In this document: piece by piece, positions 1-64,000 of the stretch
Layout: each line of letters begins with the position of its first letter
Position numbering within the stretch: position 1 is the first letter of the stretch
Assembly (NCBI GenBank): GCA_020343615.1
Contig: CP070803.1
Span: 143,686-207,685, forward strand
DNA from: Candidatus Woesearchaeota archaeon
GTDB lineage: Archaea > Nanobdellota > Nanobdellia > UBA10117 > GCA-020343615
Length of the DNA: 64,000 nucleotides
Reading direction: 5' to 3'
Made by a program: the position numbers and the translations under genes
Notes under the pieces: generated by a model
The model's database searches: none
Told to the model about the DNA's origin: nothing
Seen by the model: only the letters and a program-made list of their open reading frames with translations

Positions 1-541
1 TGTAATGGGTTCTGGTGAAGCTTACTCTGGACTAATCCTACCTATTGAAGCTGAAGTGACTACAGGTGGTAAAAAAGAGGAATTTATTGCTACTGGTAAA
101 CTCGGAGAAATAGCTAAGGAAGCTATATCCAATGTATCTGCAATCATTAAGAAACACTTCGGTAAAGACTTAAAAGAAAAATATGATGTTTACGTTCAGT
201 TCTTACAAACATACGAGGGGCTTGAAGGAGATTCTGCATCTATTGCTGTGGCAATAGCCATTTTATCTGCCTTAATGAAAGCACCTATAAAACAAGATAT
301 CGCTATGACTGGTTCTCTTTCAATTAGAGGGGAAGTCTTACCTGTTGGAGGCGTTAATGCAAAAGTAGAGGCAGCAGTTGAGGCTGGTATGCAGAAGATA
401 ATAATACCTGCTTCTAATAGAGAAGATATCACCTTAGATAGTAAAAAAATAGAAATTATACCTGTGAAAAACGTAAAAGAAGTTATAAAATATGCTTTTT
501 CCGGTAAGGAAAAGGAGAGGATATTAAATAAATTCAAATGA
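1..541 (+). CDS. lon: Archaeal Lon protease (LonB), C-terminal S16 proteolytic domain; 5'-partial, the gene continues upstream of the window
   Basis: The translation contains [16 protein letters not shown] (catalytic Ser motif of the Lon S16 domain) and the conserved downstream PVGGV...AG segment. The ORF is open to the window edge. Confidence 0.8.
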
Positions 542-732
542 AATTAGAGATAAACTTGGATGAAGAACAAGTGAATAGGATTAAAAAATATGTAGAAGAA
601 GAAAGATTCAAAGATATTGATGATTTCCTCGAAAAGGCTGTTAAGTTGATGATGTATGCTGAAGACAAGAAGGAAGAATTTGGGTTAATTCTTCCTAAAA
701 AGCCTGGGGAAGATCAAGAAAAAGAAGATTAA
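538..732 (+). CDS. Small acidic hypothetical protein (64 aa), possibly ribbon-helix-helix-like
   Basis: Its start (ATGA) overlaps the lon stop. The N-terminus has an amphipathic beta-alpha-alpha pattern. No catalytic motif recognised. Confidence 0.35.
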
Positions 733-750
733 AATTAAATAATTCTTTTT

Positions 751-1359
751 TTATTCTTTTATAACTGGACAAACATAATTCATAAAGCATAAAGCGATTA
801 AAGCAGTTCCGTATCTCTTTTTCGGCACGAAACTCTTTGTTATTAACTTTATATCTCCTAGATTATATTTATCCATAAACCCACTAACGTACAACTCTTG
901 CAAACTTTCTCTTAAGGAGGCTACTGCTTTTGTTTCTGTATAGTTTCCATTGTATTCACATACAATCCCTCCATATTTTTGATTTGTTTCTTTGTCATAC
1001 AGCCATCCAAAGATAATGCCTGCTGTTGCTCTTTTTCCTTTTTTTGCAGTTGAACAAGCTATTATTGTCTCAACTACAGAACCATGAACTAGCTCTTCAG
1101 GGTTTGGTTTTTCTACTTCTTGTGAAATTGCCGGTAATATTGAAGAATATGTAATTATATTGCATCTTTCTATACCTGCATCCTTTAAGGCAAGATGATA
1201 AGAACCAGCATGAACTGTTATGTTTGATTCACCAACTCCAGAAGTTATAAAGAAATCTTTTGGCACTCTATTGCCAATTAATACGGATTTATTTTGAAAT
1301 CCTATACTAAGGGCAATGGTACGTACCCTTTGTTTTTTTGGTATGAACGTGAAGGTCAT
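751..1359 (-). CDS. pdaD: Pyruvoyl-dependent arginine decarboxylase (PdaD)
   Basis: FITSGVGES...HAGSYHLALKDAGIERCNIITYSSILP matches the PdaD proenzyme family, including the Ser-Ser self-cleavage region. I trimmed the start to the internal Met (MTFTFIPKK) because the longer ORF overlaps the serS start. Confidence 0.75.
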   Translation of the reverse strand: MTFTFIPKKQRVRTIALSIGFQNKSVLIGNRVPKDFFITSGVGESNITVHAGSYHLALKDAGIERCNIITYSSILPAISQEVEKPNPEELVHGSVVETIIACSTAKKGKRATAGIIFGWLYDKETNQKYGGIVCEYNGNYTETKAVASLRESLQELYVSGFMDKYNLGDIKLITKSFVPKKRYGTALIALCFMNYVCPVIKE

Positions 1360-1462
1360 TCTTTCCGGTTTTACTCTCACCTCGCGAAATGCGAAAATTC
1401 TATAAAGGGTAATTTCATTGTTTATAAAGTTTTTTATAGCGGTAATTAATTCAATATATATT

Positions 1463-2707
1463 ATGTTAGCGATTGAATTATTCAGAGAAAACCCCAAACT
1501 AATAAAAGACTCTGAGAAGAAGAGATTTAAGGATCCTAAAGTAGTTGACCAAGTTATCGAATATGACAATAGATGGAGGACTGTTCTAAAGAAAGTTCAA
1601 GAACTTCAACACAAAAGAAATATTGTTTCTCAAGAAATTTCTGATTTAAAGAAGAAAAAGAAGCCTGCTAAAAGTAAAATACTTGAGATGAAAAAAGTCA
1701 GCAACGAGATAGCTAACTTAAATTCTAAAGCTGTAAAATTATTGAAAAAAAGAGATGAATTTCGATACAGGATAGGTAATATTCTGGATAAATCTGTTCC
1801 TGTTGGAAGAACTGATGATAAGAATAAGGTAATCAGAAAATGGGGCAAGATAAGTAAAAAGAAGGTAGGTCATGCTGATTTAATTAAAAGTTTAGCTAAT
1901 ATTGAAAAAGCGGCTGATGTTGCAGGAGCCAGATTTTATTATTTAGAAGGTAAGGGTGCTGTTCTGAATTTGGCATTAATTAATTATGCTTTTGATTATT
2001 TTGTAAAAAAGGGTTTTACACCAGTATGGCCACCATATGTGTTAAAAGAAAAAGCAATGGCTGGGGTTGCTGAATTAGCTGACTTTAAAGAGCAATTGTA
2101 TAAGTTAGAAGGAGAAGATTTGTACTTAATAGCAACTGCTGAACAACCTTTAATTGTTCTACATATGAATGAAGTTATAGGAAAAGTACCTAAAATCTAT
2201 GTCGGCTTTTCAACTAATTTCAGAAGAGAAGCTGGAGCTCATGGTAAAGACACTAAGGGAATTTTCAGAACTCATAGTTTTGATAAGGTAGAACAAATAG
2301 TAATTTGTGATCCTAAAGATTCTTGGAAGTGGCTTGAAAAAATGATTAAATATGCTGAAGAACTAATGAAGGGGCTGGAAATTCCATATAAAGTTACTAC
2401 TGTAGCTTCCGGGGAAATGAATGATAATGGTGCAAAAAAGTATGATATAGAAGCTTGGTTTCCTTCTCAGGGAAAGTATCGTGAGTTGATTTCAGGAACT
2501 AATTGTACGGATTATCAAGCTAGAAAGTTGAATATTAAATTTGGTAAAGTTGGCGGTGAGAAGCACTATGTTCATACCTTAAACTGTACGGGATTGGCTA
2601 CTGGGAGGACAATTTCTGCGCTAATAGAAAATCACCAACAAAAAGATGGTTCAATAAAAATACCTAAGAAATTACAGAAGTATACTGGTTTTAAGGAAAT
2701 AAAATGA
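1463..2707 (+). CDS. serS: Seryl-tRNA synthetase
   Basis: N-terminal coiled-coil (MLAIELFRENPKLIKD...) followed by class II motifs (FRRE..G..GIFRTHSFDKVE; GTNCTDYQARKL; GLATGRTISALIEN). Start taken at the Met that matches the usual SerS N-terminus. Confidence 0.9.
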   Translation: MLAIELFRENPKLIKDSEKKRFKDPKVVDQVIEYDNRWRTVLKKVQELQHKRNIVSQEISDLKKKKKPAKSKILEMKKVSNEIANLNSKAVKLLKKRDEFRYRIGNILDKSVPVGRTDDKNKVIRKWGKISKKKVGHADLIKSLANIEKAADVAGARFYYLEGKGAVLNLALINYAFDYFVKKGFTPVWPPYVLKEKAMAGVAELADFKEQLYKLEGEDLYLIATAEQPLIVLHMNEVIGKVPKIYVGFSTNFRREAGAHGKDTKGIFRTHSFDKVEQIVICDPKDSWKWLEKMIKYAEELMKGLEIPYKVTTVASGEMNDNGAKKYDIEAWFPSQGKYRELISGTNCTDYQARKLNIKFGKVGGEKHYVHTLNCTGLATGRTISALIENHQQKDGSIKIPKKLQKYTGFKEIK

Positions 2708-3306
2708 AGATATTATTTTTTGCTGATATTCATAATGATGAGTCTGCTGTTGATAATATAATTAATAGGGTAAAAAAAGAAAAGATTGATTTTTTAGTTT
2801 GTGCTGGTGATCTTTCTGAATTTGGTGTTGGTTTGAAAAAATTGGCAAAAAAATTAAGCGCTGTAGTTCCTCTTTATATAATCCCTGGGAATCATGAAGA
2901 TGAAGAAGAGATTGAAGAATTAGATTCTAAATTTAAAGACGTCTACAACATCCACCTTAAAGCTATAAAGATAAAAGACGTATTATTGCTTGGATGTGGA
3001 GGTGGTGGTTTCTCCCATAAGCTCGTTCCTTTTGAAGAGTCTAAGAAGCACTTTAAAGATGAGTTAAAGAAGTTTAAGGACCCTAAAAAAGCAGTATTAG
3101 TCACTCACGCTCCTCCTTATAAAACTAAAGTAGATATGGTATTTGGTGAACATACTGGAGTTATGTCAATAAGAAAATTCATAGAAAAAGAACAATTAGG
3201 GTTAGTGGTTTGTGGTCATTTACATGAGAACTCTGGAAAGGTAGATTACATTGGAAAAACAAAAATAGTGAATCCTGGTAAAAAAGGATTCATTTTTAAA
3301 GCCTAA
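2704..3306 (+). CDS. Calcineurin-like metallophosphoesterase
   Basis: DIHND...GDLSEFG...GNHED...GHLHE metal-binding motif series. Start overlaps the serS stop. Confidence 0.75.
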   Translation: MKILFFADIHNDESAVDNIINRVKKEKIDFLVCAGDLSEFGVGLKKLAKKLSAVVPLYIIPGNHEDEEEIEELDSKFKDVYNIHLKAIKIKDVLLLGCGGGGFSHKLVPFEESKKHFKDELKKFKDPKKAVLVTHAPPYKTKVDMVFGEHTGVMSIRKFIEKEQLGLVVCGHLHENSGKVDYIGKTKIVNPGKKGFIFKA

Positions 3307-3326
3307 AATAAAGTAATTTTCTGAAA

Positions 3327-3929
3327 ATGAAAATCTTAGCAGCTGGAGACATCCATGGGGATCAAAGGCAGTCAAATAGACTCGCTAAGAAAGCTGAGAA
3401 AGAAGGAGTAGACTTAGTTATACTTTCAGGAGATTTAACAATGGCTGAATCTTCTGTGGATGGATTAATAGGACCATTTAGAAAAGTTGGTAAAAGAGTT
3501 GTTCTGATTCCTGGGAATCATGAAACTATCGCCACTGCTGATTTTCTTGCTAATTTGTATGGTATGAAGAACCTGCATGGCTATTCTATGGAAATTGGAG
3601 ATTTGGGGATATTTGGATGCGGTTCTGCTAATATTGGACTCTTTCAACTATCTGAAAAAGAGATTTATGATTTATTAAAGAAAGGGTTTGATGAAGTTAA
3701 AAATAGAAGTAAAAAGATAATGGTGACTCATGTTCATCCAGATAGAACCTTAATGGAAAAGTTAACTAATATTTTTCCAGGGTCTTCTGCAGTAAGTAGG
3801 GCTATAAAGAAATTCGAGCCAGATATAGCAATTTGTTCACATGTACATGAAGCTGAAGGTATAGAAGAACAAATAGGAAAAACTAAATTAATTAACGTAG
3901 GGAAAGAAGGTAAAATTATTGAGATCTAA
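3327..3929 (+). CDS. Calcineurin-like metallophosphoesterase (tandem paralog of the previous gene)
   Basis: GDIHGD...GDLT...GNHET...HVHP...SHVHE motifs, the same architecture as the preceding ORF. Confidence 0.75.
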   Translation: MKILAAGDIHGDQRQSNRLAKKAEKEGVDLVILSGDLTMAESSVDGLIGPFRKVGKRVVLIPGNHETIATADFLANLYGMKNLHGYSMEIGDLGIFGCGSANIGLFQLSEKEIYDLLKKGFDEVKNRSKKIMVTHVHPDRTLMEKLTNIFPGSSAVSRAIKKFEPDIAICSHVHEAEGIEEQIGKTKLINVGKEGKIIEI

Positions 3930-4261
3930 ACGGCTCTGGCGTAGACTAGATCTACAGGTGTTCCTGGATTTACTAATATTCCCTTAAGGCCATTACTCTG
4001 CACGACTCCTTCTTCTACGTCTGTTGAAGGTACGTTAAGAATAACGAGCCAATCGGGCTTTTTGACCCCAATTTTTTTGAAGAAGTTTTCAATTCTATGA
4101 CCTCCCTGAAGCAATTTTTTCTCTAATCCAATATTACTCTGGAATGTAGGGACTTTAGAATTAGGATCTCTAGGATCTAGTAACTTATACGTACGTTTAA
4201 GATACTTATATTCATTTGTACTCATGGCCCTTCCTAATCTATAAGTTTGACTAGTGTTCAT
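3926..4261 (-). CDS. Hypothetical protein (111 aa)
   Basis: Clean ORF with an AT-rich promoter-like region upstream and a 4-nt overlap with the neighbouring gene. No family recognised from the sequence. Confidence 0.4.
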   Translation of the reverse strand: MNTSQTYRLGRAMSTNEYKYLKRTYKLLDPRDPNSKVPTFQSNIGLEKKLLQGGHRIENFFKKIGVKKPDWLVILNVPSTDVEEGVVQSNGLKGILVNPGTPVDLVYARAV

Positions 4262-4362
4262 TTTACCCTCTGTATTAACTATATAGTAGTTATATACTCT
4301 TATATAAAGATTTCGTTTTATAATAGTAAAAGTTTTTATTATAGGTTTAAATTTGTAAAACC

Positions 4363-6408
4363 ATGACTCAATTAATCATAGCGGAAAAACCGGCAGCAGC
4401 AAGTAGAATTGCGCAGGCCTTAGCAGAGAATAAAGTAGTAGCTAAAAAGAAATATCAAGTTACTTATTACAGTCTCAGAAACAAAGGTAAAGACATTATC
4501 GTTGCTCCTGCTGTAGGTCATTTATTTTCTCTAGCTCAAAAATCAGGTAGTCAAGGATACCCTGTTCTTGATCCTGAATGGAGGGCATCTTATGAAACAA
4601 ATAAATCTTCAGCTTTTACAAAGGCATATGTTAATTTACTGAAATTCCTCGCTAAAAGTGCTGATGAAGTCATTGTAGCTACTGATTACGATAGAGAAGG
4701 GAGCGTAATCGGTTATAATTGTGTAAGATTTCTTACTGGAAAAAAGGATGCTAAGAGAATGAAATTCTCTACACTTACTTACACTGATTTAAAATACGCT
4801 TATGATAATATGACGAATACGCTGGATTGGGGTCAGGTAAACTCAGGGATTGCAAGACACTACTTAGACTTTTTCTGGGGAATATCTCTATCTAAAGCGG
4901 CTATGTCTGCTGTTTCTCAAGCATCTCAGAAATTCATAAAACTAAGTATCGGAAGAGTTCAAGGCCCAGCTTTACATATTTTGACAGATAGGGAACTTGA
5001 AATAGAAAAATTCGTTCCTAAAGACTATTGGGAAATTTTAGCTTTAGTTAATTTAAAGGGTAAAGAATTTGAAGCTCTTCACAAGCAGGATAAATTCTGG
5101 GATGAAGCTAAAGCTAATGAGATTTATAAAAAAGTAAAAGACAAGGATGCTAAAGTATCTGCTTTGCAAATAGACATTAAACACTTATCTCCTCCTGTTC
5201 CTTTTGATTTAACTTCTTTACAAGTTGAAGCTTATGGAAAATTGAAGATAACTCCAAAACAGACATTAATGATCTCTCAAAGCCTATATACCAAGGCTCT
5301 AATTTCATATCCGAGAACTTCTTCTCAGAAACTACCTGCGAAATTAGGATTCAAAAAAATACTACAAAAATTATCTAAGAATCCTAGTTATTCAAAAATT
5401 GCATCTGAGGTTCTAAAAACAAGTTTAAAGCCTAATGAAGGTAAAAAAGACGACCCTGCTCATCCTGCAATATACCCTACAGGTGAACTTGCTAAGGGTC
5501 TAAAGCCTAAAGAAAGGAAACTATATGATCTAATCGTAAAAAGATTCTTTGCGGTATTTGGAGAAAAAGCTGAAGCTGAATTAACACATGTTGAGTTTGA
5601 TATAGAAAAGGAGATATTCGTACTTCACGGTCAACATATCATAAAAAAAGGTTGGATAGAGTGGTATTCTCCTTACTACATGGGTAAAGAAGTGGAGATA
5701 CCTAAATTGAAAACTGGAGAAATATATCATCAAAAAACAAGTATTATCAAGAAACAGACAAAGCCTCCTGCGAGATATACTGCTGCTTCTATAATTAAAG
5801 AACTAGAAAAAGAGGGTTTGGGAACTAAAGCTACTAGAGCAACAATTATAGACACTCTTTATTCTAGAGGGTATATTTCCGGAACTAGTATTAAAGTCAG
5901 TACATTGGGAAAAGAAATGGTATCTGTCTTTTCAAAGTATGCTCCTGAAATTCTAAGTAGAGCACTAACAAGCGAATTTGAGCAAGAGATGAAAGAAATA
6001 AGGACAGGTAAAGTAAAAAAGGAAGATATAATTGAAAGAGCTAAAAAACTTCTAATTAAAATCTGTAAAGATTTTGATAAGCATAAAGAGAAAATCGGTA
6101 AGGAGATAAGTGAAGCTGCTATTGAAACTCAGAAAGAAGAGAGTACTTTGATGAGATGTCCAAAATGTAACAAAGGTAATCTTAGAATGATATTCTCCAA
6201 GAAAACTAGAAAGAGATTCTTAGCATGTGATAAGTACCCTGACTGTAAAACAACTTGGCCTTTACCTCAGAGAGGTTTGATAAAGGTAACTACGCAGAAA
6301 TGCCCTGATTGTAACACTCCTAAAATTGGGATATATAGCAGAGGAAGAAGACCTTGGATAATTTGCCCAAATCCTGACTGTCCTTCTAAGAAATCTAAGA
6401 AAAATTAA
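4363..6408 (+). CDS. topA: DNA topoisomerase, type IA (TopA/Topo III-like) with C-terminal zinc ribbons
   Basis: N-terminal Toprim segment (LIIAEKP...VATDYDREGS), the catalytic Tyr region (LISYPRTSSQKLP), and C-terminal CPKCN...CDKYPDC...CPDCN...CPNPDC zinc-ribbon repeats. Confidence 0.9.
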   Translation: MTQLIIAEKPAAASRIAQALAENKVVAKKKYQVTYYSLRNKGKDIIVAPAVGHLFSLAQKSGSQGYPVLDPEWRASYETNKSSAFTKAYVNLLKFLAKSADEVIVATDYDREGSVIGYNCVRFLTGKKDAKRMKFSTLTYTDLKYAYDNMTNTLDWGQVNSGIARHYLDFFWGISLSKAAMSAVSQASQKFIKLSIGRVQGPALHILTDRELEIEKFVPKDYWEILALVNLKGKEFEALHKQDKFWDEAKANEIYKKVKDKDAKVSALQIDIKHLSPPVPFDLTSLQVEAYGKLKITPKQTLMISQSLYTKALISYPRTSSQKLPAKLGFKKILQKLSKNPSYSKIASEVLKTSLKPNEGKKDDPAHPAIYPTGELAKGLKPKERKLYDLIVKRFFAVFGEKAEAELTHVEFDIEKEIFVLHGQHIIKKGWIEWYSPYYMGKEVEIPKLKTGEIYHQKTSIIKKQTKPPARYTAASIIKELEKEGLGTKATRATIIDTLYSRGYISGTSIKVSTLGKEMVSVFSKYAPEILSRALTSEFEQEMKEIRTGKVKKEDIIERAKKLLIKICKDFDKHKEKIGKEISEAAIETQKEESTLMRCPKCNKGNLRMIFSKKTRKRFLACDKYPDCKTTWPLPQRGLIKVTTQKCPDCNTPKIGIYSRGRRPWIICPNPDCPSKKSKKN

Positions 6409-7004
6409 ATCAATTTTTTAATCTCTTTTACAGCAGGGATTTTATTAATTATATCATGTGCTAAACCATGATCTAAAGGTTTTGATAATAATGTTTCTTT
6501 AAGTTCTTCGTATTCTTCTCTACTAACCCAATTAATTCTGTCTGCATTTGACAGTTTTTGTGTACTACCTTGTATATCTGCTCTTAAATGATAATCAAAA
6601 CAAACAGCATAGCAATGTTTTTTATCCGTATTATTATCTGTGTTGAATGACTCTACTTCCTTTTCGATTATTTCTTGGAGAGAACCTTTTTTTTCTTTTC
6701 TCCCAGTTCTTAAATCAACAACTATCAAATCGAATTTATCTGATTCGGATAATTTTTCTCTAAAGGTATCTCTATCAAAATTGTTGGATTTTGAACTTAG
6801 TTCTAGCACATTTGTTATTTGATCCTTATAGGGCCAACCCTCTTTTTCCCAATAGTGTTGCATAATCTCGCAAATAATGGGACCATCTAAAAAAGGATAA
6901 ACCATCACAGTATCTTTAAGATTACAATTATTAAAATAGAATATTTTCTTCCCTAAACTTCTTATTGCATATACATATCTGTGAGATGACTCTATAGGTA
7001 CCAT
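6405..7004 (-). CDS. Hypothetical protein (199 aa)
   Basis: Clean ORF that overlaps the topA stop by 4 nt. No confidently recognisable motif; a Nudix box was tested and does not fit. Confidence 0.4.
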   Translation of the reverse strand: MVPIESSHRYVYAIRSLGKKIFYFNNCNLKDTVMVYPFLDGPIICEIMQHYWEKEGWPYKDQITNVLELSSKSNNFDRDTFREKLSESDKFDLIVVDLRTGRKEKKGSLQEIIEKEVESFNTDNNTDKKHCYAVCFDYHLRADIQGSTQKLSNADRINWVSREEYEELKETLLSKPLDHGLAHDIINKIPAVKEIKKLI

Positions 7005-7121
7005 CGTTTACAATCACTACTCACTGAAAAATATATAAAATTTCTGCTTAGAAGAGAATAGCTGGGGTGAAGAACTTAACTACAATCATTTTTATTCAAC
7101 AGCTCTAATTAATTCTTAGAG

Positions 7122-8264
7122 GTGGTACTTATGAGTTCAAACAATGCTAGCTTTAGCATCTTAAAAGAAACTGAACCTAAAAATGAATTATTCTTGGAGG
7201 CTGCGGAGAAACATCTAACAAAACTAGAAACAATTAAAGAAAATTTAGGAGGAGTTGGTGAAGGATTCGTACAACATTGGATGGATAATTTTAGTGAAGT
7301 AGGCTCTCCTTTGGTTATAAACTTGGATCACAATGCATCTGACGAAAACAACCTTGAAGAATATATTTCAAAATCTGAAGAAGTTACAGAACAATTAGAA
7401 GATATAGTAAGAAAAACTGCAGGTCATACTGCTGCTTATAAGATGAACAGTCAGTCTATGCTTACTTTCTTAGTAGCAAGAAAACCTAGATTTGTTCCAG
7501 AGGCTAAAAAAATATATCGTGATGAATGTGAGGATAAATTCGGTATTGCGATAGATCCTGTTTTCTGGATTGATGAAAAAATAAGAGACATTCCTTCAAC
7601 TAGTTATCAAGTAGGAAGATCAATATATCTTCTAGATTTCGATGCAATACATTGTATGCCTCAAATAGGTCCAGATGTTGCTGGAGCCCTACAAATAGCT
7701 GCGAGTGAATTGGGAAACAAAGGAGTTGTTCATGTTATTAATATGACGCATGAAGGTTACAAGTACGTAAAAAAGAATTACTTTAAGGATGAAAATGAAA
7801 CTGTTGAGCTGCTAAGAAAGAATGCATTAGGAAACTTAGAGTTTGAAGTAGATATAGGTAAAAAAAGAGAAAAAGTTAATCTAAGAACGACCGGATCAAT
7901 AGAACCGGCGAACAGGCCTTATGAAATTTTTAAGTCAATGGAAACTTATGGAGACAATGTTATGATTATCTCAATAGGTATAGGTCCGCAAGGGGCATTG
8001 CCTGGTTGTGCTTTATATGGAGGTGCTACGTGTGAGGGTATCGGAAGATTCATGTATTTAACTAAAGGAGAATTTGATCTTAAAAACATAAAAAGTAAAT
8101 CGAGGGCCTGCAAAAGAAGCCAGCTTTTAGCTCTTGATGCAAAGTATAACTCTAAACCTTATCCGTTAGATAATATACTTAGCGAGTTAAAAGATTTTAA
8201 TCCTAAATTAAAAGAAGAAACAAAATTGGGCTTATATAGAGTATATAGTGCAATGATTAAGTAG
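7122..8264 (+). CDS. Divergent OMP-decarboxylase-family-like protein (hypothetical), 380 aa
   Basis: Contains GIAIDP and a C-terminal IGIGPQGALPG segment resembling the GIDP and PG(I/V)GxQGG motifs of type-2 OMP decarboxylases. The canonical DxKxxDI catalytic motif is not conserved (DFDAIH). Sits next to the pyrimidine gene cluster. Confidence 0.45.
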   Translation: MVLMSSNNASFSILKETEPKNELFLEAAEKHLTKLETIKENLGGVGEGFVQHWMDNFSEVGSPLVINLDHNASDENNLEEYISKSEEVTEQLEDIVRKTAGHTAAYKMNSQSMLTFLVARKPRFVPEAKKIYRDECEDKFGIAIDPVFWIDEKIRDIPSTSYQVGRSIYLLDFDAIHCMPQIGPDVAGALQIAASELGNKGVVHVINMTHEGYKYVKKNYFKDENETVELLRKNALGNLEFEVDIGKKREKVNLRTTGSIEPANRPYEIFKSMETYGDNVMIISIGIGPQGALPGCALYGGATCEGIGRFMYLTKGEFDLKNIKSKSRACKRSQLLALDAKYNSKPYPLDNILSELKDFNPKLKEETKLGLYRVYSAMIK

Positions 8265-8266
8265 GT

Positions 8267-8285
8267 GTGGTGTATCCTCCACCAC
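8267..8285 (+). terminator. Stem-loop (GTGGTG-N7-CACCAC) immediately after the 7122..8264 stop; possible terminator
   Basis: A perfect 6-bp inverted repeat seen directly in the sequence. No long T tract follows, so this is a weak call. Confidence 0.25.
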
Positions 8286-8319
8286 AAGCTTTATATGCCT
8301 TTTCTTTTACTCCCTTTTT

Positions 8320-9039
8320 ATGGAAACACTCTTTTTAGAAGACCTAGGCATAACTAGCAAAGAATCAGCGATATACTTAGTACTATTAAAGTCTGGAAAA
8401 TCATTAGCAGGTGCTATCTCCCAGAAATCAGGAATTCATAGAAGAACTGTCTATGACGCTTTAGAAAGACTAATTGAAAAGGGCTTAGTTACATATATTA
8501 TTGAAGACAATAAGAAATACTTTCTTCCTACAGATCCTAATCGCCTAGTTAATTTTCTAAAGGAAAAAGAGCAGAACATCCAGTCAATCTTACCTACACT
8601 TTCTGCATTGTATGCTAGTAAAGAAGAAAAGGAAAAGGCTGAAGTTTACAGAGGTAAAGCAGCAATGATGTCGTTGCTTGACCAGCATATTCAGGATAAA
8701 AAAACAATACATATACTAGCTAGCATGAGCGGTGCTACCAATGTCTTAAAATATTATTGGCCGGGTTACTCTAAAGCTAAAGCAAAGGCTGGAGTTGTTA
8801 CAAAAGTAATATATGTAGACAAAATGCGAAGTAAGATCCCAAATGTGAATAAACTAACAAAGGTTAGATACCTGCCCAAAGGTTATGACTCTGATTTAAC
8901 CATAGTCACTTGGGGAAATAAAGTAGCTCTTCAATTATGGCACCCTGACAATCCTCTTGCCGTATTAATAAGAAGTGAAAGAGCAGCAAAAGGCTTTATG
9001 TTTTTATTTAATTTAATGTGGGGAATAGCTAAAGAGTAA
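8320..9039 (+). CDS. TrmB-family transcriptional regulator
   Basis: N-terminal winged HTH (LGITSKESAIYLVLLKSGKSLAGAISQKSGIHRRTVYDALERLIEKGLV) and a C-terminal domain of typical TrmB length. Confidence 0.7.
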   Translation: METLFLEDLGITSKESAIYLVLLKSGKSLAGAISQKSGIHRRTVYDALERLIEKGLVTYIIEDNKKYFLPTDPNRLVNFLKEKEQNIQSILPTLSALYASKEEKEKAEVYRGKAAMMSLLDQHIQDKKTIHILASMSGATNVLKYYWPGYSKAKAKAGVVTKVIYVDKMRSKIPNVNKLTKVRYLPKGYDSDLTIVTWGNKVALQLWHPDNPLAVLIRSERAAKGFMFLFNLMWGIAKE

Positions 9040-9141
9040 TCACTGAATTGTAGTTATTCTTAGTATTTAATGGATTTGTATACTGGTTTTTATAAATCCT
9101 TATATAGTGTGGTAAAGAAGTTTACCCCAAGGTGATATAAA

Positions 9142-10053
9142 ATGAGTTGGAATGATGATTTAGAGAAAGCTACAGAAGAATTCAAGAGTATTGTTTGTAT
9201 GGGTATTGACCCTGATCAAGAAAAAATAGAAAAATCGATGGGTTTAGAAAAAGGAAAATTAAACCCTAAAATTCACTTAGTTGAATTTTATGAAGATATC
9301 CTTGATGAGATGGAAAAAGAGGCAACTATGCCTGCTGCTGCTAAAACAAATTATGCTTTTTTTGCAAGATTTGGTCGTGATGGACTCCATGCTTTAGGAG
9401 AATTAAGTGATATTATTAACGGTAAGAAAATACCGTGGATCCTAGATGGAAAAAGAGGGGATATAAAAAATACAGGTATAGCATATGCAGAAGAAATGTT
9501 TAAAGTCTGGGGTGCGGGTGCTATCACTGTGAATCCTTATATGGGCACAGATAACGTTGAACCTTTTACTAAATGGGTTAATGAAGAGGATAAAGAAGAT
9601 AAAGGTGGTAGAGGTGTATATGTTCTTGTCAGAACTTCTAATCCTGGAGCTAAAGATTTCCAAGACCTTGTATTAAAAGATGGTAGAAAAGTTTATGAAG
9701 TAGTTCTAGAAAAAACGCTTGAATGGGGTAATAGCGTTCCTAATGATGTTGGTGGTGTTGTTGGAGCTACATCTGTACCTGAGCTTTACGATATAATGCA
9801 AAAGGTAGGTGAATACAATCCGAATATTCCTATATTAATACCTGGAGTTGGTAAGCAAGGTGGAACTGGTTATGAAGTAGCTAATGGAATAGTCAAATAT
9901 AAGTTAAACGCAAAGAAGCAAAGAGTTAACTCATCTAGAGCACTTAACTACGCTAAATTAGAGGATCCTGAGGCTAAAACATCTGGAGAAGCTTCTGTTA
10001 AAAATCTTAAAAAACTTAATACTGATATTGCAAAAGGTGGAGTGAAATTATAA
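9142..10053 (+). CDS. pyrF: Orotidine 5'-phosphate decarboxylase (type 2)
   Basis: GIDPD...ILDGKRGDIKNT (the DxKxxDIxNT catalytic motif)...IPGVGKQGG. Confidence 0.8.
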   Translation: MSWNDDLEKATEEFKSIVCMGIDPDQEKIEKSMGLEKGKLNPKIHLVEFYEDILDEMEKEATMPAAAKTNYAFFARFGRDGLHALGELSDIINGKKIPWILDGKRGDIKNTGIAYAEEMFKVWGAGAITVNPYMGTDNVEPFTKWVNEEDKEDKGGRGVYVLVRTSNPGAKDFQDLVLKDGRKVYEVVLEKTLEWGNSVPNDVGGVVGATSVPELYDIMQKVGEYNPNIPILIPGVGKQGGTGYEVANGIVKYKLNAKKQRVNSSRALNYAKLEDPEAKTSGEASVKNLKKLNTDIAKGGVKL

Positions 10054-10061
10054 TATAAAAG

Positions 10062-11003
10062 GTGAATAAAATGAAAAAAGAATTTAATCCAAATAATTTC
10101 TATCAACGTAGAAGCTTAGCTTCTGTTTTAGGACAGATGAATAAACGTTTATGGGAATTGCAACCTGACCTTCAAGGTAAACATGTTTTTGTTCCTGGAA
10201 ATCTTGAAGATGAAATGGCTTTGTTGTATGCTACTATAGATGTAGACAAAGAAAAGTATGGAGAATCAATATATCAAGTTCAAGAAACATATAGAGACAA
10301 AATAAACTCTATTTTAGATATTACAAACCCGTTCAGGAAAGTTGCTTCCGAAGCAGTAGCTTTAGTATTATGGAATACACCTGAAGCTTTTAGAGTTAAT
10401 ACTAAAGATGGGATAGAGCTTAACAGTGGAAATTTATCTGCAATTTACTTTAATGGTAGAAAAATACCTGCTTACCCTGATTTTATGAATCTTATAAGTT
10501 CTTTTTTACAAATAGAATACATAAGAACCACTGGTGGTGCAGATGTTATTGTTGGTGGTGAAAGTGCAGGGATACCTTATGGTACGTGGTTTGCAAAGGA
10601 TACTTTTATGCCGAATGGTTACGTGAGGAAAAAACCTAAGGGTTATGGTACTACAGATCAAATAGAAGGAACAGTAGGTCCTGGTGATGACGTAAAGTTA
10701 ATAGAAGATTTGATAACTGACGGTGGAAGTAAGCTGACTTTTATAAAGGGTATAAGAAATGAAGGTGGCACTATAGAAGATGTTTTTGTAGTTATTGACA
10801 GGCAACAGGGAGGCAAAGAAACATTAGAAAAAGTCGATGTTAATTTGCACTCTCTTACAACAATGGAAGATATTCTAAATGTAGGATTAGAGTATGAATA
10901 TATTAATGATGGAGAATTAAAAAGTATTAAAGAATATTTAAATGATCCTAAAGCTTGGCATGAAGCACGAACAGAGCGACCATGGAATCCTCCTAAAAAA
11001 TAA
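10062..11003 (+). CDS. pyrE: Orotate phosphoribosyltransferase with roughly 110-aa N-terminal and C-terminal extensions
   Basis: Type I PRTase motifs: ELNSGNLSAIYFNGRK (OPRT hood-like), VIVGGESAGIPYG, and the PRPP loop DVKLIEDLITDGGS. Confidence 0.7.
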   Translation: MNKMKKEFNPNNFYQRRSLASVLGQMNKRLWELQPDLQGKHVFVPGNLEDEMALLYATIDVDKEKYGESIYQVQETYRDKINSILDITNPFRKVASEAVALVLWNTPEAFRVNTKDGIELNSGNLSAIYFNGRKIPAYPDFMNLISSFLQIEYIRTTGGADVIVGGESAGIPYGTWFAKDTFMPNGYVRKKPKGYGTTDQIEGTVGPGDDVKLIEDLITDGGSKLTFIKGIRNEGGTIEDVFVVIDRQQGGKETLEKVDVNLHSLTTMEDILNVGLEYEYINDGELKSIKEYLNDPKAWHEARTERPWNPPKK

Positions 11004-11017
11004 ACTAAACCCTAAGG

Positions 11018-11806
11018 GTGAATAAAATGCTATTCACAAATAAAGAAAAGGTTTGTAAGGCAATATATGACTGTAATCCTGTAAACATGAATGGGGTTGA
11101 AAAGCCTGCTTTTGAATACGGTAAATTTATTTTTACTTCGGGTAAGATTCAAATCTTTAAAATTAATCATAGAGTCATAACGTCGGACCCTAAAAAAAGA
11201 AGGGATATAGTTGACGAACTAACATATGTTGCTAGAGATTGGAACGCAGATCATATAGTTTCTTCTGAATCTGCCGGTATTCCGTGGGGTACTCTTGTTG
11301 CATATGAACTGGGTGTTGGTTCTTCAGTAATAAGACAAAATGGAGAGTTAATGGGAGTTATACCTAAAGACGTAGAGCGAATATGTGGTGTTGATGATTT
11401 GAATACAACTTATAGAACACTCCTCTGTGTGGTAAAGGGTGTGAAATCTCTGGGAGCAGATATAAAGAATTATACTGTGATTGTTGATAGAGAAGAATAT
11501 ACACCTGAAAATGAAGCTGAGTTTAAAAAATTAGGAATTAAATTAATTCCTTTAGTTACGGGCGCAGAACTTATTGACTATGGACTTGAAAAAGGACTGG
11601 TAAGAAAAGATAAAATTGAACTAATTGAACAATATAAAAAGGATTCTGATGCAGTCGTTCTTAAAATTATTAAGGAAAATCCGGAATGGGTTCTTAATCA
11701 TAAAAGATTAGATAGAACATATGAATTTTATAAAAATAATGATAAGATTAAAAAGGCCTTAGAAGAACTTATAGAGTCAGATAACTCAAAAGAAAAAACT
11801 CATTAA
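11018..11806 (+). CDS. Second, divergent OPRT-like phosphoribosyltransferase paralog with a C-terminal extension
   Basis: GKFIFTSGKIQIFKINHRVI (OPRT-like N-terminal motif), VSSESAGIPWGT, and a degenerate PRPP loop VDDLNTTYRT that lacks the GG. Confidence 0.55.
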   Translation: MNKMLFTNKEKVCKAIYDCNPVNMNGVEKPAFEYGKFIFTSGKIQIFKINHRVITSDPKKRRDIVDELTYVARDWNADHIVSSESAGIPWGTLVAYELGVGSSVIRQNGELMGVIPKDVERICGVDDLNTTYRTLLCVVKGVKSLGADIKNYTVIVDREEYTPENEAEFKKLGIKLIPLVTGAELIDYGLEKGLVRKDKIELIEQYKKDSDAVVLKIIKENPEWVLNHKRLDRTYEFYKNNDKIKKALEELIESDNSKEKTH

Positions 11807-11883
11807 AATAAAGAACTTTATTTAATATATATATTTTTCTTCTTTTTTATACAAATTTTTTTAAAGTTAAGATAGAGATTACA

Positions 11884-11917
11884 GAGAGGTTTTCTGACCT
11901 CCCTGGAGGACAAGATG
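11884..11917 (+). promoter_or_regulatory. GC-rich 5'-leader element GAGGTTTTCTGACCTCCCTGGAGGACAAGATG; an anti-SD/SD hairpin (CCTCC..GGAGG) that overlaps the RBS and start codon
   Basis: Seen directly in the sequence. A near-identical motif recurs at 14238..14267. Confidence 0.45.
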
Positions 11918-12907
11918 AAAGAAGGATATAAACTCCCGAAAGATTTCTTTGAGAAGGAAAAAGCAGCTTTGGTTAAGATAGAATCTGGACTTATAGACGG
12001 TGCAGTAAATTACCTAAGAAAAAATGCCTTTACACAAGTTATACCGCCGCATCTAACTAGAGCAACTGGAGCTTGTGAAAATATAGACACGATGTTTGAG
12101 GTGGATTACTTTGGTAATAAATCATTCCTGTCTCAAACAGGACAACTATATTTAGAGTCTTTTATCTCGGAATTAGGAAATGTCTATTGTATTGGTCCTA
12201 GTTTTAGGAAAGAACCATCTGCAGATGCCAGACATCTTACAGAGTTTACATTGATAGAACTAGAGTTTCCTACAAAAAACGGATTGGAAGAACTTATGAC
12301 ACATGTTGAAGGAATAGTATCTTCGATGATAAACAATGTGGTAGAGAATAATCATGAAGATCTACAAACAGTAAATGCGAATATAGAAAGATTAGAAAAC
12401 CTAACAGTTCCTTTTGAGAAGATAACGTACAACAAAGCATTGAATATCTTAAATAATAATGGATCTAGCATGAAGTGGGGGAGTGACTTAAAGAACAAAC
12501 ATGAATTGTTTATAACAGAACACTCTGGTAAAAAACCAGTATTCATAACACATTATCCGCAAGAGATGAAATTCTTCAACATGGAGCCTAATGAAGAAAA
12601 TCCTAAGATAGTAAACAGTACCGACCTTATACTGCCAGATGCTGGAGAAGCAGTAGGCGCTGCTTGCAGAATATACAAACCAGACCAACTAATCAACAGG
12701 CTAGATGCTTCAAGTATGATGGGACAATTAAGAAAAAAAGGAGTGGAAATGGACGCCTTTAGCTGGTACGAAGACGTTGTGGCTAAACATGGTATGCCTC
12801 ATGCTGGCTTCGGAATGGGGCTTGGAAGAGTGATGAAGTATGTAACGGGAGCAGAGGACATTAGAGACTGCACTGCATTCCCAATAAATGCAGCAGTGAT
12901 ATATTAA
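11915..12907 (+). CDS. Asparagine synthetase A-like / AsnRS-paralog: a class II aaRS catalytic core with no anticodon-binding domain
   Basis: Class IIb motifs are present: motif 2 FRKEPSADARHLTEFTLIELE and motif 3 GFGMGLGRVMKYVTG. There is no N-terminal OB-fold, and the length (330 aa) corresponds to the catalytic core alone. Confidence 0.7.
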   Translation: MKEGYKLPKDFFEKEKAALVKIESGLIDGAVNYLRKNAFTQVIPPHLTRATGACENIDTMFEVDYFGNKSFLSQTGQLYLESFISELGNVYCIGPSFRKEPSADARHLTEFTLIELEFPTKNGLEELMTHVEGIVSSMINNVVENNHEDLQTVNANIERLENLTVPFEKITYNKALNILNNNGSSMKWGSDLKNKHELFITEHSGKKPVFITHYPQEMKFFNMEPNEENPKIVNSTDLILPDAGEAVGAACRIYKPDQLINRLDASSMMGQLRKKGVEMDAFSWYEDVVAKHGMPHAGFGMGLGRVMKYVTGAEDIRDCTAFPINAAVIY

Positions 12908-13219
12908 ATGAAGAAACAGTGGAAAAGTGAAAAGGGTACAATCCCTAAATCTAAGTTATTGGAAATAATTAATAGCTCTCTTCCAGGATCGTCCTCTTCG
13001 GAAGAGATAATTTCTAATTTTGAAGAAACAATAATCGACCTCGTAGCCAAAGGCTACAGAGTCAGAACCGGTTTAGGATCATTTTATCCTGTTCATTGGG
13101 AAACTAGGGAAGTCGAACTATCTGGAGAAAAAAGAACAGTTATTGGAAGAAATATAGTTATGTATAATGCTAGCAAAAATTTTAAAGACAGAGTTAAATC
13201 ATTAACTTATGAGAAGTAA
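12908..13219 (+). CDS. HU/IHF-family (bacterial-type) DNA-binding protein homolog
   Basis: The C-terminal half, GLGSFYPVHWETREVELSGEKRTVIGRNIVMYNASKNFKDRVK, follows the HU arm pattern (GFGxF...R..R.GRNP.TGE...I.A...V.F..GK.LKD). Confidence 0.55.
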   Translation: MKKQWKSEKGTIPKSKLLEIINSSLPGSSSSEEIISNFEETIIDLVAKGYRVRTGLGSFYPVHWETREVELSGEKRTVIGRNIVMYNASKNFKDRVKSLTYEK

Positions 13220-14162
13220 TATGGATCTAAGTACAAAGCTAGCTGGAATAACATTAAGGAATCCTACTATGAATGCATCAGGCGTACTCATAATTTTTCC
13301 TCCGATGATGAAAGCATTTGAAGATCACGGTATAGGCGCAGTAGTTGGTAAGTCTGTAACGAAAGAGCCTAGAGAAGGGAATAACGGACCTACTGTAATT
13401 CAACGCAGTGAAGATGTTTGTATGAATCGCATGGGCTTACCTAATCCAGGTGTAGAAGAATATATTGAAGAAATAAAAAAATATGAGTTTAATATACCTG
13501 TAATTATTAGCGTTGCTGGCTTTTCGTTAGAAGAATATGTGTCTAATGCTATAAAAGGTGTAGAAGTTGGAAAAATAATTGAAGTGAATCTATCTTGTCC
13601 TAATGTAGAGGGAGGGACTATCTGCTTTGCTATTGATCAAACATATAAAATATGTAGAGAAATCGTAGACAATGTGGATGTTCCTGTTTTTAGTAAGCTT
13701 TCTCCCTATACTAACCTTCTCGGATTAAATAAGACGATAGATGCTGTATATAAAAGTGGGGTAGACGGAATAACTTTAACTAACACTGCTCCTTCTTTAA
13801 GTATAATCTCTTTAGATATAGCTGTAAATGAGAGGCGTAATAATAACCTCTTTAAGGGAGGGTTATCTTCAAAGGCTCTTTTTCCAATTAGCCTAAGAAA
13901 CGTTTACGAAGCTAGTAAATACATTGAAAAAGAAGGTCTAGAATTAGATCTCATCGGGGTTGGAGGTATAGAAACACATGAAGAAATGATAAGTTATATT
14001 CTCTGTGGGGCTAAGGCAACTCAGTTTGGTTCTGCAGCAGCCTTACATTTTAATGAGAATTATAAAGAAATTCCTAGATCTCTATGCAATGGTTTGGAAG
14101 ATTTCATGAGAGATAATAATTACAAATCACTTGAAGATTTTAGAGGAGAGGTATATAGATAA
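13209..14162 (+). CDS. pyrD: Dihydroorotate dehydrogenase (class 1)
   Basis: NASGV...GAVVGKS...NLSCPNVEGG...TNT...GVGGI motif series. The true start may be the Met at 13221, which would avoid overlapping the upstream stop. Confidence 0.85.
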   Translation: MRSNMDLSTKLAGITLRNPTMNASGVLIIFPPMMKAFEDHGIGAVVGKSVTKEPREGNNGPTVIQRSEDVCMNRMGLPNPGVEEYIEEIKKYEFNIPVIISVAGFSLEEYVSNAIKGVEVGKIIEVNLSCPNVEGGTICFAIDQTYKICREIVDNVDVPVFSKLSPYTNLLGLNKTIDAVYKSGVDGITLTNTAPSLSIISLDIAVNERRNNNLFKGGLSSKALFPISLRNVYEASKYIEKEGLELDLIGVGGIETHEEMISYILCGAKATQFGSAAALHFNENYKEIPRSLCNGLEDFMRDNNYKSLEDFRGEVYR

Positions 14163-14237
14163 ATCGATAGAGTAAGGCTCTAAATATATTATTCTCTCTT
14201 ATATAAATCCTTTTAAAGCAAAATTATGTAATTTAAA

Positions 14238-14267
14238 GAGGGTTTCTCGCCTCCGCGGAGGATAATG
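14238..14267 (+). promoter_or_regulatory. Second copy of the GC-rich 5'-leader element GAGGGTTTCTCGCCTCCGCGGAGGATAATG
   Basis: Seen directly. Shares the GAGG(G)TTTCT..CCTCC-NN-GGAGGA..ATG architecture with 11884..11917. Confidence 0.45.
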
Positions 14268-14522
14268 ACATCGAATAGTACAAATGATGTAGAACCATCA
14301 AGGATTATAACTAATTTAGAAGGAAAGTTGGGGAAAGGGATAAGAGATGAAATATTAAGAATGTTAAAAGGTGGAAAAAAAGTGCATATAAATAAATTAG
14401 GATATTTCTATAGCCAAAATTGGTCGGGTAAAAAAATCATTGGCTTTTCACCGTATCCCTGCGCTTTAAGTAATTTAAACAACGGAAAAAACGTTTATAT
14501 AAATAACCAGAAAAGGTATTAG
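14265..14522 (+). CDS. Small hypothetical protein (85 aa), possibly a divergent HU-like fold
   Basis: Preceded by the conserved leader motif. The C-terminal GYFYSQNWSGKKIIGFSP segment loosely resembles an HU arm. Low confidence. Confidence 0.35.
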   Translation: MTSNSTNDVEPSRIITNLEGKLGKGIRDEILRMLKGGKKVHINKLGYFYSQNWSGKKIIGFSPYPCALSNLNNGKNVYINNQKRY

Positions 14523-15217
14523 ACCTGCTCCACTTTTCGCAGACCTTTGTTTCTGATCTCGAAGTACGCTGCCTTTCCAGAGGGAATACTTCTATGCTTT
14601 ACTACTGTTGCTTTCTTTATCGCATCAATACTTTCAAGTTTTACAATGCATTTTGACCAATACTTAAGCAGATCTCCTCCTACCATTTTAACATCCTGCT
14701 TCTTTTGAAAATCTGCATAAACTTGATTCATAACTAAAATGGGTAGTTCTTTCTTTCTAGCAATTTCTGCTAAGGTCCTTAACAGCCTTGCCATAGCCCT
14801 GTTTGTTTTTAATGCATCTTCTTTTTCTCCTAGCTCTAAACGATACAATAAAGCAATAGAATCGATGATTATCATCCCTATCCTAGATTCCGCATTAACT
14901 ATTTCCTTAACTTCATTTACTGCCTCTATCTGCTCCTGAAAAGAAGTTGGCTTAAGGAAAATGATATTGTCTATTATTTTTTCATAATCTTCTTCTATCT
15001 GATGAGCTCTGTCCTTTGAGAAGCTTCCTTCAGAGTCAATATAAACCACTTTTTTGCCCTGCCTTGCTAAGTTAACTGCTGATAGAATACCTATGTTGCT
15101 CTTGCCAGTTCCTGAGGCTCCGTAGATAGTTGTGATTATCCCTGACTCATATCCTCCATTCAAAAGCTCATCAAGAACTTTACTTCCACTAGAAACTTTT
15201 TTATGATTTAGTGCCAT
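14519..15217 (-). CDS. radB: RadB (archaeal RecA/RadA paralog)
   Basis: Walker A GASGTGKS. At 232 aa it is the RecA core only. It also has an IIDSIA Walker B-like motif. Confidence 0.8.
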   Translation of the reverse strand: MALNHKKVSSGSKVLDELLNGGYESGIITTIYGASGTGKSNIGILSAVNLARQGKKVVYIDSEGSFSKDRAHQIEEDYEKIIDNIIFLKPTSFQEQIEAVNEVKEIVNAESRIGMIIIDSIALLYRLELGEKEDALKTNRAMARLLRTLAEIARKKELPILVMNQVYADFQKKQDVKMVGGDLLKYWSKCIVKLESIDAIKKATVVKHRSIPSGKAAYFEIRNKGLRKVEQV

Positions 15218-15260
15218 ATAATAGTAATAAGAGGTAGTTAATTATATTAATCTTTTCAAA

Positions 15261-17525
15261 ATGGAAAATAAAAGATTTCGTTTAAAAGTTGCTGAAGCTG
15301 AGCAAGAAGATGTTAACAAGGGCATTGTTAGACTAGATAGGGAAGTACTAAAAGAACTAAAAATAAACGAGGGAGACGTTGTTGAGTTAGAGGGTGAGAG
15401 AAAAACTGGAGCTATTGCTGCTCGTGCTTTTCCAAGAGATATTGGATTGGGAATCATTCGTATGGATGGTTTAACAAGGAAGAATGCCGGTATTGGTGTA
15501 GGTGAAAGGGTAACTGTAGTAGCCATAGAAAAAAAAGAAGCCAAACAGATTACATTAGCTCCTGCTCAAAAAGGCATTAGCGTACAGATGAATCCTGAAA
15601 CTGCTAAGAATGCTCTACGTAATAGAATTCTTACTAAGGGAGATATTTTATCTTTAGGCGGGGTTCAAAGAAGATCCTCTGCTGGAGGTCCTTTTGATGA
15701 CCTATTCAAAGAAATGGAAATGGGTTTCGGTGGACTCGGTAATTTCGGATTTAGAGATATAAAATTTGTAGTAGTTAATACAAATCCTGCTGGTTCTGTG
15801 GTTATTGGGCCAATAACTAACATTGTTGTAAACCCTAAAGCTGTTCATATTGGAGAAGAAAGGATTCCTGAAGTTGCATATGAAGATATTGGTGGGTTAA
15901 AGGAAGAAACTAAGAAAGTTAGGGAAATGATCGAGGTTCCTCTAAAACATCCGGAAATTTTCAAGAGATTAGGTATTGTGCCTCCTAAAGGAGTTCTATT
16001 GTATGGTCCTCCTGGAACTGGTAAAACTCTGTTAGCTAAAGCTGTAGCTAATGAGTCTGAGGCTAATTTTATTTCAATTAATGGTCCTGAGATTATGAGT
16101 AAGTTTGTAGGTGAAGCAGAAAAGAAACTAAGACAATTATTTGAGGACGCTGAAAAAGGTGCTCCTTCAATTGTATTCATAGATGAATTAGACGCTATTG
16201 CTCCGAAAAGAGAAGAAAGTTATGGTGAAGTTGAAAGAAGAGTAGTAGCACAGTTGCTTGCATTAATGGATGGTCTAAAAGGCCGAGGTAAGGTAATTGT
16301 TATCGGAGCTACCAACAGACCTAATGCATTAGATCCTGCTCTAAGAAGAGGAGGCAGATTTGATAGAGAGGTTGAAATTGGCGTTCCTAATCAAAAAGGA
16401 AGATTAGAGATATTAAAGATTCACACAAGAAACATGCCTTTAGCTAAAGATGTAAACCTAAAGGAATTCGCTGCTGTAACTCATGGTTTTGTGGGTGCTG
16501 ACTTAGAAGGTTTATGTAAGGAAGCAGCTATGAATGTTATAAGAAGACTGCTACCTAAATTCAAATTTGAAGATTATGAGCATATTCCTAAGGAAGTTCT
16601 TGAAAAGTTAATTGTTAATAGAGCAGATTTCAAACAGGGTTTAAAGTTGGTCAGACCTTCTGGAATGAGAGAGATATTCATTGAAACACCTAAAGTTAAA
16701 TGGGAAGACATAGGTGGATTAGAGGACGTAAAACAAGAATTAAAAGAAGCTGTAGAATGGCCTCTAAAGAATCCGGAAGTATTTGACAGAATGGGAATTA
16801 AAGCACCTAGAGGCATTTTCCTTTATGGTCCTCCAGGATGTGGAAAGACCCTACTTGCTAAAGCTGTAGCTAATGAGTCTGAGGCTAATTTTATTTCAAT
16901 CAAAGGTCCAGAATTACTATCTAAATGGGTTGGCGAGTCTGAAAAAGCTGTAAGAGAGATTTTCAAGAAAGCTAGACAAGTTTCTCCAACTATTGTTTTA
17001 TTCGATGAAGTTGATGCTTTAGTTCCTAAAAGAGGAGCTGTTAATGAAGGAACTATGGTTGGGGAAAGAGTGGTTGACCAAATTCTTTCAGAAATTGATG
17101 GCTTAGAAGAACTAGCAGATGTTGTAGTTATTGCTGCCACTAACAGACCTGACCTAATAGACCCTGCATTAATCCGGGGAGGTAGATTAGATAGACATAT
17201 TCTCGTAACAGCCCCTGATGAAAAAGCAAGAGAAGTTATTCTCAAAATACATACAAAGAACATGCCTTTGGACAAGGATATAAACATAAAAGACCTTGCT
17301 AAGGAAATGATAAACTTTTCTGGGGCAGACATAGAAACAACTGCTAGAGAAGCTGCTATGCTAGCATTACGAGAGGATATGAAAGCGAATAAGGTATCAC
17401 TAAAACAATTCAGAAAAGCCATGCAAAAAATAAGTCCTTCAGTCTCTGAAAATGTAAAGGGAACCTATGATGATATGCTAGCTAAGAAAATTAAAGCTAG
17501 TTCAGCTCCTGACTACATGGGCTAA
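15261..17525 (+). CDS. cdc48: CDC48/VCP-like AAA+ ATPase (N-domain plus two AAA modules)
   Basis: Two Walker A motifs (GPPGTGKT and GPPGCGKT), two DE Walker B motifs and second-region-of-homology segments (ATNRP.. repeated). The N-terminal part looks like a double-psi barrel region. Confidence 0.9.
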
Positions 17526-17566
17526 TTTTCAAGAGTGATGAGTAATTGTTATAAATAGACACTCTT

Positions 17567-17971
17567 ATGTTTTTATTAGGGGTGTTAAACTTGGCAGACA
17601 GACCTCTTGGTGTAACAATAATTGCTGTTTTAGGTATACTTGGTGCTTTGATAACAATTCTTGGTGGACTTGGTGCGTCTGTAGGTGGAACATTTTTAAG
17701 TACATTCAGTGGCGGAACCGTAGCTGGCCTAATAAGTGGTGCTTTGTTAATAGCCCTTGGAATAGTATTAATCATAGTAGGTATAATTTGGTTAGTTTCT
17801 TATTATTGGTTATTTAAGATGAAGAAGCTAGGCTGGCAATTAGTAATTATATTTGGAATAATATCTCTAATACTAAACATAATTGGTTTCGCAGCAGCGT
17901 CTAAATTAGGTATAGTATTAACTGTAATAATAATCGTGTACCTATGGATAAAAAAAGACTTGTTTACTTAG
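17567..17971 (+). CDS. Gly-rich integral membrane protein (hypothetical)
   Basis: Three to four hydrophobic helices rich in G/A/L/I. No other motifs. Confidence 0.45.
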   Translation: MFLLGVLNLADRPLGVTIIAVLGILGALITILGGLGASVGGTFLSTFSGGTVAGLISGALLIALGIVLIIVGIIWLVSYYWLFKMKKLGWQLVIIFGIISLILNIIGFAAASKLGIVLTVIIIVYLWIKKDLFT

Positions 17972-17982
17972 TCCTTTATTTT

Positions 17983-18171
17983 TTATTTCTTAAAAGCTAA
18001 GTACATTGGTTTTATAGCTATTATTATTGCTATTATTAGTAATATCCAAGGATTTATTAGTAATTGTGGGAATAGGGCTGCTAAAAAAATACCAAAGACT
18101 AAGGAGCTTAGCTTCAACAAGCCTATATCAATAGGTTTTGCTCTTTTTAAGAAGTTGTCCCACATTTTCAT
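17983..18171 (-). CDS. Small membrane protein (hypothetical, 62 aa)
   Basis: Two predicted TM helices. Weak call. Confidence 0.3.
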   Translation of the reverse strand: MKMWDNFLKRAKPIDIGLLKLSSLVFGIFLAALFPQLLINPWILLIIAIIIAIKPMYLAFKK

Positions 18172-18223
18172 TGTACTTTAGAATTGGTATTAATTATATT
18201 AAAACGTTGCTAAAAAGTGCATA

Positions 18224-18322
18224 TGCAGGAGGCAGGGTTTGAACCTGCGAAGGCACTAAGCCACGTGGTTTCTCATAAGAAGAACTTGAGCCACGCCCTT
18301 TTGACCACTCAGGCACTCCTGC
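18224..18322 (-). tRNA. tRNA-Leu(CAA) with a 15-nt intron at the canonical 37/38 position
   Basis: Hand-folded as acceptor GCAGGAG/CTCCTGC, anticodon stem CGTGG/CCACG, loop CTCAAG-[TTCTTCTTATGAGAA]-A, a long variable arm (GGC-TTAGT-GCC) and T-arm GCAGG-TTCAAAC-CCTGC. Confidence 0.7.
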
Positions 18323-18365
18323 ATAAATAATACTATTCTAAAAATGCATATAAAAAAGTTTAGAA

Positions 18366-18494
18366 TTAGGCAGCTTTCTTCTTCTGGTACTTCCTTCTAC
18401 GTTTTTTCTCGTTAATCTTCTTACGTCTCCACTTCCATCTACTTCTCTTTCCTGCTCTGTTCTTCTTCTTCCAAGCTCTACTACTTCTTTTCAT
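18366..18494 (-). CDS. Unlisted small, highly basic protein (42 aa, MKRSSRAWKKKNRAGKRSRWKWRRKKINEKKRRRKYQKKKAA); possibly a small ribosomal protein
   Basis: Found by translating the minus strand between tRNA-Leu and argS. It is below the 60-aa cut-off of the ORF track. Extreme K/R content is typical of tiny r-proteins such as eL41. Confidence 0.35.
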   Translation of the reverse strand: MKRSSRAWKKKNRAGKRSRWKWRRKKINEKKRRRKYQKKKAA

Positions 18495-18531
18495 GGTTAT
18501 TAAAGATTGATAAAAGCCTTTAAAAAGCTTA

Positions 18532-20214
18532 TTACATTAGCTCAACTTCTTTAATTCCTAATAAATTCAAACTATTTTTCAGTGTTTGAGTAAAGGTGGA
18601 TACTAATGCTAATCTTGCTTTTTTTATCTTATCTTTAGCCTTAATTACTGGACATTTTTCATAGAAATTAGAGAACAATTTAGACAAATCATAAGCATAA
18701 TTAGCTATTAAATGAGGTGAATAGGATTCTGCTGCTTTTTCTATGATTAATGGAAAGTTGGATATTTTCTTAATTAGTTCATATTCCGAATCAGAGTTTA
18801 ACAACTCTAAATTTGTAAAACTTGGCTTAACTTTGGCTTTTTTTAGTATCTTTTTAGCCCTAACTAATGCATACTGTAGATAAGGACCTGTATCTCCTTC
18901 ATAAGATAATGCTTTGTCTAGATCAAATGGTATTCTTTTTTTATTGGATTTATTTAACATCATATAAATCATTGCTCCAACTGCTATTTTATCTGCTATT
19001 TCTTTTTGTTTTTTAGTAGATAATTTTGGATTTTTCTTCTTAACTTGCTTTGATGCTTTTTCCTTAGCTTTATTTGCTAACATTGAGTAAAGCGGTGCAT
19101 CTCCTAATCTAGAAGAGAACTTCTTCATGTTCTTATCTAAAACTAGTTCATAACTCAGATGATATAGTTGTTTTGCTTTATCAAAACCTAATATTTTCAG
19201 TGTTTTGAAAAGTTGCTTAAAATAGAAGTCCTGTTCTGCACCTACAACGTAAATGCTTCTATCTAACTTGTAATCTTTGAATTTCCTCTGAGCCATTGCT
19301 AGGTCTTTAGTAATGTATAAAGCAGTTCCGTCAGCTCTTAGGAGAGGTTTTTTACCTAATTGATATTTTTCAAGATTTATTATTGGTGCTTTGTCTTCAT
19401 ACTCTACTAAATGGTGTTTTTCTAGTTTCTTCACAACGTCTTTTCCAGAAACAATAAAGTCTTTGTCATAATAAATATAATCAAATTTTGCACCTAGTTC
19501 TCTATAAATCCTATTAAATTCTTTAACGCTCCAGTTATTTAATTTATTAAGAAGAGATACCCACTCTTTGTTTTTTTTATCTATCTTCTTCTGTATCTCT
19601 AGAACTTCCTTTTCATAATTTGGTTTTTCCTTTAGCTTAAAGACAGCTTCAGAATAGATCTTGCCAACCCACTCTCCTTTATTTTCAACTTTTGACTCTT
19701 TTTTCTTAAAGAACTTCTTGTAAGCCCACAAAGTCTTAGCAACATGGCTTCCTGTGTTATTATAGTAATTAGCTTTAATCACCTTATAGCCATCTTTTTC
19801 TAAGATTCTATAGAGAGCTGCTCCTAAAGCAGTATTTCTTAGGTGACCTACATGAAAGCCTTTTAGCGGATTAGGATTAGAATATTCGACTATTATTGTC
19901 TTCTTCTTGTTGCTTGCTTTGCCATATTTGTCTTTTTCTTTGTTTACTTGTTTTATAACAGACTCTGCTAATTTACCTTTATCAAAGTAAAAATTAAGAT
20001 AGGGTCCTGCTGTTTTTATCTCTTTTACTATAGATTTTTGAGGTATTTTTATCTTAGATTTTAAATCATCTGCTAATTTCTTGGGATTTTTTGAAAGATT
20101 AAAACAGGGCAAGGATAAGTCTCCTAACTTAGGATCTGGAGGAACTTCTAGTAATTTATCTGCTCCTTTTACACCTTTTAGAAGTTTTACAACTTCTTTT
20201 TTTGCTTCTTGCAT
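18532..20214 (-). CDS. argS: Arginyl-tRNA synthetase
   Basis: Class I HIGH-like motif (PNPLKGFHVGHLRNTALG), a DALR-type anticodon-binding C-terminus, and the typical C-terminal ...LLGIKEVELM ending. Confidence 0.9.
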   Translation of the reverse strand: MQEAKKEVVKLLKGVKGADKLLEVPPDPKLGDLSLPCFNLSKNPKKLADDLKSKIKIPQKSIVKEIKTAGPYLNFYFDKGKLAESVIKQVNKEKDKYGKASNKKKTIIVEYSNPNPLKGFHVGHLRNTALGAALYRILEKDGYKVIKANYYNNTGSHVAKTLWAYKKFFKKKESKVENKGEWVGKIYSEAVFKLKEKPNYEKEVLEIQKKIDKKNKEWVSLLNKLNNWSVKEFNRIYRELGAKFDYIYYDKDFIVSGKDVVKKLEKHHLVEYEDKAPIINLEKYQLGKKPLLRADGTALYITKDLAMAQRKFKDYKLDRSIYVVGAEQDFYFKQLFKTLKILGFDKAKQLYHLSYELVLDKNMKKFSSRLGDAPLYSMLANKAKEKASKQVKKKNPKLSTKKQKEIADKIAVGAMIYMMLNKSNKKRIPFDLDKALSYEGDTGPYLQYALVRAKKILKKAKVKPSFTNLELLNSDSEYELIKKISNFPLIIEKAAESYSPHLIANYAYDLSKLFSNFYEKCPVIKAKDKIKKARLALVSTFTQTLKNSLNLLGIKEVELM

Positions 20215-20257
20215 ACTTATTTCTAAATACTAAGATTATTTAATGTTTTTGAAAAGG

Positions 20258-20284
20258 AGGTGCTCACTAATCTAAGGAGCACCT
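20258..20284 (-). terminator. 8-bp stem-loop (AGGTGCTC-N11-GAGCACCT) overlapping the stop of the 120-aa gene; possible terminator or 5'-leader structure for argS
   Basis: A perfect inverted repeat seen directly in the sequence. Confidence 0.3.
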
Positions 20285-20634
20285 AATGCCTTTTCTAATT
20301 CTTTTACATTTGGGGCATTTGTATTTACTCGCATCGCATATTCTCCGCAAATAATATATCCCTTATCTTTTTCAGTTATATCCTTTGTATCTTTGATATT
20401 TATTCCTATTGCGTACTTTTCGTCTCCAAGTAATACTTTACCGACCATCGTTGCGTTCTCTGAGTTGTATGTGAAGACCCCTTCAAGATATGCTTCAGTT
20501 CCATCACTTAAAGGCAACGTCTTTTGTATTGCTGTAGGTTGTATTGGCTCAAGTGTTCCAACCATCGTCACATCTGTCACGTTAATTCCGTCTTCTAAAT
20601 CCTTTTCAAGATTTTTCTGTTTCATTTTTTTCAC
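20272..20634 (-). CDS. Hypothetical protein (120 aa)
   Basis: Clean ORF with an AAAGGTGA RBS-like sequence upstream. No family recognised. Confidence 0.45.
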   Translation of the reverse strand: MKKMKQKNLEKDLEDGINVTDVTMVGTLEPIQPTAIQKTLPLSDGTEAYLEGVFTYNSENATMVGKVLLGDEKYAIGINIKDTKDITEKDKGYIICGEYAMRVNTNAPNVKELEKALGAP

Positions 20635-20899
20635 CTTTTTAAGTTATCTGACATTTGTCAGAAATGCGTAAGAGGGGAGTCGAACCCAAAAGAAATCCAA
20701 TAGAGTCTTACGTCATTGGATTAAAACTCAAGCGCAGAATTACAACATCTTAATTAAAGATGTTTTGTAAAGAAAGTCTTTCTCCGATAAGGAGGTGTAA
20801 GGAGAGTATAGTCTACTTTGATTAATTCTAAAACTTCTAAAGTAATCTCTTTTTGCATAAGTTCTTATTGTGTAATATGATTATTTATAAAATTTATTG

Positions 20900-21160
20900 T
20901 CACTTTAACTGTATTACTTGAAAACCGTATTTATATATATCTTCTTTTTTCCAGAATTCACAATCTTTAGTTTTTAGAACAAAGGATACTTCTTTCTTTA
21001 ATTCTCTGCCAGTATATTCTTTTGTTTTAGGGTCCCATTCTTTGAGTAGTAGAATATCGCCCTCCTTACAATCAAAATCTGCTAACCTAACATCAAAATT
21101 CTTTTTACCTTCTTTTACAAGTTCAAATAATTCAGGCCAAGCTTTCTTTTTTATTATCAT
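20900..21160 (-). CDS. Small PUA/ASCH-like beta-barrel protein (hypothetical)
   Basis: 86 aa with a pattern (WPELFELVKEGKK.FDVRL....KEGDILLLKEWD) reminiscent of ASCH/PUA-like domains. Low confidence. Confidence 0.35.
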   Translation of the reverse strand: MIIKKKAWPELFELVKEGKKNFDVRLADFDCKEGDILLLKEWDPKTKEYTGRELKKEVSFVLKTKDCEFWKKEDIYKYGFQVIQLK

Positions 21161-21710
21161 CTAATTTGTACTCCCAACCGGGTTCCCACTCTTTAGGTTG
21201 TTTTAAGCGCCAGTCTTCTCTGATTGCTTGTTCCCAGGTTTTCCCTTTAAGTATCACATCTAGTGCTAATTGTGGAGTTCTATGAGCTACTATTGCAGTA
21301 TTTTTTTTAGGATATTTTTCCAATAAGTCGCTTAGAAAGCTACGTACTCTTTTTTCTACATCCTTATAGCTTTCTCCATTAGGGAAAGGTTCTTCGATTT
21401 TATTAAAATCTATAGAATAAATTTCTTTTGAACTGCGTCTTTCTAGATCTCCGTAATTACACTCTCTTAATCTTTTATCTTGAATAATCGGAATTCCTCT
21501 TTTTTTGAAGGTTAATTCAGCTGAGTCTATTGCTCTCTTTAGATCTGAACAGAAAACAACATCAAATTGTTTATATTTAATTAATCCTTCTAATTTAATC
21601 GATTGTTTTTTCCCTAAATTTGATAATTCGGCAGGAGACCATCCTGTAGCTAGATTCTTTTTATTATCTTTAGTGGTTCCGTGCACAAAGTAAGTGATAT
21701 TAACTACCAT
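21132..21710 (-). CDS. Histidine phosphatase superfamily (phosphoglycerate mutase-like) protein
   Basis: A VHGTT motif (RHG-type phospho-His motif) near the N-terminus, and a conserved His later (AIVAHRT). The start was trimmed to the Met at 21710 because the longer ORF runs through the tRNA-Glu gene. Confidence 0.6.
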   Translation of the reverse strand: MVVNITYFVHGTTKDNKKNLATGWSPAELSNLGKKQSIKLEGLIKYKQFDVVFCSDLKRAIDSAELTFKKRGIPIIQDKRLRECNYGDLERRSSKEIYSIDFNKIEEPFPNGESYKDVEKRVRSFLSDLLEKYPKKNTAIVAHRTPQLALDVILKGKTWEQAIREDWRLKQPKEWEPGWEYKLDDNKKESLA

Positions 21711-21721
21711 ATTAACATAAA

Positions 21722-21828
21722 TGCCCCCGACGGGATTCGAACCCGTGTCCATGGCTCGAAAGGCCATAATGACTTGCCCTCCTTTCAATTTCTCGAAAAA
21801 GAGTTTGGCCGGACTACACCACAGGGGC
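21722..21828 (-). tRNA. tRNA-Glu(TTC) with an intron of about 33 nt at a non-canonical position in the D-loop/D-stem
   Basis: Hand-folded as acceptor GCCCCTG/CGGGGGC, anticodon arm ATGGC-CTTTCGA-GCCAT, variable loop GGAC and T-arm ACGGG-TTCGAAT-CCCGT. The 5' part TGGTGTAGTCCGGCCAA...CATT matches an archaeal tRNA-Glu D-arm only after removing an internal insert. Confidence 0.6.
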
Positions 21829-21880
21829 ATTAAAGTTACTATTATTTATCGGGTTTTTAAATGTTTTGAAAAGCAAAAAG

Positions 21881-22023
21881 TGGGCGAGCGGAGATTTGAA
21901 CTCCGGACTTCCAGCATTTACTGTCTCTGGTTAGCTTAGACCTTCTCTAGCGAGAACAGGTCATATAAGACTTACGCGGAGTTTAAGCTCCTCAGCGCTC
22001 TAACCAGACTAAGCTACCCGCCC
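21881..22023 (-). tRNA. Intron-containing tRNA, isotype unresolved (143 nt; probably two or more introns)
   Basis: The ends are clear: acceptor GGGCGGG/CTCGCCC, D-arm TA-GCTT-AGTCTGGTTA-GAGC, T-arm CGGAG-TTCAAAT-CTCCG. The interior has long-range complementarity (GTCTGGTTAG with CTAACCAGAGAC), and I could not place the anticodon loop by hand. Confidence 0.5.
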
Positions 22024-23310
22024 ATATATTGCTTTATTTATCTCATCAGCTAAGTTATCCTTTTTAAAGGTTACGACATAATAATCACTGTACTTAAAAC
22101 ATAAATTTTTAGGTTTATTATTAGAAAAAGCAGTAGCTGTACTACTATAATCAAATATAATAGACATTATTTTAACATTAGAGCTTCTCTTTAGAATATA
22201 TGCATAAGTAGCATGTTTATATAATTGATAAAGTAAGGACCCTCTAGAGTTACAATACGATACTAAAACGGCAATATCTGTATTATTTATTCTAAATAGA
22301 TTATCACTTACATAATAAAACCCGAATGGAGATTTGAATACCTCTTTACCTAGGGGAGATAATCCTAACTTAAATAATATAGAATTTACAAATTGTTCGT
22401 AGTCATTTATTAATCCTTTTTCTTTATATGCTTGTGTTTTAGATATCTCGCTCTTTATTTTTAATTCTTTTCTTACGTCTGAAAATAATTTTTCCTTTAA
22501 TTTTTTTACTGTATTTTTATTTAATATGTCTAAAAAGTATTTTCTTCTTTGTTGTAAATTTGTTAATATAAATATATTATTTTCTAATAAAAACGCTGCT
22601 AAATCCTTTAATCTTTTTTTAGATCTTACAGTGACAATAAATGGAAAGTCTTTACCGTATTTTTTATCTAAAAAATTTCTTTTTTCTAAAAAATCTGTAA
22701 ATCCTCTAAAAGCATTAATTGTTGTTTCTTCTACAGCAATAGGTTTATTTTTATAAAAATAAACGAAATCAAAGTTATAATCTTTGGATAAAAAGTAGTT
22801 GGTTTTAAAATTAAGTTCTAGTTCTGTGTTTTGATTCGCTACTTCTCTTTCTTGTTCTGTAAAATATTCTATATTTTTTACTTTTTTGTTTCCGCCTTTC
22901 TTTCCATTACTACTCTGTTTTATTCTTCTTTCTAAAGTCCACATTTTGTTTGTAATTTTTGCTCCTTTGAGGCCTATTTTAGAGAAGAAATTATTTCCAT
23001 ATTTTTTATATAAGGTATCTACCGCTTTATTCCTATTAGAATTTTTAAAATTAGATTTAGAATATCTTCTGTCTTTTATTATTCTCCCTTGCCTTAATAG
23101 TTCCTGCTTTTTATCTTTTGATAATTCTGCTGTTAATTTATCAAAAATGTACATTTTAAGGCTTAGTCTACCATTACGATAAGAGGATCTTAATGTAGAT
23201 TCACCAATATTTAATTCTCTTGATAATTCTTTCCAAGATAAGCTTTTTTTGTTCTTGTAATGTTCAATTAATGATTTTTGAATCTCTTTAGGAAGTTTTA
23301 TTCTTTTCAT
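22009..23310 (-). CDS. Lys-rich hypothetical protein (433 aa) with an N-terminal HTH
   Basis: N-terminal SLSWKELSRELNIGESTLRSSYRNGR looks like an HTH. The stop codon lies within the first 15 nt of the adjacent tRNA gene. No catalytic motif recognised. Confidence 0.5.
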   Translation of the reverse strand: MKRIKLPKEIQKSLIEHYKNKKSLSWKELSRELNIGESTLRSSYRNGRLSLKMYIFDKLTAELSKDKKQELLRQGRIIKDRRYSKSNFKNSNRNKAVDTLYKKYGNNFFSKIGLKGAKITNKMWTLERRIKQSSNGKKGGNKKVKNIEYFTEQEREVANQNTELELNFKTNYFLSKDYNFDFVYFYKNKPIAVEETTINAFRGFTDFLEKRNFLDKKYGKDFPFIVTVRSKKRLKDLAAFLLENNIFILTNLQQRRKYFLDILNKNTVKKLKEKLFSDVRKELKIKSEISKTQAYKEKGLINDYEQFVNSILFKLGLSPLGKEVFKSPFGFYYVSDNLFRINNTDIAVLVSYCNSRGSLLYQLYKHATYAYILKRSSNVKIMSIIFDYSSTATAFSNNKPKNLCFKYSDYYVVTFKKDNLADEINKAIYGRVA

Positions 23311-23392
23311 TAATTATACCGACGCTCTAATAATTTAAAAGGTTTACTTTCAGAATAATTTATAAAGATATACTAATTTTAAGTTGTAAACA

Positions 23393-24481
23393 ATGAATCA
23401 AACAACTGAAGACATAGTTAACCCTATCCTAGCATGTCCTGATTGCAAGGCTCCTTTAATTTCTAAAATTGGGAATATGTATGAATGCGAAGCAGGTAAA
23501 GAAAGAGGGAGGTACAATAGTACTTTTGGCATACCTAATTTACTCCCTTACGGGAAATCTAGGAAATCTATAAATCTTAGTCAAATCGGCTCTGAGAGAA
23601 TAAATTATAAATTATCTAAGAATGAACCATTTGAAATAACAATTAATAAAGAAACAGTTAATAACTTATTAGAAGACATAGTGGGAAAAAATATAAGATG
23701 TGCTGATGGACACATACTTGATCTTCTAAAGAATCTTTATTATAAAAACGGAAAACTGCAGGAGGAAAGCGTATATCTTATGACTGGAGCTTTCTCGGAA
23801 TTATTTGATAAATACTATAATTCCTTACCCGAGGAATCGCGTACTGATTTGTTCCAGATAGTTTCATTAGCGAGATATGAAGCAGAAATGCAACACATGA
23901 AGGATTATGCTGGGAACTTTATCCTCCCTAAGAGTATTATTCATCATATCCCAGATGATTCGGTTGTTTTAGAGGTTGGAATGGGTAATGGTGCTACTTT
24001 AAGAAGGGTGGATAATTTAAAAAAGTGCAAATCAGCCATAGGCTTAGATTTTTGTTATGGCATGGTTGAGGCTGCGGTTAAGAATACTACTCCCAGAAAT
24101 AATTGTTTTTATGCTATGGGTGATGTACACGCAATCCCTTTAATTGATAATTCAGCAGATGCAGTGATAATGTGTAATACTTTGGATAGGCTCCAAAATC
24201 CTAAGCTAGCCTTAGACGAAATCCACAGAGTAGCAAAAGACGGTTCTATTATCATTCTAGCAAACTGTATGCCTCTGCAGTATGATATTAAAGTAAATGG
24301 TATGAAAATAGGTTTTGCCCCTGAAAATAGTAGATTTAATTCGGTGAACGACGCTATTGATTATATCCCTAATGTTGAGATACTAGAAGAGAAAAACGCT
24401 ATTGAGTGGCATCCTGAAACTGTAACACAAGGTGTAGAAAAACTATTTGTGGATGTTTTTGTGGGTAAGCTGAATAAATAA
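23393..24481 (+). CDS. Trm112-like zinc-ribbon fused to a class I SAM-dependent methyltransferase
   Basis: N-terminal ILACPDCKAPL...YECEAG...GIPNLLP (Trm112/DUF343-like) followed by VLEVGMGNGATL (SAM motif I) and DAVIMCNTLDRL (motif II/III region). Confidence 0.7.
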   Translation: MNQTTEDIVNPILACPDCKAPLISKIGNMYECEAGKERGRYNSTFGIPNLLPYGKSRKSINLSQIGSERINYKLSKNEPFEITINKETVNNLLEDIVGKNIRCADGHILDLLKNLYYKNGKLQEESVYLMTGAFSELFDKYYNSLPEESRTDLFQIVSLARYEAEMQHMKDYAGNFILPKSIIHHIPDDSVVLEVGMGNGATLRRVDNLKKCKSAIGLDFCYGMVEAAVKNTTPRNNCFYAMGDVHAIPLIDNSADAVIMCNTLDRLQNPKLALDEIHRVAKDGSIIILANCMPLQYDIKVNGMKIGFAPENSRFNSVNDAIDYIPNVEILEEKNAIEWHPETVTQGVEKLFVDVFVGKLNK

Positions 24482-24482
24482 C

Positions 24483-24884
24483 TTATTCTAAAAATCTAAT
24501 AGATATAAAGTAAATGATGCTTAGACATAAAAAGAAAATCGCGAGTAAAAGCCATGGATTCATTAATCTTAGCCAGTTTATGAAATTAAAAACAACAGCT
24601 ATAAGTAAAGAAGAGGTGAAGGTGAAGAGACCTCTTCTTACTTCTCTTTGGGCTGTAGTTCGAGTGTAATACTGTGTTCCTCTTTTAGTTAATTCTAGGT
24701 TCTTCTTTTTTTCAGCGATTAGTCCTTGTTCTTTAAGGAACGATAGTTTTAATGCTAAATCTCTATCATTAACGTTTAGTTGTTTAGCTAATCTAGCAGT
24801 ATTGAGCTTACTAGCTCTTTTTTGCTTAGCTAATTCTGGGTCATTTCTATAAATCTCACGTAACACTAGCTCCCAGTCTTCCAT
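24483..24884 (-). CDS. Membrane-anchored winged-HTH protein (hypothetical regulator)
   Basis: N-terminal wHTH-like region (LAKQLNVNDRDLALKLSFLKEQGLI) plus two C-terminal hydrophobic helices. Confidence 0.45.
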   Translation of the reverse strand: MEDWELVLREIYRNDPELAKQKRASKLNTARLAKQLNVNDRDLALKLSFLKEQGLIAEKKKNLELTKRGTQYYTRTTAQREVRRGLFTFTSSLLIAVVFNFINWLRLMNPWLLLAIFFLCLSIIYFISIRFLE

Positions 24885-25168
24885 AGTGATACTATTTTAT
24901 AGTAATAACTTTATAAATATTTCTATTGTGCTCTTTCCAATAAATATTTAAGTTTTGTTTCTTTTATTTAGTGGTATGGGTAAGGAAAATCAAGTACTAG
25001 AGGACAAATTAAAAACAGTATTAGTTAATATAAAATCAGAACTAGAAAAAAAAGGAGTTTGAAGAAAGGCAGTATAGTAAGTTTGTTTTCGATCAATTAT
25101 CTTCTCAAGAAATTATAAAAGGAGATTATAGTAAAAATGTTGAACGTGTTGGTGGTTATATTGCTTTA

Positions 25169-25549
25169 TTGAGCAACAAGCTAAATATTAAAAGTGCCGA
25201 AGGAATATATTATGATTATCTTACGTTAGGTTCTACACCATTATCTAAAGATGCAAAGAATGATATTCAGATACTTGAAAATCTTAAAAATGAGTGTTTT
25301 GAATACCTAAAAAATGAACTTGGTACTGAAAAGGTTAAAAGAGGTCATTTTATAACATTAATTCGTGATTTTATTAATGATAGAATAGATGAAGGATTTG
25401 AACCTTCCAGAAAAGGGCATATACTTGGTCTTTTCTATACCACTTATGAAAAAGAGTTTAATGTTGTTAAGGATAAACATTTTAACACTTTGAATGAATT
25501 ACATGACATGGAGACTGCTAGAGAACTTATAGATAGAATAGAATTATAG
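25169..25549 (+). CDS. Hypothetical protein; the listed ORF begins at a TTG codon, and the reading frame is open upstream to a 28-codon ATG ORF in the +2 frame
   Basis: There is no in-frame ATG between the stop at 25043 and 25169. The upstream mini-ORF 24976..25062 and this frame are joined by an A8 homopolymer (25046..25053). Confidence 0.4.
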   Translation: MSNKLNIKSAEGIYYDYLTLGSTPLSKDAKNDIQILENLKNECFEYLKNELGTEKVKRGHFITLIRDFINDRIDEGFEPSRKGHILGLFYTTYEKEFNVVKDKHFNTLNELHDMETARELIDRIEL

Positions 25550-25553
25550 AAAT

Positions 25554-25766
25554 TTATTCGGTTTTTTCAGTATTTAGAGAGAACTCAAGCAGTATTTTTC
25601 TTCCTTTTTCCGTCACAGGATTACCGCAATATGGACATAAATTAGCATGAACAGGTATGTATTTCTTGCATATAATGCAGTATTTCTTTTTTGGTCCTTC
25701 AGAACCTGTACCGCTCCTAAGATCTTCTAGTGCCTTAAGGGTAGAATCTTTCCAATCTTCTTCCAT
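25554..25766 (-). CDS. Small zinc-ribbon protein (CxxC...CxxC), hypothetical
   Basis: CIICKK...CPYCGNP motif pair. Confidence 0.45.
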   Translation of the reverse strand: MEEDWKDSTLKALEDLRSGTGSEGPKKKYCIICKKYIPVHANLCPYCGNPVTEKGRKILLEFSLNTEKTE

Positions 25767-25831
25767 CTATAAATACTCTATAGAATTCATTTTTTAAATA
25801 TCTTGTTTACTCCTTTAATAGTAAAAATTAG

Positions 25832-25903
25832 CGCCCAGGGGAGGGGTCGAACCTCCGGCCTCGTGGTTAACAGCCACGCGCTCTACCACTAAGCTACCTG
25901 GGC
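25832..25903 (-). tRNA. tRNA-Asn(GTT)
   Basis: Hand-folded as acceptor GCCCAGG/CCTGGGC, D-arm GCTT-AGTGGTA-GAGC, anticodon arm CGTGG-CTGTTAA-CCACG and T-arm GGAGG-TTCGACC-CCTCC. No intron. Confidence 0.85.
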
Positions 25904-25941
25904 ATAACTAGAAAGTGCAAAATAACCATTTTAAAAGGTTT

Positions 25942-27060
25942 CTAATCTAAGAATAGCTTATTTTCGATCTTATGAGGCAAATACTCTTTAGCAGTAAACT
26001 CTATTTTCTTAGCAACTAATGCATCTGATTCTATTTTGTATCCAAATTCTTTAATTTTCTTTAATTCGTCCTGCCACTCTTTCTTCTTGAACCAGTCATA
26101 CTTAGATACTTCGCTTAGTCTTTTAATATCGTGCTTATCTAATTTGATCCATGAACTCCTAGGTATATCAAATCTTTTTACATCGTCTATCGCAAATCCT
26201 AAGTATTTTGCTTGAGGAGTTCCTGCTTTTTCTGAAAAGAATGCTAAATTAATAGAACCTTGCTTGTAAACTGAGTATATATAGTATCCATAGACATCCA
26301 TATCACAGAAACAATAAATAGGAATCTTTAACTCCTTACCGAATCTTGCAAGTAATCTTCTTTCTGCTCTAGCTGGCTGTCCTTTTCCTGTTAATAGAAT
26401 GCAGTTATTCTTTTTCCAGTACTTTTGCTGATTCAATAGGTTCCATACTGCGAACTTCTCTACTACTAAAACATAATCTGCTGAACAGTCTTTTATTTGC
26501 AATACATCTTTCTCTACACTTGGTGGAACTGCCCCACCAGCAGTACCCATTTTAGTATAATCTATAACATCGTCTGTTTTCATATCTTTTATAGTTATAG
26601 GTCCGGACATGACTCCTTTAGGTACTGCAACTAGATTTAATTGTTCTCTAAGATAATCAATCATTACTTCTATGTCTTCAATTACCGGATCTGATTCTGT
26701 TGACTGATCATCAAATGTATTTTCCTTTAAACCTGGGATTGAGTGCTTTAAAATATAGTAAAGCTGTCTTGTACTTAATGCTGGCTGATTCTGTTCAAGC
26801 AGCTCCTTGATTTGTGCTGCCATCAACATAGTCTGCATGAATTTTTTCGACTGACCCGCATTAAAGAAAGCTCTTTTCTGTTTTTTGTTTCCTAATTTAA
26901 TTAATTGGTCTGAATCATCAAAATAAACATTAGATAAAGTTCTCAATGGGATTGAAACGCTAGGATTATCTCCTTTGTTTAATTCATCTAAAATCGTGTT
27001 TCCTGTTCCTTTTAGACTTTTAATTATACTTTCTCTATTTTCATTGGTAGTTGTTGCCAT
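25942..27060 (-). CDS. top6A: DNA topoisomerase VI subunit A (Spo11-like)
   Basis: Toprim region with the conserved [13 protein letters not shown] segment, typical of Top6A/Spo11. Co-oriented with and overlapping top6B. Confidence 0.9.
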
Positions 27061-28702
27061 TTTGTTCTACCTCCTCGCTTTCTTCCTCTTCTTCTAATTC
27101 TTCTTTAGGTTTAACTTTTGATTTTTCTTCCATTTCATCTAGTTCTTCCTCAAACTTTGAGAATTTTGTGTCTGCAATTTCTGTTATTTTTTTGTGAATT
27201 TCTTCCATTGGTTTTCCAGTGAGTTTTGATAAAGCTATTGCTAATTCTTGAGCATAACCTTTGAATTTCTCTTTTTTAGCAGCCTCAAATGCTGCTTTTT
27301 TCTTCTTGGAAACATATCTTTGTAGGAATCTTCCACATTCCTGAACTGCTAATTTTATTTCTTTGATTATTGCAGGATAGCTTGCTATAGCTTCTTTACC
27401 TTCTGATGTATATGGGACCCATACCGAAGCCATATGTACTAAAATAACTGCTGGTCCATTTGGTAATGAACCTGAGCTTTGTTGTAATCCGTATGACTTC
27501 CAGTTAACATCACTTACTGCTTTTGATATAGCACATGCTCCTTGCTGATAAAGTAATGGGACTTTATTTGCGAATCTCATCAAGCCTACTCTTCCTTCTG
27601 GATTTAATGATCCTCCATAACCAATAGCACATTCTATTTGGAACGGCATTCCTCTATATACTGTCGTTGGTCTTGTAATAGCATGTACAAAATCAATATC
27701 ATATTCTGCCTCAACACTATTTTTCAATATCTCAGCTCCAATTGGAGATAGACAATCCATGCTCGGATTCATTATTTTTGTATCTTGAACTGCATTAAGC
27801 AATTGCTCCATTTGTTCTCCAGTTAATAGTCTTGGTAAAATCTTGGGATCTAATTCTGATTTTTTTACAATTTCATTTGCTGTTCCCGAGCCTACTTTAT
27901 CAAATTCTTTTGTTAAGAATGATTTTAGGGATCTCGCTGTTGTGGCTTTTAACATTCTTTTTAGAATTCCTAGTTCAACTCCATGTGGATGTGGTCTTAT
28001 CTTCTTTGCTTTTTTTGGTAGCTTTTCACTTACTCTTGGAAATTCTAATTTCTTGTTATCAGGACCAACATACGTTATTTTTGCATGTGGATTTATTACA
28101 GCTGTTTCTTTAATATATTCAGGAACTGATTGTTTTGATTCTTGATATTTTGCTTCTATTTCAAATTCAATTTTTGTTCCATGGTCTTTCATCCACTCAG
28201 AGGTCTCAGCATTTACAATTTCTGGTTCATTTGTTTTTGTGTCTATGTGTATTTTGAATTTGTGAGCTTCATCTTTTGGTGAAGTTTTGGAAATAACAAT
28301 TGTTGGTTTACCAGTTGTTAGTTGTGCGTATAATACAACTGAACTGATTCCTATACCTTGCTGTCCTCTTGATTGCTTTCCACCAATACTCTCGAACTTA
28401 GAACCATACAAGAACTTACCAAATATTGGAGCAATTTGTTTTTTGACTATCCCGGGGCCATTATCCTCTATTATTAATTTAAATCTATTCTTTTTTACTT
28501 CCTTTAATTCTACATTTATATCTGGTAGAACATTTGCCTCTTCACAGGCGTCTAGACTATTATCTACTGCCTCTTTTACTGAGGTTAACAAAGACTGAGC
28601 TTTATTTGCAAAACCTAGTAAGTGTCTATTCTTTTCAAAAAACTCAGCTACTGAAATAGCTCTTTGTCCTTTAGCCAACTCCTTAGCAATACTTGATGTC
28701 AT
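27041..28702 (-). CDS. top6B: DNA topoisomerase VI subunit B (GHKL ATPase)
   Basis: GHKL Bergerat-fold motifs: VDNSLDA (N-box), DNGPGI (G1), and a GxxGxG-like G2 ([10 protein letters not shown]). Has the C-terminal acidic tail typical of Top6B. Confidence 0.9.
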
Positions 28703-29205
28703 TTTAATTGATCATTAAGGAAGAGATAAGCTGTAGAATGTCTGGCTCCGGATAATAACATTTCAATTGTTTTCCTTGCGAGCTCAGCATCTTCATATTC
28801 GCCTATTATTCCTATGGTTTTTCCATATATTGAAATTTTTGTATTTGTTAAATCTTGTATCTTCTTTTTACACATCCCGTGTCTTCCAATTACTCTGCTC
28901 TTAAGACGTGTTTGTTGTTTCTTGTTTTTTCCACCAAAATCTCGGAGGTGTAATTGAATATATTGCATTTCTGGATTAAAAAGTTTTTCAGCATCTTTGA
29001 CACTAAAACCTCTCGCAACGGCACCAATTACTTCTTTACCTGTCCAACAAGATGTAGCATTGTCAGATTTTATCTTGACTAAATTTTCTTCCTCATCAAT
29101 TTCTAATTTTATATTTCCTATATTTTCAATTTCTTTTTTTAGTGCAAATATTTTCTTTAATTTTCTTTCTGGAACTAAGATTTCCTCTTCGAATTTTTTT
29201 TCCAT
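28699..29205 (-). CDS. KH-domain RNA-binding protein (archaeal Dim2/Pno1-like)
   Basis: Two KH-like segments with GxxG-type loops ([12 protein letters not shown]; IGAVARGFS). Lies in a conserved neighbourhood with aIF-1A. Confidence 0.6.
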
Positions 29206-29208
29206 TTT

Positions 29209-29547
29209 CTAGAATTCTTCTTCAAATAAACCTTCCAGATAGCCTCTATTTTTTAACCAATTTACTTGATTATCTCTGTACTGATAGATTATATCTCCTT
29301 TTTCATCTCCTTGTATTTTCCAAGGTTGTACTAAAACAAAGATTCCTGGTCTTATTTTTAAGTATCTTCTTTTAGCTCCAGGGACTCTACACATTCTTAT
29401 TTTTCCATCAGCGCATTTAATAGTGCTTTTAGCATAACCGTGTCTAGTTATTACCTTACCTATAACTTGGTTGCCTTTAGGAGTCTGTACTCTAAATACT
29501 TCTTGATTATTCTTACCCTTTGACCATGATTTTTTGTTATTATACAT
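29209..29547 (-). CDS. eif1a: Translation initiation factor 1A (aIF-1A/eIF-1A)
   Basis: S1-like OB fold with the typical GKVI.RHGYAKSTIKCADGKIRMCRVPGAKRR..I.PGIFVLV sequence. Confidence 0.8.
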   Translation of the reverse strand: MYNNKKSWSKGKNNQEVFRVQTPKGNQVIGKVITRHGYAKSTIKCADGKIRMCRVPGAKRRYLKIRPGIFVLVQPWKIQGDEKGDIIYQYRDNQVNWLKNRGYLEGLFEEEF

Positions 29548-29591
29548 ATTAAATAGGAATAATTTACCCTTTATAAAGCTTTAAGTCCGAC

Positions 29592-30278
29592 CTAATCCGA
29601 TTTGAGTAAAATAACTGGTAATTTATGAGAAGTGTTCTTTAATCTATCCCACCCCCTCTGTTCAAAGCTACTCTTACTTTTTAAGTTATAATTGCTCTTT
29701 ACTTTCTTTGCAAAAGACTTTCCTTTGTCTTTGTCTGAGAAATAAATATCAACACCATTTGTGACTGGTTTAATTCTTATAACATATTTTTTGGGTAAAA
29801 GTTTCAGAATTTTTTTTATTAACTTATCATCTGTTCTTAGTTGAATTTTTGAATTCCATTGTTTGCTTTTCTTAATATTGCATGTGCTACACATCTTTTC
29901 TCTCACTATTATAGAAATTCTTCTAGATTCTGTAAAAACTTCATCGTTTATTGCTAACCACAATCTTACTTTCCCTTCTTCACCAGTTTCTACTACTTTG
30001 ATATTGTCTAAGATAACTTCCTTAGGTAATTTTATTCTCTTCGTTAATTCTTCTGTTAAATAAAGCTTCCAAGAATCTGTTTTAATCCATTTACCTTTAG
30101 ACAAAATCGAATTGCATTTTTTACAGATGGTCAATACTATCTCTTTTGGAACTCTAATTTGATTGTCTTGATAGTAACATTTAGCGCATAATCCGTTGTT
30201 AAGTTCTTTGGCTTCATGACCGCATTTTGGACAGAATTTATTTTTTAAACTCATTCGTAAATATTTTAAATTTAACAT
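29592..30278 (-). CDS. NMD3-family protein (ribosomal export/assembly factor homolog)
   Basis: N-terminal CPKCG...CAKC...CKKCN... zinc clusters followed by the Nmd3-type OB region. The true start may be the Met at MSLKNKFCPKCG. Confidence 0.6.
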   Translation of the reverse strand: MLNLKYLRMSLKNKFCPKCGHEAKELNNGLCAKCYYQDNQIRVPKEIVLTICKKCNSILSKGKWIKTDSWKLYLTEELTKRIKLPKEVILDNIKVVETGEEGKVRLWLAINDEVFTESRRISIIVREKMCSTCNIKKSKQWNSKIQLRTDDKLIKKILKLLPKKYVIRIKPVTNGVDIYFSDKDKGKSFAKKVKSNYNLKSKSSFEQRGWDRLKNTSHKLPVILLKSD

Positions 30279-30292
30279 ACAATATAAAAATT

Positions 30293-30673
30293 ATGGCTGA
30301 ATGTGAAATCTGTGGTAAATCTTCTTATGATTTAAGTTATGTTAAAGTAGAGGGTACTCTATTCAAGGTTTGCTTAAACTGTGCTTCTTTAGGTAATAAA
30401 GTTGAGGGTTATGTAGATAAACCTATGAAGAAGATTCCTCCGTCTATTAAAAGACGTGAAGATAATCAAGTAATTGTTAGTGATTACGGGCGTAGAGTTA
30501 GTGTTGGTAGACAGCATGCCGGGTTGAAACAAGAAGACTTAGCTAAAAAAATAAATGAAAGATTATCTCACATTAAAGCAGTTGAATCTGGAAAAAGAAC
30601 CCCTAGTTTAAAGTTGGCTAGAAAATTAGAAAATGCTCTTAATATTGTATTAATAGAAAGAGGGGAAATATAA
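30293..30673 (+). CDS. mbf1: Multiprotein bridging factor 1 (MBF1): zinc ribbon plus XRE-type HTH
   Basis: MAECEICGK...CLNC zinc ribbon, then an HTH (RQHAGLKQEDLAKKINERLSHIKAVESGKRTPSLKLARKLENAL). Start placed at ATG 30293, not the longer listed ORF. Confidence 0.7.
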   Translation: MAECEICGKSSYDLSYVKVEGTLFKVCLNCASLGNKVEGYVDKPMKKIPPSIKRREDNQVIVSDYGRRVSVGRQHAGLKQEDLAKKINERLSHIKAVESGKRTPSLKLARKLENALNIVLIERGEI

Positions 30674-30684
30674 AAAATAAAAAT

Positions 30685-32769
30685 TTATTCTTCCTCGTCT
30701 TCAAGTAGTTCTCTTATTTTTTTTACTAATTTTTTCTTCTTTTTCTTTTTCTTTTTTTCTTCTTTAACAGGTTCTTCCTCTGCCTCCTCCTCTTCTTCCT
30801 CTTCTTCCGGTTCTTCTTTTTTCTTAATATTCGATTTTTTTGGTGTTTCTTTAGTTCCTTGCCAAAGTAAGATTAATATCAATATAACTATTATCGCTCC
30901 AACTATGTATTTCCAATTATCTTTTATTATAGAGATTCCTGTAACTCCTGAAAATGCTCCAGTTATTTTGTCGCCTGTTGAAGACAGTGCTTCGGTTATT
31001 CTAGATAAAATACCTTCTTCCTCGTCTTCAGTTACTTCTGATTCATTTACTTCTTCTTCAACTTCTTCCATGTCTTCCTCTTCTCCGACGCTCTCAATGT
31101 CAACTCCTTTCCCGACCTCCACAACATTAACTTCAATCGCCTCTGATGCTTGAATTGTTCCTTCTTCTAATCTCGCTGAAACAGATAATGTGTAATGGTC
31201 TCTTTCGGCTTCTTCTGGAATTGCAATGTATAAATACGCTACATCTGTTTCTCCAGCCTCAACAGTTACTGTTGATGGATTTAGCTGAGCAAAGGAAGTA
31301 CCTGCTCCTGAAATTTCTAAAGAATAGGTTGCTTCTTCTTTACCTTTATTTTCTATATTTATTGGAATTAATGCTCCTTCACCTATAGCAATATCTATTT
31401 CATCTAATTCTGCTGATAATGCTATAGCGAAGCAAATATCTTTACTAATTACTTCGAGTTCTAGAGTATCTTCACCAGAAGTTTCACTTGGTTCTTGTGA
31501 TTTGGCTATTACTTTAATATTATACGTATCGACTGTTTCTGGGGCATCTACTATAAGACTTAGTGTTTCGCTTTCCCCTTCGTCAAGTTCTACAAAGTTT
31601 TTATCTAATCTAGCCCACTCCGGGCCTTCGATAAAGATACTATACGGTTCTTTGAATTTTCCTAAATTTGTTAAAGATACTTCATAAGTTTTTGAACTTT
31701 GAGCACAAATCGTGTCTTGATTAGCAGCTAATTTTAATTCTGTAATAAAACAAGGTCTTATTGTTATGTCTATTTCCTTCTTCTGAGATACCTTTCCAGT
31801 TTCACTTTCAGCGTTTATCTCTATACTAAAGTCTCCAGTTTCATAGTAATCTGGAAAAATTGTTAAATTTACTACTTCTTCGTCTCCTTCTGCTATGAAT
31901 ACTTCAGTATCATCTAAAGTAGCCCAATCAGGTCCTGTAACACTCAGATCGTACGTGTTATCTATGATGCCTTCGTTCTTTATTAAAACAGGTATTTTTG
32001 CATGTGTATGATCACAAAAAGAATAAACATCTTTAGGGGAATCTATAGAGTATTCATAACATTCTTCTATAACTATTTGTATGTCTTTACTACTAACAGC
32101 ATCGCTATCTTCTGAAGATGCTGTTACAGTTAATCCGTATTCTCCTAAATCATCTGGTGGTGCTCTTATTCCGAGTGTAACTTCTTCTTCTTCATTTTTA
32201 TCTAGTCTTAGGGTATCTTGAGATAGAACTGCCCAATCTTCAGCTACTCCACTTAGAGATAAGGTGAAATCTTCAGTATATTCTCCAATATTCTTAATTG
32301 TAAGTTCATAACTTACTAACTCTCCTGGACATGCTGTCTTAGAATCATCATCAACTGTAATTTCTACACCATGACATGGTTCAATTATTATGTCGTAAGA
32401 AAGTTCTTCTTCTCCTGCGCTTCCACCATCTATTTTTATATTCAAATCATAAGCTCCTATTAATGCTTTGCTAGATGGTGTGATCCATACATAAACGCTT
32501 TTAGTTTTTCCAGGTTCTAAAGAGAATCCTGTTGGTGCAGCTACAGCCCATTTTTGAGCGGTGCCGGATAAAGAAACAGTAAAACTTATTGTCTCATCTC
32601 CTTTATTTTCAATAGGTATATTTATTGTTTCTGTGTGTGTTGGACATAATCTTTTTTCTCCACCCATTGCTCCTACTTCGAAGTCTTCTAATGAAAAAGC
32701 AATTGGTGTAATTAATAATAGAACTCCTATAATAAAAAATGGAATTATTTTATTCTTCATTATTATCAA
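30685..32769 (-). CDS. Secreted/cell-surface protein with repeated Ig-like domains, a C-terminal TM anchor and a poly-E/poly-K cytoplasmic tail
   Basis: N-terminal signal/anchor (IIPFFIIGVLLLITPIAFS). About five repeated units of roughly 100 aa (e.g. VSLSGTAQKWAV.., TLSLSGVAEDWAVL.., VTGPDWATL.., FIEGPEWARL..). C-terminal TM (IVGAIIVILILILLW) followed by EEPEEEEEEEEAEEEP...KKKKKKKKK. Confidence 0.6.
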   Translation of the reverse strand: MIIMKNKIIPFFIIGVLLLITPIAFSLEDFEVGAMGGEKRLCPTHTETINIPIENKGDETISFTVSLSGTAQKWAVAAPTGFSLEPGKTKSVYVWITPSSKALIGAYDLNIKIDGGSAGEEELSYDIIIEPCHGVEITVDDDSKTACPGELVSYELTIKNIGEYTEDFTLSLSGVAEDWAVLSQDTLRLDKNEEEEVTLGIRAPPDDLGEYGLTVTASSEDSDAVSSKDIQIVIEECYEYSIDSPKDVYSFCDHTHAKIPVLIKNEGIIDNTYDLSVTGPDWATLDDTEVFIAEGDEEVVNLTIFPDYYETGDFSIEINAESETGKVSQKKEIDITIRPCFITELKLAANQDTICAQSSKTYEVSLTNLGKFKEPYSIFIEGPEWARLDKNFVELDEGESETLSLIVDAPETVDTYNIKVIAKSQEPSETSGEDTLELEVISKDICFAIALSAELDEIDIAIGEGALIPINIENKGKEEATYSLEISGAGTSFAQLNPSTVTVEAGETDVAYLYIAIPEEAERDHYTLSVSARLEEGTIQASEAIEVNVVEVGKGVDIESVGEEEDMEEVEEEVNESEVTEDEEEGILSRITEALSSTGDKITGAFSGVTGISIIKDNWKYIVGAIIVILILILLWQGTKETPKKSNIKKKEEPEEEEEEEEAEEEPVKEEKKKKKKKKKLVKKIRELLEDEEE

Positions 32770-32892
32770 CCTCTAGAGTTGTTACTTAAATTTAGTATAG
32801 ATGGTTATTACTTTAAGTAAGTAATTCACATATAAATAGTTTTTGATTTCTTGTCTCCCTTAAATGTTTTTATTTTTAATGAGTAGTAACAA

Positions 32893-34341
32893 CTAGTATT
32901 GTTTTGCTATGTAGACTACATGACTGGCTTTCTTACCACAAATTACACATTTACTTCCTGGCTTGATTTTTTCTCTTTTATCAATTCTTTCTCCTCTAAC
33001 TTCTGCTTGTAATTCTTCTTTTATTTTTTCTGCACACTTTTCACCGTTTAAATCTATAGAACAAAAATTAACTTTTATGAACCCCCCTTTTCTTATCTTA
33101 TTCTTTAATTCAGAGTATGTATTCGCTGAGCGTATATTTTGTTTTAAGTTCTTTTCAGCTCTAGTTCTTAAAGTATCTAGAATCTCTTTTTCAAGTTTTT
33201 TAATGTGTTTTAGTAAATCTTTTTGTTTGATTGCATGCTTCTTAGAAGTGTCTCTTCTGACAACAACTGCTTGCTTTTTCTTTATATCCTGTGGTCCTAT
33301 CTCTATCCTTACAGGTACTCCTTTGATCTCCCAATCATGGTATTTAGAACCTGCTGTGTACTCAGGTCTATCATCAATATGAACTCTATACTTTTTTAAT
33401 AGCTTGGCTACCTTTTTGCATTCTTTTAAAACTCCTTTTTCTTTACCTTTAAAGAAAATCGGAATTATTACAATCTGATAGGGAGCTAAACTAAATGGCA
33501 AAATAAGTCCTTTATTATCTCCATGTATGCTGATAATGCTAGCCATAAATCTCCATGGAGCAGGACCGTAAGTGGTTTGCCAACCGTATTTATCTTTTTT
33601 CTTCTCGTCTTTGAATTTTATACCAAATGCTTTAGAGAAATTCTGTCCGTAGAAATGCGAACTAGGTTGCTGCAATGCTCTTCCATCTGGACTTAAAGTA
33701 TCCGCAGCACAAGTATAAACAGATCCTGCAAATTTATCCCATTGTGGTCTCTTAAAACCTAAAAAAGGCATTCCTAATTCTTTATACAAAACATTTTTAC
33801 TCATTTCCATATCTTCGAGAATCTGTGCTTCTGCCTCTTCTTTGGTTTCGAAGACGTTATGTGCTTCTAAAAAGAAAAATTCTCTACCTCTTAAAAAAGG
33901 CCTTGTTGTAGGCTCGTATCTATAAACATTGGCTTCTTGGTATCTTTTAAACGGTAGGTCTCTCCACGATCTAATCCAATAAGAGTACATCGTATACATC
34001 GCTGTTTCAGAAGTCGGCCTTATTCCTAATGGTTCTTCTAGTTTCTTGTGCCTTGTACCAGCTTCTGTAACCCAAAAAACTTGTGCACCAAATCCTTCAG
34101 CATGATCTGCTTCTTTTACAAAATTAGATTTTGGGATTAATAGAGGAAACATAACTTCTTTATGGCCTGTCCTTTCAAATTCTTTCTTATACATTTCAAA
34201 CATTTTTTTCATAATAAACGTAGACCACCAGCGGTGAACTAAAAATCCTTGAACATTATATCTAAGGTCGGCTAGTTCTGCCTTCTTTATTATTTCAGAA
34301 TACCATTCTGAAAAATTATCACCTTTTTTATTCTCTAACAT
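32893..34341 (-). CDS. proS: Prolyl-tRNA synthetase (archaeal/eukaryotic type)
   Basis: Class II motifs (FRYEPTTRPFLRGREFFFLEAH; GWQTTYG). The C-terminal zinc-binding domain ends in ...CVICGKKASHVVYIAKQY, with the conserved terminal Tyr. Confidence 0.9.
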   Translation of the reverse strand: MLENKKGDNFSEWYSEIIKKAELADLRYNVQGFLVHRWWSTFIMKKMFEMYKKEFERTGHKEVMFPLLIPKSNFVKEADHAEGFGAQVFWVTEAGTRHKKLEEPLGIRPTSETAMYTMYSYWIRSWRDLPFKRYQEANVYRYEPTTRPFLRGREFFFLEAHNVFETKEEAEAQILEDMEMSKNVLYKELGMPFLGFKRPQWDKFAGSVYTCAADTLSPDGRALQQPSSHFYGQNFSKAFGIKFKDEKKKDKYGWQTTYGPAPWRFMASIISIHGDNKGLILPFSLAPYQIVIIPIFFKGKEKGVLKECKKVAKLLKKYRVHIDDRPEYTAGSKYHDWEIKGVPVRIEIGPQDIKKKQAVVVRRDTSKKHAIKQKDLLKHIKKLEKEILDTLRTRAEKNLKQNIRSANTYSELKNKIRKGGFIKVNFCSIDLNGEKCAEKIKEELQAEVRGERIDKREKIKPGSKCVICGKKASHVVYIAKQY

Positions 34342-34396
34342 ACTTTTTAAGAGAAATACAAAGTATTTAAAATATTTCTTATTAATTATTTCCTAT

Positions 34397-35623
34397 ATGG
34401 TAAAAATAGCTGTTATTTCAGACCTACACTTAGGTTTCAGTCCTGATTTTGAAAGAGAGAAGGATTGTTATGAACAGGCTGCTAATGCCTTCAATAAGGC
34501 TCTATCTGAAGACCCAAATCTGATTATTTTGATTGGAGATATATTCCATAAAAAAATACCTGCTCAAGAGACATTAGGTAATGCCATTACATTCTTCTCC
34601 GAAGTTAATAAACGAATGGGTAAAGAAGTCAGAGTATTAGAAAAAGAGGGGGGAAAGAAGGAAGTAGATAAAATACCTGCAATTATTACTATATACGGAA
34701 CTCATGAGAGACGGAACGCTGGAAAAATGAATCCAGTACACATTCTTGAAAAAGCTAAGCTATTATATTGCTTGCATAAGGAATCAATCTTAGCTCAATT
34801 TGATGGGGTGAGAATAGGTATACATGGTTTATCAGGAGTTCATGATAAATTTGCAAGGACAGAATTAGAAAATTGGAGACCTAAACCATTTGAAAGAGCT
34901 GTAAATTTATTCCTCATACATCAAACATTTAATGACATTATCCCTACTCAGGATGAGGACTTACTAGAATTTAATGATCTACCTACTGGTTTTGATTTAT
35001 ATTTACTAGGTCATATTCACTGGAATTTAGAGGACAAGCATCCGGTCTCTAAGGCTCCAATCTTAGTCCCGGGTTCTACTATCGCAACTCAGTTGAGGGG
35101 CATTGAGAGCAAGAAAGAAAAAGGATTCTACCTCTTGAATATAATACATGGTCAAACAAAGATAAAATTTATTCCTATTAAAACAAGACCCTTTATATTT
35201 GAAAAAATAGATGTGGGTGATAAAAAACCTTCAGAAATATTAACTCTTCTTTCTGAGAAAATTTCCTCATTTCTAAAAGAAGATTATAGAAAAAAACCAA
35301 TATTCAGGTTTAAATTAGAAGGCAAGCTGGCTGAAGGTTTTTCACCTGTAGATTTACAATTAAAACCGGTAATTGATAGGTATAGTAATAAAGCTATTTT
35401 AAAGATAGATAAATCTTCTCTGACATCCTCAGAATTAGAAAAAAGAAAAAGCTTCCTTCAAGGACTTATTGATGAGAAGGAGTCTGTAAATAAAATCGGG
35501 CTAAATATATTAATGAAATCCTTGGATTTTTCAGATCCTAAATTAGAGGAACTTTTCGATTGCCTATCTGAAGGGGATATTGAAAGTGCTGAAGAGGTTA
35601 TTAGTAAATTAAAATTAGAATGA
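34397..35623 (+). CDS. mre11: Mre11 DNA double-strand-break repair nuclease
   Basis: Phosphoesterase motifs DLHLG, GDIFH, GTHER, GHIHW. Confidence 0.85.
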   Translation: MVKIAVISDLHLGFSPDFEREKDCYEQAANAFNKALSEDPNLIILIGDIFHKKIPAQETLGNAITFFSEVNKRMGKEVRVLEKEGGKKEVDKIPAIITIYGTHERRNAGKMNPVHILEKAKLLYCLHKESILAQFDGVRIGIHGLSGVHDKFARTELENWRPKPFERAVNLFLIHQTFNDIIPTQDEDLLEFNDLPTGFDLYLLGHIHWNLEDKHPVSKAPILVPGSTIATQLRGIESKKEKGFYLLNIIHGQTKIKFIPIKTRPFIFEKIDVGDKKPSEILTLLSEKISSFLKEDYRKKPIFRFKLEGKLAEGFSPVDLQLKPVIDRYSNKAILKIDKSSLTSSELEKRKSFLQGLIDEKESVNKIGLNILMKSLDFSDPKLEELFDCLSEGDIESAEEVISKLKLE

Positions 35624-37887
35624 TAACTAAATTAGATCTTAAAAATTGGAAGAATCATAGGAGTATTGAGCTAGAATTCTATCCTGGTATTAATTCAATA
35701 GTAGGGGACATGGGTTCTGGAAAATCCTCAATATTGCAAGCTATTAGTTTCGCATTATTTGGTACTTTTTCTGAATTGAAAAGTAAGGAAATAAAGACTA
35801 CTGATTTAATAACTAGAAATGTAGCTGATTCTTCTAAGGTTTTTCTAGAGTTTAAAAATAGTAGGGATAATCTTGTTATTGAAAGAAAGGTTCATAGGGA
35901 TAAGACATCTGAGGCTACTCTAAAGAGGAAGGGAAAATTAATTTCTGGTCCTCAAGTACAAGAAGTTACTGCTAGTGTAGAAAAAATTATTGGGGTAAAT
36001 CAAAACCTCTGGCTTAGAACAGTATATGCTAAACAAAATGAGATAGATTATTTTCTCAATATTCCTCCACTAAGAAGAAAGAAAGAACTTGATGAACTTA
36101 TGAACTTAGATAAATTTGAGAAAGCAAGAGAAAATTCTGTTAAGTTAATTAATATATTAAAAAACAGAATAAAAGAGAAATCTAGTGTTTTAGAAGATTT
36201 TGATTTAGAAACAATAGAAGAAAAAATACACGAATTATCTTCAAGCCTTAAAGGACTTAAAGAAGAAGCATCTGTAATTGAGTCTAAAATAAAAACAGCT
36301 GAAAAAGAAAAAGAAAAGGTTAAGGAGACTCTTGAAGAAGTAAAGGAAAAGGTTAATGAAATCAATAAAATAACAGAACGCTATTCTCTACTCAAGGAAG
36401 AATTAGAAGAACTGAAAGAAGAGATTGAAGAGATTGAAGTAAAGGATAGACATGAATTTGAACAGGAGCTACAATTAATTAAAAAAAGTATATCTGATAA
36501 TCAAATAAAAAAACAAAAATTAAAAGAAGTTGCTGATGAAAAAAGAGAACTTCTTATAGATCTTGAAAAACAACTTAGTGTTATAAAAGAAAAAATAAAA
36601 GAAATTAGGGAAGACAATGAACGTATATTAAAATTAAAGGAAGACTATTCTAAATATAAAGAAATTGGAGAAGAGTTTTCTCATTTAAGCAAAGAAATTG
36701 AAGATAAAAAATCTCTAATTGACAATAGAAAAGGATTCCTAAGTAATTTAAAATATCATGTTGAACAGCTAAAAAAGGCTGAAAGTGTATGCCCTGTTTG
36801 TTCTACAAGATTAGACCCTCAAACTAAACAGCGATTAATTATGCTAAGAGAACAAAAAATTGCTTCCGAAGAAAGAGAGATTCAATTAATGGAGCGCGCA
36901 TTAAAAGAATTACAGGGTGATGAAGATACTCTTAAAGAAAAAGATGAAGAAAGAAAGAGAATTATAAATCAATTGAAATCTTACAAAGAGACATTGGGGG
37001 ATAAAAAAGAACTAATAGAGGAATTCAAAAAATTAGATACTGATAAATCTGATTTAAAAGAAAGTATAGAAATTGGTGAGGGTACTATTAGTGAAATTGA
37101 AAAGAAATTAGAAGAATTATCTGAAGAATATGTTGATTTACAAAATGAAAGGAATCTTCAAGAAAAAATTGATAGAAAAAATAAATTAGAAAAGGAAATT
37201 GAAGAGATTTCGTGTAAAAAAGTAAATGAAAAGAAGGTATTTGATGATTTAGAAAAAGTTGAAGAGCTGTATGAAAAATTAATACAGAAAGTTCAGGAAA
37301 TAAAAACAAGAAAGGAATATATTTCTCCGCTTATAGAAGAACGGAAAGCTCGCTTAGAAGAACTTAGTAGCAGTAAAGAAGAAATAGCTAAAATAAACAA
37401 AGAAATTCAAAAGATAAAAATGCAATCTGAATTCTTAAATAAATTCAAGAATTCTTTAATCCAAGCTCAAGGAGAATTAAGAAGTGAGCTAATTCTCGCT
37501 GTAAATGAAATTATGGGTAATATTTGGCAGGATATATACCCTTATGAAAAGTGGAGCGGTATAAGATTAGAAGCTACAGAAGAAGATTATATTTTACAAC
37601 TTAAAGAAGTAGATGGTGACTGGCTCTCTATTGCTGGCTTTGCTTCTGGTGGTGAGAGAATGATTGCTTCTCTAGCATTAAGAATTGCTTTTGCTAAAAT
37701 TCTAGCTCCGAAATTAGATCTATTAATTCTAGACGAACCTACTCATAATTTAGATAAAAATACTATCGACAAGCTTACACAAGTAATTGAAGATAGATTA
37801 TCGAACTTGTTAAATCAAACTTTCATAGTAACTCATGAAGAAAAGTTGGCAGAATCTGCCTCAAATTTAATAAAAATAAAAGAATAA
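35620..37887 (+). CDS. rad50: Rad50 ATPase
   Basis: N-terminal Walker A (GDMGSGKSS), a long coiled coil with a CPVC zinc hook, and a C-terminal signature/Walker B (SGGERMIASLALRIAF...LLILDEPT). Start overlaps the mre11 stop. Confidence 0.9.
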   Translation: MITKLDLKNWKNHRSIELEFYPGINSIVGDMGSGKSSILQAISFALFGTFSELKSKEIKTTDLITRNVADSSKVFLEFKNSRDNLVIERKVHRDKTSEATLKRKGKLISGPQVQEVTASVEKIIGVNQNLWLRTVYAKQNEIDYFLNIPPLRRKKELDELMNLDKFEKARENSVKLINILKNRIKEKSSVLEDFDLETIEEKIHELSSSLKGLKEEASVIESKIKTAEKEKEKVKETLEEVKEKVNEINKITERYSLLKEELEELKEEIEEIEVKDRHEFEQELQLIKKSISDNQIKKQKLKEVADEKRELLIDLEKQLSVIKEKIKEIREDNERILKLKEDYSKYKEIGEEFSHLSKEIEDKKSLIDNRKGFLSNLKYHVEQLKKAESVCPVCSTRLDPQTKQRLIMLREQKIASEEREIQLMERALKELQGDEDTLKEKDEERKRIINQLKSYKETLGDKKELIEEFKKLDTDKSDLKESIEIGEGTISEIEKKLEELSEEYVDLQNERNLQEKIDRKNKLEKEIEEISCKKVNEKKVFDDLEKVEELYEKLIQKVQEIKTRKEYISPLIEERKARLEELSSSKEEIAKINKEIQKIKMQSEFLNKFKNSLIQAQGELRSELILAVNEIMGNIWQDIYPYEKWSGIRLEATEEDYILQLKEVDGDWLSIAGFASGGERMIASLALRIAFAKILAPKLDLLILDEPTHNLDKNTIDKLTQVIEDRLSNLLNQTFIVTHEEKLAESASNLIKIKE

Positions 37888-37889
37888 GA

Positions 37890-38795
37890 TTAATTCTTTT
37901 TTTCTTTCGATAAGTCTAATAATTTTTGTCGTTTTTTTTCTTTTTTAGCCGCGTCTTTTTCTTTTTTCATTGATTCCTCAAGTGCGTCTTTAAAAACTGA
38001 TCTGTAATGTTCATATTGATCTTTAGGAAGTAATTCTTTCATCTTTTCAAGAAAAGGTTCTGGCTCAGCCACATCTGCTAATTTTTTTACTAATTCCTCA
38101 TATGTTCTTTTACGTATCCTTCTTTCTATTATATCTTTTTCTTCTTTTAAGGAAATAACATGCATTAAATCATCGCCTAAATCATAAAGCCCTTTTTCTA
38201 AATCTTTATACTCTTTATTTTTTATTCTTAATTTATCTCTCGCTGCTATAATTTCTTTTAATTGAGCTTCGGTTTGTGCATAGTCTAGTGCATATTCTAC
38301 TTTATCTTTTATATATGCAAAATCATCTCTAAGGTTATTAATATCCACCTGAGTATTTTCTATTCTTTCAGTTAGGCTCCTTATATATAGGTCTGCTTTT
38401 CTACGCTCATCTTTTACAAGTACGTTTACCTTTGCAATGGTAGTAGGAACGAGTCTATAGAATTCATATATATTCTCTCCAGTTAATTTGTTAACTTCAG
38501 TTAAGTTTTTACGTTTATCATAAACATTAAAAAACGTAAATATTTCATTACCATGCCTATCTAAAATGCTTATACCTTGTTCTGCAATAATATCTTTATC
38601 ATCATATTTCGCCGTTTTTATAAATGATTTAGCTTCCATAGGAAACATATGCCTTTCAATTCCTACTGGAAATTCTTCTTTAGTTGAGTCATCAGGACAG
38701 TCATAACGTAATATGGGAATTTCTATAACTGAATCATTAGGAAACTTATATGCTATACTTAGTGGTTTTTTACTTTTATTAGATTCACTTGCCAT
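37890..38795 (-). CDS. Hypothetical protein with a C-terminal coiled coil and K/E-rich tail
   Basis: Clean 301-aa ORF, convergent with rad50. No family recognised. Confidence 0.45.
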   Translation of the reverse strand: MASESNKSKKPLSIAYKFPNDSVIEIPILRYDCPDDSTKEEFPVGIERHMFPMEAKSFIKTAKYDDKDIIAEQGISILDRHGNEIFTFFNVYDKRKNLTEVNKLTGENIYEFYRLVPTTIAKVNVLVKDERRKADLYIRSLTERIENTQVDINNLRDDFAYIKDKVEYALDYAQTEAQLKEIIAARDKLRIKNKEYKDLEKGLYDLGDDLMHVISLKEEKDIIERRIRKRTYEELVKKLADVAEPEPFLEKMKELLPKDQYEHYRSVFKDALEESMKKEKDAAKKEKKRQKLLDLSKEKKN

Positions 38796-38874
38796 TTTAC
38801 TTCATTAATATGACCTTTTTTAGGTAACGAAATTATTTAAAAGGTATTTATAAATTTTACTATAAAAAGGGCTT

Positions 38875-38925
38875 TGCACATAAATACAATTCTGCACATA
38901 AATAGAAGTGAATTGCACATAAATT
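38875..38925. promoter_or_regulatory. Three direct repeats of TGCACATAAAT(A), spaced 18 and 21 nt, in the promoter region of the 37890..38795 gene
   Basis: Seen directly in the sequence: TGCACATAAATAcaattcTGCACATAAATAgaagtgaatTGCACATAAATTaac. Confidence 0.4.
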
Positions 38926-39032
38926 AACTACCAATAGTGATTTTTTTAGAATTAAATGAAGGTTAATTTTATATAAAAAGAATTAGAAAAAAGAGTACTA
39001 TATTATAAAAATTTAATCATTACTTACTATTC

Positions 39033-39263
39033 TTATACCTTGTCTAGTGCTTTTGTTATTTTTTTGATTAAATCTGCTTCCGCAGGTAAGGATACGTTTC
39101 TTTTCTTATATCGTTTATTTCCGTCAGGAAGGTAAAATCCTCTAGAAATAGATATAAATTCGTTTTCTCCTTCTTCTGTAACTGCTACTTTTCGAGCAAT
39201 TTCTATAAAGCTATTTCTTCCAAATTCGATTTCTTCTACTTTTTTGTCTTTGAATTCTACCAT
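39033..39263 (-). CDS. PC4-like (transcriptional coactivator p15-like) ssDNA-binding protein homolog
   Basis: A 76-aa protein with a pattern (FGRNSFIEIARKV....EFISISRGFYLPDGNKRYKKRNVSLP...DL) that matches the PC4 beta-beta-beta-beta-alpha fold signature. Confidence 0.5.
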   Translation of the reverse strand: MVEFKDKKVEEIEFGRNSFIEIARKVAVTEEGENEFISISRGFYLPDGNKRYKKRNVSLPAEADLIKKITKALDKV

Positions 39264-39368
39264 TTTTGGTACCTCTTGTGTTTGTGTGTAATTATTGCAT
39301 AATAGAAACTATTTATAAAGGTTTTGTATATGAAAAAATATATATTCAGTAAGGACTTGAGGTGAAAA

Positions 39369-41288
39369 ATGGTCAAATTTTACGTCACCACAGCCATTGA
39401 TTATGTAAATGCATCGCCACACATAGGTCATGCTTACCAAAAAATAGCTGCAGATATCTTAGCAAGGTATCATAAATTAAAAGGTGATCAGGTATTCTTC
39501 CTTACAGGAACAGACGAGCATGGTTCTAAAATCCTAAAATCAGCTAACCAGCAGAATATTCCGGTTAAAAAATTCGTGGATAAGCTAGCTATACAGTTCA
39601 AAAATGCATGGAAATTCTTGGACATAGATATGGATCGTTTTATTAGAACAACTGATGCAGATCATGAAAAAGCTGTCCAGGAGTTCATAAAATTAGTGAA
39701 TAAAAAAGGGGATATCTATAAGAGCGAATATGAAGGCTTATACTGTGAGGGTTGTGAAAGATACCTAACTGAGAGGGATCTAGTTGACGGAAAATGTCCT
39801 TTTCATAATATAGAACCTCAAATTCTAAAAGAAGAAGCTTATTTTTTCAAACTTTCTAAATATCAAAATAAGTTATTAGAGCTCTATAAAAAGCATCCAG
39901 AGTATATTTCTCCTAAACAAAGAAGGCAGGAAGTAATAAACCGGGTTAAAGAAGGACTTAAAGACTTATGTATCACTAGAACTAGTTTTAAGTGGGGCAT
40001 TCCGTTCCCTCTTGAAAAAGGTCATATAATTTATGTTTGGTATGAAGCGCTATTGAATTATATAACTGGAATTGGTTGGCCTAATAAAAAATATGAGAAG
40101 TTTTGGCCTGCAGATGTAGAGTTATTAGGCAAGGATAACGCATGGTTCCATTGTGTAATCTGGCCAGCAATGTTAATGTCTGCTGGAATAAAGCCTGCTA
40201 AGAAGATATTTGTTCATGGTTTTTTGACATTTAATGGTCAGAAGATATCTAAAAGTTTAGGTAATGTGATAAGTCCAGAATATCTTGTAAAGAGGTATGG
40301 TTCTGATGCTGTTAGATATTTTTCAATGAGGGACGTTGCTTTTGGAGAAGATGGTGATTTCTCGGAAAAGAGTTTAGTTGAGAGATACAATACTGAGCTG
40401 GCAAATGAACTTGGAAACCTACTAAGTAGATCCATTACCATGATAGAAAAATACGCTAATAAGACGGTTCCTAGAGGAACCTTTGATAAGAAATTGGAGA
40501 CTCTCTCTAAAAAAACAATAAAAAGCGTTGAAAAAAATATGAATGATCTAGAATTCCATGTAGCTCTTAAGAACACATGGAAATTTATTAGTGAAACTAA
40601 TAAACACATTCAGGATAAAAAACCATGGGAAAAGCCTAAGAATTTGAATGATATCCTATATACTATTGCTGAATCTCTAAGGATTATTTCATATTTAACA
40701 TACCCATTTATTCCAAAAGCCAGCAAGGAAATAGCAAAACAATTAGGAATCAAAGACGTTACTAGAAAGATTAAACCTGGAACTAAAGTAAAGAGAGGGG
40801 GTATTTTATTCAAAAAGATAGAATACGCTGCAGAGGATCCTTTCTCTAAATTAGACTTAAAAGTTGCTGAAATTAAAAAGGTTGAAGACATAGCTGGTGC
40901 TGATAAATTATTAAAATTAAAGCTAAATGATAGACAAATCGTAGCAGGGATAAAGCAATATTACTCAAAAAAAGAGCTATTGGGTAAGAAAATTGTTATT
41001 GTTGCTAACTTAAAACCTGCTAAGTTATGCGGGGAGCTTTCTCAAGGAATGTTACTAGCTGCTGAGAAAAAAGGTAAAGTTGAGCTTATATTCACTAGAG
41101 CTAGGGTTGGTGAAGATATTATTGCAGAGAACTTAGATAAAAAACCTGAAAAGGAGATTAAATTCGAGGACTTTATGAAAATTAAAATAAGAACAAATAA
41201 TGACGGGTATGTTGTTTATGGTAAAAAAAGACTAAAAGCTGGAAAAGAATGTTTAAAAGTTACGTTAAAAAATGCAAAAGTAAGATGA
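39369..41288 (+). CDS. metG: Methionyl-tRNA synthetase with a C-terminal tRNA-binding (EMAP/Trbp111-like) domain
   Basis: HIGH motif (ASPHIGHAY), CxxC...CPFH zinc knuckle, KMSKS motif (KISKSLGN), and a C-terminal OB-fold (LKVAEIKKVEDIAGADKLLKLKL). Confidence 0.9.
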   Translation: MVKFYVTTAIDYVNASPHIGHAYQKIAADILARYHKLKGDQVFFLTGTDEHGSKILKSANQQNIPVKKFVDKLAIQFKNAWKFLDIDMDRFIRTTDADHEKAVQEFIKLVNKKGDIYKSEYEGLYCEGCERYLTERDLVDGKCPFHNIEPQILKEEAYFFKLSKYQNKLLELYKKHPEYISPKQRRQEVINRVKEGLKDLCITRTSFKWGIPFPLEKGHIIYVWYEALLNYITGIGWPNKKYEKFWPADVELLGKDNAWFHCVIWPAMLMSAGIKPAKKIFVHGFLTFNGQKISKSLGNVISPEYLVKRYGSDAVRYFSMRDVAFGEDGDFSEKSLVERYNTELANELGNLLSRSITMIEKYANKTVPRGTFDKKLETLSKKTIKSVEKNMNDLEFHVALKNTWKFISETNKHIQDKKPWEKPKNLNDILYTIAESLRIISYLTYPFIPKASKEIAKQLGIKDVTRKIKPGTKVKRGGILFKKIEYAAEDPFSKLDLKVAEIKKVEDIAGADKLLKLKLNDRQIVAGIKQYYSKKELLGKKIVIVANLKPAKLCGELSQGMLLAAEKKGKVELIFTRARVGEDIIAENLDKKPEKEIKFEDFMKIKIRTNNDGYVVYGKKRLKAGKECLKVTLKNAKVR

Positions 41289-42538
41289 GTAAAATAAAGA
41301 ATTCTTCATTAGCTGAAAAGGGAAGACTAAAGATAGACTGGGCTGAATCAAGAATGCCTGTTATGATAACTCTAAGAGAAAAATACTCAAAAACTAAACC
41401 TCTTAGCGGACAGAGAATAGCTGGCTGTCTTCATGTTACAAAGGAAACTGCAGTTTTGGTTAAAACTTTAGTTGCTGCTGGTGCTAAAGTTTATTGGAGT
41501 GGTTGTAACCCTCTGAGTACTCAGGATGACGTTGCTGCAGCTCTTGCAGAAGAAGAAGGTGTAGAAATATATGCTTGGCATGGGCAAAATACAGAAGAAT
41601 TCTACTGGTCAATAGAACAAACAATTAAAGCTAAACCTACTTTAACTTTAGACGACGGCGCTGATCTAATATTTACTTTACATAGCAAGCATCCAGAGCT
41701 GGCTAAAGAAGTTCTTGGTGGAACTGAAGAAACAACTACAGGAGTGCACAGATTACGAGCCATGGGTAAGGACGGAAAATTAAAGTATCCTATTATCGCT
41801 GTAAATGATGCTGAGACTAAGTGGGATTTTGATAATGTTTACGGTACTGGACAAAGTTCTATTGATGGAATACTAAGAGCCACTTCTGTACTATTAGCTG
41901 GAAAGAATTTTGTTGTTGCAGGCTACGGACATTGTGGTAGAGGAACTGCTATGCGAGCAAAAGGTATGGGTGCTAATGTAGTAATTACAGAGGTGAATCC
42001 CATTCATGCCTTAAAGGCGACCTTGGAGGGATTTAGAGTTATGAAAATGGATGAGGCTGCTAGGATTGGGGATATATTCATAACAGCAACTGGTATGAAG
42101 GATATTATTGTTAGTAGACACTTTAAGTCAATGAAGGACGGGGCTATTGTTTGTAATACTGGGCATTATGATTGTGAAATCAAGATAGGTGATCTTGAAA
42201 ATTTAAAGGAAGGTAAAAGAGAAATAAGAGCTGACAATGAAGAATACACTCTAAAAGATGGAAAAAGGATATATCTTCTTGCTAAGGGACGATTGATAAA
42301 CCTAGCATCTGCTGAAGGTCATCCTTCAGAAGTCATGGATATGAGCTTTGCTAATCAATTTTTATCCATGATTAGACTTTCAAAGGAAGGTAAAAACATG
42401 GATAATAATGTATACGATGTATCTGAGGAGCAGGATGCTGAAATAGCTAAAATAAAATTAAAAACGCAGGACATTGATATTGATAAGCTAACTAAAGATC
42501 AAAAGAAATACATTAATGATTATTCAGCAGGGACTTAA
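41285..42538 (+). CDS. ahcY: S-adenosyl-L-homocysteine hydrolase
   Basis: GCLHVTKETAVL, the Rossmann NAD motif (VAGYGHCGRG), and a conserved C-terminus. Start placed at ATG 41285, overlapping the metG stop. Confidence 0.9.
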   Translation: MSKIKNSSLAEKGRLKIDWAESRMPVMITLREKYSKTKPLSGQRIAGCLHVTKETAVLVKTLVAAGAKVYWSGCNPLSTQDDVAAALAEEEGVEIYAWHGQNTEEFYWSIEQTIKAKPTLTLDDGADLIFTLHSKHPELAKEVLGGTEETTTGVHRLRAMGKDGKLKYPIIAVNDAETKWDFDNVYGTGQSSIDGILRATSVLLAGKNFVVAGYGHCGRGTAMRAKGMGANVVITEVNPIHALKATLEGFRVMKMDEAARIGDIFITATGMKDIIVSRHFKSMKDGAIVCNTGHYDCEIKIGDLENLKEGKREIRADNEEYTLKDGKRIYLLAKGRLINLASAEGHPSEVMDMSFANQFLSMIRLSKEGKNMDNNVYDVSEEQDAEIAKIKLKTQDIDIDKLTKDQKKYINDYSAGT

Positions 42539-43390
42539 ATGGAACTTTGGTTAATACTTGCAATCTTAGCTTTTACTTCGTATGCTACTTCTATTTCAAT
42601 TGATAAATACTTAATGAGTCACAAATACGGAATACTTAGAACTAATACTCTAAAAATGTTCTTTGATGGAGCCATACTATTAATAATTGGTCTGTTATTT
42701 TTTGATTTGAATTTTAGTTCTAATGTGCTTTTTTGGTCCATACCTTTAGGGATTATATACAGTCTTGCTGGTATCGTTTATTTTACTGCTCTAAAATTAA
42801 AAGATGTAGAACAAGTAATTCCTACTTGGCAATCTTTAGGTATATTATTGCTCTTTATTTTTTCTATTATTATATTCAATGAATTCGTTACCTTGTTTAA
42901 TTACTTAGGTGTTGCGTTAATACTTGTAGGTGTTTATATGATATTATCTAAAACTGGATTTCAAATGCCTGTCTTGGATAAAGGATTTTGTATTATCCTA
43001 GCTGTTGTTTTTCTTGATGTTACTTACGCATTATTAGTAAAGTATTTAGTATCTAGTATATCTCCAATAACTCTAGCAATAATGATGTATTTTGTTGCTA
43101 CATTAGTTTTAGTTGTTTATAACTTCTCTTTCAATAAAAAGGTAAAGATTATAGATTCTACATCAAAGACTCTAAAGATTCTTGTTGCTGCCTTTTTTGG
43201 AGCTATGGGAACCTTATTAATTTATTCTGCTTTATCTATAGGAAATGCTTCTAAAATCTATCCAATCTCTGGATTACAGTGTGTATTTATATTTATTATA
43301 GCATCAATATTCTTAAAGGAAAAATTCTATTTGCATAGGTTAGCAGGAACAATAGCAGTTGTTTTCGGTATTTTCCTTGTTTCAATCTAA
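42539..43390 (+). CDS. EamA/DMT-family membrane transporter
   Basis: About 10 TM helices arranged as two repeated 5-TM halves. Confidence 0.65.
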   Translation: MELWLILAILAFTSYATSISIDKYLMSHKYGILRTNTLKMFFDGAILLIIGLLFFDLNFSSNVLFWSIPLGIIYSLAGIVYFTALKLKDVEQVIPTWQSLGILLLFIFSIIIFNEFVTLFNYLGVALILVGVYMILSKTGFQMPVLDKGFCIILAVVFLDVTYALLVKYLVSSISPITLAIMMYFVATLVLVVYNFSFNKKVKIIDSTSKTLKILVAAFFGAMGTLLIYSALSIGNASKIYPISGLQCVFIFIIASIFLKEKFYLHRLAGTIAVVFGIFLVSI

Positions 43391-44497
43391 TTATTTATTA
43401 TATAACTTTCTTATTGCTCTTTCATTAGGTTTACAAACTCCTTTATCTGTTATTAAACCTGTTATAAGATAAGGCGGAGTTACGTCAAAAGCATAATTTG
43501 CAGCTTTAGCATTTTTTGGAGTTAAAAGAACTTTGGTGTATTTTCCTACTGATTCGTCCCATCCTCTTGCGTATTTGACTTCTTCACCGCCTCTTTCTTC
43601 AATAATTATTTCTTTAGGTGTTCTTCTTTTCCAATCAAATGTTGAAGAAGGTAATGCTACATAAAACGGAACATTGTTATCTTTTGCTGCTAGTGCTTTT
43701 AAGTATGTACCAATCTTATTAGCAACATAACCTGTGTATAGTGTTCTATCTGTACCTACAATAACTATATCTACTAATTCTTTTTGCATTAAGTGTCCGC
43801 CAGTATTATCTGCAACAAGAGTATACGAAATATTATTATGTTCGAATTCCCATGCTGTTAATCTAGCTCCTTGATTCCTGGGTCCAGTTACATCTACATA
43901 AACGTGTACTGCAATTCCTGCTTCCTGAGCAGCATAGATTGGTGCTGTAGCAGAACCATAATCAACAAAAGCAAGCCATCCAGCATTGCAATGTGTAAGA
44001 ATATTAACCAGTTTTCCCTTTTTTTCCTCACTTATTTTTTTAATTATATCTAATCCATGTTGACCAATGCTTTTACAAAATTCTGCATCTTCATCAGCAA
44101 TAGCGGTAGCCTCTTTAAATGCCTCTTCCTGTGCTTCTTTTAAAGAAACTCGCTTAAGGGATTCAAGCATTCTATCCACAGCCCATTTAAGATTAACTGC
44201 TGTTGGTCTTGTTGCAATTAATTGTTGTGCAGCATTGTTTAAATATTCAGTAAATTCTCCAGGATTGGTTTTTGGTGCTTTCAAAACAGCTATATACATA
44301 GCATACCCTGCTGTTGCTCCAATTAAGCCTGCACCTCTAACGTGCATATCTTTAATAGCAGTTGCAAAATCATCAACAGTTTTAAGATCTTCAATTATAA
44401 TTTTATGTGGTAACCATCTTTGATCTATTATTTTTATAATTTCATTGTTATCTGGATCCGGCCAAATAGTCCTACAGGTCTTTCCATTTACTATCAT
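43391..44497 (-). CDS. eIF-2B alpha/beta/delta-family protein (methylthioribose-1-phosphate isomerase / ribose-1,5-bisphosphate isomerase type)
   Basis: Family-typical segments (RGAGLIGATAGYAMYIA; VVGTDR; TPPYLITGLITDKG). Start placed at the MIVNGK Met. Confidence 0.7.
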   Translation of the reverse strand: MIVNGKTCRTIWPDPDNNEIIKIIDQRWLPHKIIIEDLKTVDDFATAIKDMHVRGAGLIGATAGYAMYIAVLKAPKTNPGEFTEYLNNAAQQLIATRPTAVNLKWAVDRMLESLKRVSLKEAQEEAFKEATAIADEDAEFCKSIGQHGLDIIKKISEEKKGKLVNILTHCNAGWLAFVDYGSATAPIYAAQEAGIAVHVYVDVTGPRNQGARLTAWEFEHNNISYTLVADNTGGHLMQKELVDIVIVGTDRTLYTGYVANKIGTYLKALAAKDNNVPFYVALPSSTFDWKRRTPKEIIIEERGGEEVKYARGWDESVGKYTKVLLTPKNAKAANYAFDVTPPYLITGLITDKGVCKPNERAIRKLYNK

Positions 44498-44594
44498 CTT
44501 GGTTCTTCTAAAATGGTAAAAAGTTAAAAAAGTTTGTATGCTGGCCACGTATCGAACGGAAAAGCTTATAGAGATTTCATTTTCAATAAATAAT

Positions 44595-45164
44595 ATGGCA
44601 AAACGATTCCATCATTTCAAAGGTAATGAATTATCCCGTTCTGAGAAGATTGAAAGAAAAGTAATCCAGATGCTTTTAGATAGCAATCTTCCAGACTCTA
44701 AAAGAGATAGTTCTATTATATGGGAAATAAAACACATTAGTGGTTGTATATCTCTTGGTAGGATACTTGCCTTAAAGCGTAATTTGGACCTTGAAATTTG
44801 TGACATAATCTCGTCTTTACATGACTCTTCCTTAATCGTAAGTGGGTCTTACAAAGAACACGCTAAGAAGAGCGCGGATGTTGCAAAGAAAATCCTGCAA
44901 GAATCTGGAGAGTTCACCAATAAAGAAATCCAATTAATTATAACAGCAATAGCTAATCATAGCGCAAAGAACCAAATAGACGATCCTTACTCTGAATTCA
45001 TTAAAGATGTAGATGTACTTGATTGTTCATTATACCAGAATTCATTAGATGAATATACTTTAACGAAGTCACCAGATATGCTTAAGGCTTATGAGAATCG
45101 TCTTAAAAATGTAAGGAAAGAGTTAGGTTTACCAGTTGATAATCCATGGAGAGGATCAGAGTAG
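44595..45164 (+). CDS. HD-domain phosphohydrolase
   Basis: H...HD...D arrangement (IKHISGCISLGRILA; SLHDSSL; DVDVLD). Confidence 0.55.
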   Translation: MAKRFHHFKGNELSRSEKIERKVIQMLLDSNLPDSKRDSSIIWEIKHISGCISLGRILALKRNLDLEICDIISSLHDSSLIVSGSYKEHAKKSADVAKKILQESGEFTNKEIQLIITAIANHSAKNQIDDPYSEFIKDVDVLDCSLYQNSLDEYTLTKSPDMLKAYENRLKNVRKELGLPVDNPWRGSE

Positions 45165-46523
45165 TTATTTTAATTTTTTAATAATGCCTTTATCTGCATC
45201 TACACTAATTAAATCGCCATTCTTTAACACTTTAGTAGCTTTTTCAGTGCCAACTACGCAAGGGATATTCATCTCTCTCGCAACTATGGCTGCATGGCTT
45301 AAGGCTCCACCTTCGTCTGTAACTATTGCAGCAGCCTTTTGCATGGCAATCACATAATCTGGATGAGTTATAACTGCTACTAGTATATCTCCGTTATTCA
45401 CTTTAGAAATATCATGAATGGTTCTAACAATCTTAACAGGTCCTGTTGCTTGGCCCTTACAACCGATTGTACCTTTTAATTCAACAGGTAACTCTTCAGT
45501 TTCTATACCTATCCTCTTGAGATCTGCGTCAACATTACCTTCCTTACATATTATCTCACTATTTTTAGAGTATAGTAAAAATCCTTTACGACGCTCTGCT
45601 ATTTTTGACTTTGGTATTATTTTACTGTCTAAAAATTCAATTATTTCATTTTCAGTTAAATAAGCAACTTCTTTCAGAGTTACGTCTGCACGCTTACCAA
45701 TTTCCTTAAATAGCTCCTGAGCATAGAATATTGCTTGTCTTCGATAGTCATCACGTGCGTCCCGTATATATGCTAACTCGCGGATCATATCAAACATATC
45801 TCGTTTAGCCTCTAATCCTGCGCTAGCTAGTGCTTTGTCAAAAGGTAGATATGTTAGTTCTACTTGTTTGGCACTACGTACAATCTCTTCTACATCCTTT
45901 AAGTTCCATGGTTCCTTGTGGATATCTAAACAAGGTAGCCATTTATATTCATCCCATAACTTTGTTACTGCTTCTTTATTTTTATAGTCAGTATTAGCAG
46001 CTTTTTCATTTAAAGTGATTACAGAGTTTTTCTTTATTGGTCGGAATAATGCTGCCCGTACCTTATCATCGATACCATCTACAAGTTTGTCTGCTTCCTT
46101 AAACCAATAGCCTGCAAGTACAAATGCTACAAAAGCACCAATACAAGAGTATTCAACAGCTATCTGTTGATATTGTGCATATCTCTCCTTAAGCTCCGAA
46201 TTACTAAGATTAGGCAGATCTAACTTAGAGAGGTTCTTAGCGTAATCTAAATATCTTGTTCCGAATTTATTGAATAGCTCTACGAATTCATCAAATTTTT
46301 TCTTGCTGCTTGTAAATTCATCAACACATGCAGAAATAAACTGATGCATGGCACTTTCTTCCATATAGCATACTTCGTTCATATTTTCAGGAACAAATAT
46401 AATATGCTGCTCAAAATTATATGGAAAAACGTTCTTTACTCGCGATCCGAGTGTCCTAATGGCTATTTCACAGTACTGTACGCTATATTCCCTTGCAAAC
46501 CAGCGAACCCACGTTTTAACCAT
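45165..46523 (-). CDS. Protein with a C-terminal PEP-utilising-enzyme mobile (phosphohistidine) domain; the roughly 330-aa N-terminal region is unassigned
   Basis: The C-terminus GDILVAVITHPDYVIAMQKAAAIVTDEGGALSHAAIVAREMNIPCVVG is the classic PEP-utilizer swivel domain of PEP synthase / PPDK / rifampin-phosphotransferase-like enzymes. Confidence 0.6.
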   Translation of the reverse strand: MVKTWVRWFAREYSVQYCEIAIRTLGSRVKNVFPYNFEQHIIFVPENMNEVCYMEESAMHQFISACVDEFTSSKKKFDEFVELFNKFGTRYLDYAKNLSKLDLPNLSNSELKERYAQYQQIAVEYSCIGAFVAFVLAGYWFKEADKLVDGIDDKVRAALFRPIKKNSVITLNEKAANTDYKNKEAVTKLWDEYKWLPCLDIHKEPWNLKDVEEIVRSAKQVELTYLPFDKALASAGLEAKRDMFDMIRELAYIRDARDDYRRQAIFYAQELFKEIGKRADVTLKEVAYLTENEIIEFLDSKIIPKSKIAERRKGFLLYSKNSEIICKEGNVDADLKRIGIETEELPVELKGTIGCKGQATGPVKIVRTIHDISKVNNGDILVAVITHPDYVIAMQKAAAIVTDEGGALSHAAIVAREMNIPCVVGTEKATKVLKNGDLISVDADKGIIKKLK

Positions 46524-46534
46524 TGTAAGACGAA

Positions 46535-46605
46535 TGCGGCTGCCGGGACTCGAACCCGGGTTACAAGCTTGGCAAGCTTGTGTCCTACCATTAGACTACA
46601 ACCGC
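46535..46605 (-). tRNA. tRNA-Gly(GCC)
   Basis: Hand-folded as acceptor GCGGTTG/CAGCCGC, anticodon arm CAAGC-TTGCCAA-GCTTG and T-arm CCGGG-TTCGAGT-CCCGG. Confidence 0.85.
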
Positions 46606-46695
46606 ATAAATTTTGATTTAAAAAATCACCTTATAAAGTTTTTCAATAAAAAAATAAGAAAAAGGGGGATAAGCACCTCCACCAAAAACGTTAAA

Positions 46696-46983
46696 CTAAA
46701 GGTGTTTTATACCTTTTTTCTTTACATTGGATTGCCAAATTGATCCAGGCATCCATCTTGGTCTATTACTTGGAGCGGACACTTTCTTTCTGGATCCTAC
46801 GTATATGTGTAGTTTCTTGGTTCCTCGTTCTCTTAGAATGATGTTTGTAAATCCTCTTGTTGCTGCCTTTAATGCAGCTGCTCTTGGTTGTTTTCCTGTA
46901 AATACGTGGTTTGTGTCTTTACCGTTCTTTTGAAATACAAAATATCTTTTATCTCCTTTCTTTTTTGCCATGGCATTCACCAC
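46696..46983 (-). CDS. Chromosomal protein MC1
   Basis: FTGKQPRAAALKAATRGFTNIILRERGTKKLHIYVG...NRPRWMP closely matches the Methanosarcina MC1 architectural protein. The true start is probably the Met at 46971. Confidence 0.7.
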   Translation of the reverse strand: MVNAMAKKKGDKRYFVFQKNGKDTNHVFTGKQPRAAALKAATRGFTNIILRERGTKKLHIYVGSRKKVSAPSNRPRWMPGSIWQSNVKKKGIKHL

Positions 46984-47051
46984 GTGTCAAATAATCGCAC
47001 ACTGTCTTTATAAAAATTTCTATTTTGTAGAGTAGTATATTGAATTTTAAA

Positions 47052-47126
47052 TGGGGCCGGAGAGATTCGAACTCCCGTCGCCGGCTCCCAAAGCCGGAAG
47101 GATAAACCAAGCTACCCTACGGCCCC
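47052..47126 (-). tRNA. tRNA-Pro(TGG)
   Basis: Hand-folded as acceptor GGGGCCG/CGGCCCC, anticodon arm CCGGC-TTTGGGA-GCCGG and T-arm GGGAG-TTCGAAT-CTCTC. Confidence 0.8.
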
Positions 47127-47225
47127 AAATAAAGTTCTATACCGATAGCTTTAAAAACCTTTCACTGTAACCACCTGCGTCTAATTACTTAATTATTTAA
47201 ACATCCTTTAGTATTTTTATATGGA

Positions 47226-47480
47226 ATGGTTAAACATAATCTAAAGCATTATGAGTTAATGGGTCTTTTTCTATTATTTGTAGGAGCTACGTGGTTAGGC
47301 ATTGGTATATACGCTACTATTCTAGCGGCTAATAATGCCCTGTTCTGTCCGGTATTTGTCGGACAGGAGTTACTAATATTTCCATTGTTTTATGGTTTTG
47401 GTGCTGTTTTAATAGCACTTGGTAGAATTGAGTTAAAGGGGGTTTTACCTGGGAAAGGTAGGAGGCAAAATGGCAAATAA
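47226..47480 (+). CDS. Small membrane protein (hypothetical)
   Basis: Two hydrophobic helices and a basic C-terminus. Confidence 0.35.
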   Translation: MVKHNLKHYELMGLFLLFVGATWLGIGIYATILAANNALFCPVFVGQELLIFPLFYGFGAVLIALGRIELKGVLPGKGRRQNGK

Positions 47481-47625
47481 ATCAAAAGCTGATTTAATGA
47501 AGAAATTGAGAAAACAGCTAGCAGAAGAAAGAGAAGCTGAAATAGAATATGGTTTAAAAGAGCTTATACAGGGATTAATTTTAGGTTTTATTATCGGCTT
47601 TATAGTTGCTATGCAATTAGTATAA
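47470..47625 (+). CDS. Unlisted 51-aa tail-anchored protein (MANKSKADLMKKLRKQLAEEREAEIEYGLKELIQGLILGFIIGFIVAMQLV)
   Basis: Found by translation and is below the ORF-track cut-off. A charged N-terminus with a single C-terminal TM is reminiscent of small Sec-translocon accessory subunits, but the call is speculative. Confidence 0.3.
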   Translation: MANKSKADLMKKLRKQLAEEREAEIEYGLKELIQGLILGFIIGFIVAMQLV

Positions 47626-47683
47626 TTTTATCTTTTTTTAATTAGAAAGAGTTATAAAATAACTAGATTTATCTATTTTTGTT

Positions 47684-47758
47684 GGGCCCGTAGCTCAGTC
47701 TGGCCAGAGCACTTGGCTCTTAACCAAGGAGTCGCGGGTTCGAATCCCGTCGGGCCCA
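47684..47758 (+). tRNA. tRNA-Lys(CTT)
   Basis: Hand-folded as acceptor GGGCCCG/CGGGCCC, anticodon arm CTTGG-CTCTTAA-CCAAG and T-arm GCGGG-TTCGAAT-CCCGT. Confidence 0.9.
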
Positions 47759-47762
47759 CTCC

Positions 47763-47834
47763 GGGCCGGTAGATCAGCGGTAGATCGCCACCTTGGCATG
47801 GTGGAGGCCCTGGGTTCGATTCCCAGCCGGTCCA
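47763..47834 (+). tRNA. tRNA-Ala(GGC)
   Basis: Hand-folded as acceptor GGGCCGG/CCGGTCC, with the G3:U70 alanine identity pair. Anticodon arm CCACC-TTGGCAT-GGTGG and T-arm CTGGG-TTCGATT-CCCAG. Confidence 0.9.
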
Positions 47835-47850
47835 CTTATAATTCTAGAAA

Positions 47851-49235
<1,385 letters not shown>

Positions 49236-49281
49236 TTAAACTTAAAAACATTTATTTCATTTAAAATATAGAATAAAAGAA

Positions 49282-50277
49282 ATGAAAGCCCTAGCTTTAT
49301 TTTCAGGAGGTTTGGACTCTATTCTAGCGATTAAACTATTACAAGAACAAGGTGTTGGGGTAATAGCTTATCACTTTACTTCTCCAGTTTTAACTGAGGA
49401 TCTTAAAGACATTAAAAAAACAGCTAAGGAATTAGGAGTTAAGCTAATTATTGAAGAAGCTGACTCAGATTACTTCAGAATGTTAAGAAAGCCTAAACAT
49501 GGCTACGGAAGTGCTATTAACCCTTGTATTGACTGTAGGATATTTGTATTTAAAAAAGCAAAGAAGGTAGCTAAAAAAGAAGGTGCTAAATTCATTGCTA
49601 CAGGAGAAGTTCTTGGAGAAAGGCCCATGACACAGGTTAAACGGTCTTTAGAGCTGATTGAAGAGGAAGCTGGCTTAAAAAACAAGCTATTAAGGCCCTT
49701 ATCTGCGAAATTGCTTCTAGAAACTGAAGCTGAGAGTAAGAAGTGGGTCAATAGAAAAGGATTTTTAGATATAGAAGGTAGAAATAGAAAAAAGCAGTTA
49801 GAATTAGCCAAAAAATACAAATTAAAGGACTATCCTACGCCTGCTGGTGGCTGTTTACTAACTGATAAAGATTTTGCACCTCGAGTAGCTGATTTATTTA
49901 AGAATAATAAAAGAATTACTAATAAGGATTTTCTTTTGATAAAATTCGGGAGACATTTTAGGTATAAAAACAGTAAAATCATTGTAGGTCGTGATGAAAA
50001 AGATAATGAACAATTAATAAATCTTAAGAATAAAACAGACTTTATCCTTGAAGTCTCTAATTATGGGAGCCCAATAACTATTTTACAGGGAAAAGATATA
50101 GAATTCGCAGCTAAATTAACCGCAAGATATTCTGATGCTAAAGGAAAGAAAATAGAGGTTAAATACGGAAAACAGAAACCTATTAAAAGCTTATTTGTCT
50201 CTCCTGCAACACAAGAACAGGTAGATAAATACATGATACGCCGAGATAGCTCAGTTGGTAGAGCGCCAGTCTCATAA
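49282..50277 (+). CDS. PP-loop ATPase of the MnmA/ThiI tRNA-thiolation family
   Basis: SGGLDS PP-loop. NPCIDCRIFVFKK resembles the MnmA/ThiI catalytic-Cys motif NPxxxCNxxIKF. A second Cys lies in PAGGCLLTD. The 3' end overlaps the tRNA-Met gene by 38 nt. Confidence 0.55.
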   Translation: MKALALFSGGLDSILAIKLLQEQGVGVIAYHFTSPVLTEDLKDIKKTAKELGVKLIIEEADSDYFRMLRKPKHGYGSAINPCIDCRIFVFKKAKKVAKKEGAKFIATGEVLGERPMTQVKRSLELIEEEAGLKNKLLRPLSAKLLLETEAESKKWVNRKGFLDIEGRNRKKQLELAKKYKLKDYPTPAGGCLLTDKDFAPRVADLFKNNKRITNKDFLLIKFGRHFRYKNSKIIVGRDEKDNEQLINLKNKTDFILEVSNYGSPITILQGKDIEFAAKLTARYSDAKGKKIEVKYGKQKPIKSLFVSPATQEQVDKYMIRRDSSVGRAPVS

Positions 50278-50312
50278 GCTGGATGTCGCGGGTTCAAATC
50301 CCGCTCTCGGCA
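50240..50312 (+). tRNA. tRNA-Met(CAT), elongator type
   Basis: Hand-folded as acceptor GCCGAGA/TCTCGGC (G1:C72, so not an initiator), anticodon arm CCAGT-CTCATAA-GCTGG and T-arm GCGGG-TTCAAAT-CCCGC. Confidence 0.85.
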
Positions 50313-50319
50313 TTTTAAG

Positions 50320-50655
50320 ATGATAGTTAAGAAAAATTCAAGAATCGAGCATGAAAATAGTAAAAAGTGTATTGCTTATGAGTATCCTATGGGTGACAAA
50401 GATATCAATGTTGCTTTGATAAAAATAAATGGGAGATATCCTAATGAAGGTGAAGTTACAAACGAGGTTGTTAAAGAATTAAGTTTTGTTGCAAAAGGTT
50501 TTGGTAAAGTTGTTATTGATAAAAAAGAGTATACTTTAGAAGAGGGGGACGCTATATTAATTTTACCTAAACAAAAATACTTCTTTGAAGGAGACCTGGA
50601 ACTTGTTATTTCCTGTAACCCTGCTTGGTATCCTGAACAACACAAACAAGTTTAG
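50320..50655 (+). CDS. Cupin-fold protein (hypothetical)
   Basis: Small beta-barrel pattern with a G(x)5..E..GD..I..P segment typical of cupin_2. Confidence 0.5.
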   Translation: MIVKKNSRIEHENSKKCIAYEYPMGDKDINVALIKINGRYPNEGEVTNEVVKELSFVAKGFGKVVIDKKEYTLEEGDAILILPKQKYFFEGDLELVISCNPAWYPEQHKQV

Positions 50656-50690
50656 AAATTATTTTAACTAATCACTACATTATAACAATC

Positions 50691-51878
50691 ATGCCTGAAA
50701 GTATTCTAAAGAAAGCTGGTGGATTTGTAAAAGACTCTGTTCTACTTTTAAGACCTTTACGTAAAAAAGAAAAATGGGATATTGGGAGATTGGATACATA
50801 TCTTTCTCCGGAAGAATATAGGAAAGTAAAGGGGGCATTAAAACAAGGTAAGGTTAAAATTGAACTATTAAAGTTGGGTTTTTCATTTTTAATCTCTGGA
50901 AAAGATGTTTTGCCTCGCTTAGTTTCTGAAGTTGAGTTTTTTCAAAAAATAAATAACAAGATAGAAAAAAAGTACTATGATAAATTATTTGAAGAATTTT
51001 CTCCACGAGCTTATGATGTTCTATTTCATTATTTGGCTTCAGATGTCATGTATCTCGCTGATCTAAAAAGAGCAGCAATACTTCAGTTATTCACAGAATT
51101 TCCTCTTCATGTTCTCATTATTGGTGAGTCAGATAGTGGAAAGTCTAAAATTCTGAATTCTGTCCGAACATTAGCGCCAAAATCAACTTATGGTATTGGA
51201 TCTTCAATATCTAGCAGCGGTCTAACACTATCTGTACAGGGGAAGAATGTGAAACCTGGTATTCTTCCTAGAGCTGATCAGGGTGTTTGCTGTATTTCTG
51301 AATTAAATCTAATTAAGAAGAATGAACTTTCGCAGCTTGTTTCTGTCATGGATAAAGGTTACATTAAATATGATAAAGGCGGTGCGAGTATTAAAAAAGA
51401 TGCTAGAACTAAAATACTAGCTACAGCTGAGACTAAAAAAGGTGATTTTAAATCATATTCTCTTTCACAGATAAAGAAACAGATACCGTTTAACTCTTCG
51501 TTTTTATCTAAATTTCATTTAATATTCATTACTAAAAAGCCTAGTAAAAATGAATTTAGAATTATTGCTGATACAATCATAGATGAGTCTGTTAAAAAGG
51601 ATATAAGTAAAGATGAAATTGAATTTATTAAACGATATATTGACTATAGTTCTGGAATTAGAGTAAAACTTCCTAAGAAATTAGCTAAACAAGTAGATGA
51701 ATTCGTTGTTGGTTTAAAAGATATGGAAAAAAAGTTACCTTATAACATTTCCTCTAAAACAGTTGAAGGGATTGTTTCCTTAATCAAGGCATCTGCAAGG
51801 TCTGAATTTAGAGGAGAAGTAGAAAATAAGGACTTAGAAAGAGTTTTTTCAATAGTCCGGAGCGCACTTCAAATATAA
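50691..51878 (+). CDS. Short, degenerate MCM-like AAA+ protein (395 aa) lacking the MCM N-terminal domain
   Basis: Walker A IIGESDSGKSKIL. The segment GVCCISELNLIKKNELSQLVSVMDKGYIKYDKGGASIKKDARTKILATAE aligns with the MCM Walker B/sensor/arginine-finger block (GVCCIDEFDKM...AIHEAMEQQTISIAKAGI...SARCSVLAAAN), but the Walker B Asp is replaced by Ser. Confidence 0.5.
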   Translation: MPESILKKAGGFVKDSVLLLRPLRKKEKWDIGRLDTYLSPEEYRKVKGALKQGKVKIELLKLGFSFLISGKDVLPRLVSEVEFFQKINNKIEKKYYDKLFEEFSPRAYDVLFHYLASDVMYLADLKRAAILQLFTEFPLHVLIIGESDSGKSKILNSVRTLAPKSTYGIGSSISSSGLTLSVQGKNVKPGILPRADQGVCCISELNLIKKNELSQLVSVMDKGYIKYDKGGASIKKDARTKILATAETKKGDFKSYSLSQIKKQIPFNSSFLSKFHLIFITKKPSKNEFRIIADTIIDESVKKDISKDEIEFIKRYIDYSSGIRVKLPKKLAKQVDEFVVGLKDMEKKLPYNISSKTVEGIVSLIKASARSEFRGEVENKDLERVFSIVRSALQI

Positions 51879-51913
51879 AAGTTTATAAATGCAAAAAATA
51901 CATTAATTTTTAA

Positions 51914-52659
51914 GCCTCGGTAGCTCAGTCGGCAAGAGCGACGGAGGGTGAAAGTTGATATGATACAACTTAATGAACGCGTTGCAGAAGAAACTGGTAT
52001 TCACATTGGTGATGGTAGCATGAGCATATATAACGGTATACCTTGTTATACTGTTGCATGTAATGCTAACAAAGAAAGAGAATACGTTGAAAAATATATA
52101 GCTCCATTAATAAAAGAAGTATATGGAATAAAACCGAAGTTAAGAATGTGGTCAGAAGGAGCATATGGATTTAGGATTGTTTCTAGAGAAGTGATAGAAT
52201 TTAAAAATAAAGAATTGGGTCTTCCATTAGGACCTAAAAAAGAAATAGAAATACCTTTTAAAATAATAAAAAATATGAACTTAGCTAAAAAATGTATACG
52301 TGGACTCTTTGATACAGATGGTTGTGTCTATATTGAAGAAAAGAAAACAGGTCCTTACCCTAGAATAGAATTACACCTAAGTTCAAAAAAAGTAGTAAAG
52401 CAGGTTAGTGAAATATTAAAGGATCTAGGATTAACTTGTTCAATTTGGGAACATAAATATCCTAATAAAAAGAATTGGTCAAACACGTATACAGTGTGTA
52501 CTCGAGGAACAAAAAATTTAAACATTTGGATGAAACAAATAGGATTCAAAAATCCTAAAAACATAAAAAAAGTATTAGCTTTCACCGGTCGAATCTTGTA
52601 TGCCGAAAGGAGTTTGGCCAAGTAAACCGTAGGTCGTGGGTTCGATTCCCACCCGGGGC
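51914..52659 (+). tRNA. tRNA gene (Thr-like D-arm and U73; isotype unresolved) interrupted by an intron of roughly 0.67 kb that encodes a LAGLIDADG endonuclease
   Basis: 5' exon GCCTCGG-TA-GCTC-AGTCGGCAA-GAGC-G-ACGGA.. and 3' exon ..GTAA-ACCGT-AGGTC-GTGGG-TTCGATT-CCCAC-CCGGGGC-T pair into a 7-bp acceptor stem (GCCTCGG/CCGGGGC) with a canonical T-arm. An oligo-T tract follows. I could not define the exact splice junctions or anticodon by hand. Confidence 0.55.
51948..52625 (+). CDS. LAGLIDADG homing endonuclease (double-motif, monomeric type) encoded inside the tRNA intron
   Basis: Two LAGLIDADG motifs: GIHIGDGSMSI and IRGLFDTDGCVYI. The ORF runs from the 5' splice region into the 3' exon, as is typical of intron-encoded HEs. 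Confidence 0.75.
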   Translation: MKVDMIQLNERVAEETGIHIGDGSMSIYNGIPCYTVACNANKEREYVEKYIAPLIKEVYGIKPKLRMWSEGAYGFRIVSREVIEFKNKELGLPLGPKKEIEIPFKIIKNMNLAKKCIRGLFDTDGCVYIEEKKTGPYPRIELHLSSKKVVKQVSEILKDLGLTCSIWEHKYPNKKNWSNTYTVCTRGTKNLNIWMKQIGFKNPKNIKKVLAFTGRILYAERSLAK

Positions 52660-52749
52660 TTTTTATAGTATTTTAAAAATAAAGGATATGTTCCTAAATC
52701 TAAAGAAATAGAAAGATTTTTTAAGGCTACTAAAATCTGAAGATGTAGT

Positions 52750-52877
52750 GGGCCGGTGGTCTAGCTGGTTAACTCTTCCAGAACTTTTGTGGGAGAGGCC
52801 AAATGACGCAGCCCTTACATGTTCTTAAAAAGGGCTAAGATAGGCTGAGGTCGGGAGTTCGAATCTCCCCTGGCCCA
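52750..52877 (+). tRNA. tRNA-Val(TAC) with two introns: a 22-nt canonical 37/38 intron and an intron of about 33 nt in the D-loop
   Basis: Hand-folded as acceptor GGGCCGG/CTGGCCC, anticodon stem CAGCC/GGCTG with loop CTTACA-[TGTTCTTAAAAAGGGCTAAGAT]-A, and T-arm GGGAG-TTCGAAT-CTCCC. The D-arm GTCT...TGAC-G closes only if an internal insert of about 33 nt is removed. Confidence 0.65.
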
Positions 52878-52934
52878 CTTGTATACTGCTGTAAAGAAAT
52901 TTTTATTATAATACTATCACTATTTGATAGATAT

Positions 52935-53219
52935 ATGAAAACTGAAACAAAGCTACATATAAATAACGCTGGTCGAGGAGCCTCTTTTTTAGTTGCAACA
53001 TATGGATACTTAAGGGGAACAGGAGAGTATTTTATTCAACTATCTCAAAATATACTTGCTACTGCTTCTTATTTTATTTTAACTGGGAGGTCTAAAATAT
53101 TAGAAAGGAGCTTGGTAACGACTGACACTCTAGAAAAATCAAAATCCTATAAAAAATATGAGCTTCAAATAGAAAAAGAGATTGAGGAATCTATTAAAAA
53201 AGATGAAGTTGCTAAATAA
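52935..53219 (+). CDS. Hypothetical protein (94 aa)
   Basis: ORF only; no motifs. Confidence 0.3.
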   Translation: MKTETKLHINNAGRGASFLVATYGYLRGTGEYFIQLSQNILATASYFILTGRSKILERSLVTTDTLEKSKSYKKYELQIEKEIEESIKKDEVAK

Positions 53220-53245
53220 ATTATACTTTTATATTATACTTGATA

Positions 53246-56200
53246 CTAATCGCTTAAAGGAAGATAATCCGTGTTAGCAGAACAGTTGGAAATGATTCGG
53301 GTGTGCATTAAATCTGTGTTATTGTACCATGAAATTGACACATCTGAATCTGAAGTTGAATCTACTAGTCTTCCTTTCTTTACTGCTAAGTTTCTTCCAT
53401 TAGGATATCCTAACCAAGTAGAACCTGCATTTGCTAATTTTACACATGACCAACTACCTGCAGAATTATAACAGTATCTTAAATCATCATTTGTAGCATC
53501 ATAATGAGATATATATACAACATCATTGGAGTCTATTGCTATGCTTGTATCCCATCCAACGTCACCAGTGGTTTCTACATTCTCGCAGGTCCAAGAACCT
53601 CCAGAGTTGTTGCAGTATGATAGTGAACCATTATTCGAAGATACGTGGACAACATCATTGGAGTCTATTGCTATGCTAGTATGTTTACCACCATCTCCTA
53701 TTTGCTTGCAAGTCCAGGTTCCTCCAGAGTTGTTGCAGTATCTTAAATCATCATTACCAGCATCAGTATGAGAGATATGAACTACATTATTGGAATCTAT
53801 TGCTATGCTTGAACAGTCTCCGACCATACCTCCTAGGTCTACATTCTCGCAGGTCCAAGAACCTCCAGAGTTGTTGCAGTATCCTAACGAATAAACTACA
53901 GTAGCATTTTTGTGAGATATATGGACAACATCATTGGAGTCTATTGCTATGCTTGAAAATTCTCCGACAACACCATTAGTTGCTACATTATCGCAAGTCC
54001 AGGTTCCTCCAGAGTTGTTGCAGTATCCTAGATTACCTCCGGTTTCATTATAATATGATATATGAACAACATTAGTAGAGTCTATGGCTATGCTTGAATC
54101 GTATCCGACATTACCAGTAGTTTTTAAGTTCTTACATTCCCAATTTCCGTATGTTCCGTTACAGTACCCTAAATCATCATTTGTATCATTAAAGTAAGAT
54201 ATATGAATCATTCCGTTATAGTCTATTGCTATGCTTGAATACCTTCCTGTATCATTTTTTGACTCTACTGTTTCTGTACTACTTCCTAGCTGACACGCTC
54301 TGTCATTATACACATCATAAGCCTCATCACAGAAGCCATCATTATCATCATCGGTACAGTCATAATAATATCCGTCTCCAGAACCATTAATCCAAACATT
54401 ACCTCCTATATTGGTTCCAGAACCATAAATCCTATTTCCTGTTTTGTTTGTTGTATTAAAGTAATTAGGAGGGTTTGGGGGAGTTCCAGTAAAGCGTACA
54501 TTATCATAAGTTCCAGAATTATTTAGTAGACAATTGTATATTTGATTGTATTCAGGATAATCCGAACCACTTGGATCGAAATAGATTCCAGCCAAAGAAT
54601 TGCCTTTTATTGTTGAATTAGCTATAATATTATTGTCCGAATTGGAAGATAACCTAACTCCATAACTATTTGAATTGGTAATACTCTCTGAAATAATATT
54701 AGAATTTGAGTTATATAAAAAAATTCCATGTTGTGAATTTGAATTTGCAGTTACGTTTATGAAGTTATTGGAGTCTGAAGAATACATTTGAATTCCATAA
54801 CTATTTGAATTTGCGGTTATATTTGTGAAGTTATTGGAGTCTGAAGAAGACATATAAATCCCTACATATGATGAATATGAAGTTATATTAATAAATGTAT
54901 TGGAATTAGAATACATTAACATTATGTACTCATTATTTGAGTTATTTATATTTTCAAAATGTGCTCCATCTGTTTGAGCTATAATAATACCATTATTATC
55001 TATACTATCAGAACCTCTTATTGTTATATTATTTAAGTAAGAGTTACTTGCATTACATAAAATTATATGACTTATATTACCCTCCCAGTTTTGGATATTC
55101 ACAGTATCTTTATAGTACTTAATTGGTCTGTTCCCTGAACCTGTTATGTTTTCTATATGATTTTCACAATGATTATCTGTAGTAGTAGAAACGTATAAAT
55201 CCAGTTCGTTTTCTAAGAGTTTTGAATTAGTAATAGAACTACTATATGAATTTCGCAGATAAAATCCATATTGATTTGAATTTGCAGTTATATTTGTGAT
55301 ATTGTTGTAATCTGACATTATATAGACTCCATGTTGTGAATTTGAATTTGCAGTTACGTTTATGAAGTTACTGGAATCTGAATAAATAAAATAAATTCCT
55401 CGCCAATTTGAATTTGTGATTGTATCTTTAATAGTATTTTTGTCAGATGCACTAGTACTATAAATTCCATTAAAAAAGTCTGTGATTTTACAATTTAATA
55501 CAGTATTATTATCAGAACCTCCATTTGAATTATTTAACCAAATTCCATAATCTGTTGTTCCTGAATCATCTCCAGTAATATTATGCCCTTGACAGTCAAA
55601 TGTTACATCATCTGTTCCGTTAAAGTCTATACATCTTCCAGTTGTGGAGATATTATCAACCAAATAAATAGTATCTCCTGAACTTGCTTGACCAATCTCT
55701 GCGGTGCAGTTATCACAACTATAACAAAGAGCTCCTGCTAATTCAATAGTACAGGTAGCAGAGCAGCCATCTCCCCCTGTAGTACCTCCATCGTCACATT
55801 CTTCTCCACATTCTACTACATCATTTCCACAGAATTGGTCTAAACTGCAATCTCCATTACATCCTGGGTAAGGATCACAATCTACATTATTACCATCATC
55901 ACATTGCTCATCCCCTTCAGGATTATTATCACCACATATAGTAAGAAATACTACTTCAGTATCATATTCTCCTGTAGCTGATGTTGCTGATGAAAAATGA
56001 ATAGTATAGAAATATGTGGTTGACGCCTTTATATTACAAATAAAAGGATTTATTCGTATATATAAGGATACTGTTCCTCTAGCACTTAAATATTTTTCAG
56101 AGATATTCGCTTCAAAGGCTCCACCTGGTGAGAGATATTCGCTTTGACAAACTACTTCTCCACTTGGTTTATATATCTCTAACAACATATTTGACTCATT

Positions 56201-56440
56201 TAGTTTCATTCTTCTACTTCCTTTGTTTTTTATGTCTACTCTTAAGACATTATTTTTATACGACTCTGATAGAATTACAGGATTATATGATGTTAATGTT
56301 GTTGTTATGTCTCTTATTGCTTCCACTTCTCTTTCAGATGGTTGTATAGTCTTAACATAAAACAGAATTGATATAGATATTAATACTGTGAATATTGCTA
56401 GGATGATAATAGAGAGTATAGGGGTTAATCCTTTTTTCAT
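53246..56440 (-). CDS. Giant (1064 aa) membrane-anchored surface protein: Cys-rich module, right-handed parallel beta-helix repeats, and seven C-terminal propeller-like repeats of about 42 aa
   Basis: N-terminal anchor (LTPILSIIILAIFTVLISISILF); a Cys-rich DDGNNVDCDPYPGCNGDC..CGEECDDGG module; PbH1-like repeats (NITANSNSQHGVYI / NITANSNQYGFYL / NITANSNSYGIQM...); then 7x [SSIAIDSNDVVHISHxDAxNDDLRYCNNSGG(S/T)W(T/S)C] repeats. Confidence 0.7.
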   Translation of the reverse strand: MKKGLTPILSIIILAIFTVLISISILFYVKTIQPSEREVEAIRDITTTLTSYNPVILSESYKNNVLRVDIKNKGSRRMKLNESNMLLEIYKPSGEVVCQSEYLSPGGAFEANISEKYLSARGTVSLYIRINPFICNIKASTTYFYTIHFSSATSATGEYDTEVVFLTICGDNNPEGDEQCDDGNNVDCDPYPGCNGDCSLDQFCGNDVVECGEECDDGGTTGGDGCSATCTIELAGALCYSCDNCTAEIGQASSGDTIYLVDNISTTGRCIDFNGTDDVTFDCQGHNITGDDSGTTDYGIWLNNSNGGSDNNTVLNCKITDFFNGIYSTSASDKNTIKDTITNSNWRGIYFIYSDSSNFINVTANSNSQHGVYIMSDYNNITNITANSNQYGFYLRNSYSSSITNSKLLENELDLYVSTTTDNHCENHIENITGSGNRPIKYYKDTVNIQNWEGNISHIILCNASNSYLNNITIRGSDSIDNNGIIIAQTDGAHFENINNSNNEYIMLMYSNSNTFINITSYSSYVGIYMSSSDSNNFTNITANSNSYGIQMYSSDSNNFINVTANSNSQHGIFLYNSNSNIISESITNSNSYGVRLSSNSDNNIIANSTIKGNSLAGIYFDPSGSDYPEYNQIYNCLLNNSGTYDNVRFTGTPPNPPNYFNTTNKTGNRIYGSGTNIGGNVWINGSGDGYYYDCTDDDNDGFCDEAYDVYNDRACQLGSSTETVESKNDTGRYSSIAIDYNGMIHISYFNDTNDDLGYCNGTYGNWECKNLKTTGNVGYDSSIAIDSTNVVHISYYNETGGNLGYCNNSGGTWTCDNVATNGVVGEFSSIAIDSNDVVHISHKNATVVYSLGYCNNSGGSWTCENVDLGGMVGDCSSIAIDSNNVVHISHTDAGNDDLRYCNNSGGTWTCKQIGDGGKHTSIAIDSNDVVHVSSNNGSLSYCNNSGGSWTCENVETTGDVGWDTSIAIDSNDVVYISHYDATNDDLRYCYNSAGSWSCVKLANAGSTWLGYPNGRNLAVKKGRLVDSTSDSDVSISWYNNTDLMHTRIISNCSANTDYLPLSD

Positions 56441-56481
56441 TAATATTAATTAAAAATATAATAATATATAAATATTAGTTA

Positions 56482-56790
56482 TCACTCTATGACTTCTATT
56501 TCTATGTTAACGTCTTTTGGGATTGGTACTCTCATAATGAGATGCAGTGCTCTTTCATCAGCAGAGATATCAATTAATCTTTTATGAATTCTCATTTCAT
56601 ATCTTTCCCACGTTTCAGAACCCTCTCCATCGGGAGCTCTTCTTACAGGAACTTTTAATTTTTTTGTAGGTAAATTAATGGGTCCCTTGTAAGCTACGCC
56701 TACTTTTTTAGCTATGTCTACAATTTGAGAGCATATGCTATCTACTTTCTTTACTTCAGTGCTGTATAGGTTTATTCTTGCCTTTGGCAT
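56482..56790 (-). CDS. rpsJ: 30S ribosomal protein S10 (uS10)
   Basis: [50 protein letters not shown]...HKRLIDI matches uS10. Start placed at the MPKARI Met. Confidence 0.85.
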
Positions 56791-56888
56791 AGTAAGAATA
56801 AGTGAAATCAATCCCTTTAAAAAGCTTTAGTTGAACATATTTTTGTATTAGCAACCTTTTAAAGTATTAATTATTAATATATAACATA

Positions 56889-57227
56889 ATGGCTTGGTTT
56901 CATAAAAGTTTAAAGGATATGAAAGTTGCTATTGAGAAAGAAGACTGGAAGGAAGTTATCAAAATATTAAAACAGCATAATTCTCCCCGTGAAGATAGAA
57001 GAATAAGAAGTGATATTGGTGAAATAAGCCACACAATATCTGATTATCGCGAGCATATTCAACAGATATATGCAGCAATATATCAATATGCTGAAGGGAA
57101 AAGAACTTACGTAGAAAAATATGAGAAAGATCATATGCTACTAAAAGTCAATGCAGCTATTCGGTGTGCACTAAAATTTGAAGAAGTTATAAAACACCTT
57201 ATTAAAGAAGGGAAGTTTCTAGAATAA
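56889..57227 (+). CDS. Hypothetical small helical protein (112 aa)
   Basis: ORF only. Sits immediately upstream of the 1408-aa surface protein gene on the same strand. Confidence 0.4.
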   Translation: MAWFHKSLKDMKVAIEKEDWKEVIKILKQHNSPREDRRIRSDIGEISHTISDYREHIQQIYAAIYQYAEGKRTYVEKYEKDHMLLKVNAAIRCALKFEEVIKHLIKEGKFLE

Positions 57228-57258
57228 TTATTTAAGATTAGAACTGCTATATTATATA

Positions 57259-60200
57259 TTGATGTATCGTAGAGCTAACTTCAGTGTATTTATACTTGTA
57301 TCTATATTTATCTTTATACTTTTACTTCCATCTTTTTTTATACTCTTAAAATTTGATGGTTTTACATTATATCAAAGATTTCAAGAATATGAACCATGGA
57401 TTAGTATTACGGGTGTTACTGTTGCTGAAGATGTTATGATTATTAAAAAAAATTTTGAAGAGCCATTCTTATTTCCTATAACTTTAGAAAATCAGGAATT
57501 TATGGTGGTAGAACTGACAAACTGTATCTCTGTTGGTGAAGTCGGTGAACCAAGCCTTCCAGTATGTCCTGTTCATATTTTAATTTCGCAAAGTAAGGTA
57601 ATATCTAATGTTGATGTGGATTATTTTGATGAAACTAGGATAGATTATGACTTATCTAATAAACCAATAGTTCCTGCCCAAAAAGAAATTCCTATTAGTT
57701 GTGAAGATGTGCCTGACTTCGCCTTGAATCAGGAAATTTATAATTCGGATCAACCCGTCCCAGAACTAATTTATGAAAACAAGGGTACTGGGCTTATGGT
57801 TGGTTTTAACATCTTGACGATAAATTTGAATCCAGTTAGATACATACCTAAAAATGGAGAATTATATTATTATCCTAAAATGGAGATAAGTGTTACTTTA
57901 GCAGACGGGTTTGGTGCTGTTAGTGAACAAGAGAACAAATTTTTAAGATTAAAAGAAAGTGATGTTGATCGTGTTAGTTCTTTGATAGAAAACCCTTCCA
58001 CTATTTCTTCTTATTCTGTGCCTGTTGAATTTGGAACATTGGATGCTCCTCTGAATGGAAGTTGTACTTGTGATCCTACTAAAACATATGAATATGTGAT
58101 AATAACTGATGAGTCTCTATTAAATTCTAGTGGCTACAATTACAGTTGGTATGATTTAATAAATCACCGGAGAAACTATAGTGGTTTAAATGGAACAATA
58201 GTAACTGTACAACAAATTGAGAATTGTTCTGATTATCAAAACAATACTTATCCTTTCAATGATTCTGCTCATAGTATACGTGAATTCATTAAAGATGCTT
58301 ATCAAAATTGGGGTACTGAATACGTTGTATTAGGTGGGAAGTGGAGAGATGACACCCCTGCTGAAAAAATGGTTCAATATCGTTTATTCACAGATATTTA
58401 TGAAACGGGTACTTATGATACTATGCCTTGTGACTTGTACTACAGCAATCTTGACGGTGATTGGTGGTATTCTAATTATAGTGTATGGGGTGGCGGTAAG
58501 AACAGTCCAGTTAATGATAAGTTCTCAGAGATTTATGTAGGTCGTATAACTGCTTACGATACTGAACATGTTTCAAATGCTGTACGTAAAATAATTTGGT
58601 ATGATATTAACAATCATAGTGAGGAATGGTTAGTAACTGTTACATTTGCTGGTGCTAATCTAGGTTGGGCTGTCACTTCAAAACAATACATGGAAGAATT
58701 ACGTATAGGTAACGGATCGTATTCTGAAAATATTGGTTTTGAAGAATGGAACTCTAAACATTCATATTATCCATTTTATACGTTAGAAAATAGATATTAT
58801 CATGCTGATGATACGTGGAGTGATTTCTTAGAGTCTATAGAAAATGATACTAGTTCTATTGTAAATCATATCGGACATTCGAGTTGGAATACTCCTTTTA
58901 GTCTTACTAATTGGCAATTTAGAAATAATACTTTGCCCTTTTTTGGTTACTCACAAGGTTGTCTGGCGGGTAGATTTTCTAGTGGTTTCTCTGGTTGTGA
59001 ACAAACGATGTGCAGACATCCTGAAAAACACGCCTTTGCTGTAGTTCTGAACACAGGATACGGTTATGGTAGTTTTAGTTCTACTCACGGCGCGAGTCAG
59101 CAACTGCATAAGATATTTTGGGCTTATTTTTTTAATGAAGCAGAAAATAATTTAAGTGAGTGGGAATTAGGAAGAGCTCAGTCCTATTCTAAAGATGAAT
59201 TCTCTGCATATATTGATTCTAATCATGCAAAATGTTATGTGTGGTATAGTTCACATTTATTTGGCGATCCTGCACAAAAGCTAGAAATTGCTAGTGTAAT
59301 AAAATCGAATGGTGAATCTTGTTCTTACGAATATGAATGCCTGTCTGGATACTGTGAAGATAGAGTTTGTTGTTCATCTTCATGCGGTGTTTGTCAAGCA
59401 TGTAATATAAATGGTAGTAAAGGTAATTGTTCTAATTACACACAAGGTTCTGACCCAGATAATGAGTGCTCTACAGCTGAGTGTGGTATCGGATACTGTA
59501 ACGGTTTTGGTACTTGTGAAGTATATAGTGATGGTCTAAGACATAATTGTAGTAGTTGTTATTATTGTACCGACTTGGATGAGAGTTGTGATTTAGTACC
59601 TGATGGACAAGATCCTAACAATAACTGCGCTGGAGGAAATGGCACCTCAAATGGTTGTGCGGGAGATTACTGCGACGGTTCTGGCTCCTGTCAAATTATT
59701 AGTTCTGGGGAAGGTAACTGCCCTATTTGTACATTATGTCTAGATAATGATACTGAATGTGAATATTACTCTAATAACACCCAAGATAATGTGGGTAATT
59801 TAACTTGTTTTGGTATTTGTAAGAAATGTGATGGTCTAGGTCAGTGTATCAACCAAACCGCTGGAGAGGATATATTTGACCAATGTGATGCTAATCTAGA
59901 ATGCCATATTGGTATCTGTAATGGTCTTGGAGAATGTGATGTCTATTCTAATGGTGAAAAAGGCTCTTGTGGACCTTGTAAGTATTGTAATGATAGTGAC
60001 TCTAATTGTGAATATGTTCCTTCTGGGCAAGACTTATTTAGTGAGTGTGTTGGTTTGCAGTGTGATGGAGACGCTATAACTCCATATTATTGGGGTTGGG
60101 ACTCATTAACATGTTACTATAGTTCAAATATCTTTTCTAGAGATCACTATTGTGACGGTTCTGGCTCTTGTTATGCTGCTGAAGATTTATGTCCTTCACA

Positions 60201-61485
60201 AGGAAAGGATGGCTCTACGAATATTACTTGTAATTGTGCTGAAGCACTAACTGGTTGTAATGGAACTGTTGTTGGAAGCTGTCTAAATTGTGCTCCTCTG
60301 AATAATTCCGCCCCAACAGCCCCTATCCTTTTGTATCCTGCAGATGAAACTAATAATACTAATAATTCTGTAGATTTTGATTGGGATGATTCTATAGATA
60401 TAGATGGGGATAATATCTCCTATTATTTAGCAATAAATTCGTCGGTAAACTCTACTCAAATTACTTATAGTGTTATGGAATCAAGTTATTCTTCATATTC
60501 TACTATTGATAACGTAACATATTATTGGAGAGTAAAAGCTAGTGATGGTTTAGATAACAGTTCTTGGTCATCTACTTATAAATTTATAGAAATAATTGAA
60601 GTAGAAGAAGAACCTGAAGAGGAAGAAGATCAGACTCCTAGCGGAGGCAGCGGCTCTTCAGGAGGAGGTGGAGGTGGTAGTCCCTCTCCTATTCTCAGTA
60701 GTGCTTCAACAATAACCCCGCCCTCTATTAATTACGACTTATCTGAAACAAATGAAGAAGAGATTAAAGAAGTTGTTAAGTCTAAGCTTAGTGAAATAAG
60801 CAGCAACACTAAAGAAGTTTACAAAGATGTTTCAGTTGATGTGTCTGTTAATCATCCTAGCTCTGAAAGTACCTCTCTTGATTTTAGTTTTAAGTATGGT
60901 AAAGGTACGCCTCTAAAAAAAGTGATGATATTCATTGAAGTTCCTAAATCCTTTGCTGAATCTGCAGAAGATATAACTTTTGAGTCTAGTGTCCCTTATA
61001 GTAAAATGGAAGTTGTTGAAAATGATCCTGTTTATTATTTCTACTATGAAAATCTGGAATCTGAGAATATATCTTATTCTTTCCATAATAATGAATATAG
61101 TATAGGAAGCAAGGTCATTGAAGATGTAAGTCAACCATGGGTTTTCTTTGAAACTGAAGAAGAAGTTGTTCCAGAATGTGGTAATAATGTAATAGAAAAA
61201 GGGGAAGAATGTGATAGTGTTAGTGGACTAATTGAAGGTTATAGATGCTCTGCTGAATGCAAACTAGTTCCTATCCTTCAATGCATTGATGATGGGGATT
61301 GTACTCAAGAAGAAACAGAATTAGGTGAGTGTAATGACTGTTTAATTAGTACTCCTGCACCTACTAGTGCTTATGTTATATTATATCAAAAGTGGTTTGT
61401 TGTATTACTTATTATCTTTATAATATGTACTCTCATATTAGGACTTAAACTAGAAATTAAGAATAAGAAAAAAAGGAAGAAATAG
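57259..61485 (+). CDS. Giant (1408 aa) surface protein: N-terminal anchor, putative clan-CD (gingipain/C25-like) cysteine peptidase domain, Cys-rich EGF-like repeats, FN3 domain, Gly/Ser linker, and a C-terminal TM anchor with a basic tail
   Basis: N-terminal TM (FSVFILVSIFIFILLLPSFFILL). Candidate His/Cys dyad: VNHIGHSSW ... FFGYSQGCLAG, about 27 aa apart. Repeated CxxC..C..NC..GxGxCE modules. FN3-like APTAPILLYPAD...YYWRVKASDG. SGGSGSSGGGGGGSPSP linker. C-terminal WFVVLLIIFIICTLILGL-KLEIKNKKKRKK. Confidence 0.7.
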   Translation: MMYRRANFSVFILVSIFIFILLLPSFFILLKFDGFTLYQRFQEYEPWISITGVTVAEDVMIIKKNFEEPFLFPITLENQEFMVVELTNCISVGEVGEPSLPVCPVHILISQSKVISNVDVDYFDETRIDYDLSNKPIVPAQKEIPISCEDVPDFALNQEIYNSDQPVPELIYENKGTGLMVGFNILTINLNPVRYIPKNGELYYYPKMEISVTLADGFGAVSEQENKFLRLKESDVDRVSSLIENPSTISSYSVPVEFGTLDAPLNGSCTCDPTKTYEYVIITDESLLNSSGYNYSWYDLINHRRNYSGLNGTIVTVQQIENCSDYQNNTYPFNDSAHSIREFIKDAYQNWGTEYVVLGGKWRDDTPAEKMVQYRLFTDIYETGTYDTMPCDLYYSNLDGDWWYSNYSVWGGGKNSPVNDKFSEIYVGRITAYDTEHVSNAVRKIIWYDINNHSEEWLVTVTFAGANLGWAVTSKQYMEELRIGNGSYSENIGFEEWNSKHSYYPFYTLENRYYHADDTWSDFLESIENDTSSIVNHIGHSSWNTPFSLTNWQFRNNTLPFFGYSQGCLAGRFSSGFSGCEQTMCRHPEKHAFAVVLNTGYGYGSFSSTHGASQQLHKIFWAYFFNEAENNLSEWELGRAQSYSKDEFSAYIDSNHAKCYVWYSSHLFGDPAQKLEIASVIKSNGESCSYEYECLSGYCEDRVCCSSSCGVCQACNINGSKGNCSNYTQGSDPDNECSTAECGIGYCNGFGTCEVYSDGLRHNCSSCYYCTDLDESCDLVPDGQDPNNNCAGGNGTSNGCAGDYCDGSGSCQIISSGEGNCPICTLCLDNDTECEYYSNNTQDNVGNLTCFGICKKCDGLGQCINQTAGEDIFDQCDANLECHIGICNGLGECDVYSNGEKGSCGPCKYCNDSDSNCEYVPSGQDLFSECVGLQCDGDAITPYYWGWDSLTCYYSSNIFSRDHYCDGSGSCYAAEDLCPSQGKDGSTNITCNCAEALTGCNGTVVGSCLNCAPLNNSAPTAPILLYPADETNNTNNSVDFDWDDSIDIDGDNISYYLAINSSVNSTQITYSVMESSYSSYSTIDNVTYYWRVKASDGLDNSSWSSTYKFIEIIEVEEEPEEEEDQTPSGGSGSSGGGGGGSPSPILSSASTITPPSINYDLSETNEEEIKEVVKSKLSEISSNTKEVYKDVSVDVSVNHPSSESTSLDFSFKYGKGTPLKKVMIFIEVPKSFAESAEDITFESSVPYSKMEVVENDPVYYFYYENLESENISYSFHNNEYSIGSKVIEDVSQPWVFFETEEEVVPECGNNVIEKGEECDSVSGLIEGYRCSAECKLVPILQCIDDGDCTQEETELGECNDCLISTPAPTSAYVILYQKWFVVLLIIFIICTLILGLKLEIKNKKKRKK

Positions 61486-61488
61486 GTT

Positions 61489-62757
61489 TTATTTAGGTAC
61501 AACTTTAATACATCTTCCTGCAGCTACTGTTCTACCCATGTCTCTGATAGCTAACTTTGACATTTGTGGTACTTTGTCAGCTTCTTCTATGATTAATGGT
61601 CTTGTTGGTTCAACAGTAATTATTGCTGCGTCTCCAGGTTTAAGGAAATCTGGGTTTTCTTGTACAGTTGCTCCAGTTCTTGGATCAATCTTCTTATCTA
61701 GCTTCTTTATTGTACAAGATACCTGTGCAGTATTTACATGGAATACTGGACAGTAACCTGCGGTAACAACAGTTGGGTGACTTAGCACAATTATTTGTGC
61801 TTGGAATTCCTTAACTGGTTTAGGTGGGTTGTCAGCAGGTCCTAGAACATCTCCTCTTCTAACGTCTTCTTTACCTATACCTCTTACATTAATTCCAACG
61901 TTATCTCCTGGTTCTGCTTGCTGCATTTGTTCATGATGCATTTCTATGGATTTAATTTCTCCAGGTTTTCCAGAAGGCATTACTACAACTTTTTGGTTTA
62001 CTTTCATTATACCAGTTTCGATTCTACCTACTGGAACTGCGCCTATACCTTTAATTGTGTAAACATCTTGAATTGGCATTCTTAATGGTAAGTTTGTTGG
62101 TTTTTCTCCAGGCTTGAAGTCATCTAGTGCTTCAAGTAGGATTGGACCCGTATACCAACTCATGTTCTCTGATTTCTTAGCTACATTGTCTCCTTTTAAT
62201 GCAGCTGTAGGTATAAATTTAACTTCGTCTGCTTTATATCCAACGCTACCTAGTAATTTGACCATATCATCTTTTACTGCATTGAATTTTCCTTGATCAT
62301 ATTTTACTATATCCATTTTTGTGATAGCAATCATTATCTGAGGAATTCCCAGAGTCTTTGCTAGGAATAAGTGCTCCCTAGTCTGCTCCATAACTCCATC
62401 ATTAGCAGCTACACAAAGAACTGCAGCGTCTGCTTGTGATGTTCCTGTAATCATGTTTTTAATGAAATCTTTGTGTCCTGGTGCATCAATGATTGTAAAG
62501 TAATTTTTTTGAGTTTCAAATCTCTTATAGGCTAGGTTAATTGTAACTCCTCTTTCTCTTTCTTCTTTTACTTTATCCATTACGAAAGCGAATTCAAAGC
62601 CTGCTTTACCTAACTCTTGTGCTTCTTTTTTGTGCTTCTCTAACTCTGTTGCTTCAATTGACCCTGTGTCGAATAGTAATCTACCTACTGTTGTACTCTT
62701 TCCATGGTCTACATGACCTATGAATACTAAATTTATGTGTGGTTTTTTGTCAGCCAT
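61489..62757 (-). CDS. tuf: Elongation factor 1-alpha (aEF-1alpha)
   Basis: G1-G4 GTPase motifs (GHVDHGKST; DAPGH; NKMD) and overall EF-1alpha architecture. Confidence 0.95.
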
Positions 62758-62829
62758 TTTTATTTACCTCTATTACTTGAATAGGATATTTCCTAAGTAA
62801 AAGTTATATTTAAAAAGCTTTTCTTTTTT

Positions 62830-64000
62830 TTATTCTTCTGCTGTGTCTCCCTTCAATCCTTTTCTTTCTCTGATTTTATTAACAACTTCTATTTGCAATG
62901 AAGCTGGTAATGGTTCAAATTTCTGATCAATTAAGGAGTGGGAACCTCTACCTTCTGTAGCTGACCTTAGTGTGTTTGTAAATCCTAGCATTTCAGCTAC
63001 AGGTAGCTTTGCCTTTATTAACATGTTTTCTCCTTCTTGTTCAGTATCTATTAATTGTCCTCTTTTACTTGAGATTATCTTTGTTAAATCCCCGAAATAT
63101 TCGTTAGGTGCGTCTATTCTAATTATTTGTTTTGGTTCGTATAGTTCTTCTCCACCTTGTTCAATTGCTCCTTTCATAGACATCCTCATTGCTGGAATAA
63201 TCTGTGCTGGGCCTCTATGTATTGAATCTTCATGTAATTTACAGTCCATTAACTTAACTTTTAACTTCATACATGGTTCTCTTGCAATAGGTCCTGCTTT
63301 TACTATCTCTTCAAAAGCATCTATTACAAGTTCTATAATTTCACCAATATGCACAATTCCTCTAGTAGCATCAACTAAAACACAACCTCCTTTAATGTCT
63401 TTAACTTTTCTTGCTTCTTCTTTATCCATTCCTGCATTTACAAGAGCTTCTTCTATTTCTGGTTTTCTTTTCTTTATCTTTACTTCAGGTATCTCTCCTT
63501 CCTTTATCGCATCGTAAACGCTTTGTTCTAATGGTTCAATTTCTACGTAAAGTTTGTTGTGTTTATTTGGTGACTTTCCTTCAACAGGTCCTCCGTGTTT
63601 CTTTATGGATTCTCTATAAACAACAATAGGATTTGAAGACACTATCTCTATTCCTTTGTCTTTAATTATTCTGTATTTCCAGATTTCTAAGTGAAGTTCT
63701 CCTAATCCTGAAATCAGGTTCTCTCCAGTCTGTTCATTGATATCTACAGAAATGGTAGGATCTTCTTTCACAATGTTCTTTAGAACTTCTATTAATTTTG
63801 GTAATTCTTTAGGATTCTTAGCTTCAATAGCCTCAGTAACTACTGGTTCAAATAGGTGCTTTATTTGTTCAAATGATGTAATTTCTTCTTTAGACATTGT
63901 TTCTCCAGAAATAGCATCCTTTAAACCTACAACTCCTATTATATTTCCTGCTGGGACTACTGGAACTATAACTCTTTTAGGGCCTCTGTATATTGAAACT
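62830..64000 (-). CDS. fusA: Elongation factor 2 (aEF-2), C-terminal portion; the gene continues past the window end
   Basis: Domains III-V of EF-2 (e.g. GELHLEI, the diphthamide-region HRGPAQIIPA sequence), and the reading frame is open to position 64000. Confidence 0.9.
   Translation of the reverse strand, partial: VSIYRGPKRVIVPVVPAGNIIGVVGLKDAISGETMSKEEITSFEQIKHLFEPVVTEAIEAKNPKELPKLIEVLKNIVKEDPTISVDINEQTGENLISGLGELHLEIWKYRIIKDKGIEIVSSNPIVVYRESIKKHGGPVEGKSPNKHNKLYVEIEPLEQSVYDAIKEGEIPEVKIKKRKPEIEEALVNAGMDKEEARKVKDIKGGCVLVDATRGIVHIGEIIELVIDAFEEIVKAGPIAREPCMKLKVKLMDCKLHEDSIHRGPAQIIPAMRMSMKGAIEQGGEELYEPKQIIRIDAPNEYFGDLTKIISSKRGQLIDTEQEGENMLIKAKLPVAEMLGFTNTLRSATEGRGSHSLIDQKFEPLPASLQIEVVNKIRERKGLKGDTAEE

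Follow-up and report, generated by a model that had tools for sequence, protein, structure and literature searches.

Leader motifs in a pyrimidine-biosynthesis gene cluster

The window, meaning the whole 64,000-nt stretch of DNA analyzed here, comes from a Candidatus Woesearchaeota MAG, a DPANN archaeon, and has a G+C content of ~33%. It carries archaeal hallmarks (an intron-containing tRNA, RadB and CDC48), and most of its genes look leaderless. Leaderless mRNAs predominate in the DPANN lineages, which are uncultured.

Two copies of a short, GC-rich motif lie directly before start codons in a cluster whose pyrimidine-biosynthesis context was confirmed both in the window and in its relatives (Table 1). 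Copy 1 heads an operon of three genes, encoding a paralogue of the AsnRS catalytic core (gene 1), an HU-like protein (gene 2) and PyrD (gene 3). Copy 2 heads an orphan ORF of 85 codons for which no homologue was found in 5.8 billion proteins or 1.84 billion cluster representatives, and whose AlphaFold model is of low confidence (pLDDT 56), too poor for a fold search. Two adjacent PRT-like ORFs match models for pyrE, apt and hpt but none for PyrR. The sequence TGTGGTG-N7-11-CACCACA, found upstream of the TrmB and pyrF promoters, is a separate operator candidate.

Table 1. Promoter elements, leader features and genes of the cluster, in window coordinates. A slash marks the purine-to-pyrimidine boundary; SD, Shine-Dalgarno sequence.
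Feature	Position	Strand	Details
pyrF leader, analogous, sequence-unrelated	9111..9135	+	Local SD hairpin: GGUAAA 9111-9116, anti-SD UUACC 9122-9126, loop CCAA, SD GGUGA 9131-9135; ATG 9142
TATA-like box, copy 1 (TTTTTAAA)	11858..11865	+	Anchor A 11863
5' block, copy 1, GAGG/TTTTCT	11886..11895	+	Conserved
Anti-SD/SD hairpin, copy 1	11898..11909	+	Folding -4.3 kcal/mol; covariation; CCUC 11898-11901, loop CCUG 11902-11905, GAGG 11906-11909; SD GGAGG 11905-11909
AsnRS catalytic-core paralogue ("AsnA-like"), 330 aa, JSW73_00930	11915..12907	+	
HU/IHF-like small protein, 103 aa	12908..13219	+	PF00216, 26.2 bits (cut-off 22.4)
pyrD, dihydroorotate dehydrogenase	13209..14162	+	
TATA-like box, copy 2 (CTTTTAAA)	14210..14217	+	Anchor A 14215
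Second, proximal TATA-like box, copy 2, TTTAAAG	14232..14238	+	Anchor A 14235, 30 nt before ATG
5' block, copy 2, GAGGG/TTTCT	14238..14247	+	Conserved
Anti-SD/SD hairpin, copy 2	14250..14261	+	Folding -5.5 kcal/mol; CCUC 14250-14253, loop CGCG 14254-14257, GAGG 14258-14261; SD GGAGG 14257-14261
Orphan 85-aa ORF headed by copy 2, JSW73_00945	14265..14522	+	Only weak HU-like signals

The two copies are alike in motif and promoter

The original prediction, made by reading the sequence, described two nearly identical motifs before start codons, and both strings were recovered exactly, GAGGTTTTCTGACCTCCCTGGAGGACAAGATG at 11886-11917 and GAGGGTTTCTCGCCTCCGCGGAGGATAATG at 14238-14267. A gapless alignment of 11886-11910 with 14238-14262 matches 20 of 25 bases, and the chance expectation for such a pair is close to zero: CCTCC-N2-4-GGAGG occurs twice in 64 kb where 0.06 occurrences were expected, and the full pattern, GAGG-N5-10-CCTCC-N1-6-GGAGG, occurs twice in the window where 0.00 were expected. 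The TATA-like boxes are also alike (14/17 identical), whereas the 19-nt spacer directly 5' of the motif is not (only 8/19). Because the likeness is limited to the motif and its promoter, the copies do not represent a recent duplication.

The pairing arms were present as described, but the spacer between CCTCC and GGAGG, given as 2 to 3 nt, is 2 nt in both copies. A fifth base pair is therefore impossible, leaving a hairpin of 4 bp and a tetraloop. Likewise, an SD-like GGAGG does precede each ATG, although it ends 5 nt (copy 1) or 3 nt (copy 2) upstream rather than the 6 to 8 nt first proposed.

Further copies were sought at several scales. A covariance model of the two copies identified no other convincing example in 130 kb comprising the window and related loci; its match at 60179-60211 was rejected, as it falls inside a long ORF and has an E-value of 0.25. 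Scanning 185,579 species genomes, a set that does not contain the source genome, with the strict pattern returned 68 matches against ~50 expected by a hand estimate, scattered among unrelated bacteria and with none in Woesearchaeota. A scan of viral contigs gave 97 matches, none of them in the context of a TATA box plus start codon.

The SD hairpin is maintained with compensatory changes

The leader is kept, at the same place, in all six related contigs that combine a 62-66% identical orthologue with readable DNA (L001, L005, L008, L011, L084 and L085). The same leader is absent from three related contigs whose orthologue is 54-56% identical, and a metagenome scan with the AsnRS-paralogue protein yielded a single 5'-truncated locus (L010). 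The two window copies and the six orthologous leaders make up the set of eight analyzed below. MAFFT alignments of these leaders were structurally incoherent and were dropped; the alignments used were N-padded and fitted to the helix manually.

In this hand-made alignment, 91.8% of the cells of the SD helix form a pair, and two pairs, CG/GC/UA and CG/UA/GU, vary on both sides. The helix has a covariation score of 0.311, which none of 500 shuffles reached (0.116 in shuffles), and sliding the partner strand as a control gave scores of at most 0.138. RNAalifold returned the same helix. The claim that an upstream anti-SD sequesters the SD is thus supported by a hairpin retained with compensatory changes in six related contigs, with the qualification that the covariation was scored on eight sequences aligned by hand.

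Across the leaders a C/U-rich anti-SD stands 1-5 nt upstream of the SD, the complementary arms are 4-7 nt long, the loop is 3-5 nt, and the resulting hairpin of 4-7 bp is separated from the start codon by 3-5 nt. L001 and L011 include U·G and G·U pairs. These pairs, together with the variable loop, argue for an RNA hairpin and against a DNA palindrome of fixed spacing. Local SD hairpins were found at three of 60 gene starts in the window, namely those of copy 1, copy 2 and pyrF, all within the pyr cluster.

Predicted transcription start and accessibility of the SD

Copy 2 and each of the six orthologous leaders are preceded, with unchanged spacing, by the TATA-like box seen in copy 1. Start prediction was calibrated on the window's leaderless genes, which begin +27 to +29 from the TATA anchor. 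All eight leaders contain an RRGG-U2-4-CU block, and in all eight its GG/UU boundary lies at +26 to +28; in copy 1, the boundary is 27 nt past the anchor and coincides with the predicted transcription start. Transcription is accordingly predicted to begin 8-10 nt 5' of the hairpin, at or just after the upstream GAGG, which may be only partly included in the RNA. The spacing from this GAGG to CCTC varies between 6 and 8 nt across the leaders. For the 85-aa gene, the two TATA anchors lie 50 and 30 nt from the ATG, and the proximal box could yield a leaderless transcript that bypasses the hairpin.

Hairpin energies run from -4.3 to -10.6 kcal/mol in seven of the eight leaders, similar to the -6.4 to -10 of the SD:anti-SD duplex, and in the same proportion (7/8) the SD occupies the 3' arm just before the start codon. 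The hairpin of L011 has decayed (-0.8 kcal/mol). With the predicted 5' ends, the probability that the SD is paired is 0.7-1.0. In silico, this probability is nearly constant from 4 to 55 °C in six leaders and falls only at 65 °C or above; L011 alone opens gradually, from 0.86 at 4 °C to 0.42 at 55 °C. In six of the eight leaders the SD hairpin prevails regardless of where the RNA begins; in L008 it yields only partly. In copy 1, by contrast, including the full GAGG in the RNA flips the fold, lowering SD pairing from ~0.7 to 0.09.

A candidate translational brake and its alternatives

We consider it probable, at roughly 0.6, that the leader is a translational brake on the mRNAs of the pyr cluster. 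The motif would constitute the entire 5' leader (~27 nt) of these mRNAs, each copy following an archaeal TATA-like box at constant spacing. Once transcribed, the hairpin would occlude the SD and lower 30S binding, both on the operon of the AsnRS paralogue and pyrD and on the gene for the 85-aa protein. An analogous SD hairpin is carried by the pyrF operon. The single-stranded (GG)UU(UU)CU block, which is conserved though dispensable for the hairpin, might more tentatively be the transcription-start region or a contact for a trans-acting factor. Such a factor would stabilize or open the hairpin according to pyrimidine supply, comparable to PyrR-dependent translational repression in mycobacteria. 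As anti-SD/SD complementarity is also a palindrome in DNA, selection at the DNA level is conceivable.

A more elaborate arrangement was suggested by the original prediction, in which CCUCC has two competing partners, the SD in the off state and the upstream GAGG in the on state, with temperature or a ligand tipping the equilibrium. The fold reversal of copy 1, the similar three-part layout of the pyrF leader and the purine block complementary to the anti-SD in most leaders fit this riboregulator, yet any purine block can pair with any pyrimidine block, and the GAGG/CCTCC helix does no better than shuffles (77.5% of cells paired, compared with 80.4%) and shows no two-sided changes. The releasing helix outcompetes the SD hairpin in just one of the eight leaders, and its GAGG lies at or before the predicted start; we regard the three-part switch as unlikely. 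Its two proposed triggers fare no better, as the stems are GC-rich, free of mismatches and closed to at least 65 °C in silico, the genes are those of pyrimidine biosynthesis and not of heat shock, and known aptamers would not fit into a leader of ~27 nt. Rfam searches, at gathering thresholds on the whole window and at E <= 10 on both leaders, returned only tRNAs and chance-level matches, with no PyrR, thermometer or riboswitch family and no match to a known aptamer model. Control could instead lie in nucleotide-sensitive transcription initiation, in an archaeal analogue of enterobacterial pyrC/pyrD or Bacillus subtilis pyrG: the levels of UTP or CTP relative to purines would choose the start, or slippage, at RRGG/UU(UU)CU, and the SD would be free or hidden depending on whether the 5' end so produced leads to capture of the anti-SD. 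The position of the GG/UU boundary in all eight leaders, so close to the starts of the leaderless genes, agrees with such control, as do the pyrimidine-biosynthesis operons themselves, the reversal of SD accessibility in copy 1 on a 1-nt shift of the 5' end, and the effect in silico of 2-7 added 5' G residues, which reduce SD pairing in a majority of the eight and bring it below 0.1 in four. Slippage usually needs three or more consecutive G residues, however, and only three of the eight leaders have them; the start-dependent reversal is likewise confined to one leader. The hairpin itself lies 8-10 nt inside the RNA and is indifferent to the exact 5' end. A precedent for coupling start-site choice to an SD hairpin exists in pyrC/pyrD (PMC6524683), although no account of reiterative transcription in archaea turned up in a literature search. 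Sensing of pyrimidine nucleotides by the initiating RNA polymerase, with the 5' end gating the anti-SD, would be the first such case in archaea, here in a DPANN lineage. It would act over a pyr cluster and would have arisen convergently with the pyrC/pyrD or pyrG control of bacteria, but on this evidence we judge it improbable.

The element might also act as DNA. The CCTCC-NN-GGAGG palindrome, GAGGTTCT or both would then form an operator over the start, bound by a transcription factor such as the neighboring TrmB-family regulator and blocking RNA polymerase. Archaeal repressors usually have their site over the transcription start, and the element overlaps the predicted one; GAGGTTCT keeps both its sequence and its phase relative to the TATA box, and both the window and L001 have TrmB-family genes close to the cluster. 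Against this, the flanks of L005, L008 and L011 contain no TrmB gene, and the conserved elements lack the fixed spacing and symmetric half-sites of a palindromic operator: the arms are 4-7 nt long and 1-5 nt apart, the symmetry of the DNA is interrupted by U·G and G·U pairs, and the distance from GAGG to CCTC is variable as well. The cluster moreover holds a better operator candidate in TGTGGTG-N7-11-CACCACA, and an operator at the leader itself seems to us a poor prospect. Least likely is that the leader has no dedicated function and simply joins a strong SD and a conserved promoter and start region to pyrimidines that are complementary by chance. The stems of the window's own two copies are only 4 bp, and whole-leader folding energies are no better than those of shuffles (z = +0.5 to +0.8), as such an account would have it; it is contradicted by the compensatory changes across lineages, by the identity of the motif relative to its adjacent spacer, and by the confinement of such hairpins to the pyr cluster among the 60 gene starts. 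T-arm mimicry, a K-turn, T-box-like pairing with tRNA 3' ends and an upstream ORF were dropped on inspection, and an intrinsic terminator was dropped because no U-run follows the hairpin.

Comparison with known regulatory leaders

Regulation by an SD hairpin is already known as such, and the pyr leader would be a new member of that class. To our knowledge, few cis-regulatory RNA elements have been described in archaea, and literature searches found none in DPANN lineages. An SD-occluding leader that has covariation support and is tied to pyr operons is a concrete candidate of ~30 nt, easily synthesized and suited to tests of SD-dependent initiation and its control in DPANN lineages; it could also test whether archaea evolved pyrimidine control "without repressors" on their own.

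The leaders resemble fourU and ROSE thermometers in pairing the SD within a small hairpin, and their U-rich UUUUCU can pair with GGAGGA through G·U pairs. They differ in having GC-rich, perfect stems in place of weak or mismatched ones that melt at physiological temperatures, in lacking the ROSE U(U/C)GCU motif, and in preceding metabolic genes (the AsnRS paralogue and pyrD) and an orphan ORF rather than heat-shock or virulence genes. In Mycobacterium, pyr genes are repressed translationally in a PyrR-dependent manner, and the PyrR binding site is the Rfam family RF00515. That system has in common with ours a pyr-operon leader, a stem-loop over the ribosome-binding site and PRT-fold proteins encoded alongside, and copy 1 contains a PyrR-box-like CAGAGAGGUU. 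The box is, however, missing from copy 2 and the orthologues and lies upstream of the predicted start, and the RF00515 covariance model gave no match even at E <= 10. The pyrG gene of B. subtilis is controlled through CTP-sensitive reiterative transcription, which acts on a terminator. As in pyrG, the start here has G residues followed by pyrimidines, with a downstream C/U tract that extra 5' G residues could capture; the target here would instead be the SD, and the run of G residues is mostly too short.

There is also a likeness to pyrC and pyrD of Escherichia coli and Salmonella, where start-site switching is combined with a 5' hairpin that sequesters the SD (PMC6524683). Shared features are a short leader on pyr genes, pyrD included, a hairpin occluding the ribosome-binding site and a conserved start sequence (PMC6524683). 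In the enterobacterial leaders the 5'-terminal nucleotides are within the SD hairpin, whereas here the promoter is of archaeal type and the hairpin is internal and, in most leaders, independent of the 5' end; access to the SD depends on the start nucleotide in silico only in copy 1 and, weakly, in L008.

The pyr cluster is itself unusual and deserves metabolic annotation; the AsnRS-core paralogue may replace dihydroorotase there.

Conserved leaders in the pyrimidine cluster

Both GC-rich leader motifs of the original prediction were recovered as exact strings, upstream of a gene for a paralogue of the asparaginyl-tRNA synthetase-like (AsnRS) catalytic core (copy 1) and of an 85-aa ORF (copy 2), and both genes sit in a pyrimidine cluster. 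Pattern counts in the window gave two occurrences of CCTCC-N2-4-GGAGG versus 0.06 expected, and two versus 0.00 for the longer pattern that includes an upstream GAGG. In a gapless alignment the copies were identical at 20 of 25 motif positions and 14 of 17 positions of the TATA-like box, whereas the 19-nt spacer between box and motif matched at only 8; the similarity is thus confined to functional parts and does not indicate recent duplication. The predicted CCTCC-NN(N)-GGAGG core stood except for its variable spacer, which is 2 nt in both copies and therefore allows each at most 4 bp with a tetraloop. Searching 130 kb with a covariance model of the two copies turned up no further one.

Motif copies and pyrimidine-cluster genes in the window
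Feature	Position	Remark
pyrF	9142-10053	pyrimidine cluster
pyrE-like gene		pyrimidine cluster
Second PRT-like gene		pyrimidine cluster
Copy 1	11886-11917	exact match
AsnRS catalytic-core paralogue	11915-12907	with HU-like gene and pyrD in pyrimidine cluster
Copy 2	14238-14267	exact match
85-aa ORF	14265-14522	pyrimidine cluster

Conservation beyond the window had been set as a test of the motif. Eight proteins, including the window's own, matched the AsnRS paralogue at 62% identity or more; DNA was readable for six of the seven relatives (loci L001, L005, L008, L011, L084 and L085), and in all six the leader recurred, with a TATA-like box before it and the start codon after it. It was absent from three more distant orthologues (54-56% identical; L013, L015 and L086). 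Leader-carrying genes adjoin pyr genes (pyrF and pyrD in L001, a pyrF-pyrE fusion in L005, pyrB and pyrD in L008, a PRT gene in L011), whereas the leader-less orthologues do not. The leader motif is a real, conserved element.

The Shine-Dalgarno hairpin

A conserved, covarying hairpin contains the Shine-Dalgarno (SD) sequence in the leaders of pyr-cluster transcription units, as the original prediction of an anti-SD/SD pairing had it. Across lineages the arms changed together: CCUC/GAGG, GCCUCU/GGAGGC (which includes a U·G pair), GCCUCC/GGAGGC, CUCUC/GAGAG and UUCUCCC/GGGAGAA. When the leaders were aligned by hand on structure, 91.8% of SD-helix cells were paired, and at two positions both partners had changed (CG/GC/UA and CG/UA/GU). 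Covariation scored 0.311, compared with 0.116 in shuffles (0 of 500 reached 0.311) and at most 0.138 for slid partners, and RNAalifold returned the same helix. Loops span 3-5 nt, gaps between complementary arms 1-5 nt and arms 4-7 nt, with some wobble pairs; this variation in loop and arm length, together with the wobble pairs, argues for an RNA hairpin rather than a dimeric DNA operator. Isolated hairpin energies ranged from -4.3 to -10.6 kcal/mol, close to the value for the SD:anti-SD duplex; the exception is L011, whose stem has decayed to -0.8 kcal/mol.

Local SD hairpins occurred at three of 60 gene starts in the window, namely the two copies and pyrF, all in the pyr cluster. The pyrF hairpin (9111-9135, ATG at 9142; UUACC-CCAA-GGUGA, -3.5 kcal/mol) is unrelated to the copies in sequence but shares their layout, including an upstream GGUAAA complementary to the anti-SD. 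No such hairpin was evident in the L001 pyrF leader.

Transcription starts and the mode of control

Most window genes look leaderless because a TATA-like box lies 25-32 nt before the start codon; a minority have a ~22-28-nt leader with an SD. Start codons of the leaderless genes, marking transcription starts, peak at +27 to +29 from the TATA anchor (the reference A of the box). Upstream of the hairpin, conservation lies in the sequence RRGG-U2-4-CU and in its placement. Its GG/UU boundary falls 26-28 nt after the anchor in all eight leaders, so the transcript probably begins at the GG or the U-run, and the RNA may include only part of the GAGG. The conserved block represents either the start region or an unpaired contact site at the 5' end. 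A second TATA-like sequence, TTTAAAG (14232-14238), directly precedes copy 2. Measured from its anchor A, the ATG is 30 nt downstream, a leaderless distance; the 85-aa gene may have two promoters, the proximal one giving a leaderless mRNA that bypasses the hairpin.

The SD hairpin would lower translation initiation, and a trans-acting factor or a transcription-initiation event might in turn modulate it according to pyrimidine supply. The element is one of the SD-occluding leaders, a known class; its host and gene context are unusual. The release of the SD by GAGG pairing with CCUC was not borne out: 77.5% of cells were paired versus 80.4% in shuffles, no position had changed on both sides, and this helix outcompeted the SD hairpin in copy 1 only, winning partly in L008 given further upstream bases. 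A thermometer is disfavoured by the stems, which most leaders are predicted to keep closed up to 65 °C or beyond, and the proposed switch does not hold either; the leader is ~27 nt long and had no Rfam match even at E <= 10. Copy 1 contains CAGAGAGGUU, which resembles a PyrR box, but none of the other seven leaders has it and it maps upstream of where transcription is predicted to start, and the adjacent PRT-like proteins carry no PyrR signature. The closest known logic, by analogy, is that of enterobacterial pyrC/pyrD, in which start-site choice is coupled to an SD hairpin (PMC6524683); that mechanism is defined by a hairpin that depends on the 5' end, a dependence seen here in copy 1 only. 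Our literature search found no paper on reiterative transcription in archaea or on cis-regulatory leaders in DPANN archaea.

Genes of the cluster and other observations

JSW73_00930, encoded on a 919-kb contig of a Candidatus Woesearchaeota MAG, is identical to the window's AsnRS-like protein; the window has a G+C content of ~33% and encodes RadB and CDC48. The paralogue lacks the anticodon-binding domain, scores under all NCBIfam equivalog cut-offs, and consistently heads pyrimidine operons in the clade (the window; L008:6001-9511, followed by a 136-aa gene, pyrB and pyrD; L085:803-2058; L011:3001-4538). None of the fetched loci showed a dihydroorotase gene (pyrC). AsnA-type chemistry forms an amide at the aspartate beta-carboxyl via an adenylate, and ring closure of carbamoyl-aspartate formally needs the same chemistry; purely hypothetically, the AsnRS paralogue might replace PyrC.

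The 85-aa ORF is an orphan. Its only match in 5.8 billion proteins was itself, and 1.84 billion cluster representatives added just one spurious short-repeat hit. Its HU-like signals were faint (HU-HIG, 16.8 bits; E = 0.003 against the neighbouring operon's 103-aa HU-like protein), so both motif-led units may encode HU-fold proteins.

An identical string, GGTGAATAAAATG, occurs at both tandem PRT-like genes (10059-10073 and 11015-11029), and pyrF carries the near-identical AAGGTGATATAAAATG (9129-9144). The GTG starts listed for the PRT-like genes fall inside the SD; translation probably begins instead at the ATGs at 10071 and 11027. A palindrome, TGTGGTG-N7-11-CACCACA, occurs once in the window (8266-8286; 0.00 expected) and, in L001, ahead of 7833 and 8695; it immediately precedes the TATA box of TrmB-family regulator genes and, in L001, that of pyrF as well. 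The cluster's TrmB-type regulator probably uses it as its operator.

Elsewhere, a ~40-nt stretch (...tgcaacaactctgGAGGTTCTtggacctgcgagaatgtaga...) repeated at 53601 and 53865 (-) in ORF 53246-56440 (1064 aa) looks like an internal protein repeat, and the octamer GAGGTTCT that it has in common with the leaders is a chance occurrence. An Rfam tRNA match at 21722-21828 (-) (107 nt, 50.5 bits), missed by ARAGORN, is consistent with an intron-containing archaeal tRNA; the overlapping ORF call at 21132-21830 is probably spurious.

Follow-up and report, generated by a model that had tools for sequence, protein, structure and literature searches.

The stretch from 21722 to 22023 carries, with a probability that we put at roughly 0.9, two functional archaeal tRNA genes interrupted by BHB introns, namely a tRNA-Glu(UUC) gene with one intron and a tRNA-Ile(UAU) gene with three. 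The window (the whole 64,000-nt stretch of DNA that was analyzed) is derived from a Ca. Woesearchaeota MAG and has a G+C content of about 33%. The open reading frames of the window are typical archaeal housekeeping genes (EF-1alpha, EF-2, ProRS, SerRS, a RadA-like Rad51/RecA-family protein, and NMD3). Five of the 11 tRNA genes of the window are interrupted by a total of nine introns, five of which are found at noncanonical positions. The coordinates of the interrupted genes, their introns, and the associated open reading frames are listed in Table 1. Previously, an earlier note on this DNA had recognized noncanonical and multiple tRNA introns of an archaeal kind from the letters alone. The source is an archaeon, the BHB motif is found at the inserts, and excision of the inserts restores the cloverleaves. 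The same note had described the locus as a cluster of multi-intron tRNA genes with introns in the D-loop. The D-loop position stands for tRNA-Glu; this gene contains a single intron, however, and the introns of the neighboring 143-nt gene are located in the anticodon arm and the variable loop.

The tRNA genes of the window were located using ARAGORN, the Rfam tRNA model, and a scan of our own for a T-arm with a complementary acceptor stem. ARAGORN without introns reported six tRNAs, none of which is within 21722–22023, and missed five of the 11 genes. The combination of ARAGORN and Rfam with default filters missed four of the five intron-containing tRNAs, in agreement with the earlier remark that such genes often escape standard annotation, and two were still missed by Rfam with lax filters. 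Our own scan recovered tRNA-Glu, the 143-nt gene, tRNA-Val, and a candidate at 18225–18322.

Every possible junction was scored using the BHB rule, by which two 3-nt bulges enclose a helix of 4 bp and the cut follows the second bulge nucleotide; the tRNA-Leu gene of the window, with its canonical intron, served for calibration. This scoring, proposed in the earlier note as a check, found the motif at all nine introns with the bulges in register. The central helix has four of four pairs in each case, except for tRNA-Glu, where three of four are formed. Shuffled introns equaled or exceeded the BHB score in 0–22 of 5000 trials for eight of the introns, and the remaining 649-nt intron was judged by comparison. 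When the spliced sequences were submitted to ARAGORN, every product was assigned the expected anticodon (Glu-ttc, 75 nt; Ile-tat, 75 nt; Val-tac, 74 nt; Thr-tgt, 74 nt; and Leu-caa), and all stems are intact in all of the spliced products. The minimum-free-energy folds from RNAfold, which is blind to the BHB rule, return the succession of helix, 3-nt bulge, and helix for the D-loop introns of tRNA-Glu and tRNA-Val and for introns 1 and 2 of tRNA-Ile. The D-loop and 45/46 introns have a weak outer helix or none. Their BHBs, including that of tRNA-Glu with its three central pairs, count as relaxed motifs and require an enzyme of broad specificity. Chance is excluded because shuffled sequences rarely match the BHB scores, ARAGORN recognizes the spliced products, and the gaps in an orthologous locus coincide with two of the introns.

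Table 1. Interrupted tRNA genes, introns, and associated open reading frames in the window
Feature	Positions	Strand	Description
tRNA-Leu(CAA) gene	18224-18322	minus	canonical 15-nt intron 18270-18284
tRNA-Glu(UUC) gene	21722-21828	minus	107 nt; exons 21805-21828, 21722-21772
tRNA-Glu intron	21773-21804	minus	32 nt, BHB, 21/22 (border of D-loop and D-stem)
tRNA-Ile(UAU) gene	21881-22023	minus	143 nt; exons 21993-22023, 21964-21971, 21925-21932, 21881-21908
tRNA-Ile intron 1	21972-21992	minus	21 nt, 29/30, strict BHB
tRNA-Ile intron 2	21933-21963	minus	31 nt, canonical 37/38
tRNA-Ile intron 3	21909-21924	minus	16 nt, 45/46
433-aa ORF, nuclease-like	22009-23310	minus	TAG stop is nt 13-15 of tRNA-Ile(UAU)
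tRNA-Thr(UGU) gene	51914-52660	plus	exon 1 51914-51944, exon 2 52594-52600, exon 3 52625-52660
tRNA-Thr intron 1	51945-52593	plus	649 nt, 30/31, BHB
LAGLIDADG homing-endonuclease ORF	51960-52625	plus	221 aa from ATG; 225 aa from GTG at 51948
tRNA-Thr intron 2	52601-52624	plus	24 nt, canonical 37/38
tRNA-Val(UAC) gene	52750-52877	plus	introns 52772-52803 (32 nt, 21/22) and 52820-52841 (22 nt, 37/38)

The tRNA-Glu(UUC) gene scores 50.5 bits against the Rfam tRNA model, which absorbs a 40-nt insertion in the D-loop. An insert of about 33 nt that prevents the D-arm from closing had been noticed here, and BHB scoring resolves it as one 32-nt intron. The ends of the intron are GGCCAA-ACUCUU...GGCAAG-UCAU (hyphens in the junction sequences mark the splice sites), and the intron falls between A21 and U22. 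The junction in the spliced product is predicted to be GGCCAA-UCAU. The central helix (GGCC/GGCA) contains a conserved G.A mismatch and is accompanied by the 3-nt bulges AAA and AGU and by an inner helix of 8 bp.

The 143-nt gene scores 39 bits against the same model in a local scan, with an 83-nt insertion in the anticodon arm being absorbed. All of the ways to leave an anticodon arm of 17 nt were enumerated. The sole solution with a BHB at every junction retains nucleotides 1–31, 53–60, 92–99, and 116–143 of the precursor as exons. The roughly 70 extra nucleotides that had been reported inside this tRNA are accounted for by three introns with a total of 68 nt. Intron 1 has a central helix of four pairs (GCGC/GCGU), an outer helix of 3, and an inner helix of 4, and is equaled by one of 5000 shuffles. 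The corresponding values for intron 2 are four, 2, and 5, and none of 5000 shuffles is equal. Intron 3 has a central helix of four pairs (CCAG/CUGG) with the bulges AG-A and AA-G, and 14 of 5000 shuffles are equal. The spliced product is a perfect cloverleaf of 75 nt with an anticodon stem (CUGGU/ACCAG) that is entirely Watson–Crick and a usual variable loop (AGGUC). The spliced junctions are predicted to be CUG-GUCUUAUA-AACCAGAG-GUC. The gene is a tRNA-Ile(UAU) gene with introns at 29/30, 37/38, and 45/46, and the isotype is settled. An assignment as tRNA-Glu(CUC) with two 34-nt introns was rejected; it provides a 5-bp stem but no BHB (at most three central pairs and at most two in the flanks). 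Long-range complementarity between exon and intron had also been claimed for this gene. Part of it consists of the BHB helices, and the rest is a stretch of 9 bp that the D-loop forms with exon 3 in the minimum-free-energy fold.

Of 167 archaeal genomes, only 2 were reported to have the tRNA-Ile(UAU) isotype (PMC6000648). Among the loci related to that of the window, a tRNA-Ile(UAU) gene with a single canonical intron adjoins tRNA-Glu in L011 and L062, and it is found on the opposite strand in L025. The canonical introns of tRNA-Ile(UAU) in L011, L025, L062, and L145 are homologous to intron 2 of the window. The presence of this tRNA in several relatives bears on the decoding of AUA without agmatidine.

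In the related locus L145 an ORF, tRNA-Ile(UAU), and tRNA-Glu(UUC) follow one another in the same order as in the window. Alignment of L145 with the window gives clean gaps of exactly 32 nt at the Glu intron and 16 nt at the 45/46 intron of tRNA-Ile. The tRNA-Ile of L145 reads CCAGAG-GUC where the window has intron 3, and its intron at 29/30, which is orthologous to that of the window and has identical ends, is shorter (15 nt); the canonical intron is retained as well. The splice junctions of the Glu 21/22 and Ile 45/46 introns are fixed to the nucleotide because L145 is without exactly these introns. The gaps also show that close relatives differ by the gain or loss of both introns, and the two introns document such a change as recent.

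A total of 185,579 species genomes was scanned for tRNA-Glu genes with an insert after G18-G19. The scan returned 54 loci, of which 43 are archaeal tRNA-Glu genes with a BHB-flanked intron in the D-loop (43 species representatives). The hosts are labeled in their records as Woesearchaeota, Nanoarchaeota, one Hadesarchaea, and many "uncultured Methanosarcinales" MAGs. With the window counted, the intron follows G19 directly in 28 genes and is shifted to G19 +1 in 3 genes, to G19 +2 in 6 genes, and to G19 +4 in 7 genes. The last of these registers is that of the window, which is common to 6 other species. The central helix has four of four pairs in 37 of the 44 genes. A complete central helix together with an inner helix of 3 bp or more is found in 34 of the 44 genes, versus 0.1 expected from shuffles (maximum of 2 in 200 rounds).

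Covariation was counted for the commonest register only (24 distinct junctions), since MAFFT aligned the junctions of mixed register by sequence and not by structure. In these 24 junctions 99% of the cells are paired, and all four of the inner-helix pairs vary on both sides. Changes on both sides are observed in 54 cells, versus 19.3 in shuffles (0 of 500). The covariation score is 0.76 versus 0.20 (0 of 500 shuffles), and the signal is abolished when the partner strand is slid. The BHB motif of the tRNA-Glu D-loop introns is thus maintained by compensatory change and is under selection.

The tRNA-Val(UAC) gene had been described as having an intron at the same D-loop position and a canonical intron of 22 nt, and BHB scoring places both of them. 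The gene was not matched by the Rfam covariance model, even with lax filters, and no orthologue was found among the fetched loci. The D-loop intron has a central helix (UGGU/GCCA) of four pairs and an inner helix of 8 bp, with 4 of 5000 shuffles being equal. The canonical intron has a strict motif (central helix of four pairs, outer helix of 5, inner helix of 6) that is equaled in none of 5000 shuffles. The spliced D-loop junction is predicted to be GGUUA-UGAC. A D-loop intron of 30 nt, which would give a 76-nt product, has a slightly lower score and is also disfavored by analogy with the validated junction of tRNA-Glu. The D-loop introns of tRNA-Glu and tRNA-Val are alike at 15 of 32 positions (87 of 10,000 shuffles), a similarity that is confounded by the BHB constraints shared by the two introns. 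The tRNA-Leu(CAA) gene was recovered by the scan for acceptor stem and T-arm and is detected by Rfam (46.4 bits) with lax filters only. The BHB of its intron has a central helix of four pairs and an outer helix of 6.

The tRNA-Thr(UGU) gene was missed by all of the tools, with the T-arm alone giving weak matches to tmRNA models, and the exons were located by hand. Exon 1 contains 31 nt and exon 2 contains 7 nt (UCUUGUA). The predicted junctions in the spliced product are ACGG-UCUUGUA-AACCGU. An interpretation of the 3' half as part of a split tRNA was dropped once the 5' exon had been located at 51914. The BHB of intron 1 has a central helix (CGAC/GUCG) of four pairs, and the termini of the intron pair at 13 of 14 positions. 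The contiguous-helix score under-rates this 649-nt intron (501 of 5000 shuffles) owing to a G.G mismatch, and the intron was assessed by comparison with related loci. L065 and L077 (tRNA-Thr), L001 (with an offset of 1 nt), and L069 (tRNA-Asn(GUU)) share the architecture of the window gene, with helices that covary, and the architecture was found again in separate assemblies from ENA, JGI, and Logan. Because the termini pair, the helices covary, and there is no group I or group II signal, the 649-nt insert is identified as a BHB intron of the kind found in archaeal rRNA genes, here in a tRNA gene.

The LAGLIDADG ORF starts within intron 1 of tRNA-Thr, crosses exon 2 and intron 2, and extends into exon 3 by a single base. 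The encoded protein is 100% identical to NCBI JSW73_01190 and matches Pfam LAGLIDADG_3 with an E-value of 1.2e-12. The two motifs, G-D-G-S (D18) and D-T-D-G (D120), and their Asp residues do not vary among 40 homologues. A profile search gives intein endonucleases and the archaeal rRNA-intron enzyme I-Tsp061I (PDB entry 2dch) as the nearest relatives of solved structure. A literature search, with incomplete full-text coverage and most subscription journals outside it, turned up neither an archaeal tRNA intron described as carrying an endonuclease ORF nor a description of the linkage of this endonuclease family to tRNA genes.

The gene structures and motifs are observed in the sequence itself, the splice junctions in the intron-less orthologues, and selection on the motif in the covariation. 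In the precursor RNA, each exon–intron junction would form a helix of 4 bp with a 3-nt bulge on either side. By analogy with known archaeal tRNA splicing, from which we infer the splicing enzymes and the mature RNAs, EndA would cut each strand between the second and third bulge nucleotides, and a ligase of the RtcB type would join the exons to provide tRNAs of 75 nt. Neither EndA nor RtcB is among the 20 ORFs of the window that were scanned. The tRNA-Val, tRNA-Leu, and tRNA-Thr genes of the same window are built likewise.

Standard detectors miss these loci or score them down, as would be expected if they were decaying tRNA pseudogenes with junk insertions that yield no mature tRNA. Decay is very improbable, however, in view of the intact stems of all spliced products and the exact placement of the inserts within BHB motifs. 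In addition, the motif is maintained by compensatory change in 43 species, the orthologous Ile–Glu locus is conserved with intact exons, and the window contains no other copy of these anticodons. The tRNA-Thr gene, with exons that are 650 nt apart and with only its 3' half visible at first, might suggest split or permuted genes that are joined in trans, as in Nanoarchaeum, or a chimeric assembly. This explanation is even harder to credit, since all exons follow one another colinearly and in the correct order on a single strand, the termini of the intron pair across the ORF, and the architecture is not confined to a single assembly but is shared by those from ENA, JGI, and Logan.

The least probable explanation of all is that, rather than being BHB introns, the inserts represent group I or group II introns capable of self-splicing, or insertions of transposable elements. 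A homing endonuclease is encoded in the tRNA-Thr intron, and group I introns with homing endonucleases are found in bacterial tRNA genes. Group I introns also exist in archaeal rRNA genes (PMC6125680). Nevertheless, a ribozyme needs far more than the 15–32 nt of the short introns, and the 649-nt intron is nearly all ORF. No group I or group II intron was matched by Rfam in the window, even at E ≤ 0.5, the introns have no further copies in the window, and a BHB is found at every junction. Functional tRNA genes with BHB introns are therefore the preferred reading for the flagged stretch.

A protein search identified 529 homologues of the LAGLIDADG endonuclease, and more than 500 loci were found in metagenomes. 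Using pattern matching, the endonuclease gene was found to be enclosed by a tRNA gene, or to have one directly at its 3' end, in 67 of the 85 loci examined. The linked tRNA usually begins 22–26 nt past the stop codon, or the stop codon falls within the tRNA. The endonucleases cluster by partner tRNA in a neighbor-joining tree. The partners are Thr(UGU), with 7 endonucleases upstream and 4 in an intron; Asn(GUU), with 1 upstream and 1 in an intron; Ile(GAU), with 33 upstream and a further clade that is convergent with a tRNA on the opposite strand (Ile(GAU) in L072, the one inspected); Arg(GCG), with 6; and Leu(UAA), with 4. The intron at 30/31 is present in nearly all of the endonuclease-linked tRNA-Thr genes and in about one-third of the tRNA-Ile(GAU) genes. 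The proposal that this intron always protects the tRNA adjacent to the endonuclease is not general, as about 15 tRNA-Ile(GAU) genes and one tRNA-Thr gene (L068) are intron-less.

Only three homologues were found for the 433-aa ORF, one of them in L145, and each of the three runs into a tRNA-Ile(UAU) gene. Searches of Pfam, PHROG, and PDB sequences with this ORF gave no match. An AlphaFold model calculated from four sequences (pLDDT of 73, pTM of 0.59) predicts an N-terminal helix-turn-helix and two alpha-beta-beta-beta-alpha-beta units. The best Foldseek matches of the model, which are weak (E = 0.006–0.1), are to PD-(D/E)XK nucleases (Can2, PspGI, NucS, and the R2 endonuclease domain). The pattern FDFVY...VEE is invariant, and no active-site lysine can be assigned. 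The protein is unrelated to the LAGLIDADG family, and the nuclease role suggested by the model is a lead rather than a result.

These linkages raise the tentative proposal, to which we would give slightly less than even odds, that DPANN archaea possess tRNA-specific families of homing nucleases (the LAGLIDADG clades and the nuclease-like 433-aa protein at tRNA-Ile(UAU)) that may render some BHB tRNA introns mobile. If correct, endonuclease cleavage followed by gene conversion would provide a route at the DNA level for the gain and spread of noncanonical archaeal tRNA introns, and endonuclease-bearing BHB introns would be extended from rRNA to tRNA genes. The mechanism by which archaeal tRNA introns are gained and spread was called unknown in a 2014 review (PMC4090602). 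The endonuclease intron of tRNA-Thr and the nucleases locked to specific tRNAs would make this spread experimentally testable. This by-product of the analysis, the endonuclease-encoding BHB intron in tRNA-Thr together with the nuclease–tRNA linkages, is potentially of greater interest than the flagged stretch. More generally, standard tools overlook a large part of the tRNA genes of a DPANN archaeon, and estimates of decoding capacity and genome completeness are distorted as a result.

Noncanonical and multiple BHB introns in the tRNA genes of Crenarchaeota (Thermoproteales) were reportedly described by Marck and Grosjean in 2003 and by Sugahara et al. in 2008. As in the Thermoproteales, a BHB or relaxed BHB is found at each junction, a gene contains up to three introns, and positions 29/30, 30/31, 37/38, and 45/46 are used. 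Unlike the Thermoproteales, which are usually cited for such tRNA genes, the host lineage here is DPANN, and the organism is a mesophilic archaeon with 33% G+C. Introns at 29/30, 30/31, and 45/46, at 20/21 and 22/23 in the D-arm, and up to three introns per gene are known in Crenarchaeota and Nanoarchaeota (PMC4090602). The D-loop positions found here are 21/22 in the window and 19/20 in most of the relatives, and the neighboring positions 20/21 and 22/23 are those listed in the same review.

According to Kaneta et al. 2018 (PMC5829648), DPANN lineages with an L3-loop EndA show more tRNA gene disruption, and one genome each of Woesearchaeota and Pacearchaeota was among those for which tRNAs were predicted. 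The disrupted genes of that study are from the same superphylum as the host of the window; no description of the Glu D-loop intron family, the three-intron tRNA-Ile(UAU), or the specific genes was found in the accessible text. Disrupted tRNA genes are thus already reported for DPANN, and the phenomenon is ordinary for such archaea, if poorly annotated. An epsilon2 EndA is said to have been described for ARMAN-2 by Fujishima et al. in 2011, and split tRNAs for Nanoarchaeum by Randau et al. in 2005. Unlike in Nanoarchaeum, no split tRNA genes were seen in the window.

Some BHB introns of archaeal rRNA genes encode LAGLIDADG homing endonucleases (I-DmoI, I-PorI). As in the introns for I-DmoI, I-PorI, and I-Tsp061I, the termini of the tRNA-Thr intron are paired across a LAGLIDADG ORF. 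Unlike the rRNA introns, the host gene is a tRNA gene (Thr-UGU, or Asn-GUU in L069) with the insertion at 30/31, and the ORF continues past the end of its intron, across the 7-nt exon 2 and intron 2. Among bacterial and phage systems, I-Ssp6803I is presumably a PD-(D/E)XK enzyme in the group I intron of a cyanobacterial tRNA-fMet gene, and collaborative homing by a free-standing endonuclease and an intron was reportedly described by Bonocora and Shub. The homing endonuclease SegB of phage T4 is encoded in a tRNA cluster (PMC2330249). As in these systems, the endonuclease genes are located beside or inside tRNA genes, and both arrangements, just upstream of a tRNA and inside a tRNA intron, are found within the clade of the window endonuclease. 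Unlike in the bacterial and phage systems, homing, as predicted here from sequence, would operate in an archaeal host on BHB introns that are spliced by proteins and are not ribozymes.

The 30/31 intron of the tRNA-Thr(UGU) gene, a bulge-helix-bulge (BHB) intron between tRNA nucleotides 30 and 31 (see the table), encodes a LAGLIDADG homing endonuclease. The open reading frame extends beyond this intron, through intron 2 as well as the intervening exon 2, and terminates at the first base of exon 3. The tRNA-Thr(UGU) gene was found by none of the detectors run on the window. An MCM-type protein of 395 residues is encoded immediately 5' of the gene; its domains are the MCM P-loop and lid only, without the N-terminal MCM domain.

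Coordinates of tRNA genes, introns and open reading frames in the window and in loci of relatives (L numbers)
Feature	Location	Strand	Details
tRNA-Leu(CAA)	window 18224-18322	-	one canonical intron, 15 nt
232-aa ORF	window 21132-21830	-	mechanical ORF, spans tRNA-Glu
tRNA-Glu D-loop intron	window 21773-21804		32 nt, at 21/22
tRNA-Ile(UAU)	window 21881-22023	-	
433-aa ORF	window 22009-23310	-	TAG stop is nt 13-15 of tRNA-Ile(UAU)
331-aa ORF	window 49282-50277	+	PP-loop ATPase-like N-terminus and NFACT-R_2 domain
tRNA-Met	window 50240-50312		
MCM-type protein	window 50691-51878	+	395 aa
tRNA-Thr(UGU)	window 51914-52660	+	649-nt BHB intron at 30/31, 7-nt middle exon, 24-nt canonical intron
tRNA-Val D-loop intron	window 52772-52803		32 nt, at 21/22
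tRNA-Ile(UAU)	L011 1275-1391		
tRNA-Ile(UAU)	L025	-	
tRNA-Ile(UAU)	L062 2865-2971		
tRNA-Ile(UAU)	L145 2239-2365		

Homologues of the endonuclease were compared at loci from metagenomes and genomes (L001-L010 and L065-L144). The homologous genes nearly always adjoin a tRNA gene or lie within its 30/31 intron, and the endonuclease clades track the partner tRNA (Thr-UGU, Asn-GUU, Ile-GAU, Arg-GCG or Leu-UAA). Where the two genes adjoin, the gap is about 25 nt or the endonuclease stop codon falls inside the tRNA. Free-standing endonuclease genes linked to tRNA-Thr carry the element CACTGGACA...GCTTATAAA, which is kept ~60-90 nt 5' of the endonuclease start in L004, L005, L008 and L067 and probably comprises a promoter and a further element. 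In its place, L068 and L070 have a common inverted repeat, CTCCAAAGTT...TTTGGAGG.

Other reading frames also enter tRNA genes. The 433-aa ORF gave no family match, and all three known homologues (at L145, a syntenic relative, L146 and L147) likewise extend into a tRNA-Ile(UAU) gene. A structure model of the predicted protein weakly suggests a helix-turn-helix together with PD-(D/E)XK-like nuclease units. The 331-aa ORF has no stop codon ahead of the tRNA-Met gene and terminates at a UAA in the anticodon loop, an overlap of 38 nt. The true gene within the 232-aa ORF, a histidine phosphatase (Pfam His_Phos_1), most likely begins near 21701, and the overlap with tRNA-Glu is therefore most likely an ORF-calling artefact.

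The tRNA-Leu(CAA) gene was not detected by ARAGORN or by Rfam with default filters; with lax filters an Rfam match of 46.4 bits appears. In tRNA-Glu and tRNA-Val alike the D-loop intron starts with ACUCUU, and the two introns are identical at 15 of 32 bases (87/10000 shuffles). This likeness could reflect intron transposition or merely common BHB constraints. Reading by eye gave further candidate introns in the same tRNAs of relatives (L146, L147, L001 at ~1150-1265 and several of L015-L045), extra D-arm and possibly also 9/10 candidates in tRNA-Ile(UAU), and T-loop candidates in tRNA-Thr and tRNA-Glu.

The minimum-free-energy fold of the tRNA-Ile precursor is dominated by a 9-bp pairing of nt 16-24 with nt 90-98 (window 21999-22008 with 21926-21934), in which UCUGGUUAG of the D-loop faces CUAACCAGA from the end of intron 2 and exon 3. 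Such a pairing could act as a misfolding trap, or it could arise by chance from the CUGGU repeat.

Because tRNA-Ile with anticodon UAU is present in the window and in several relatives, decoding of AUA without agmatidine/TiaS is suggested for this lineage. Of 167 archaeal genomes, only 2 are reported to have a tRNA-Ile with this anticodon (PMC6000648).

What the first reader, a model, noticed from the sequence alone, without database searches (positions are those of the whole stretch)
50691..51878. Truncated, degenerate MCM-like AAA+ protein
The protein has a Walker A (GESDSGKSK) and a block that aligns to the MCM Walker B/sensor/arginine-finger region (GVCCISELNLIKKNELSQLVSVMDKGYI...ARTKILATAE). 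However it lacks the MCM N-terminal zinc/OB domain, and the Walker B Asp is replaced (ISEL instead of IDEF). A catalytically compromised, N-terminally truncated MCM paralog could be a regulator of the replicative helicase or a remnant of a mobile-element replication module. It sits between a tRNA-Met gene and the intron-bearing tRNA.
Basis: inference. Interest (0 to 1): 0.55.

Follow-up and report, generated by a model that had tools for sequence, protein, structure and literature searches.

The report
ATPase-dead short MCM of Woesearchaeota
This gene encodes a conserved, selection-maintained relative of the archaeal replicative helicase MCM with its own small N-terminal domain and a decayed ATP site, one member of a widespread and apparently undescribed family of 'short MCMs' in Woesearchaeota-type DPANN archaea.

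Summary
ORF 50691-51878 (+, 395 aa) is an MCM-clade AAA+ protein (Pfam MCM 1.7e-29, MCM_lid 6.8e-8; the Foldseek top 50 are all MCM). It has no MCM N/OB/Zn domain. Walker B is D->S, sensor 1 N->E, arginine finger R->K and sensor 2 R->K.

It is not a truncated remnant. It belongs to a family of about 100 clusters (50% identity), found in at least 130 GTDB species of Woesearchaeota/Nanoarchaeota. All members are about 350-440 aa and share a family-specific ~80-aa N-domain with no detectable relative.

About half of the family has fully intact ATPase motifs. The rest are degenerate, with at least 6 inferred losses.

The window gene sits at an orthologous chromosomal locus (MetRS ... tRNA-Met | gene | tRNA-Thr, tRNA-Val). 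This locus is shared with intact orthologs at 42% identity. dN/dS is 0.127, the same as a housekeeping neighbour. No relatives occur in viral contigs.

The best reading is a vertically inherited pseudo-ATPase with a structural or regulatory role that does not need ATP hydrolysis.

I could not show a canonical MCM in the same genome, so 'accessory paralog' remains an inference. The actual function is unknown. Other subclades link the gene to arvABC and to HerA/Mre11.

The parts
50691..51878 (+). Short-MCM gene (395 aa; identical to UCD04236.1 / JSW73_01185, Candidatus Woesearchaeota archaeon)
   Evidence: ORF; identical protein P0001; Pfam MCM + MCM_lid; AF2 model pLDDT 87.3, pTM 0.84
50730..50930 (+). 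Family-specific N-terminal domain (aa ~14-80; helix-helix-strand-strand; conserved KDxxLLxRPLxKKEK ... KQGK ... SFLISGK)
   Evidence: Alignment A1. An N-domain HMM hits 107 of 180 collected MCM-like proteins and none of the canonical MCMs. Models. No significant fold match. hhalign against canonical MCM gives probability <1%. dN/dS for codons 1-100 is 0.08.
50934..51032 (+). Long linker helix (aa 82-114) leading into the AAA+ core
   Evidence: DSSP of the AF2 models; the SsoMCM alignment starts at aa 81
51003..51584 (+). MCM-type AAA+ P-loop core (aa 105-298)
   Evidence: Pfam PF00493, E 1.7e-29; Foldseek pdb top 50 all MCM chains, E ~1e-22
51123..51146 (+). Walker A, GESDSGKS (Lys and Ser kept; canonical GDPGxxKS)
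51291..51308 (+). Walker B position, CISELN (Asp->Ser, Glu kept; intact relatives have CIDELN)
51420..51434 (+). Sensor 1 position, ATAET (Asn->Glu; intact relatives have ATANP)
51507..51518 (+). Arginine-finger position, SKFH (Arg->Lys; intact relatives have SRFH, canonical MCM has SRFD)
51621..51866 (+). MCM lid domain (aa 311-392). Sensor 2 position SSKTV at 51750-51764 (Arg->Lys). The C-terminal KASAR...R...DLERVF is the most conserved stretch of the family.
   Evidence: Pfam PF17855; invariant columns; dN/dS 0.06
50240..50312 (+). tRNA-Met(CAT), a conserved upstream neighbour of the short MCM
   Evidence: same arrangement in L001, L007, L014
51913..52661 (+). Conserved downstream tRNA (tRNA-Thr by synteny and arm similarity), here interrupted by a 675-nt intron carrying LAGLIDADG ORF 51948-52625
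   Evidence: ARAGORN intron mode; alignment to the L007/L014 tRNA-Thr; Pfam LAGLIDADG_3 at 1.2e-12
52750..52878 (+). tRNA-Val(TAC) with two small introns (32 nt and 22 nt); second conserved downstream neighbour
   Evidence: alignment to the L007/L014 tRNA-Val

Best explanation
SHOWN. The ORF is the full-length product of a vertically inherited chromosomal gene. It belongs to a family of 'short MCMs' found across Woesearchaeota/Nanoarchaeota. The architecture is a family-specific ~80-aa N-domain, a long linker helix, an MCM AAA+ core (with a shortened helix-2 insert and a pre-sensor-1 hairpin) and an MCM lid. There is no OB/Zn N-domain and no C-terminal winged helix. The family is a deep branch: 32-33% identical to any canonical MCM, whereas canonical MCMs share about 56%. 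Its inferred ancestral state is an intact ATPase. In the lineage of this window the ATP site has decayed: Walker B D->S, sensor 1 N->E, arginine finger R->K, sensor 2 R->K. Sister species additionally lose the Walker A Lys or the Walker B Glu. Meanwhile the gene stays under purifying selection, strongest on the N-domain and lid. INFERRED. The protein is a pseudo-ATPase. It no longer translocates or unwinds. It most likely keeps an MCM-like oligomeric or partner-binding scaffold role, using the conserved basic N-domain and the lid, in whatever DNA-related process its intact orthologs serve. A separate canonical MCM, expected elsewhere in the 919-kb genome, would do the replicative unwinding.
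For: MCM identity. Family size and architecture: 34 close homologs of 351-552 aa. About 100 representatives of 350-440 aa match the full profile, while 640-730-aa MCMs match only profile positions ~108-397. The N-domain HMM is exclusive to the family, and there is a clean bipartition from 53 canonical MCMs. At least 130 GTDB species loci carry it, nearly all labelled Woesearchaeota, Nanoarchaeia or Nanoarchaeota, with one copy per locus. Motif states: (50 fully intact and 58 not fully intact among 108 family sequences). Fitch parsimony gives an intact root and at least 6 losses. Orthology and vertical descent: MetRS lies a few kb upstream in the window, L007, L001-6 and L010. The order tRNA-Met | gene | tRNA-Thr (+ tRNA-Val) holds in the window, L007, L014 and L001. 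The window, L007 and L014 are collinear, sharing the ThiI/NFACT gene just upstream; EF-1alpha/EF-2 lie downstream in the window and L007, and ribosomal protein S10 in L007 and L014. Selection: dN/dS is 0.127 against 0.131 for the neighbouring gene; by region it is 0.08 for the N-domain, 0.19 for the AAA core and 0.06 for the lid. Not viral or defence-related. Deep divergence.
Against: No biochemical data exist. Lys-for-Arg at the finger and at sensor 2, with Walker A GKS and the Walker B Glu retained, could leave residual nucleotide binding or slow hydrolysis in this particular protein. I could not demonstrate a canonical MCM in this genome. None lies in the 64-kb window. The only supporting evidence is circumstantial. 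Canonical 670-690-aa MCMs occur in many Woesearchaeota/Nanoarchaeota MAGs. One of them co-occurs by sample with an intact short MCM. Oligomerisation and nucleic-acid binding are assumed from homology. The tree is a rough NJ tree prone to long-branch attraction, so the number of independent losses is approximate. Some degenerate clades could be old paralogs rather than degenerated orthologs.
Confidence: 0.6

Rival explanations
1. Non-catalytic partner of the canonical MCM. The dead short MCM inserts into or caps the replicative MCM ring, or titrates its partners such as GINS or Cdc6, and so regulates loading or activity.
For: It keeps the MCM AAA+ and lid fold, which forms the inter-subunit interfaces. 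Pseudo-ATPase subunits in mixed AAA+ rings are well established (general knowledge: ORC, RFC, mei-MCM; PMC6553819 was found). The gene is under purifying selection.
Against: The family is only 29-33% identical to canonical MCMs, with no closer affinity to DPANN MCMs. It lacks the N-terminal domain that drives MCM hexamer and double-hexamer formation. No gene linkage to canonical MCM, GINS or Cdc6 was seen in about 95 loci. Half of the family are intact ATPases, which suggests an autonomous motor as the ancestral function.
Confidence: 0.15
2. It is still a working nucleotide switch. With GKS, the Walker B Glu and Lys in place of both trans/cis arginines, it binds ATP and hydrolyses slowly, acting like an Orc1/Cdc6-type timer rather than a dead scaffold.
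For: The Walker A Lys/Ser and the Walker B Glu are retained in the window protein. The R->K replacements conserve charge.
Against: Within the same clade the remaining residues are not conserved. P0006 has GSGAS (no Lys), P0005 has GKE, and P0007 and P0009 have S-K in place of D-E. The AAA core is the least constrained region (dN/dS 0.19 against 0.06-0.08). So nucleotide chemistry is not what selection preserves.
Confidence: 0.15
3. Decaying remnant of an integrated virus or plasmid replication module that landed next to tRNA genes.
For: The gene is flanked by tRNA genes, which are classic integration targets. A homing-endonuclease ORF lies next door. Mobile-element MCMs without the normal N-terminus are known (B. 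cereus prophage MCM, PMC2715239). The family is highly diverged from cellular MCMs, so an ancient mobile-element origin of the whole family cannot be excluded.
Against: The same tRNA-Met | gene | tRNA-Thr locus and the same housekeeping surroundings occur in orthologs down to 42% identity. No integrase, att repeats or other element genes are present. GC content is unremarkable. dN/dS is 0.127. IMG/VR holds only full-length viral MCMs at 27-35% identity without the N-domain. The LAGLIDADG ORF belongs to a tRNA intron, not to the gene.
Confidence: 0.04
4. It is the only MCM of this reduced genome and still acts as the replicative helicase.
For: No canonical MCM lies in the window. The conserved TBP-MCM-OB segment is missing upstream of the NMD3-KH-TopoVIB-TopoVIA block, where other Woesearchaeota have it.
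Against: Four of the five catalytic signature residues tabulated are replaced and are variable within the clade. Only 7% of the 919-kb contig was examined. Mcm is reported as retained in all DPANN phyla (PMC8407392). Canonical MCMs are common in Woesearchaeota-labelled MAGs.
Confidence: 0.02

Closest known systems
Canonical archaeal MCM (e.g. Saccharolobus solfataricus MCM, PDB 3F9V/6MII)
   Same: AAA+ core with Walker A/B, helix-2 insert, pre-sensor-1 hairpin (YDKGG Lys kept), SRF-type finger strand and MCM lid. Sequence hit at E 2.5e-21. Foldseek at E ~1e-22, with TM about 0.65-0.69 normalised to the query.
   Different: It has no N-terminal A/OB/Zn domain and no C-terminal winged helix. Instead it has an unrelated ~80-aa N-domain. 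The helix-2 insert is about 6 residues shorter. Four catalytic residues are replaced. Identity to canonical MCM is only ~29-30% for the window clade, and 32-33% for intact short MCMs. It scores 111.6 bits against the 940-bit NCBIfam MCM cutoff.
Intact short MCMs of Woesearchaeota/Nanoarchaeota (e.g. P0012 = MBS3064934.1, annotated only as 'ATP-binding protein')
   Same: Same length, same N-domain, same locus (tRNA-Met upstream, tRNA-Thr downstream, MetRS a few kb upstream), 42% identity.
   Different: They keep GDPGTGKT / IDELN / ATANP / SRFH / TPR and are presumably active ATPases. Some subclades are linked to arvA-arvB-arvC. The window protein has lost these motifs and has no arv genes nearby.
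Catalytically degenerate MCM paralogs of eukaryotes (mei-MCM MEI-218; MCMDC2)
   Same: An MCM-type AAA+ domain with degenerate ATPase motifs, retained by selection for a non-helicase role (my own knowledge; mei-MCM paper PMC6553819 listed).
   Different: Unrelated lineage with different N-terminal regions. Those proteins act with MCM8-like REC in meiotic recombination. No such partner is known here.
Bacillus cereus prophage MCM-like helicase (BcMCM)
   Same: Related to MCM only in the AAA+ region, with the typical N-terminus replaced (PMC2715239).
   Different: BcMCM is prophage-encoded, carries a primase-like N-terminus and is an active helicase. The window gene is chromosomal, syntenic, has a small non-primase N-domain and a dead ATP site.
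Methanopyrus kandleri MCM2 (inactive archaeal MCM homolog, PDB 3F8T; from my own knowledge, not tested here)
   Same: An archaeal MCM paralog reported as lacking helicase activity and lacking part of the N-terminal domain.
   Different: MkaMCM2 still has an MCM-type N-terminal domain (minus the Zn subdomain). It did not appear among the 60 PDB hits shown of 70 at E <= 1. No specific relationship was tested.

Membership tests
MCM family (Pfam PF00493 MCM P-loop + PF17855 MCM lid) | MCM AAA+ domain profile above the curated threshold | tested here: met
   103 bits against cutoff 23.3, E 1.7e-29, aa 105-298
MCM family (Pfam PF00493 MCM P-loop + PF17855 MCM lid) | MCM-type lid domain | tested here: met
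   33.3 bits against cutoff 27.4, aa 311-392
MCM family (Pfam PF00493 MCM P-loop + PF17855 MCM lid) | Fold of the AAA+/lid module matches solved MCM structures better than other AAA+ clades | tested here: met
   Foldseek pdb: top 50 all MCM chains, E 1.7e-22 to 1.4e-20, rmsd ~3 A over ~330 columns for the best-fitting chains
Replicative MCM helicase (NCBIfam NF040949 minchrom_main_MCM) | N-terminal MCM_N / OB-fold / Zn-finger domain | tested here: not met
   No PF14551/PF17207 hit. NF040949 matches only profile positions 325-593, at 111.6 bits against cutoff 940. hhalign of the N-domain against canonical MCM gives probability <1%.
Replicative MCM helicase (NCBIfam NF040949 minchrom_main_MCM) | Complete catalytic set: Walker A Lys, Walker B Asp-Glu, sensor 1 Asn, arginine finger, sensor 2 Arg | tested here: not met
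   Only the Walker A Lys and the Walker B Glu remain. D->S, N->E, R->K, R->K.
Replicative MCM helicase (NCBIfam NF040949 minchrom_main_MCM) | ATP-dependent 3'-5' DNA unwinding as a hexamer | not testable with these tools
   Needs biochemistry
Short-MCM family of Woesearchaeota/Nanoarchaeota (defined here) | Family-specific N-domain (KDxxLLxRPLxKKEK ... KQGK ... SFLISGK) directly followed by MCM AAA+ and lid, with total length about 350-440 aa | tested here: met
   Alignment A1. The N-domain HMM hits 107 proteins including this one, and no canonical MCM.
Short-MCM family of Woesearchaeota/Nanoarchaeota (defined here) | Orthologous locus (tRNA-Met upstream, tRNA-Thr downstream, MetRS within ~10 kb) | tested here: met
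   Window, L007, L014, L001. This does not hold for all subclades.
   Mg_chelatase scores 21.7 bits over 73 residues only, against MCM at 103 bits. The TIGR chelatase models score 14-27 bits against cutoffs of 467-779. The motifs are not intact.
Mobile-element (provirus/plasmid) MCM | Located in an integrated element (integrase, att sites, element genes, variable locus) or present in viral or plasmid sequences | tested here: not met
   Conserved housekeeping synteny. No element genes or flanking repeats. IMG/VR has only full-length viral MCMs without the N-domain. Plasmid collections were not searched.
Known anti-phage defence ATPases (PADLOC) | Significant match to a defence-system protein model | tested here: not met
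   Best E 0.0018, 15 bits, generic AAA

The most novel reading that the evidence does not exclude
The short MCMs are a second, DPANN-specific MCM-type ring motor devoted to a non-replicative job. The recurrent cluster short-MCM > arvA > arvB > arvC (the vesicle-forming GTPase operon), with HerA/Mre11 upstream, suggests two candidates: loading nucleic acid into ArvA-driven extracellular vesicles for cell-to-cell transfer in these symbionts, or MCM8/9-like support of double-strand-break processing. Under this reading, lineages such as the window's have converted the motor into an ATP-independent scaffold.
Probability: 0.12. Interest if true: 0.8.

Novelty: new variant of a known kind. Interest (0 to 1): 0.5.

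Why it matters
MCM is treated as a single-copy, universally conserved replisome marker in Archaea. Here a whole DPANN radiation (at least 130 species-level genomes) carries an additional, deeply divergent MCM lineage. This lineage swapped the OB/Zn N-terminal domain for a small novel domain, and roughly half of its members have become pseudo-ATPases while staying under selection.

This matters in three ways. First, annotation pipelines label these proteins 'MCM', 'MoxR-like ATPase' or 'hypothetical', which can inflate or confuse replisome gene counts and marker-gene phylogenies in DPANN. Second, the family offers a natural series of intact and dead orthologs at the same locus, which is useful for studying how AAA+ motors turn into scaffolds. 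Third, the arvABC and HerA/Mre11 linkage gives testable leads to a function for an MCM-type ring outside replication in organisms that cannot yet be cultured.

Tried and rejected
**Canonical MCM in the same genome.** I could not show one.
- None of the ORFs of at least 480 aa in the window is an MCM.
- The contig-length 'fingerprint' between the short-MCM and canonical-MCM hit lists gave one match, at 13,992 bp. It turned out to be two different assemblies, so it was a false lead.
- P0334 and P0409 belong to assemblies not known to carry a short MCM.
- P0398 shares three samples with short MCM P0012, which is only circumstantial.
- The JGI scan did not return the long contigs that carry short MCMs.
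- The Ga0136651/HyVt-71 idea failed because those proteins cannot be looked up.

**Split-gene idea.** I looked for an N-terminal MCM domain encoded nearby. No MCM_N or OB gene was found in about 95 loci. An apparent N-part hit in L058 is noise (i-Evalue 18).

**N-domain identity.**
- Foldseek against PDB gave no significant hit (best E 0.83). The weak hits are mostly winged-helix regulators, so 'winged-helix-like' is only a hint.
- hhalign against canonical MCM was negative.

**Replication origin next to the gene.** No ORB-like repeats were found. The intergenic spacers are tiny. No Orc1/Cdc6 was found among the window ORFs I scanned with Pfam. The 'Oap = origin-associated' name is positional only, and OapA is now ArvA, a vesiculation GTPase.

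**arvABC and PIN-like neighbours.** HMMs built from the other loci find none of them in the window or in L001-L015.

**A conserved downstream ~160-aa ORF.** It is homologous only between L001 and L012 (41% identity), has no Pfam hit, and is not present in the window.

**Defence system or phage family.** PADLOC found nothing. PHROGs matched only a viral MCM helicase.

**Literature.** No description of this family was found.
Full report
**1. What is there**

ORF 50691-51878 (+) encodes 395 aa. It is identical to UCD04236.1, 'hypothetical protein JSW73_01185' of a Candidatus Woesearchaeota archaeon, on a 919,475-bp contig.

- Pfam finds an MCM P-loop domain (E 1.7e-29, aa 105-298) and an MCM lid (E 6.8e-8, aa 311-392). 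Mg_chelatase reaches only 21.7 bits on a 73-residue stretch.
- NCBIfam's full-length MCM model matches only its positions 325-593, at 111.6 bits against a cutoff of 940.
- The best solved relatives are SsoMCM chains (E 2.5e-21), aligned from aa 81 to MCM residue 270 onward.
- An AlphaFold2 model built on 27 family sequences is confident (pLDDT 87.3, pTM 0.84). Its 50 best PDB matches are all MCM subunits.

**2. State of the active site**

The SsoMCM alignment and a profile alignment of 180 MCM-like proteins give the following.

| Motif | Window sequence | State |
|---|---|---|
| Walker A | GESDSGKS | Lys and Ser kept |
| Walker B | CISELN | Asp->Ser, Glu kept |
| Pre-sensor-1 hairpin | YDKGG | Lys kept |
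| Sensor 1 | ATAET | Asn->Glu |
| Arginine finger | SKFH | Arg->Lys |
| Sensor 2 | SSKTV | Arg->Lys |

The helix-2 insert is about six residues shorter than in SsoMCM. In the window's own clade (P0002-P0007, P0009) the residual residues are not stable. P0006 has GSGAS, P0005 has GKE, and P0007 and P0009 have S-K at Walker B. Nucleotide chemistry is therefore not what is being conserved.

**3. It is not a truncation: it belongs to a family**

- A word-indexed search found 34 homologs, almost all 351-445 aa. They come from Woesearchaeota, 'DPANN group' and Nanoarchaeia MAGs, variously annotated as hypothetical, ATP-binding protein, MoxR-like ATPase or MCM.
- All share a conserved N-terminal region: KDxxLLxRPLxKKEK ... 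KQGK ... SFLISGK.
- An exhaustive profile search of 1.84 billion representatives found about 100 clusters (50% identity) of 350-440 aa that match the whole profile. Canonical 640-730-aa MCMs match only profile positions ~108-397.
- An HMM of the N-domain alone hits 107 of the 180 collected proteins and no canonical MCM. In an NJ tree of the AAA+/lid region, a single bipartition separates 53 canonical MCMs from all 94 N-domain-bearing proteins.
The best 80 are nearly all Woesearchaeota, Nanoarchaeia, Nanoarchaeota, Pacearchaeota or Nanobdellota MAGs, each with exactly one such gene in the locus.
- Intact short MCMs are 32-33% identical to canonical MCMs, whether or not those come from DPANN. 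Canonical MCMs across phyla share about 56%. The family is thus a deep branch and not a recent duplication.
- The N-domain (helix-helix-strand-strand followed by a 33-residue helix) has no significant structural match. The best E is 0.83, and the weak hits are mostly winged-helix regulators. It shows no profile similarity to any part of canonical MCM.

**4. Intact and dead members**

Of 108 family sequences in the tree, 50 have all five signatures tabulated (Walker A Lys, Walker B Asp-Glu, sensor 1 Asn, arginine finger, sensor 2 Arg), with near-invariant GDPGTGKT / IDELN / ATANP / SRFH / TPR. The other 58 lack at least one of the five, and 49 of them lack three or more. Parsimony on the rough tree infers an intact ancestor and at least six losses. 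Long-branch attraction makes the number approximate.

**5. Orthology, vertical descent and selection**

- In the window the gene lies between tRNA-Met(CAT) (50240-50312, with a cupin ORF in between) and two interrupted tRNAs.
- In L007 (P0007, 54% identity, degenerate) and L014 (P0002, 83%), the same order is found without introns: tRNA-Met | gene | tRNA-Thr(TGT) | tRNA-Val(TAC). In L001 (P0012, 42%, fully intact motifs) the order is tRNA-Met | gene | LAGLIDADG ORF | tRNA-Thr(GGT).
- MetRS lies a few kb upstream in all of these, preceded by Mre11/Rad50 or HerA/NurA. The window, L007 and L014 share the ThiI/NFACT gene just upstream; the tRNA-Gly/Pro/Lys/Ala cluster and EF-1alpha/EF-2 are shared by the window and L007.
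- The degenerate gene is therefore the positional ortholog of intact genes, in a housekeeping region, and is not an insertion.
- Against its 83%-identical homolog, dN/dS is 0.127, compared with 0.131 for the adjacent ThiI/NFACT gene. By region it is 0.08 for the N-domain, 0.19 for the AAA core and 0.06 for the lid. This is a maintained gene whose ATPase core is the least constrained part.
- IMG/VR contains no family member, only full-length viral MCMs at 27-35% identity. PADLOC is negative.

**6. Context in other subclades**

Clustering the neighbours in the 80 GTDB loci shows a recurrent block. It runs Mre11/HerA ... PIN-like < UPF0175-like < | short MCM > small GTPase > OapB (PF09846, 1.5e-18) > OapC (PF09845, 4.3e-25). 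The GTPase sits at a median of +106 nt on the same strand in 23 loci, spread over five 50%-identity similarity groups.

OapABC were named for lying beside the Haloferax origin. OapA has since been shown to drive extracellular-vesicle formation and was renamed ArvA, with ArvB and ArvC as operon partners. ArvA homologs are reported in DPANN (PMC10927574).

None of these genes is present in the window or in the loci of its closer relatives. No origin-like repeats flank the gene. The linkage is a lead for the family's function, not evidence about this gene.

**7. What I could not settle**

The key inference is that a canonical MCM elsewhere in the genome does the unwinding. It rests on indirect evidence.
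- The window protein's dead site makes it an implausible helicase.
- Mcm is reported in all DPANN phyla (PMC8407392).
- Canonical 670-690-aa MCMs are abundant in Woesearchaeota/Nanoarchaeota MAGs, in a conserved block: IleRS-TBP-MCM-OB-eIF2beta-DUF424-NMD3-eIF1A-KH-TopoVIB-TopoVIA.
- One canonical MCM (P0398) occurs in the same three datasets as intact short MCM P0012.

The window keeps NMD3-KH-TopoVIB-TopoVIA (30278 to 25942, minus strand), but a 694-aa Ig-like protein sits upstream. The canonical gene must therefore lie in the 93% of the contig that I could not read. Several attempts to show same-contig or same-MAG co-occurrence failed, including one false lead.

**8. Verdict**

The gene is a pseudo-ATPase member of a widespread short-MCM family in Woesearchaeota-type archaea. 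I found no description of this family in the searched literature. The most likely mode of action is an ATP-hydrolysis-independent scaffold or regulatory role that uses the conserved N-domain and lid. This is inferred, not shown.

I rate it as a new variant of a known kind, of moderate interest. The interest lies mainly at the level of the family.

Noticed in passing
window 51913-52661 (+); ORF 51948-52625: A tRNA gene is split by a 675-nt intron that encodes a 225-aa LAGLIDADG homing endonuclease (Pfam LAGLIDADG_3 at 1.2e-12). By synteny and by acceptor, D and T arm similarity it is tRNA-Thr, although ARAGORN's intron mode calls it Tyr(GTA). The default ARAGORN run and Rfam both miss the gene. 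In relative L014 the tRNA-Thr is intact, and a 244-aa LAGLIDADG ORF sits instead beside another tRNA (after tRNA-Lys). In L001 a 209-aa LAGLIDADG ORF abuts tRNA-Thr(GGT). This looks like a homing-endonuclease intron moving among tRNA genes in Woesearchaeota.
   Followed up: partly
window 52750-52878 (+): tRNA-Val(TAC) carries two small introns: 32 nt in the D-arm region and 22 nt just after the anticodon. This was shown by alignment to the intronless L007 and L014 genes. Default ARAGORN does not call it.
   Followed up: partly
L030:6001-8673 and about 22 other GTDB loci (e.g. L032, L036-L038, L041, L046, L049, L073): A recurrent co-directional cluster of short MCM > ArvA-like GTPase > OapB/ArvB > OapC/ArvC. 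In many of these loci a divergently transcribed PIN-like (~234 aa) and UPF0175-like (~189 aa) pair lies directly upstream, and HerA/Mre11 lie further upstream.
   Followed up: partly
window 25942-32769 (-): The Woesearchaeota block TBP-MCM-OB-eIF2beta-DUF424-NMD3-eIF1A-KH-TopoVIB-TopoVIA (seen in L105) is broken here. NMD3 (a 228-aa ORF here), KH, TopoVIB and TopoVIA are present. A 694-aa Ig-like/FixG_C-domain ORF occupies the upstream position where the MCM segment lies in other genomes.
   Followed up: partly
window 49282-50277 (+) versus tRNA-Met 50240-50312: The PP-loop ATPase + NFACT-R_2 ORF (ThiI-like) reads 38 nt into the tRNA-Met gene before reaching a stop. In L007 the homolog ends 1 nt before the tRNA. 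This is either a true overlap or a shifted stop.
   Followed up: no
window 53246-56440 (-) and 57259-61485 (+): Two very large putative surface proteins. One is a 1064-aa protein with about 141-nt tandem coding repeats and cysteine-rich modules. The other is a 1408-aa C25-type (gingipain-like) peptidase. They are divergently arranged around an 818-nt spacer.
   Followed up: no
window 2704-3929 (+): Two tandem 200-aa calcineurin-like metallophosphoesterase paralogs lie directly after SerRS.
   Followed up: no
L013:7206-10865; P0358, P0316, P0363: Inteins with LAGLIDADG domains interrupt TopoVIB and canonical MCM genes in several Nanoarchaeota-type genomes. Together with the tRNA introns, this suggests heavy homing-endonuclease traffic in this group.
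   Followed up: no
record titles (e.g. L032, L033, L042, L044): Many GTDB representative MAGs that carry the Woesearchaeota-type short MCM are titled 'uncultured Methanosarcinales archaeon' in their records. This is probably a placeholder or a mislabel from the bulk submission.
   Followed up: no

Follow-up and report, generated by a model that had tools for sequence, protein, structure and literature searches.

How can a tRNA gene whose two outer parts lie some 0.67 kb apart, around an ORF for a LAGLIDADG protein, still give rise to a tRNA, and what does an endonuclease gene do at such a place? This question is raised by a locus in a 64,000-nt stretch of contig CP070803.1 (the window), for which an earlier note had proposed a tRNA gene split by one endonuclease-encoding intron. 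The explanation that we favour, with a probability of roughly 0.8, is that of a chromosomal tRNA-Thr(UGU) gene with three exons (31, 7 and 36 nt) and two BHB introns, the first of which is filled by the endonuclease gene. Splicing of the precursor, activity of the enzyme and homing of the element are what we infer from the sequence. The features of the locus are collected in Table 1.

Table 1. Features of the interrupted tRNA-Thr(UGU) gene, in window coordinates
Feature	Position	Strand	Remarks
tRNA-Thr(UGU) gene	51914-52660	+	747 nt; two BHB introns; Candidatus Woesearchaeota MAG
TATA-like box TTTATAAA	51882..51889	+	~28 nt 5' of first tRNA base
Exon 1, tRNA positions 1-30 (acceptor 5' strand, D-arm, first 4 nt of anticodon stem)	51914..51944	+	31 nt
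Intron 1, BHB, between tRNA positions 30/31 (anticodon stem, non-canonical site)	51945..52593	+	649 nt
BHB 1 central helix, 5' strand CGAC, tRNA positions 25-28	51939..51942	+	pairs with GUCG 52588-52591
Intron 1 closing helix, 5' strand	51947..51961	+	~15 bp; pairs with 52572-52586
LAGLIDADG endonuclease ORF	51960..52625	+	221 aa from ATG 51960; 225 aa from GTG 51948
Exon 2, micro-exon UCUUGUA, tRNA positions 31-37 including anticodon UGU	52594..52600	+	7 nt
Intron 2, BHB, canonical 37/38 site	52601..52624	+	24 nt; called by ARAGORN once intron 1 is removed
Exon 3, tRNA positions 38-73 (anticodon stem 3' strand to discriminator U73)	52625..52660	+	36 nt

The two outer parts of the tRNA were found where the earlier note had placed them. 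The 5' part reads, from 51914, GCCUCGG UA GCUC AGUCGGCAA GAGC G ACGG, and the 3' part, up to 52660, AGGUC GUGGG UUCGAUU CCCAC CCGGGGC U. As had been claimed, they form an acceptor stem paired at 7/7 positions, with canonical D- and T-arms. Exon 3 also contains the variable loop, the T-arm and the acceptor 3' strand, and a T5 run is present at 52660-52664. When both introns were taken out in silico, a canonical 74-nt tRNA with the predicted mature junctions ACGG-UCUUGUA-AACCGU was obtained, which ARAGORN identified as tRNA-Thr(tgt), with a 5-bp anticodon stem, a 7-nt loop, U33, a purine at position 37 and the T-arm UUCGAUU. The guess that the tRNA was Thr-like was therefore borne out, its anticodon residing in the micro-exon. 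The TATA-like box upstream is likely to be the promoter for the whole pre-tRNA, judging from its sequence and position; the intronless orthologues of four related contigs (L167-L170) are preceded by a comparable box (TTATAAAT, TTTTAAAG or TTTTAAAT) in the corresponding position.

A search for BHB motifs, which had been suggested for this region, revealed two of them. At the splice sites of both introns 3-nt bulges lie on opposite strands with a 4-bp helix between them. In BHB 1 the bulges are GG^A (51943-51945) and AA^U (52592-52594; ^ marks the splice site), the central helix is paired at 4/4 positions, and the motif is flanked by a 3-bp outer helix (GAG/CUU) and, after one G.G mismatch, by a 15-bp inner helix. 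In BHB 2 the central helix CUUG (52595-52598)/CAAG (52619-52622) is likewise paired at 4/4 positions, with the bulges UA^U and UA^A, an inner helix GCCG (52602-52605)/UGGC (52615-52618) and the anticodon stem as outer helix. Because the micro-exon supplies the same bases to the outer helix of BHB 1 and to the central helix of BHB 2, only one of the motifs can be fully formed at a time. The intron and its endonuclease gene had thus been recognized correctly, but not the number of introns, which is two (649 and 24 nt). Its boundaries change as well: A51945, formerly the last base of a 5' half ending in ACGGA, belongs to intron 1 and is not tRNA position 31, and of the GTAA that had been taken for exon, GTA is the end of intron 2, the 3' exon beginning at A52625. 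In place of an odd splice site inside the anticodon loop, the sites are those at 30/31, in the stem, and at the canonical 37/38.

The original version, a single intron of ~0.67 kb in the anticodon loop of a tRNA with an unusual loop, can point to the tRNA-Tyr (gta) with a 675-nt intron that ARAGORN returns if long introns are allowed. However, this tRNA-Tyr model has a shifted and mismatched anticodon stem and no U33. When all single-intron joins were enumerated (x bases from the 5' side and 9-x from the 3' side), none retained U33 and 0/10 yielded a canonical loop, for which they were rejected, whereas the two-intron model was the best-scoring solution of the splice-site solver and agrees with the intronless orthologues. 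A single intron is therefore hardly credible. The score of the real two-intron solution was matched by 0/1000 shuffles, in which the tRNA frame was kept fixed and two stretches were randomized, the 40 nt that follow position 26 and the 110 nt that precede the variable loop. The minimum free energy fold of the 747-nt precursor (z = -4.7) recovered the acceptor stem, the T-arm, the BHB 1 central helix and the 15-bp closing helix of intron 1. Runs of five or more T, which could act as terminators inside the precursor, numbered 0 against 1.19 expected on the basis of other ORFs (P = 0.3), which is no significant avoidance.

Group I introns with LAGLIDADG genes are known from rRNA genes of DPANN archaea (PMC6125680) and from tRNA genes of bacteria (PMC13011429), which would suit self-splicing by a group I (or II) intron of the bacterial type. 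Against this, neither group I nor group II families gave any Rfam match at E<=10 in 51850-52950, so that no ribozyme core was found; the ORF takes up 634 of the 649 nt of intron 1 and leaves no space for such a core; and the position in the anticodon stem together with the BHB motif is of the archaeal type. A self-splicing intron is given next to no probability.

The two-intron BHB layout is conserved. Introns at 30/31 and 37/38 are present in 13 homologous genes, and a 7-nt micro-exon (UCUUGUA, CCUUGUA or ACUUGUA) was found in 12 homologous tRNA-Thr genes. In an alignment whose splice sites come from a solver that rewards pairing, so that its counts are biased towards structure, the BHB 1 central helix is paired in 13/13 homologous genes (with the compensatory variants CGAC/GUCG, CGGC/GCCG, CACC/GGUG and CGUC/GGCG), the BHB helices are 91% paired over the 13 genes, compensatory changes included, and the spliced anticodon stem, assembled from three exons, is 100% paired, again with compensatory changes, its 31:39 pair covarying (AU 8, UA 3, CG 2).

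In the four related contigs mentioned above an intronless tRNA-Thr(UGU) of 73-74 nt directly follows an MCM-like gene (83, 69, 68 and 54% identity for the MCM-like neighbours), and both introns of the window gene are absent there. The spliced window tRNA matches these syntenic tRNAs junction for junction. In L169 the first 31 nt are identical to exon 1 (31/31) and are followed by UCCUGUA-AACCGUAGGUC, the sequence of the intronless site being GCAAGAGCGACGGTCCTGTAAACCGTAGGTCG; in the T-stem the two genes differ in a compensatory way (GUGGG/CCCAC in the window against GCGAG/CUCGC in L169). The reverse pattern occurs at tRNA-Ala, which has an endonuclease gene and an intron in L167 and neither of them in the window. 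These observations bear on the idea that the gene is dead, i.e. that insertion of an endonuclease cassette inactivated it and left the two halves as pseudogene remnants. It is in keeping with this idea that the standard tRNA finders make no call: the gene was missed in the window by ARAGORN with standard settings and by the Rfam scan at gathering threshold. Yet the gene occupies the syntenic tRNA-Thr(UGU) slot of its relatives, its exon 1 and T-stem show the identity and the compensatory changes just described, two well-formed BHB motifs lie exactly at the boundaries that a canonical product requires, and the layout is retained with covariation in distant lineages. Inactivation is accordingly considered very improbable.

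What intron 1 contains is an intact double-motif LAGLIDADG homing endonuclease gene, with activity predicted from its sequence. The ORF traverses the micro-exon as well as intron 2 and ends with TAA (52623-52625), a stop codon that straddles the intron 2/exon 3 junction, in agreement with the claim that an ORF with the two motifs GIHIGDGS and GLFDTDGC reached the 3' exon. Motif 1 lies at 51984-52016 (AEETGIHIGDG) and motif 2 at 52296-52322 (IRGLFDTDG). The profile search that had been called for assigned the ORF to Pfam PF14528, LAGLIDADG_3, well above cutoff (48.3 bits against 22.5, E 1.2e-12). The interruption of an archaeal tRNA gene by a LAGLIDADG-encoding sequence of ~0.65 kb is confirmed in this way by the ORF and the tRNA frame together. 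The protein is identical to NCBI JSW73_01190 (221 aa). In the AlphaFold2 model (pLDDT 95.4, pTM 0.90) it forms two alpha-beta-beta-alpha-beta-beta-alpha domains with a DNA-binding saddle, and Foldseek gave a probability of 1.00 for each of TliVMA (an archaeal intein endonuclease), I-DmoI, I-Tsp061I and PI-SceI, the first three being the nearest solved folds; sequence matches in the PDB were 7qsu, 1dq3 and 2dch. Further copies were not detected in the window by phmmer against all six-frame ORFs, and among viral sequences in IMG/VR there were only distant relatives (<=34% identity over partial matches).

The endonuclease belongs to a large DPANN family, the members of which almost always adjoin a tRNA gene; a tRNA was found beside or around the endonuclease gene in 112 of the 161 family loci. 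The distribution is patchy over several DPANN phyla, and the genes lie inside, upstream of or convergent to the tRNA gene. Most members are free-standing and directly upstream of the tRNA, and a few reside inside a 30/31 intron (Thr and Asn clades). The other intron-borne copies are those of L161, L165/L081 and L016 (all Thr) and of L007/L084 (Asn); the closing helices measure 16 bp in L165/L081, 10 bp in L016 and 6 bp in L007, and their sequences differ. Endonucleases of the same clade as the window enzyme are free-standing directly upstream of a tRNA-Thr(UGU) with an ORF-less 30/31 intron in L001-L006, L082, L085 and L164, and a free-standing enzyme beside a tRNA-Asn with an ORF-less intron occurs in L086, L089 and L072. 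Introns at 30/31 were found in 26 of 80 enzyme-adjacent tRNAs vs 1 of 20 background tRNAs. Among the enzyme-adjacent tRNA genes that could be solved, one third are intronless, and for those loci the simple idea that an intron protects the site fails. Two introns were also gained by the neighbouring tRNA-Val, near which there is no endonuclease gene, so that in this lineage an intron need not have an enzyme gene beside it in order to spread or persist. As to an origin from rRNA introns, an Rfam scan of 20 related loci gave tRNAs only and zero rRNA. In a neighbour-joining tree of the enzymes, bootstrap values were below 50 at the nodes that decide between a change from free-standing to intron-borne and the reverse. 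The enzyme clades follow tRNA identity. A wider reading, given somewhat less than even odds, is that DPANN archaea harbour a large undescribed LAGLIDADG family that targets tRNA genes, each clade being devoted to a single tRNA (Thr-UGU, Asn-GUU, Ile-GAU, Arg-GCG, His-GUG, Leu-UAA and others) and its members being either free-standing or passengers of 30/31 BHB introns.

For the window gene the following course of events is proposed. One precursor would be transcribed from the gene's own TATA box. The tRNA splicing endonuclease EndA would cut at four bulges (51944/45, 52593/94, 52600/01 and 52624/25), and the RtcB ligase would join the three exons. Either the precursor or the intron after its excision, perhaps in circular form, could serve as messenger for the endonuclease, with GGAGGGUGA (51943-51951) as Shine-Dalgarno-like sequence. 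This sequence spans the 5' splice site, and part of it is hidden in the closing helix, which extends into the ATG. In tRNA-Thr alleles that lack the introns, the enzyme would then cut the DNA near GAGCGACGG^UCYUGUAAACCGU, and repair off the intron-bearing copy would move intron 1, the micro-exon and intron 2 as one unit. In the resident gene the likely recognition site of ~20 bp would be interrupted by both introns.

Mobility is the step at which another explanation has to be weighed. The enzyme gene may no longer be mobile and may be a vertically inherited passenger of a tolerated intron or a domesticated, maturase-like RNA or DNA binder. Its nearest relative is only 57% identical, which gives no sign of very recent transfer; the Foldseek matches include the bI3 maturase and WhiA, LAGLIDADG-fold proteins that act as RNA or DNA binders; many family members adjoin intronless tRNA genes; and the ribosome-binding site lies within the closing helix. 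However, both catalytic acidic residues are invariant (motifs G17-D18-G19 and T119-D120-G121, 40 homologues), the element is missing from 4/4 syntenic relatives, gene placement varies as described across several DPANN phyla, and BHB splicing requires no maturase. A passenger or domesticated protein is on these grounds thought improbable, and we retain the reading of an enzyme with a putative homing function.

Among known LAGLIDADG enzymes encoded in BHB introns of rRNA genes are I-DmoI (Desulfurococcus 23S), I-Tsp061I (Thermoproteus 16S), I-PorI and I-ApeI. The window gene resembles these systems in having a monomeric double-motif LAGLIDADG gene in a protein-spliced BHB intron of a stable-RNA gene; the best structural matches of its enzyme include I-DmoI and I-Tsp061I, and 2dch matches it in sequence. 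It differs in that the host is a tRNA, that the intron lies in the anticodon stem beside a second intron with a 7-nt exon between them, that the ORF crosses this exon and the second intron, and that the relatives of the enzyme are mostly free-standing beside tRNA genes; sequence identity to solved LAGLIDADG enzymes is only 18-22%. Endonuclease genes in archaeal BHB introns have been described for rRNA genes (PMC4496867, PMC6125680), and those in tRNA introns, in the searchable literature, only for bacterial group I introns (PMC13011429). As far as could be found, an archaeal tRNA BHB intron with a LAGLIDADG gene has not been described, there being no report of an endonuclease gene at such a site in the full-text literature searched, which covers few subscription papers. 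This agrees with the assessment in the earlier note that such a case is rare or undescribed.

Multi-intron tRNA genes with introns at non-canonical positions have been described for Thermoproteales and ARMAN/DPANN archaea (Marck & Grosjean 2003; Sugahara et al. 2008; as cited in PMC4496867, PMC5829648). The window gene is like them in having several BHB introns per gene, also away from 37/38, and in needing a broad-specificity EndA. To our knowledge, the tRNA introns of those archaea measure tens of nt, up to little over 100, and none contains a protein gene, unlike the window intron of 649 nt with its endonuclease gene. In bacteria, anticodon-arm introns of tRNA genes do encode endonucleases, namely the LAGLIDADG enzyme in cyanobacterial tRNA-Arg(CCU) and the PD-(D/E)XK enzyme in tRNA-fMet (PMC13011429, PMC3984707). 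Whereas these group I introns are self-splicing ribozymes in the anticodon loop, the window intron is without a ribozyme and must be spliced by proteins. Split tRNA genes, whose halves are separate genes joined in trans, have been reported for Nanoarchaeum equitans (Randau et al. 2005). There too the tRNA halves of a DPANN archaeon are joined at a BHB-like structure, but the exons of the window gene are arranged in cis on a single strand, in a segment of 747 nt behind one promoter. The family can also be compared with collaborative homing. In cyanophage S-PM2 the endonuclease F-CphI is free-standing next to psbA, the gene that contains the intron (Zeng, Bonocora & Shub 2009, as described in PMC6083498). 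The SegB endonuclease of phage T4, encoded in the tRNA gene cluster, is a further point of comparison. The free-standing enzyme with an ORF-less 30/31 intron in relatives, and the enzyme inside the intron in the window, correspond to the two states that this model predicts. Unlike in F-CphI/psbA, the intron is of the BHB and not the group I type, the host is cellular and not a phage, and cleavage and protection are here predictions.

Archaeal tRNA introns are generally regarded as short and non-coding; here a BHB intron carries its own mobility enzyme. With an enzyme in the intron, empty sites in close relatives and sister enzymes just outside homologous tRNA genes that have an ORF-less intron at the corresponding position, an endonuclease-driven route of intron gain becomes directly testable. 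In the window ARAGORN and Rfam together miss 4 of ~12 tRNA genes, and both catch only 1 of 5 intron-bearing ones. Such genes are invisible to standard annotation, so that the 'missing tRNAs' of DPANN genomes may be annotation artefacts. If the wider reading of a family that targets tRNA genes holds, the family would extend the range of meganucleases by compact LAGLIDADG scaffolds whose targets are tRNA genes. The transition from collaborative homing to a mobile intron, proposed for group I introns, would then have been captured for protein-spliced introns, and endonuclease-driven gene conversion would be one engine that spreads non-canonical tRNA introns in archaea.

At window 51914-52660 (+) two tRNA parts with an ORF between them were found as the earlier note had described; no tRNA was called there by standard ARAGORN or by a gathering scan with Rfam. 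The note had tentatively placed a single intron inside the anticodon loop, which had to be abandoned, as no single deletion yields a loop with U33. ARAGORN, when forced, returned a non-canonical 'tRNA-Tyr' for this single-intron model. Splice sites were sought by their bulge-helix-bulge (BHB) geometry, in which two 3-nt bulges flank a 4-bp helix and the cut follows the second base of the bulge. Two BHB introns were located in this way, at tRNA positions 30/31 and 37/38, with a middle exon of 7 nt between them. In silico, joining the exons gives a canonical tRNA-Thr(UGU) of 74 nt with the anticodon arm ACGGU-CUUGUAA-ACCGU and discriminator U73. ARAGORN called this spliced sequence tRNA-Thr(tgt), and intron 2 was also found once intron 1 alone had been removed. 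All one- and two-intron solutions were enumerated with a solver that scores the BHB central helices. The 30/31 + 37/38 solution ranked first, with the helices CGAC/GUCG and CUUG/CAAG each 4/4 paired, and 0 of 1000 shuffles (flanking 40 and 110 nt) equalled the real two-intron score. The MFE fold of the 747-nt precursor (z = -4.7) contains the tRNA acceptor stem and T-arm, the BHB 1 central helix and a 15-bp helix closing intron 1. A group I or II intron was not matched in Rfam at E<=10. The outer helix of BHB 1 competes for the micro-exon bases with the BHB 2 central helix. This competition implies ordered or alternative folding and an EndA of broad specificity.

Table. Interrupted tRNA genes in the window and their predicted parts
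Feature	Position	Strand	Remarks
tRNA-Thr(UGU) exon 1	51914-51944	+	BHB search and solver
tRNA-Thr(UGU) intron 1	51945-52593	+	649 nt, between 30/31; BHB search and solver
tRNA-Thr(UGU) exon 2	52594-52600	+	UCUUGUA, 7 nt; BHB search and solver
tRNA-Thr(UGU) intron 2	52601-52624	+	24 nt, canonical 37/38; BHB search, also ARAGORN after intron 1 removal
tRNA-Thr(UGU) exon 3	52625-52660	+	BHB search and solver
tRNA-Val(UAC)	52750-52877	+	uncalled; two BHB introns; beside tRNA-Thr
tRNA-Val(UAC) intron	52772-52803	+	32 nt, D-loop/D-stem
tRNA-Val(UAC) intron	52820-52841	+	22 nt, 37/38; central helix CUUA/UAAG
Intron-bearing tRNA frame	21722-21828	-	107 nt; Rfam 50.5 bits, no ARAGORN call
Intron-bearing tRNA frame	21881-22023	-	143 nt; no Rfam or ARAGORN call
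Intron-bearing tRNA frame	18224-18322	-	99 nt; no Rfam or ARAGORN call

The MCM-like protein encoded just upstream of tRNA-Thr was used as query, and the syntenic contigs of four homologues were fetched (L167, L168, L169 and L170, with 83%, 69%, 68% and 54% identity). In all four the MCM-like gene is followed by the same promoter-like box and then by an intronless tRNA-Thr(UGU) of 73-74 nt. The L169 gene is identical to exon 1 at 31/31 positions and continues UCCUGUA-AACCGUAGGUC. It follows from this contiguous sequence that the junctions predicted for exons 1/2 and 2/3 match the uninterrupted gene exactly, so that, as far as sequence can tell, the spliced product equals contiguous orthologues. 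The remaining differences are all compensatory changes in the T-stem (window GUGGG/CCCAC, L169 GCGAG/CUCGC), which argues for continued selection on the window exons as a tRNA. Both introns and the endonuclease gene are present in the window lineage and absent from the four relatives. U at tRNA position 33 is near-universal; the syntenic genes of L168 (3139-3212) and L169 (2614-2687), two independent assemblies, carry C33 (loop CCUGUAA).

The neighbourhood consists of ordinary archaeal chromosomal genes (MCM-like ATPase, ThiI-like protein, PyrB/PyrI, aEF-1alpha and aEF-2). The MCM-like protein (50691-51878, +, 395 aa) has AAA+ and lid domains only and lacks the N-terminal domain; its length is kept in the relatives, always with tRNA-Thr directly downstream. 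The longest ThiI/NFACT-R-like ORF (49282-50277, +) overlaps the start of tRNA-Met(CAU) (50240-50312, +) by 38 nt, and a smaller overlap (10 nt) occurs in L167.

The same layout was found in homologous genes. P0002, at 57% identity the closest homologue, is encoded within the 30/31 intron of the tRNA-Thr(UGU) of locus L161, which shares the micro-exon and the 37/38 intron. A third intron, of about 32 nt, lies in the T-loop of this gene near 59/60 (about 1150-1250). Also intron-borne are P0003/L165/L081 and L016 (a Micrarchaeota MAG) in tRNA-Thr, and the endonucleases of L007/L084, whose host gene is tRNA-Asn(GUU). When 13 genes were aligned in fixed-length segments, the BHB helices were 91% paired. 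The intron 1 central helix was 100% paired, one position being GC, GU, AU, CG or UG, as was the anticodon stem built from exons 1, 2 and 3, with compensatory changes including the 31:39 pair. Pairing fell to 25-51% when the partner was shifted by one to three columns. The splice sites in this alignment were chosen by a solver that rewards pairing, so that more weight falls on the empty-site comparison.

The LAGLIDADG homology claimed for the ORF was borne out by Pfam LAGLIDADG_3 (48.3 bits, cutoff 22.5, E 1.2e-12). The ORF starts at GTG 51948 or ATG 51960 and stops at 52625; its translation from the ATG equals NCBI protein JSW73_01190 (Candidatus Woesearchaeota MAG, 919,475-bp contig). Both LAGLIDADG motifs are present, and the acidic residues of GDG and TDG are invariant among 40 homologues. 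Conservation among these ends at about residue 205, which leaves the tail, encoded by the closing helix, micro-exon and intron 2, free to vary. The AlphaFold2 model (pLDDT 95.4, pTM 0.90) had as top Foldseek PDB matches the Thermococcus VMA intein endonuclease and I-DmoI and I-Tsp061I, the last two being archaeal rRNA-intron enzymes; a profile sequence search of the PDB matched 7qsu, 1dq3 and 2dch. The modelled LAGLIDADG fold is intact with its catalytic residues present, and the protein is a predicted enzyme. A Shine-Dalgarno-like GGAGGGUGA (51943-51951) crosses the 5' splice site, with the ATG 8 nt further on; lying in the bulge and closing helix, it would be partly masked once the precursor folds. 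In the linear precursor the stop UAA bridges the intron 2/exon 3 junction; in circularised intron 1 the ORF would stop four codons beyond the junction, and the 215-aa product would keep the whole conserved domain.

In DPANN archaea the endonuclease family is large, with 529 proteins at E<=1e-3, at least 474 loci in genomes of species representatives and at least 510 in metagenomes, and it is tightly linked to tRNA genes. At 81 of 161 loci a complete same-strand tRNA gene begins -40 to +200 nt from the stop codon, at 21 a convergent tRNA adjoins or overlaps the endonuclease 3' end and at 10 a tRNA frame spans the gene; the 49 loci without a call are mostly short contigs or genes beyond the reach of the frame finder. 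An Rfam scan of 20 sampled loci confirmed the adjacent tRNAs and detected no rRNA. Enzyme clades track tRNA identity (Thr-UGU, Asn-GUU, Arg-GCG, His-GUG, Leu-UAA), the Ile-GAU enzymes forming an upstream and a convergent clade. In the Thr+Asn clade (bootstrap 100) the enzymes of L001-L006, L082, L085 and L164 are free-standing, each directly upstream of tRNA-Thr(UGU), and nearly all these tRNAs have short, ORF-less 30/31 + 37/38 introns. Intron-borne copies (the window's own with L161, L081 with L165, and L016) branch beside them, with bootstrap <50 at the nodes deciding the direction of the switch. Introns at 30/31 occur in 26/80 solvable enzyme-adjacent tRNAs versus 1/20 other tRNAs of the same loci (one-sided Fisher p 0.009, not corrected for phylogeny); a third of the former have no intron.

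Two further arrangements were seen. In the Arg(GCG) clade (L061/L141, L062, L132, L051/L133, L114, L125, L128; e.g. L061 1917-3200) a 5' tRNA fragment of ~24 nt (acceptor strand and D-arm) is followed by a TATA-like box, an endonuclease ORF of ~375 aa, a complete tRNA-Arg(GCG) and a lone T-arm with acceptor 3' strand. The latter strand forms 7 of 7 pairs with the upstream fragment; compensatory differences are seen from locus to locus, and no space is left for an anticodon arm. The pair may be a disrupted old copy or a functional structure. In one Ile(GAU) clade (L010-L013, L017, L024, L025 and others; e.g. L010 3118-3238, minus strand) the 3' end of the convergent tRNA lies over the last endonuclease codons, and several proteins therefore end ...GGPAEI, the translated complement of CCA, acceptor strand and T-stem.

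About 5 of about 12 tRNA genes in the 64-kb window are interrupted, which implies that standard annotation under-counts its tRNAs. Save for one D-loop base, the joined exons of tRNA-Val(UAC) equal the intronless tRNA-Val found after tRNA-Thr in L167; the two introns of the window gene were gained regardless of there being no endonuclease gene near it. In L167 (974-1920) a 244-aa LAGLIDADG_3 gene lies between tRNA-Lys(CUU) and tRNA-Ala(GGC), and the variable-loop region of the latter holds an intron of ~33 nt; in the window (47684-47835) tRNA-Lys and tRNA-Ala are 4 nt apart, intronless and without endonuclease. The L167 tRNA-Ala shows the polymorphism reciprocal to that of the window tRNA-Thr.

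LAGLIDADG genes in BHB introns are classical for archaeal rRNA (PMC4496867), and endonuclease genes have been reported in bacterial group I introns of tRNA genes (PMC13011429, PMC3984707). In the full-text literature, coverage of which is incomplete, no report was found of an archaeal tRNA BHB intron with an endonuclease gene or of a free-standing archaeal LAGLIDADG family linked to tRNA genes. The exon/intron structure, BHB motifs and syntenic presence/absence are read from the genomes; the following steps draw on what is established for BHB splicing in archaea and for LAGLIDADG homing. A single precursor would be transcribed from the TATA-like box at 51882-51889, cut four times by EndA and its three exons joined by RtcB. 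The endonuclease, translated from the precursor or the excised intron, would cleave tRNA-Thr DNA that lacks the introns, in the region of the anticodon arm, and repair would copy intron 1, micro-exon and intron 2 as a single unit. The resident gene, its ~20-bp site split in three by the two introns, would be immune. This mechanism would parallel collaborative homing, described for the free-standing F-CphI and the psbA intron (PMC6083498), and likewise the route that has been proposed to lead from collaborative homing to introns bearing an endonuclease gene.
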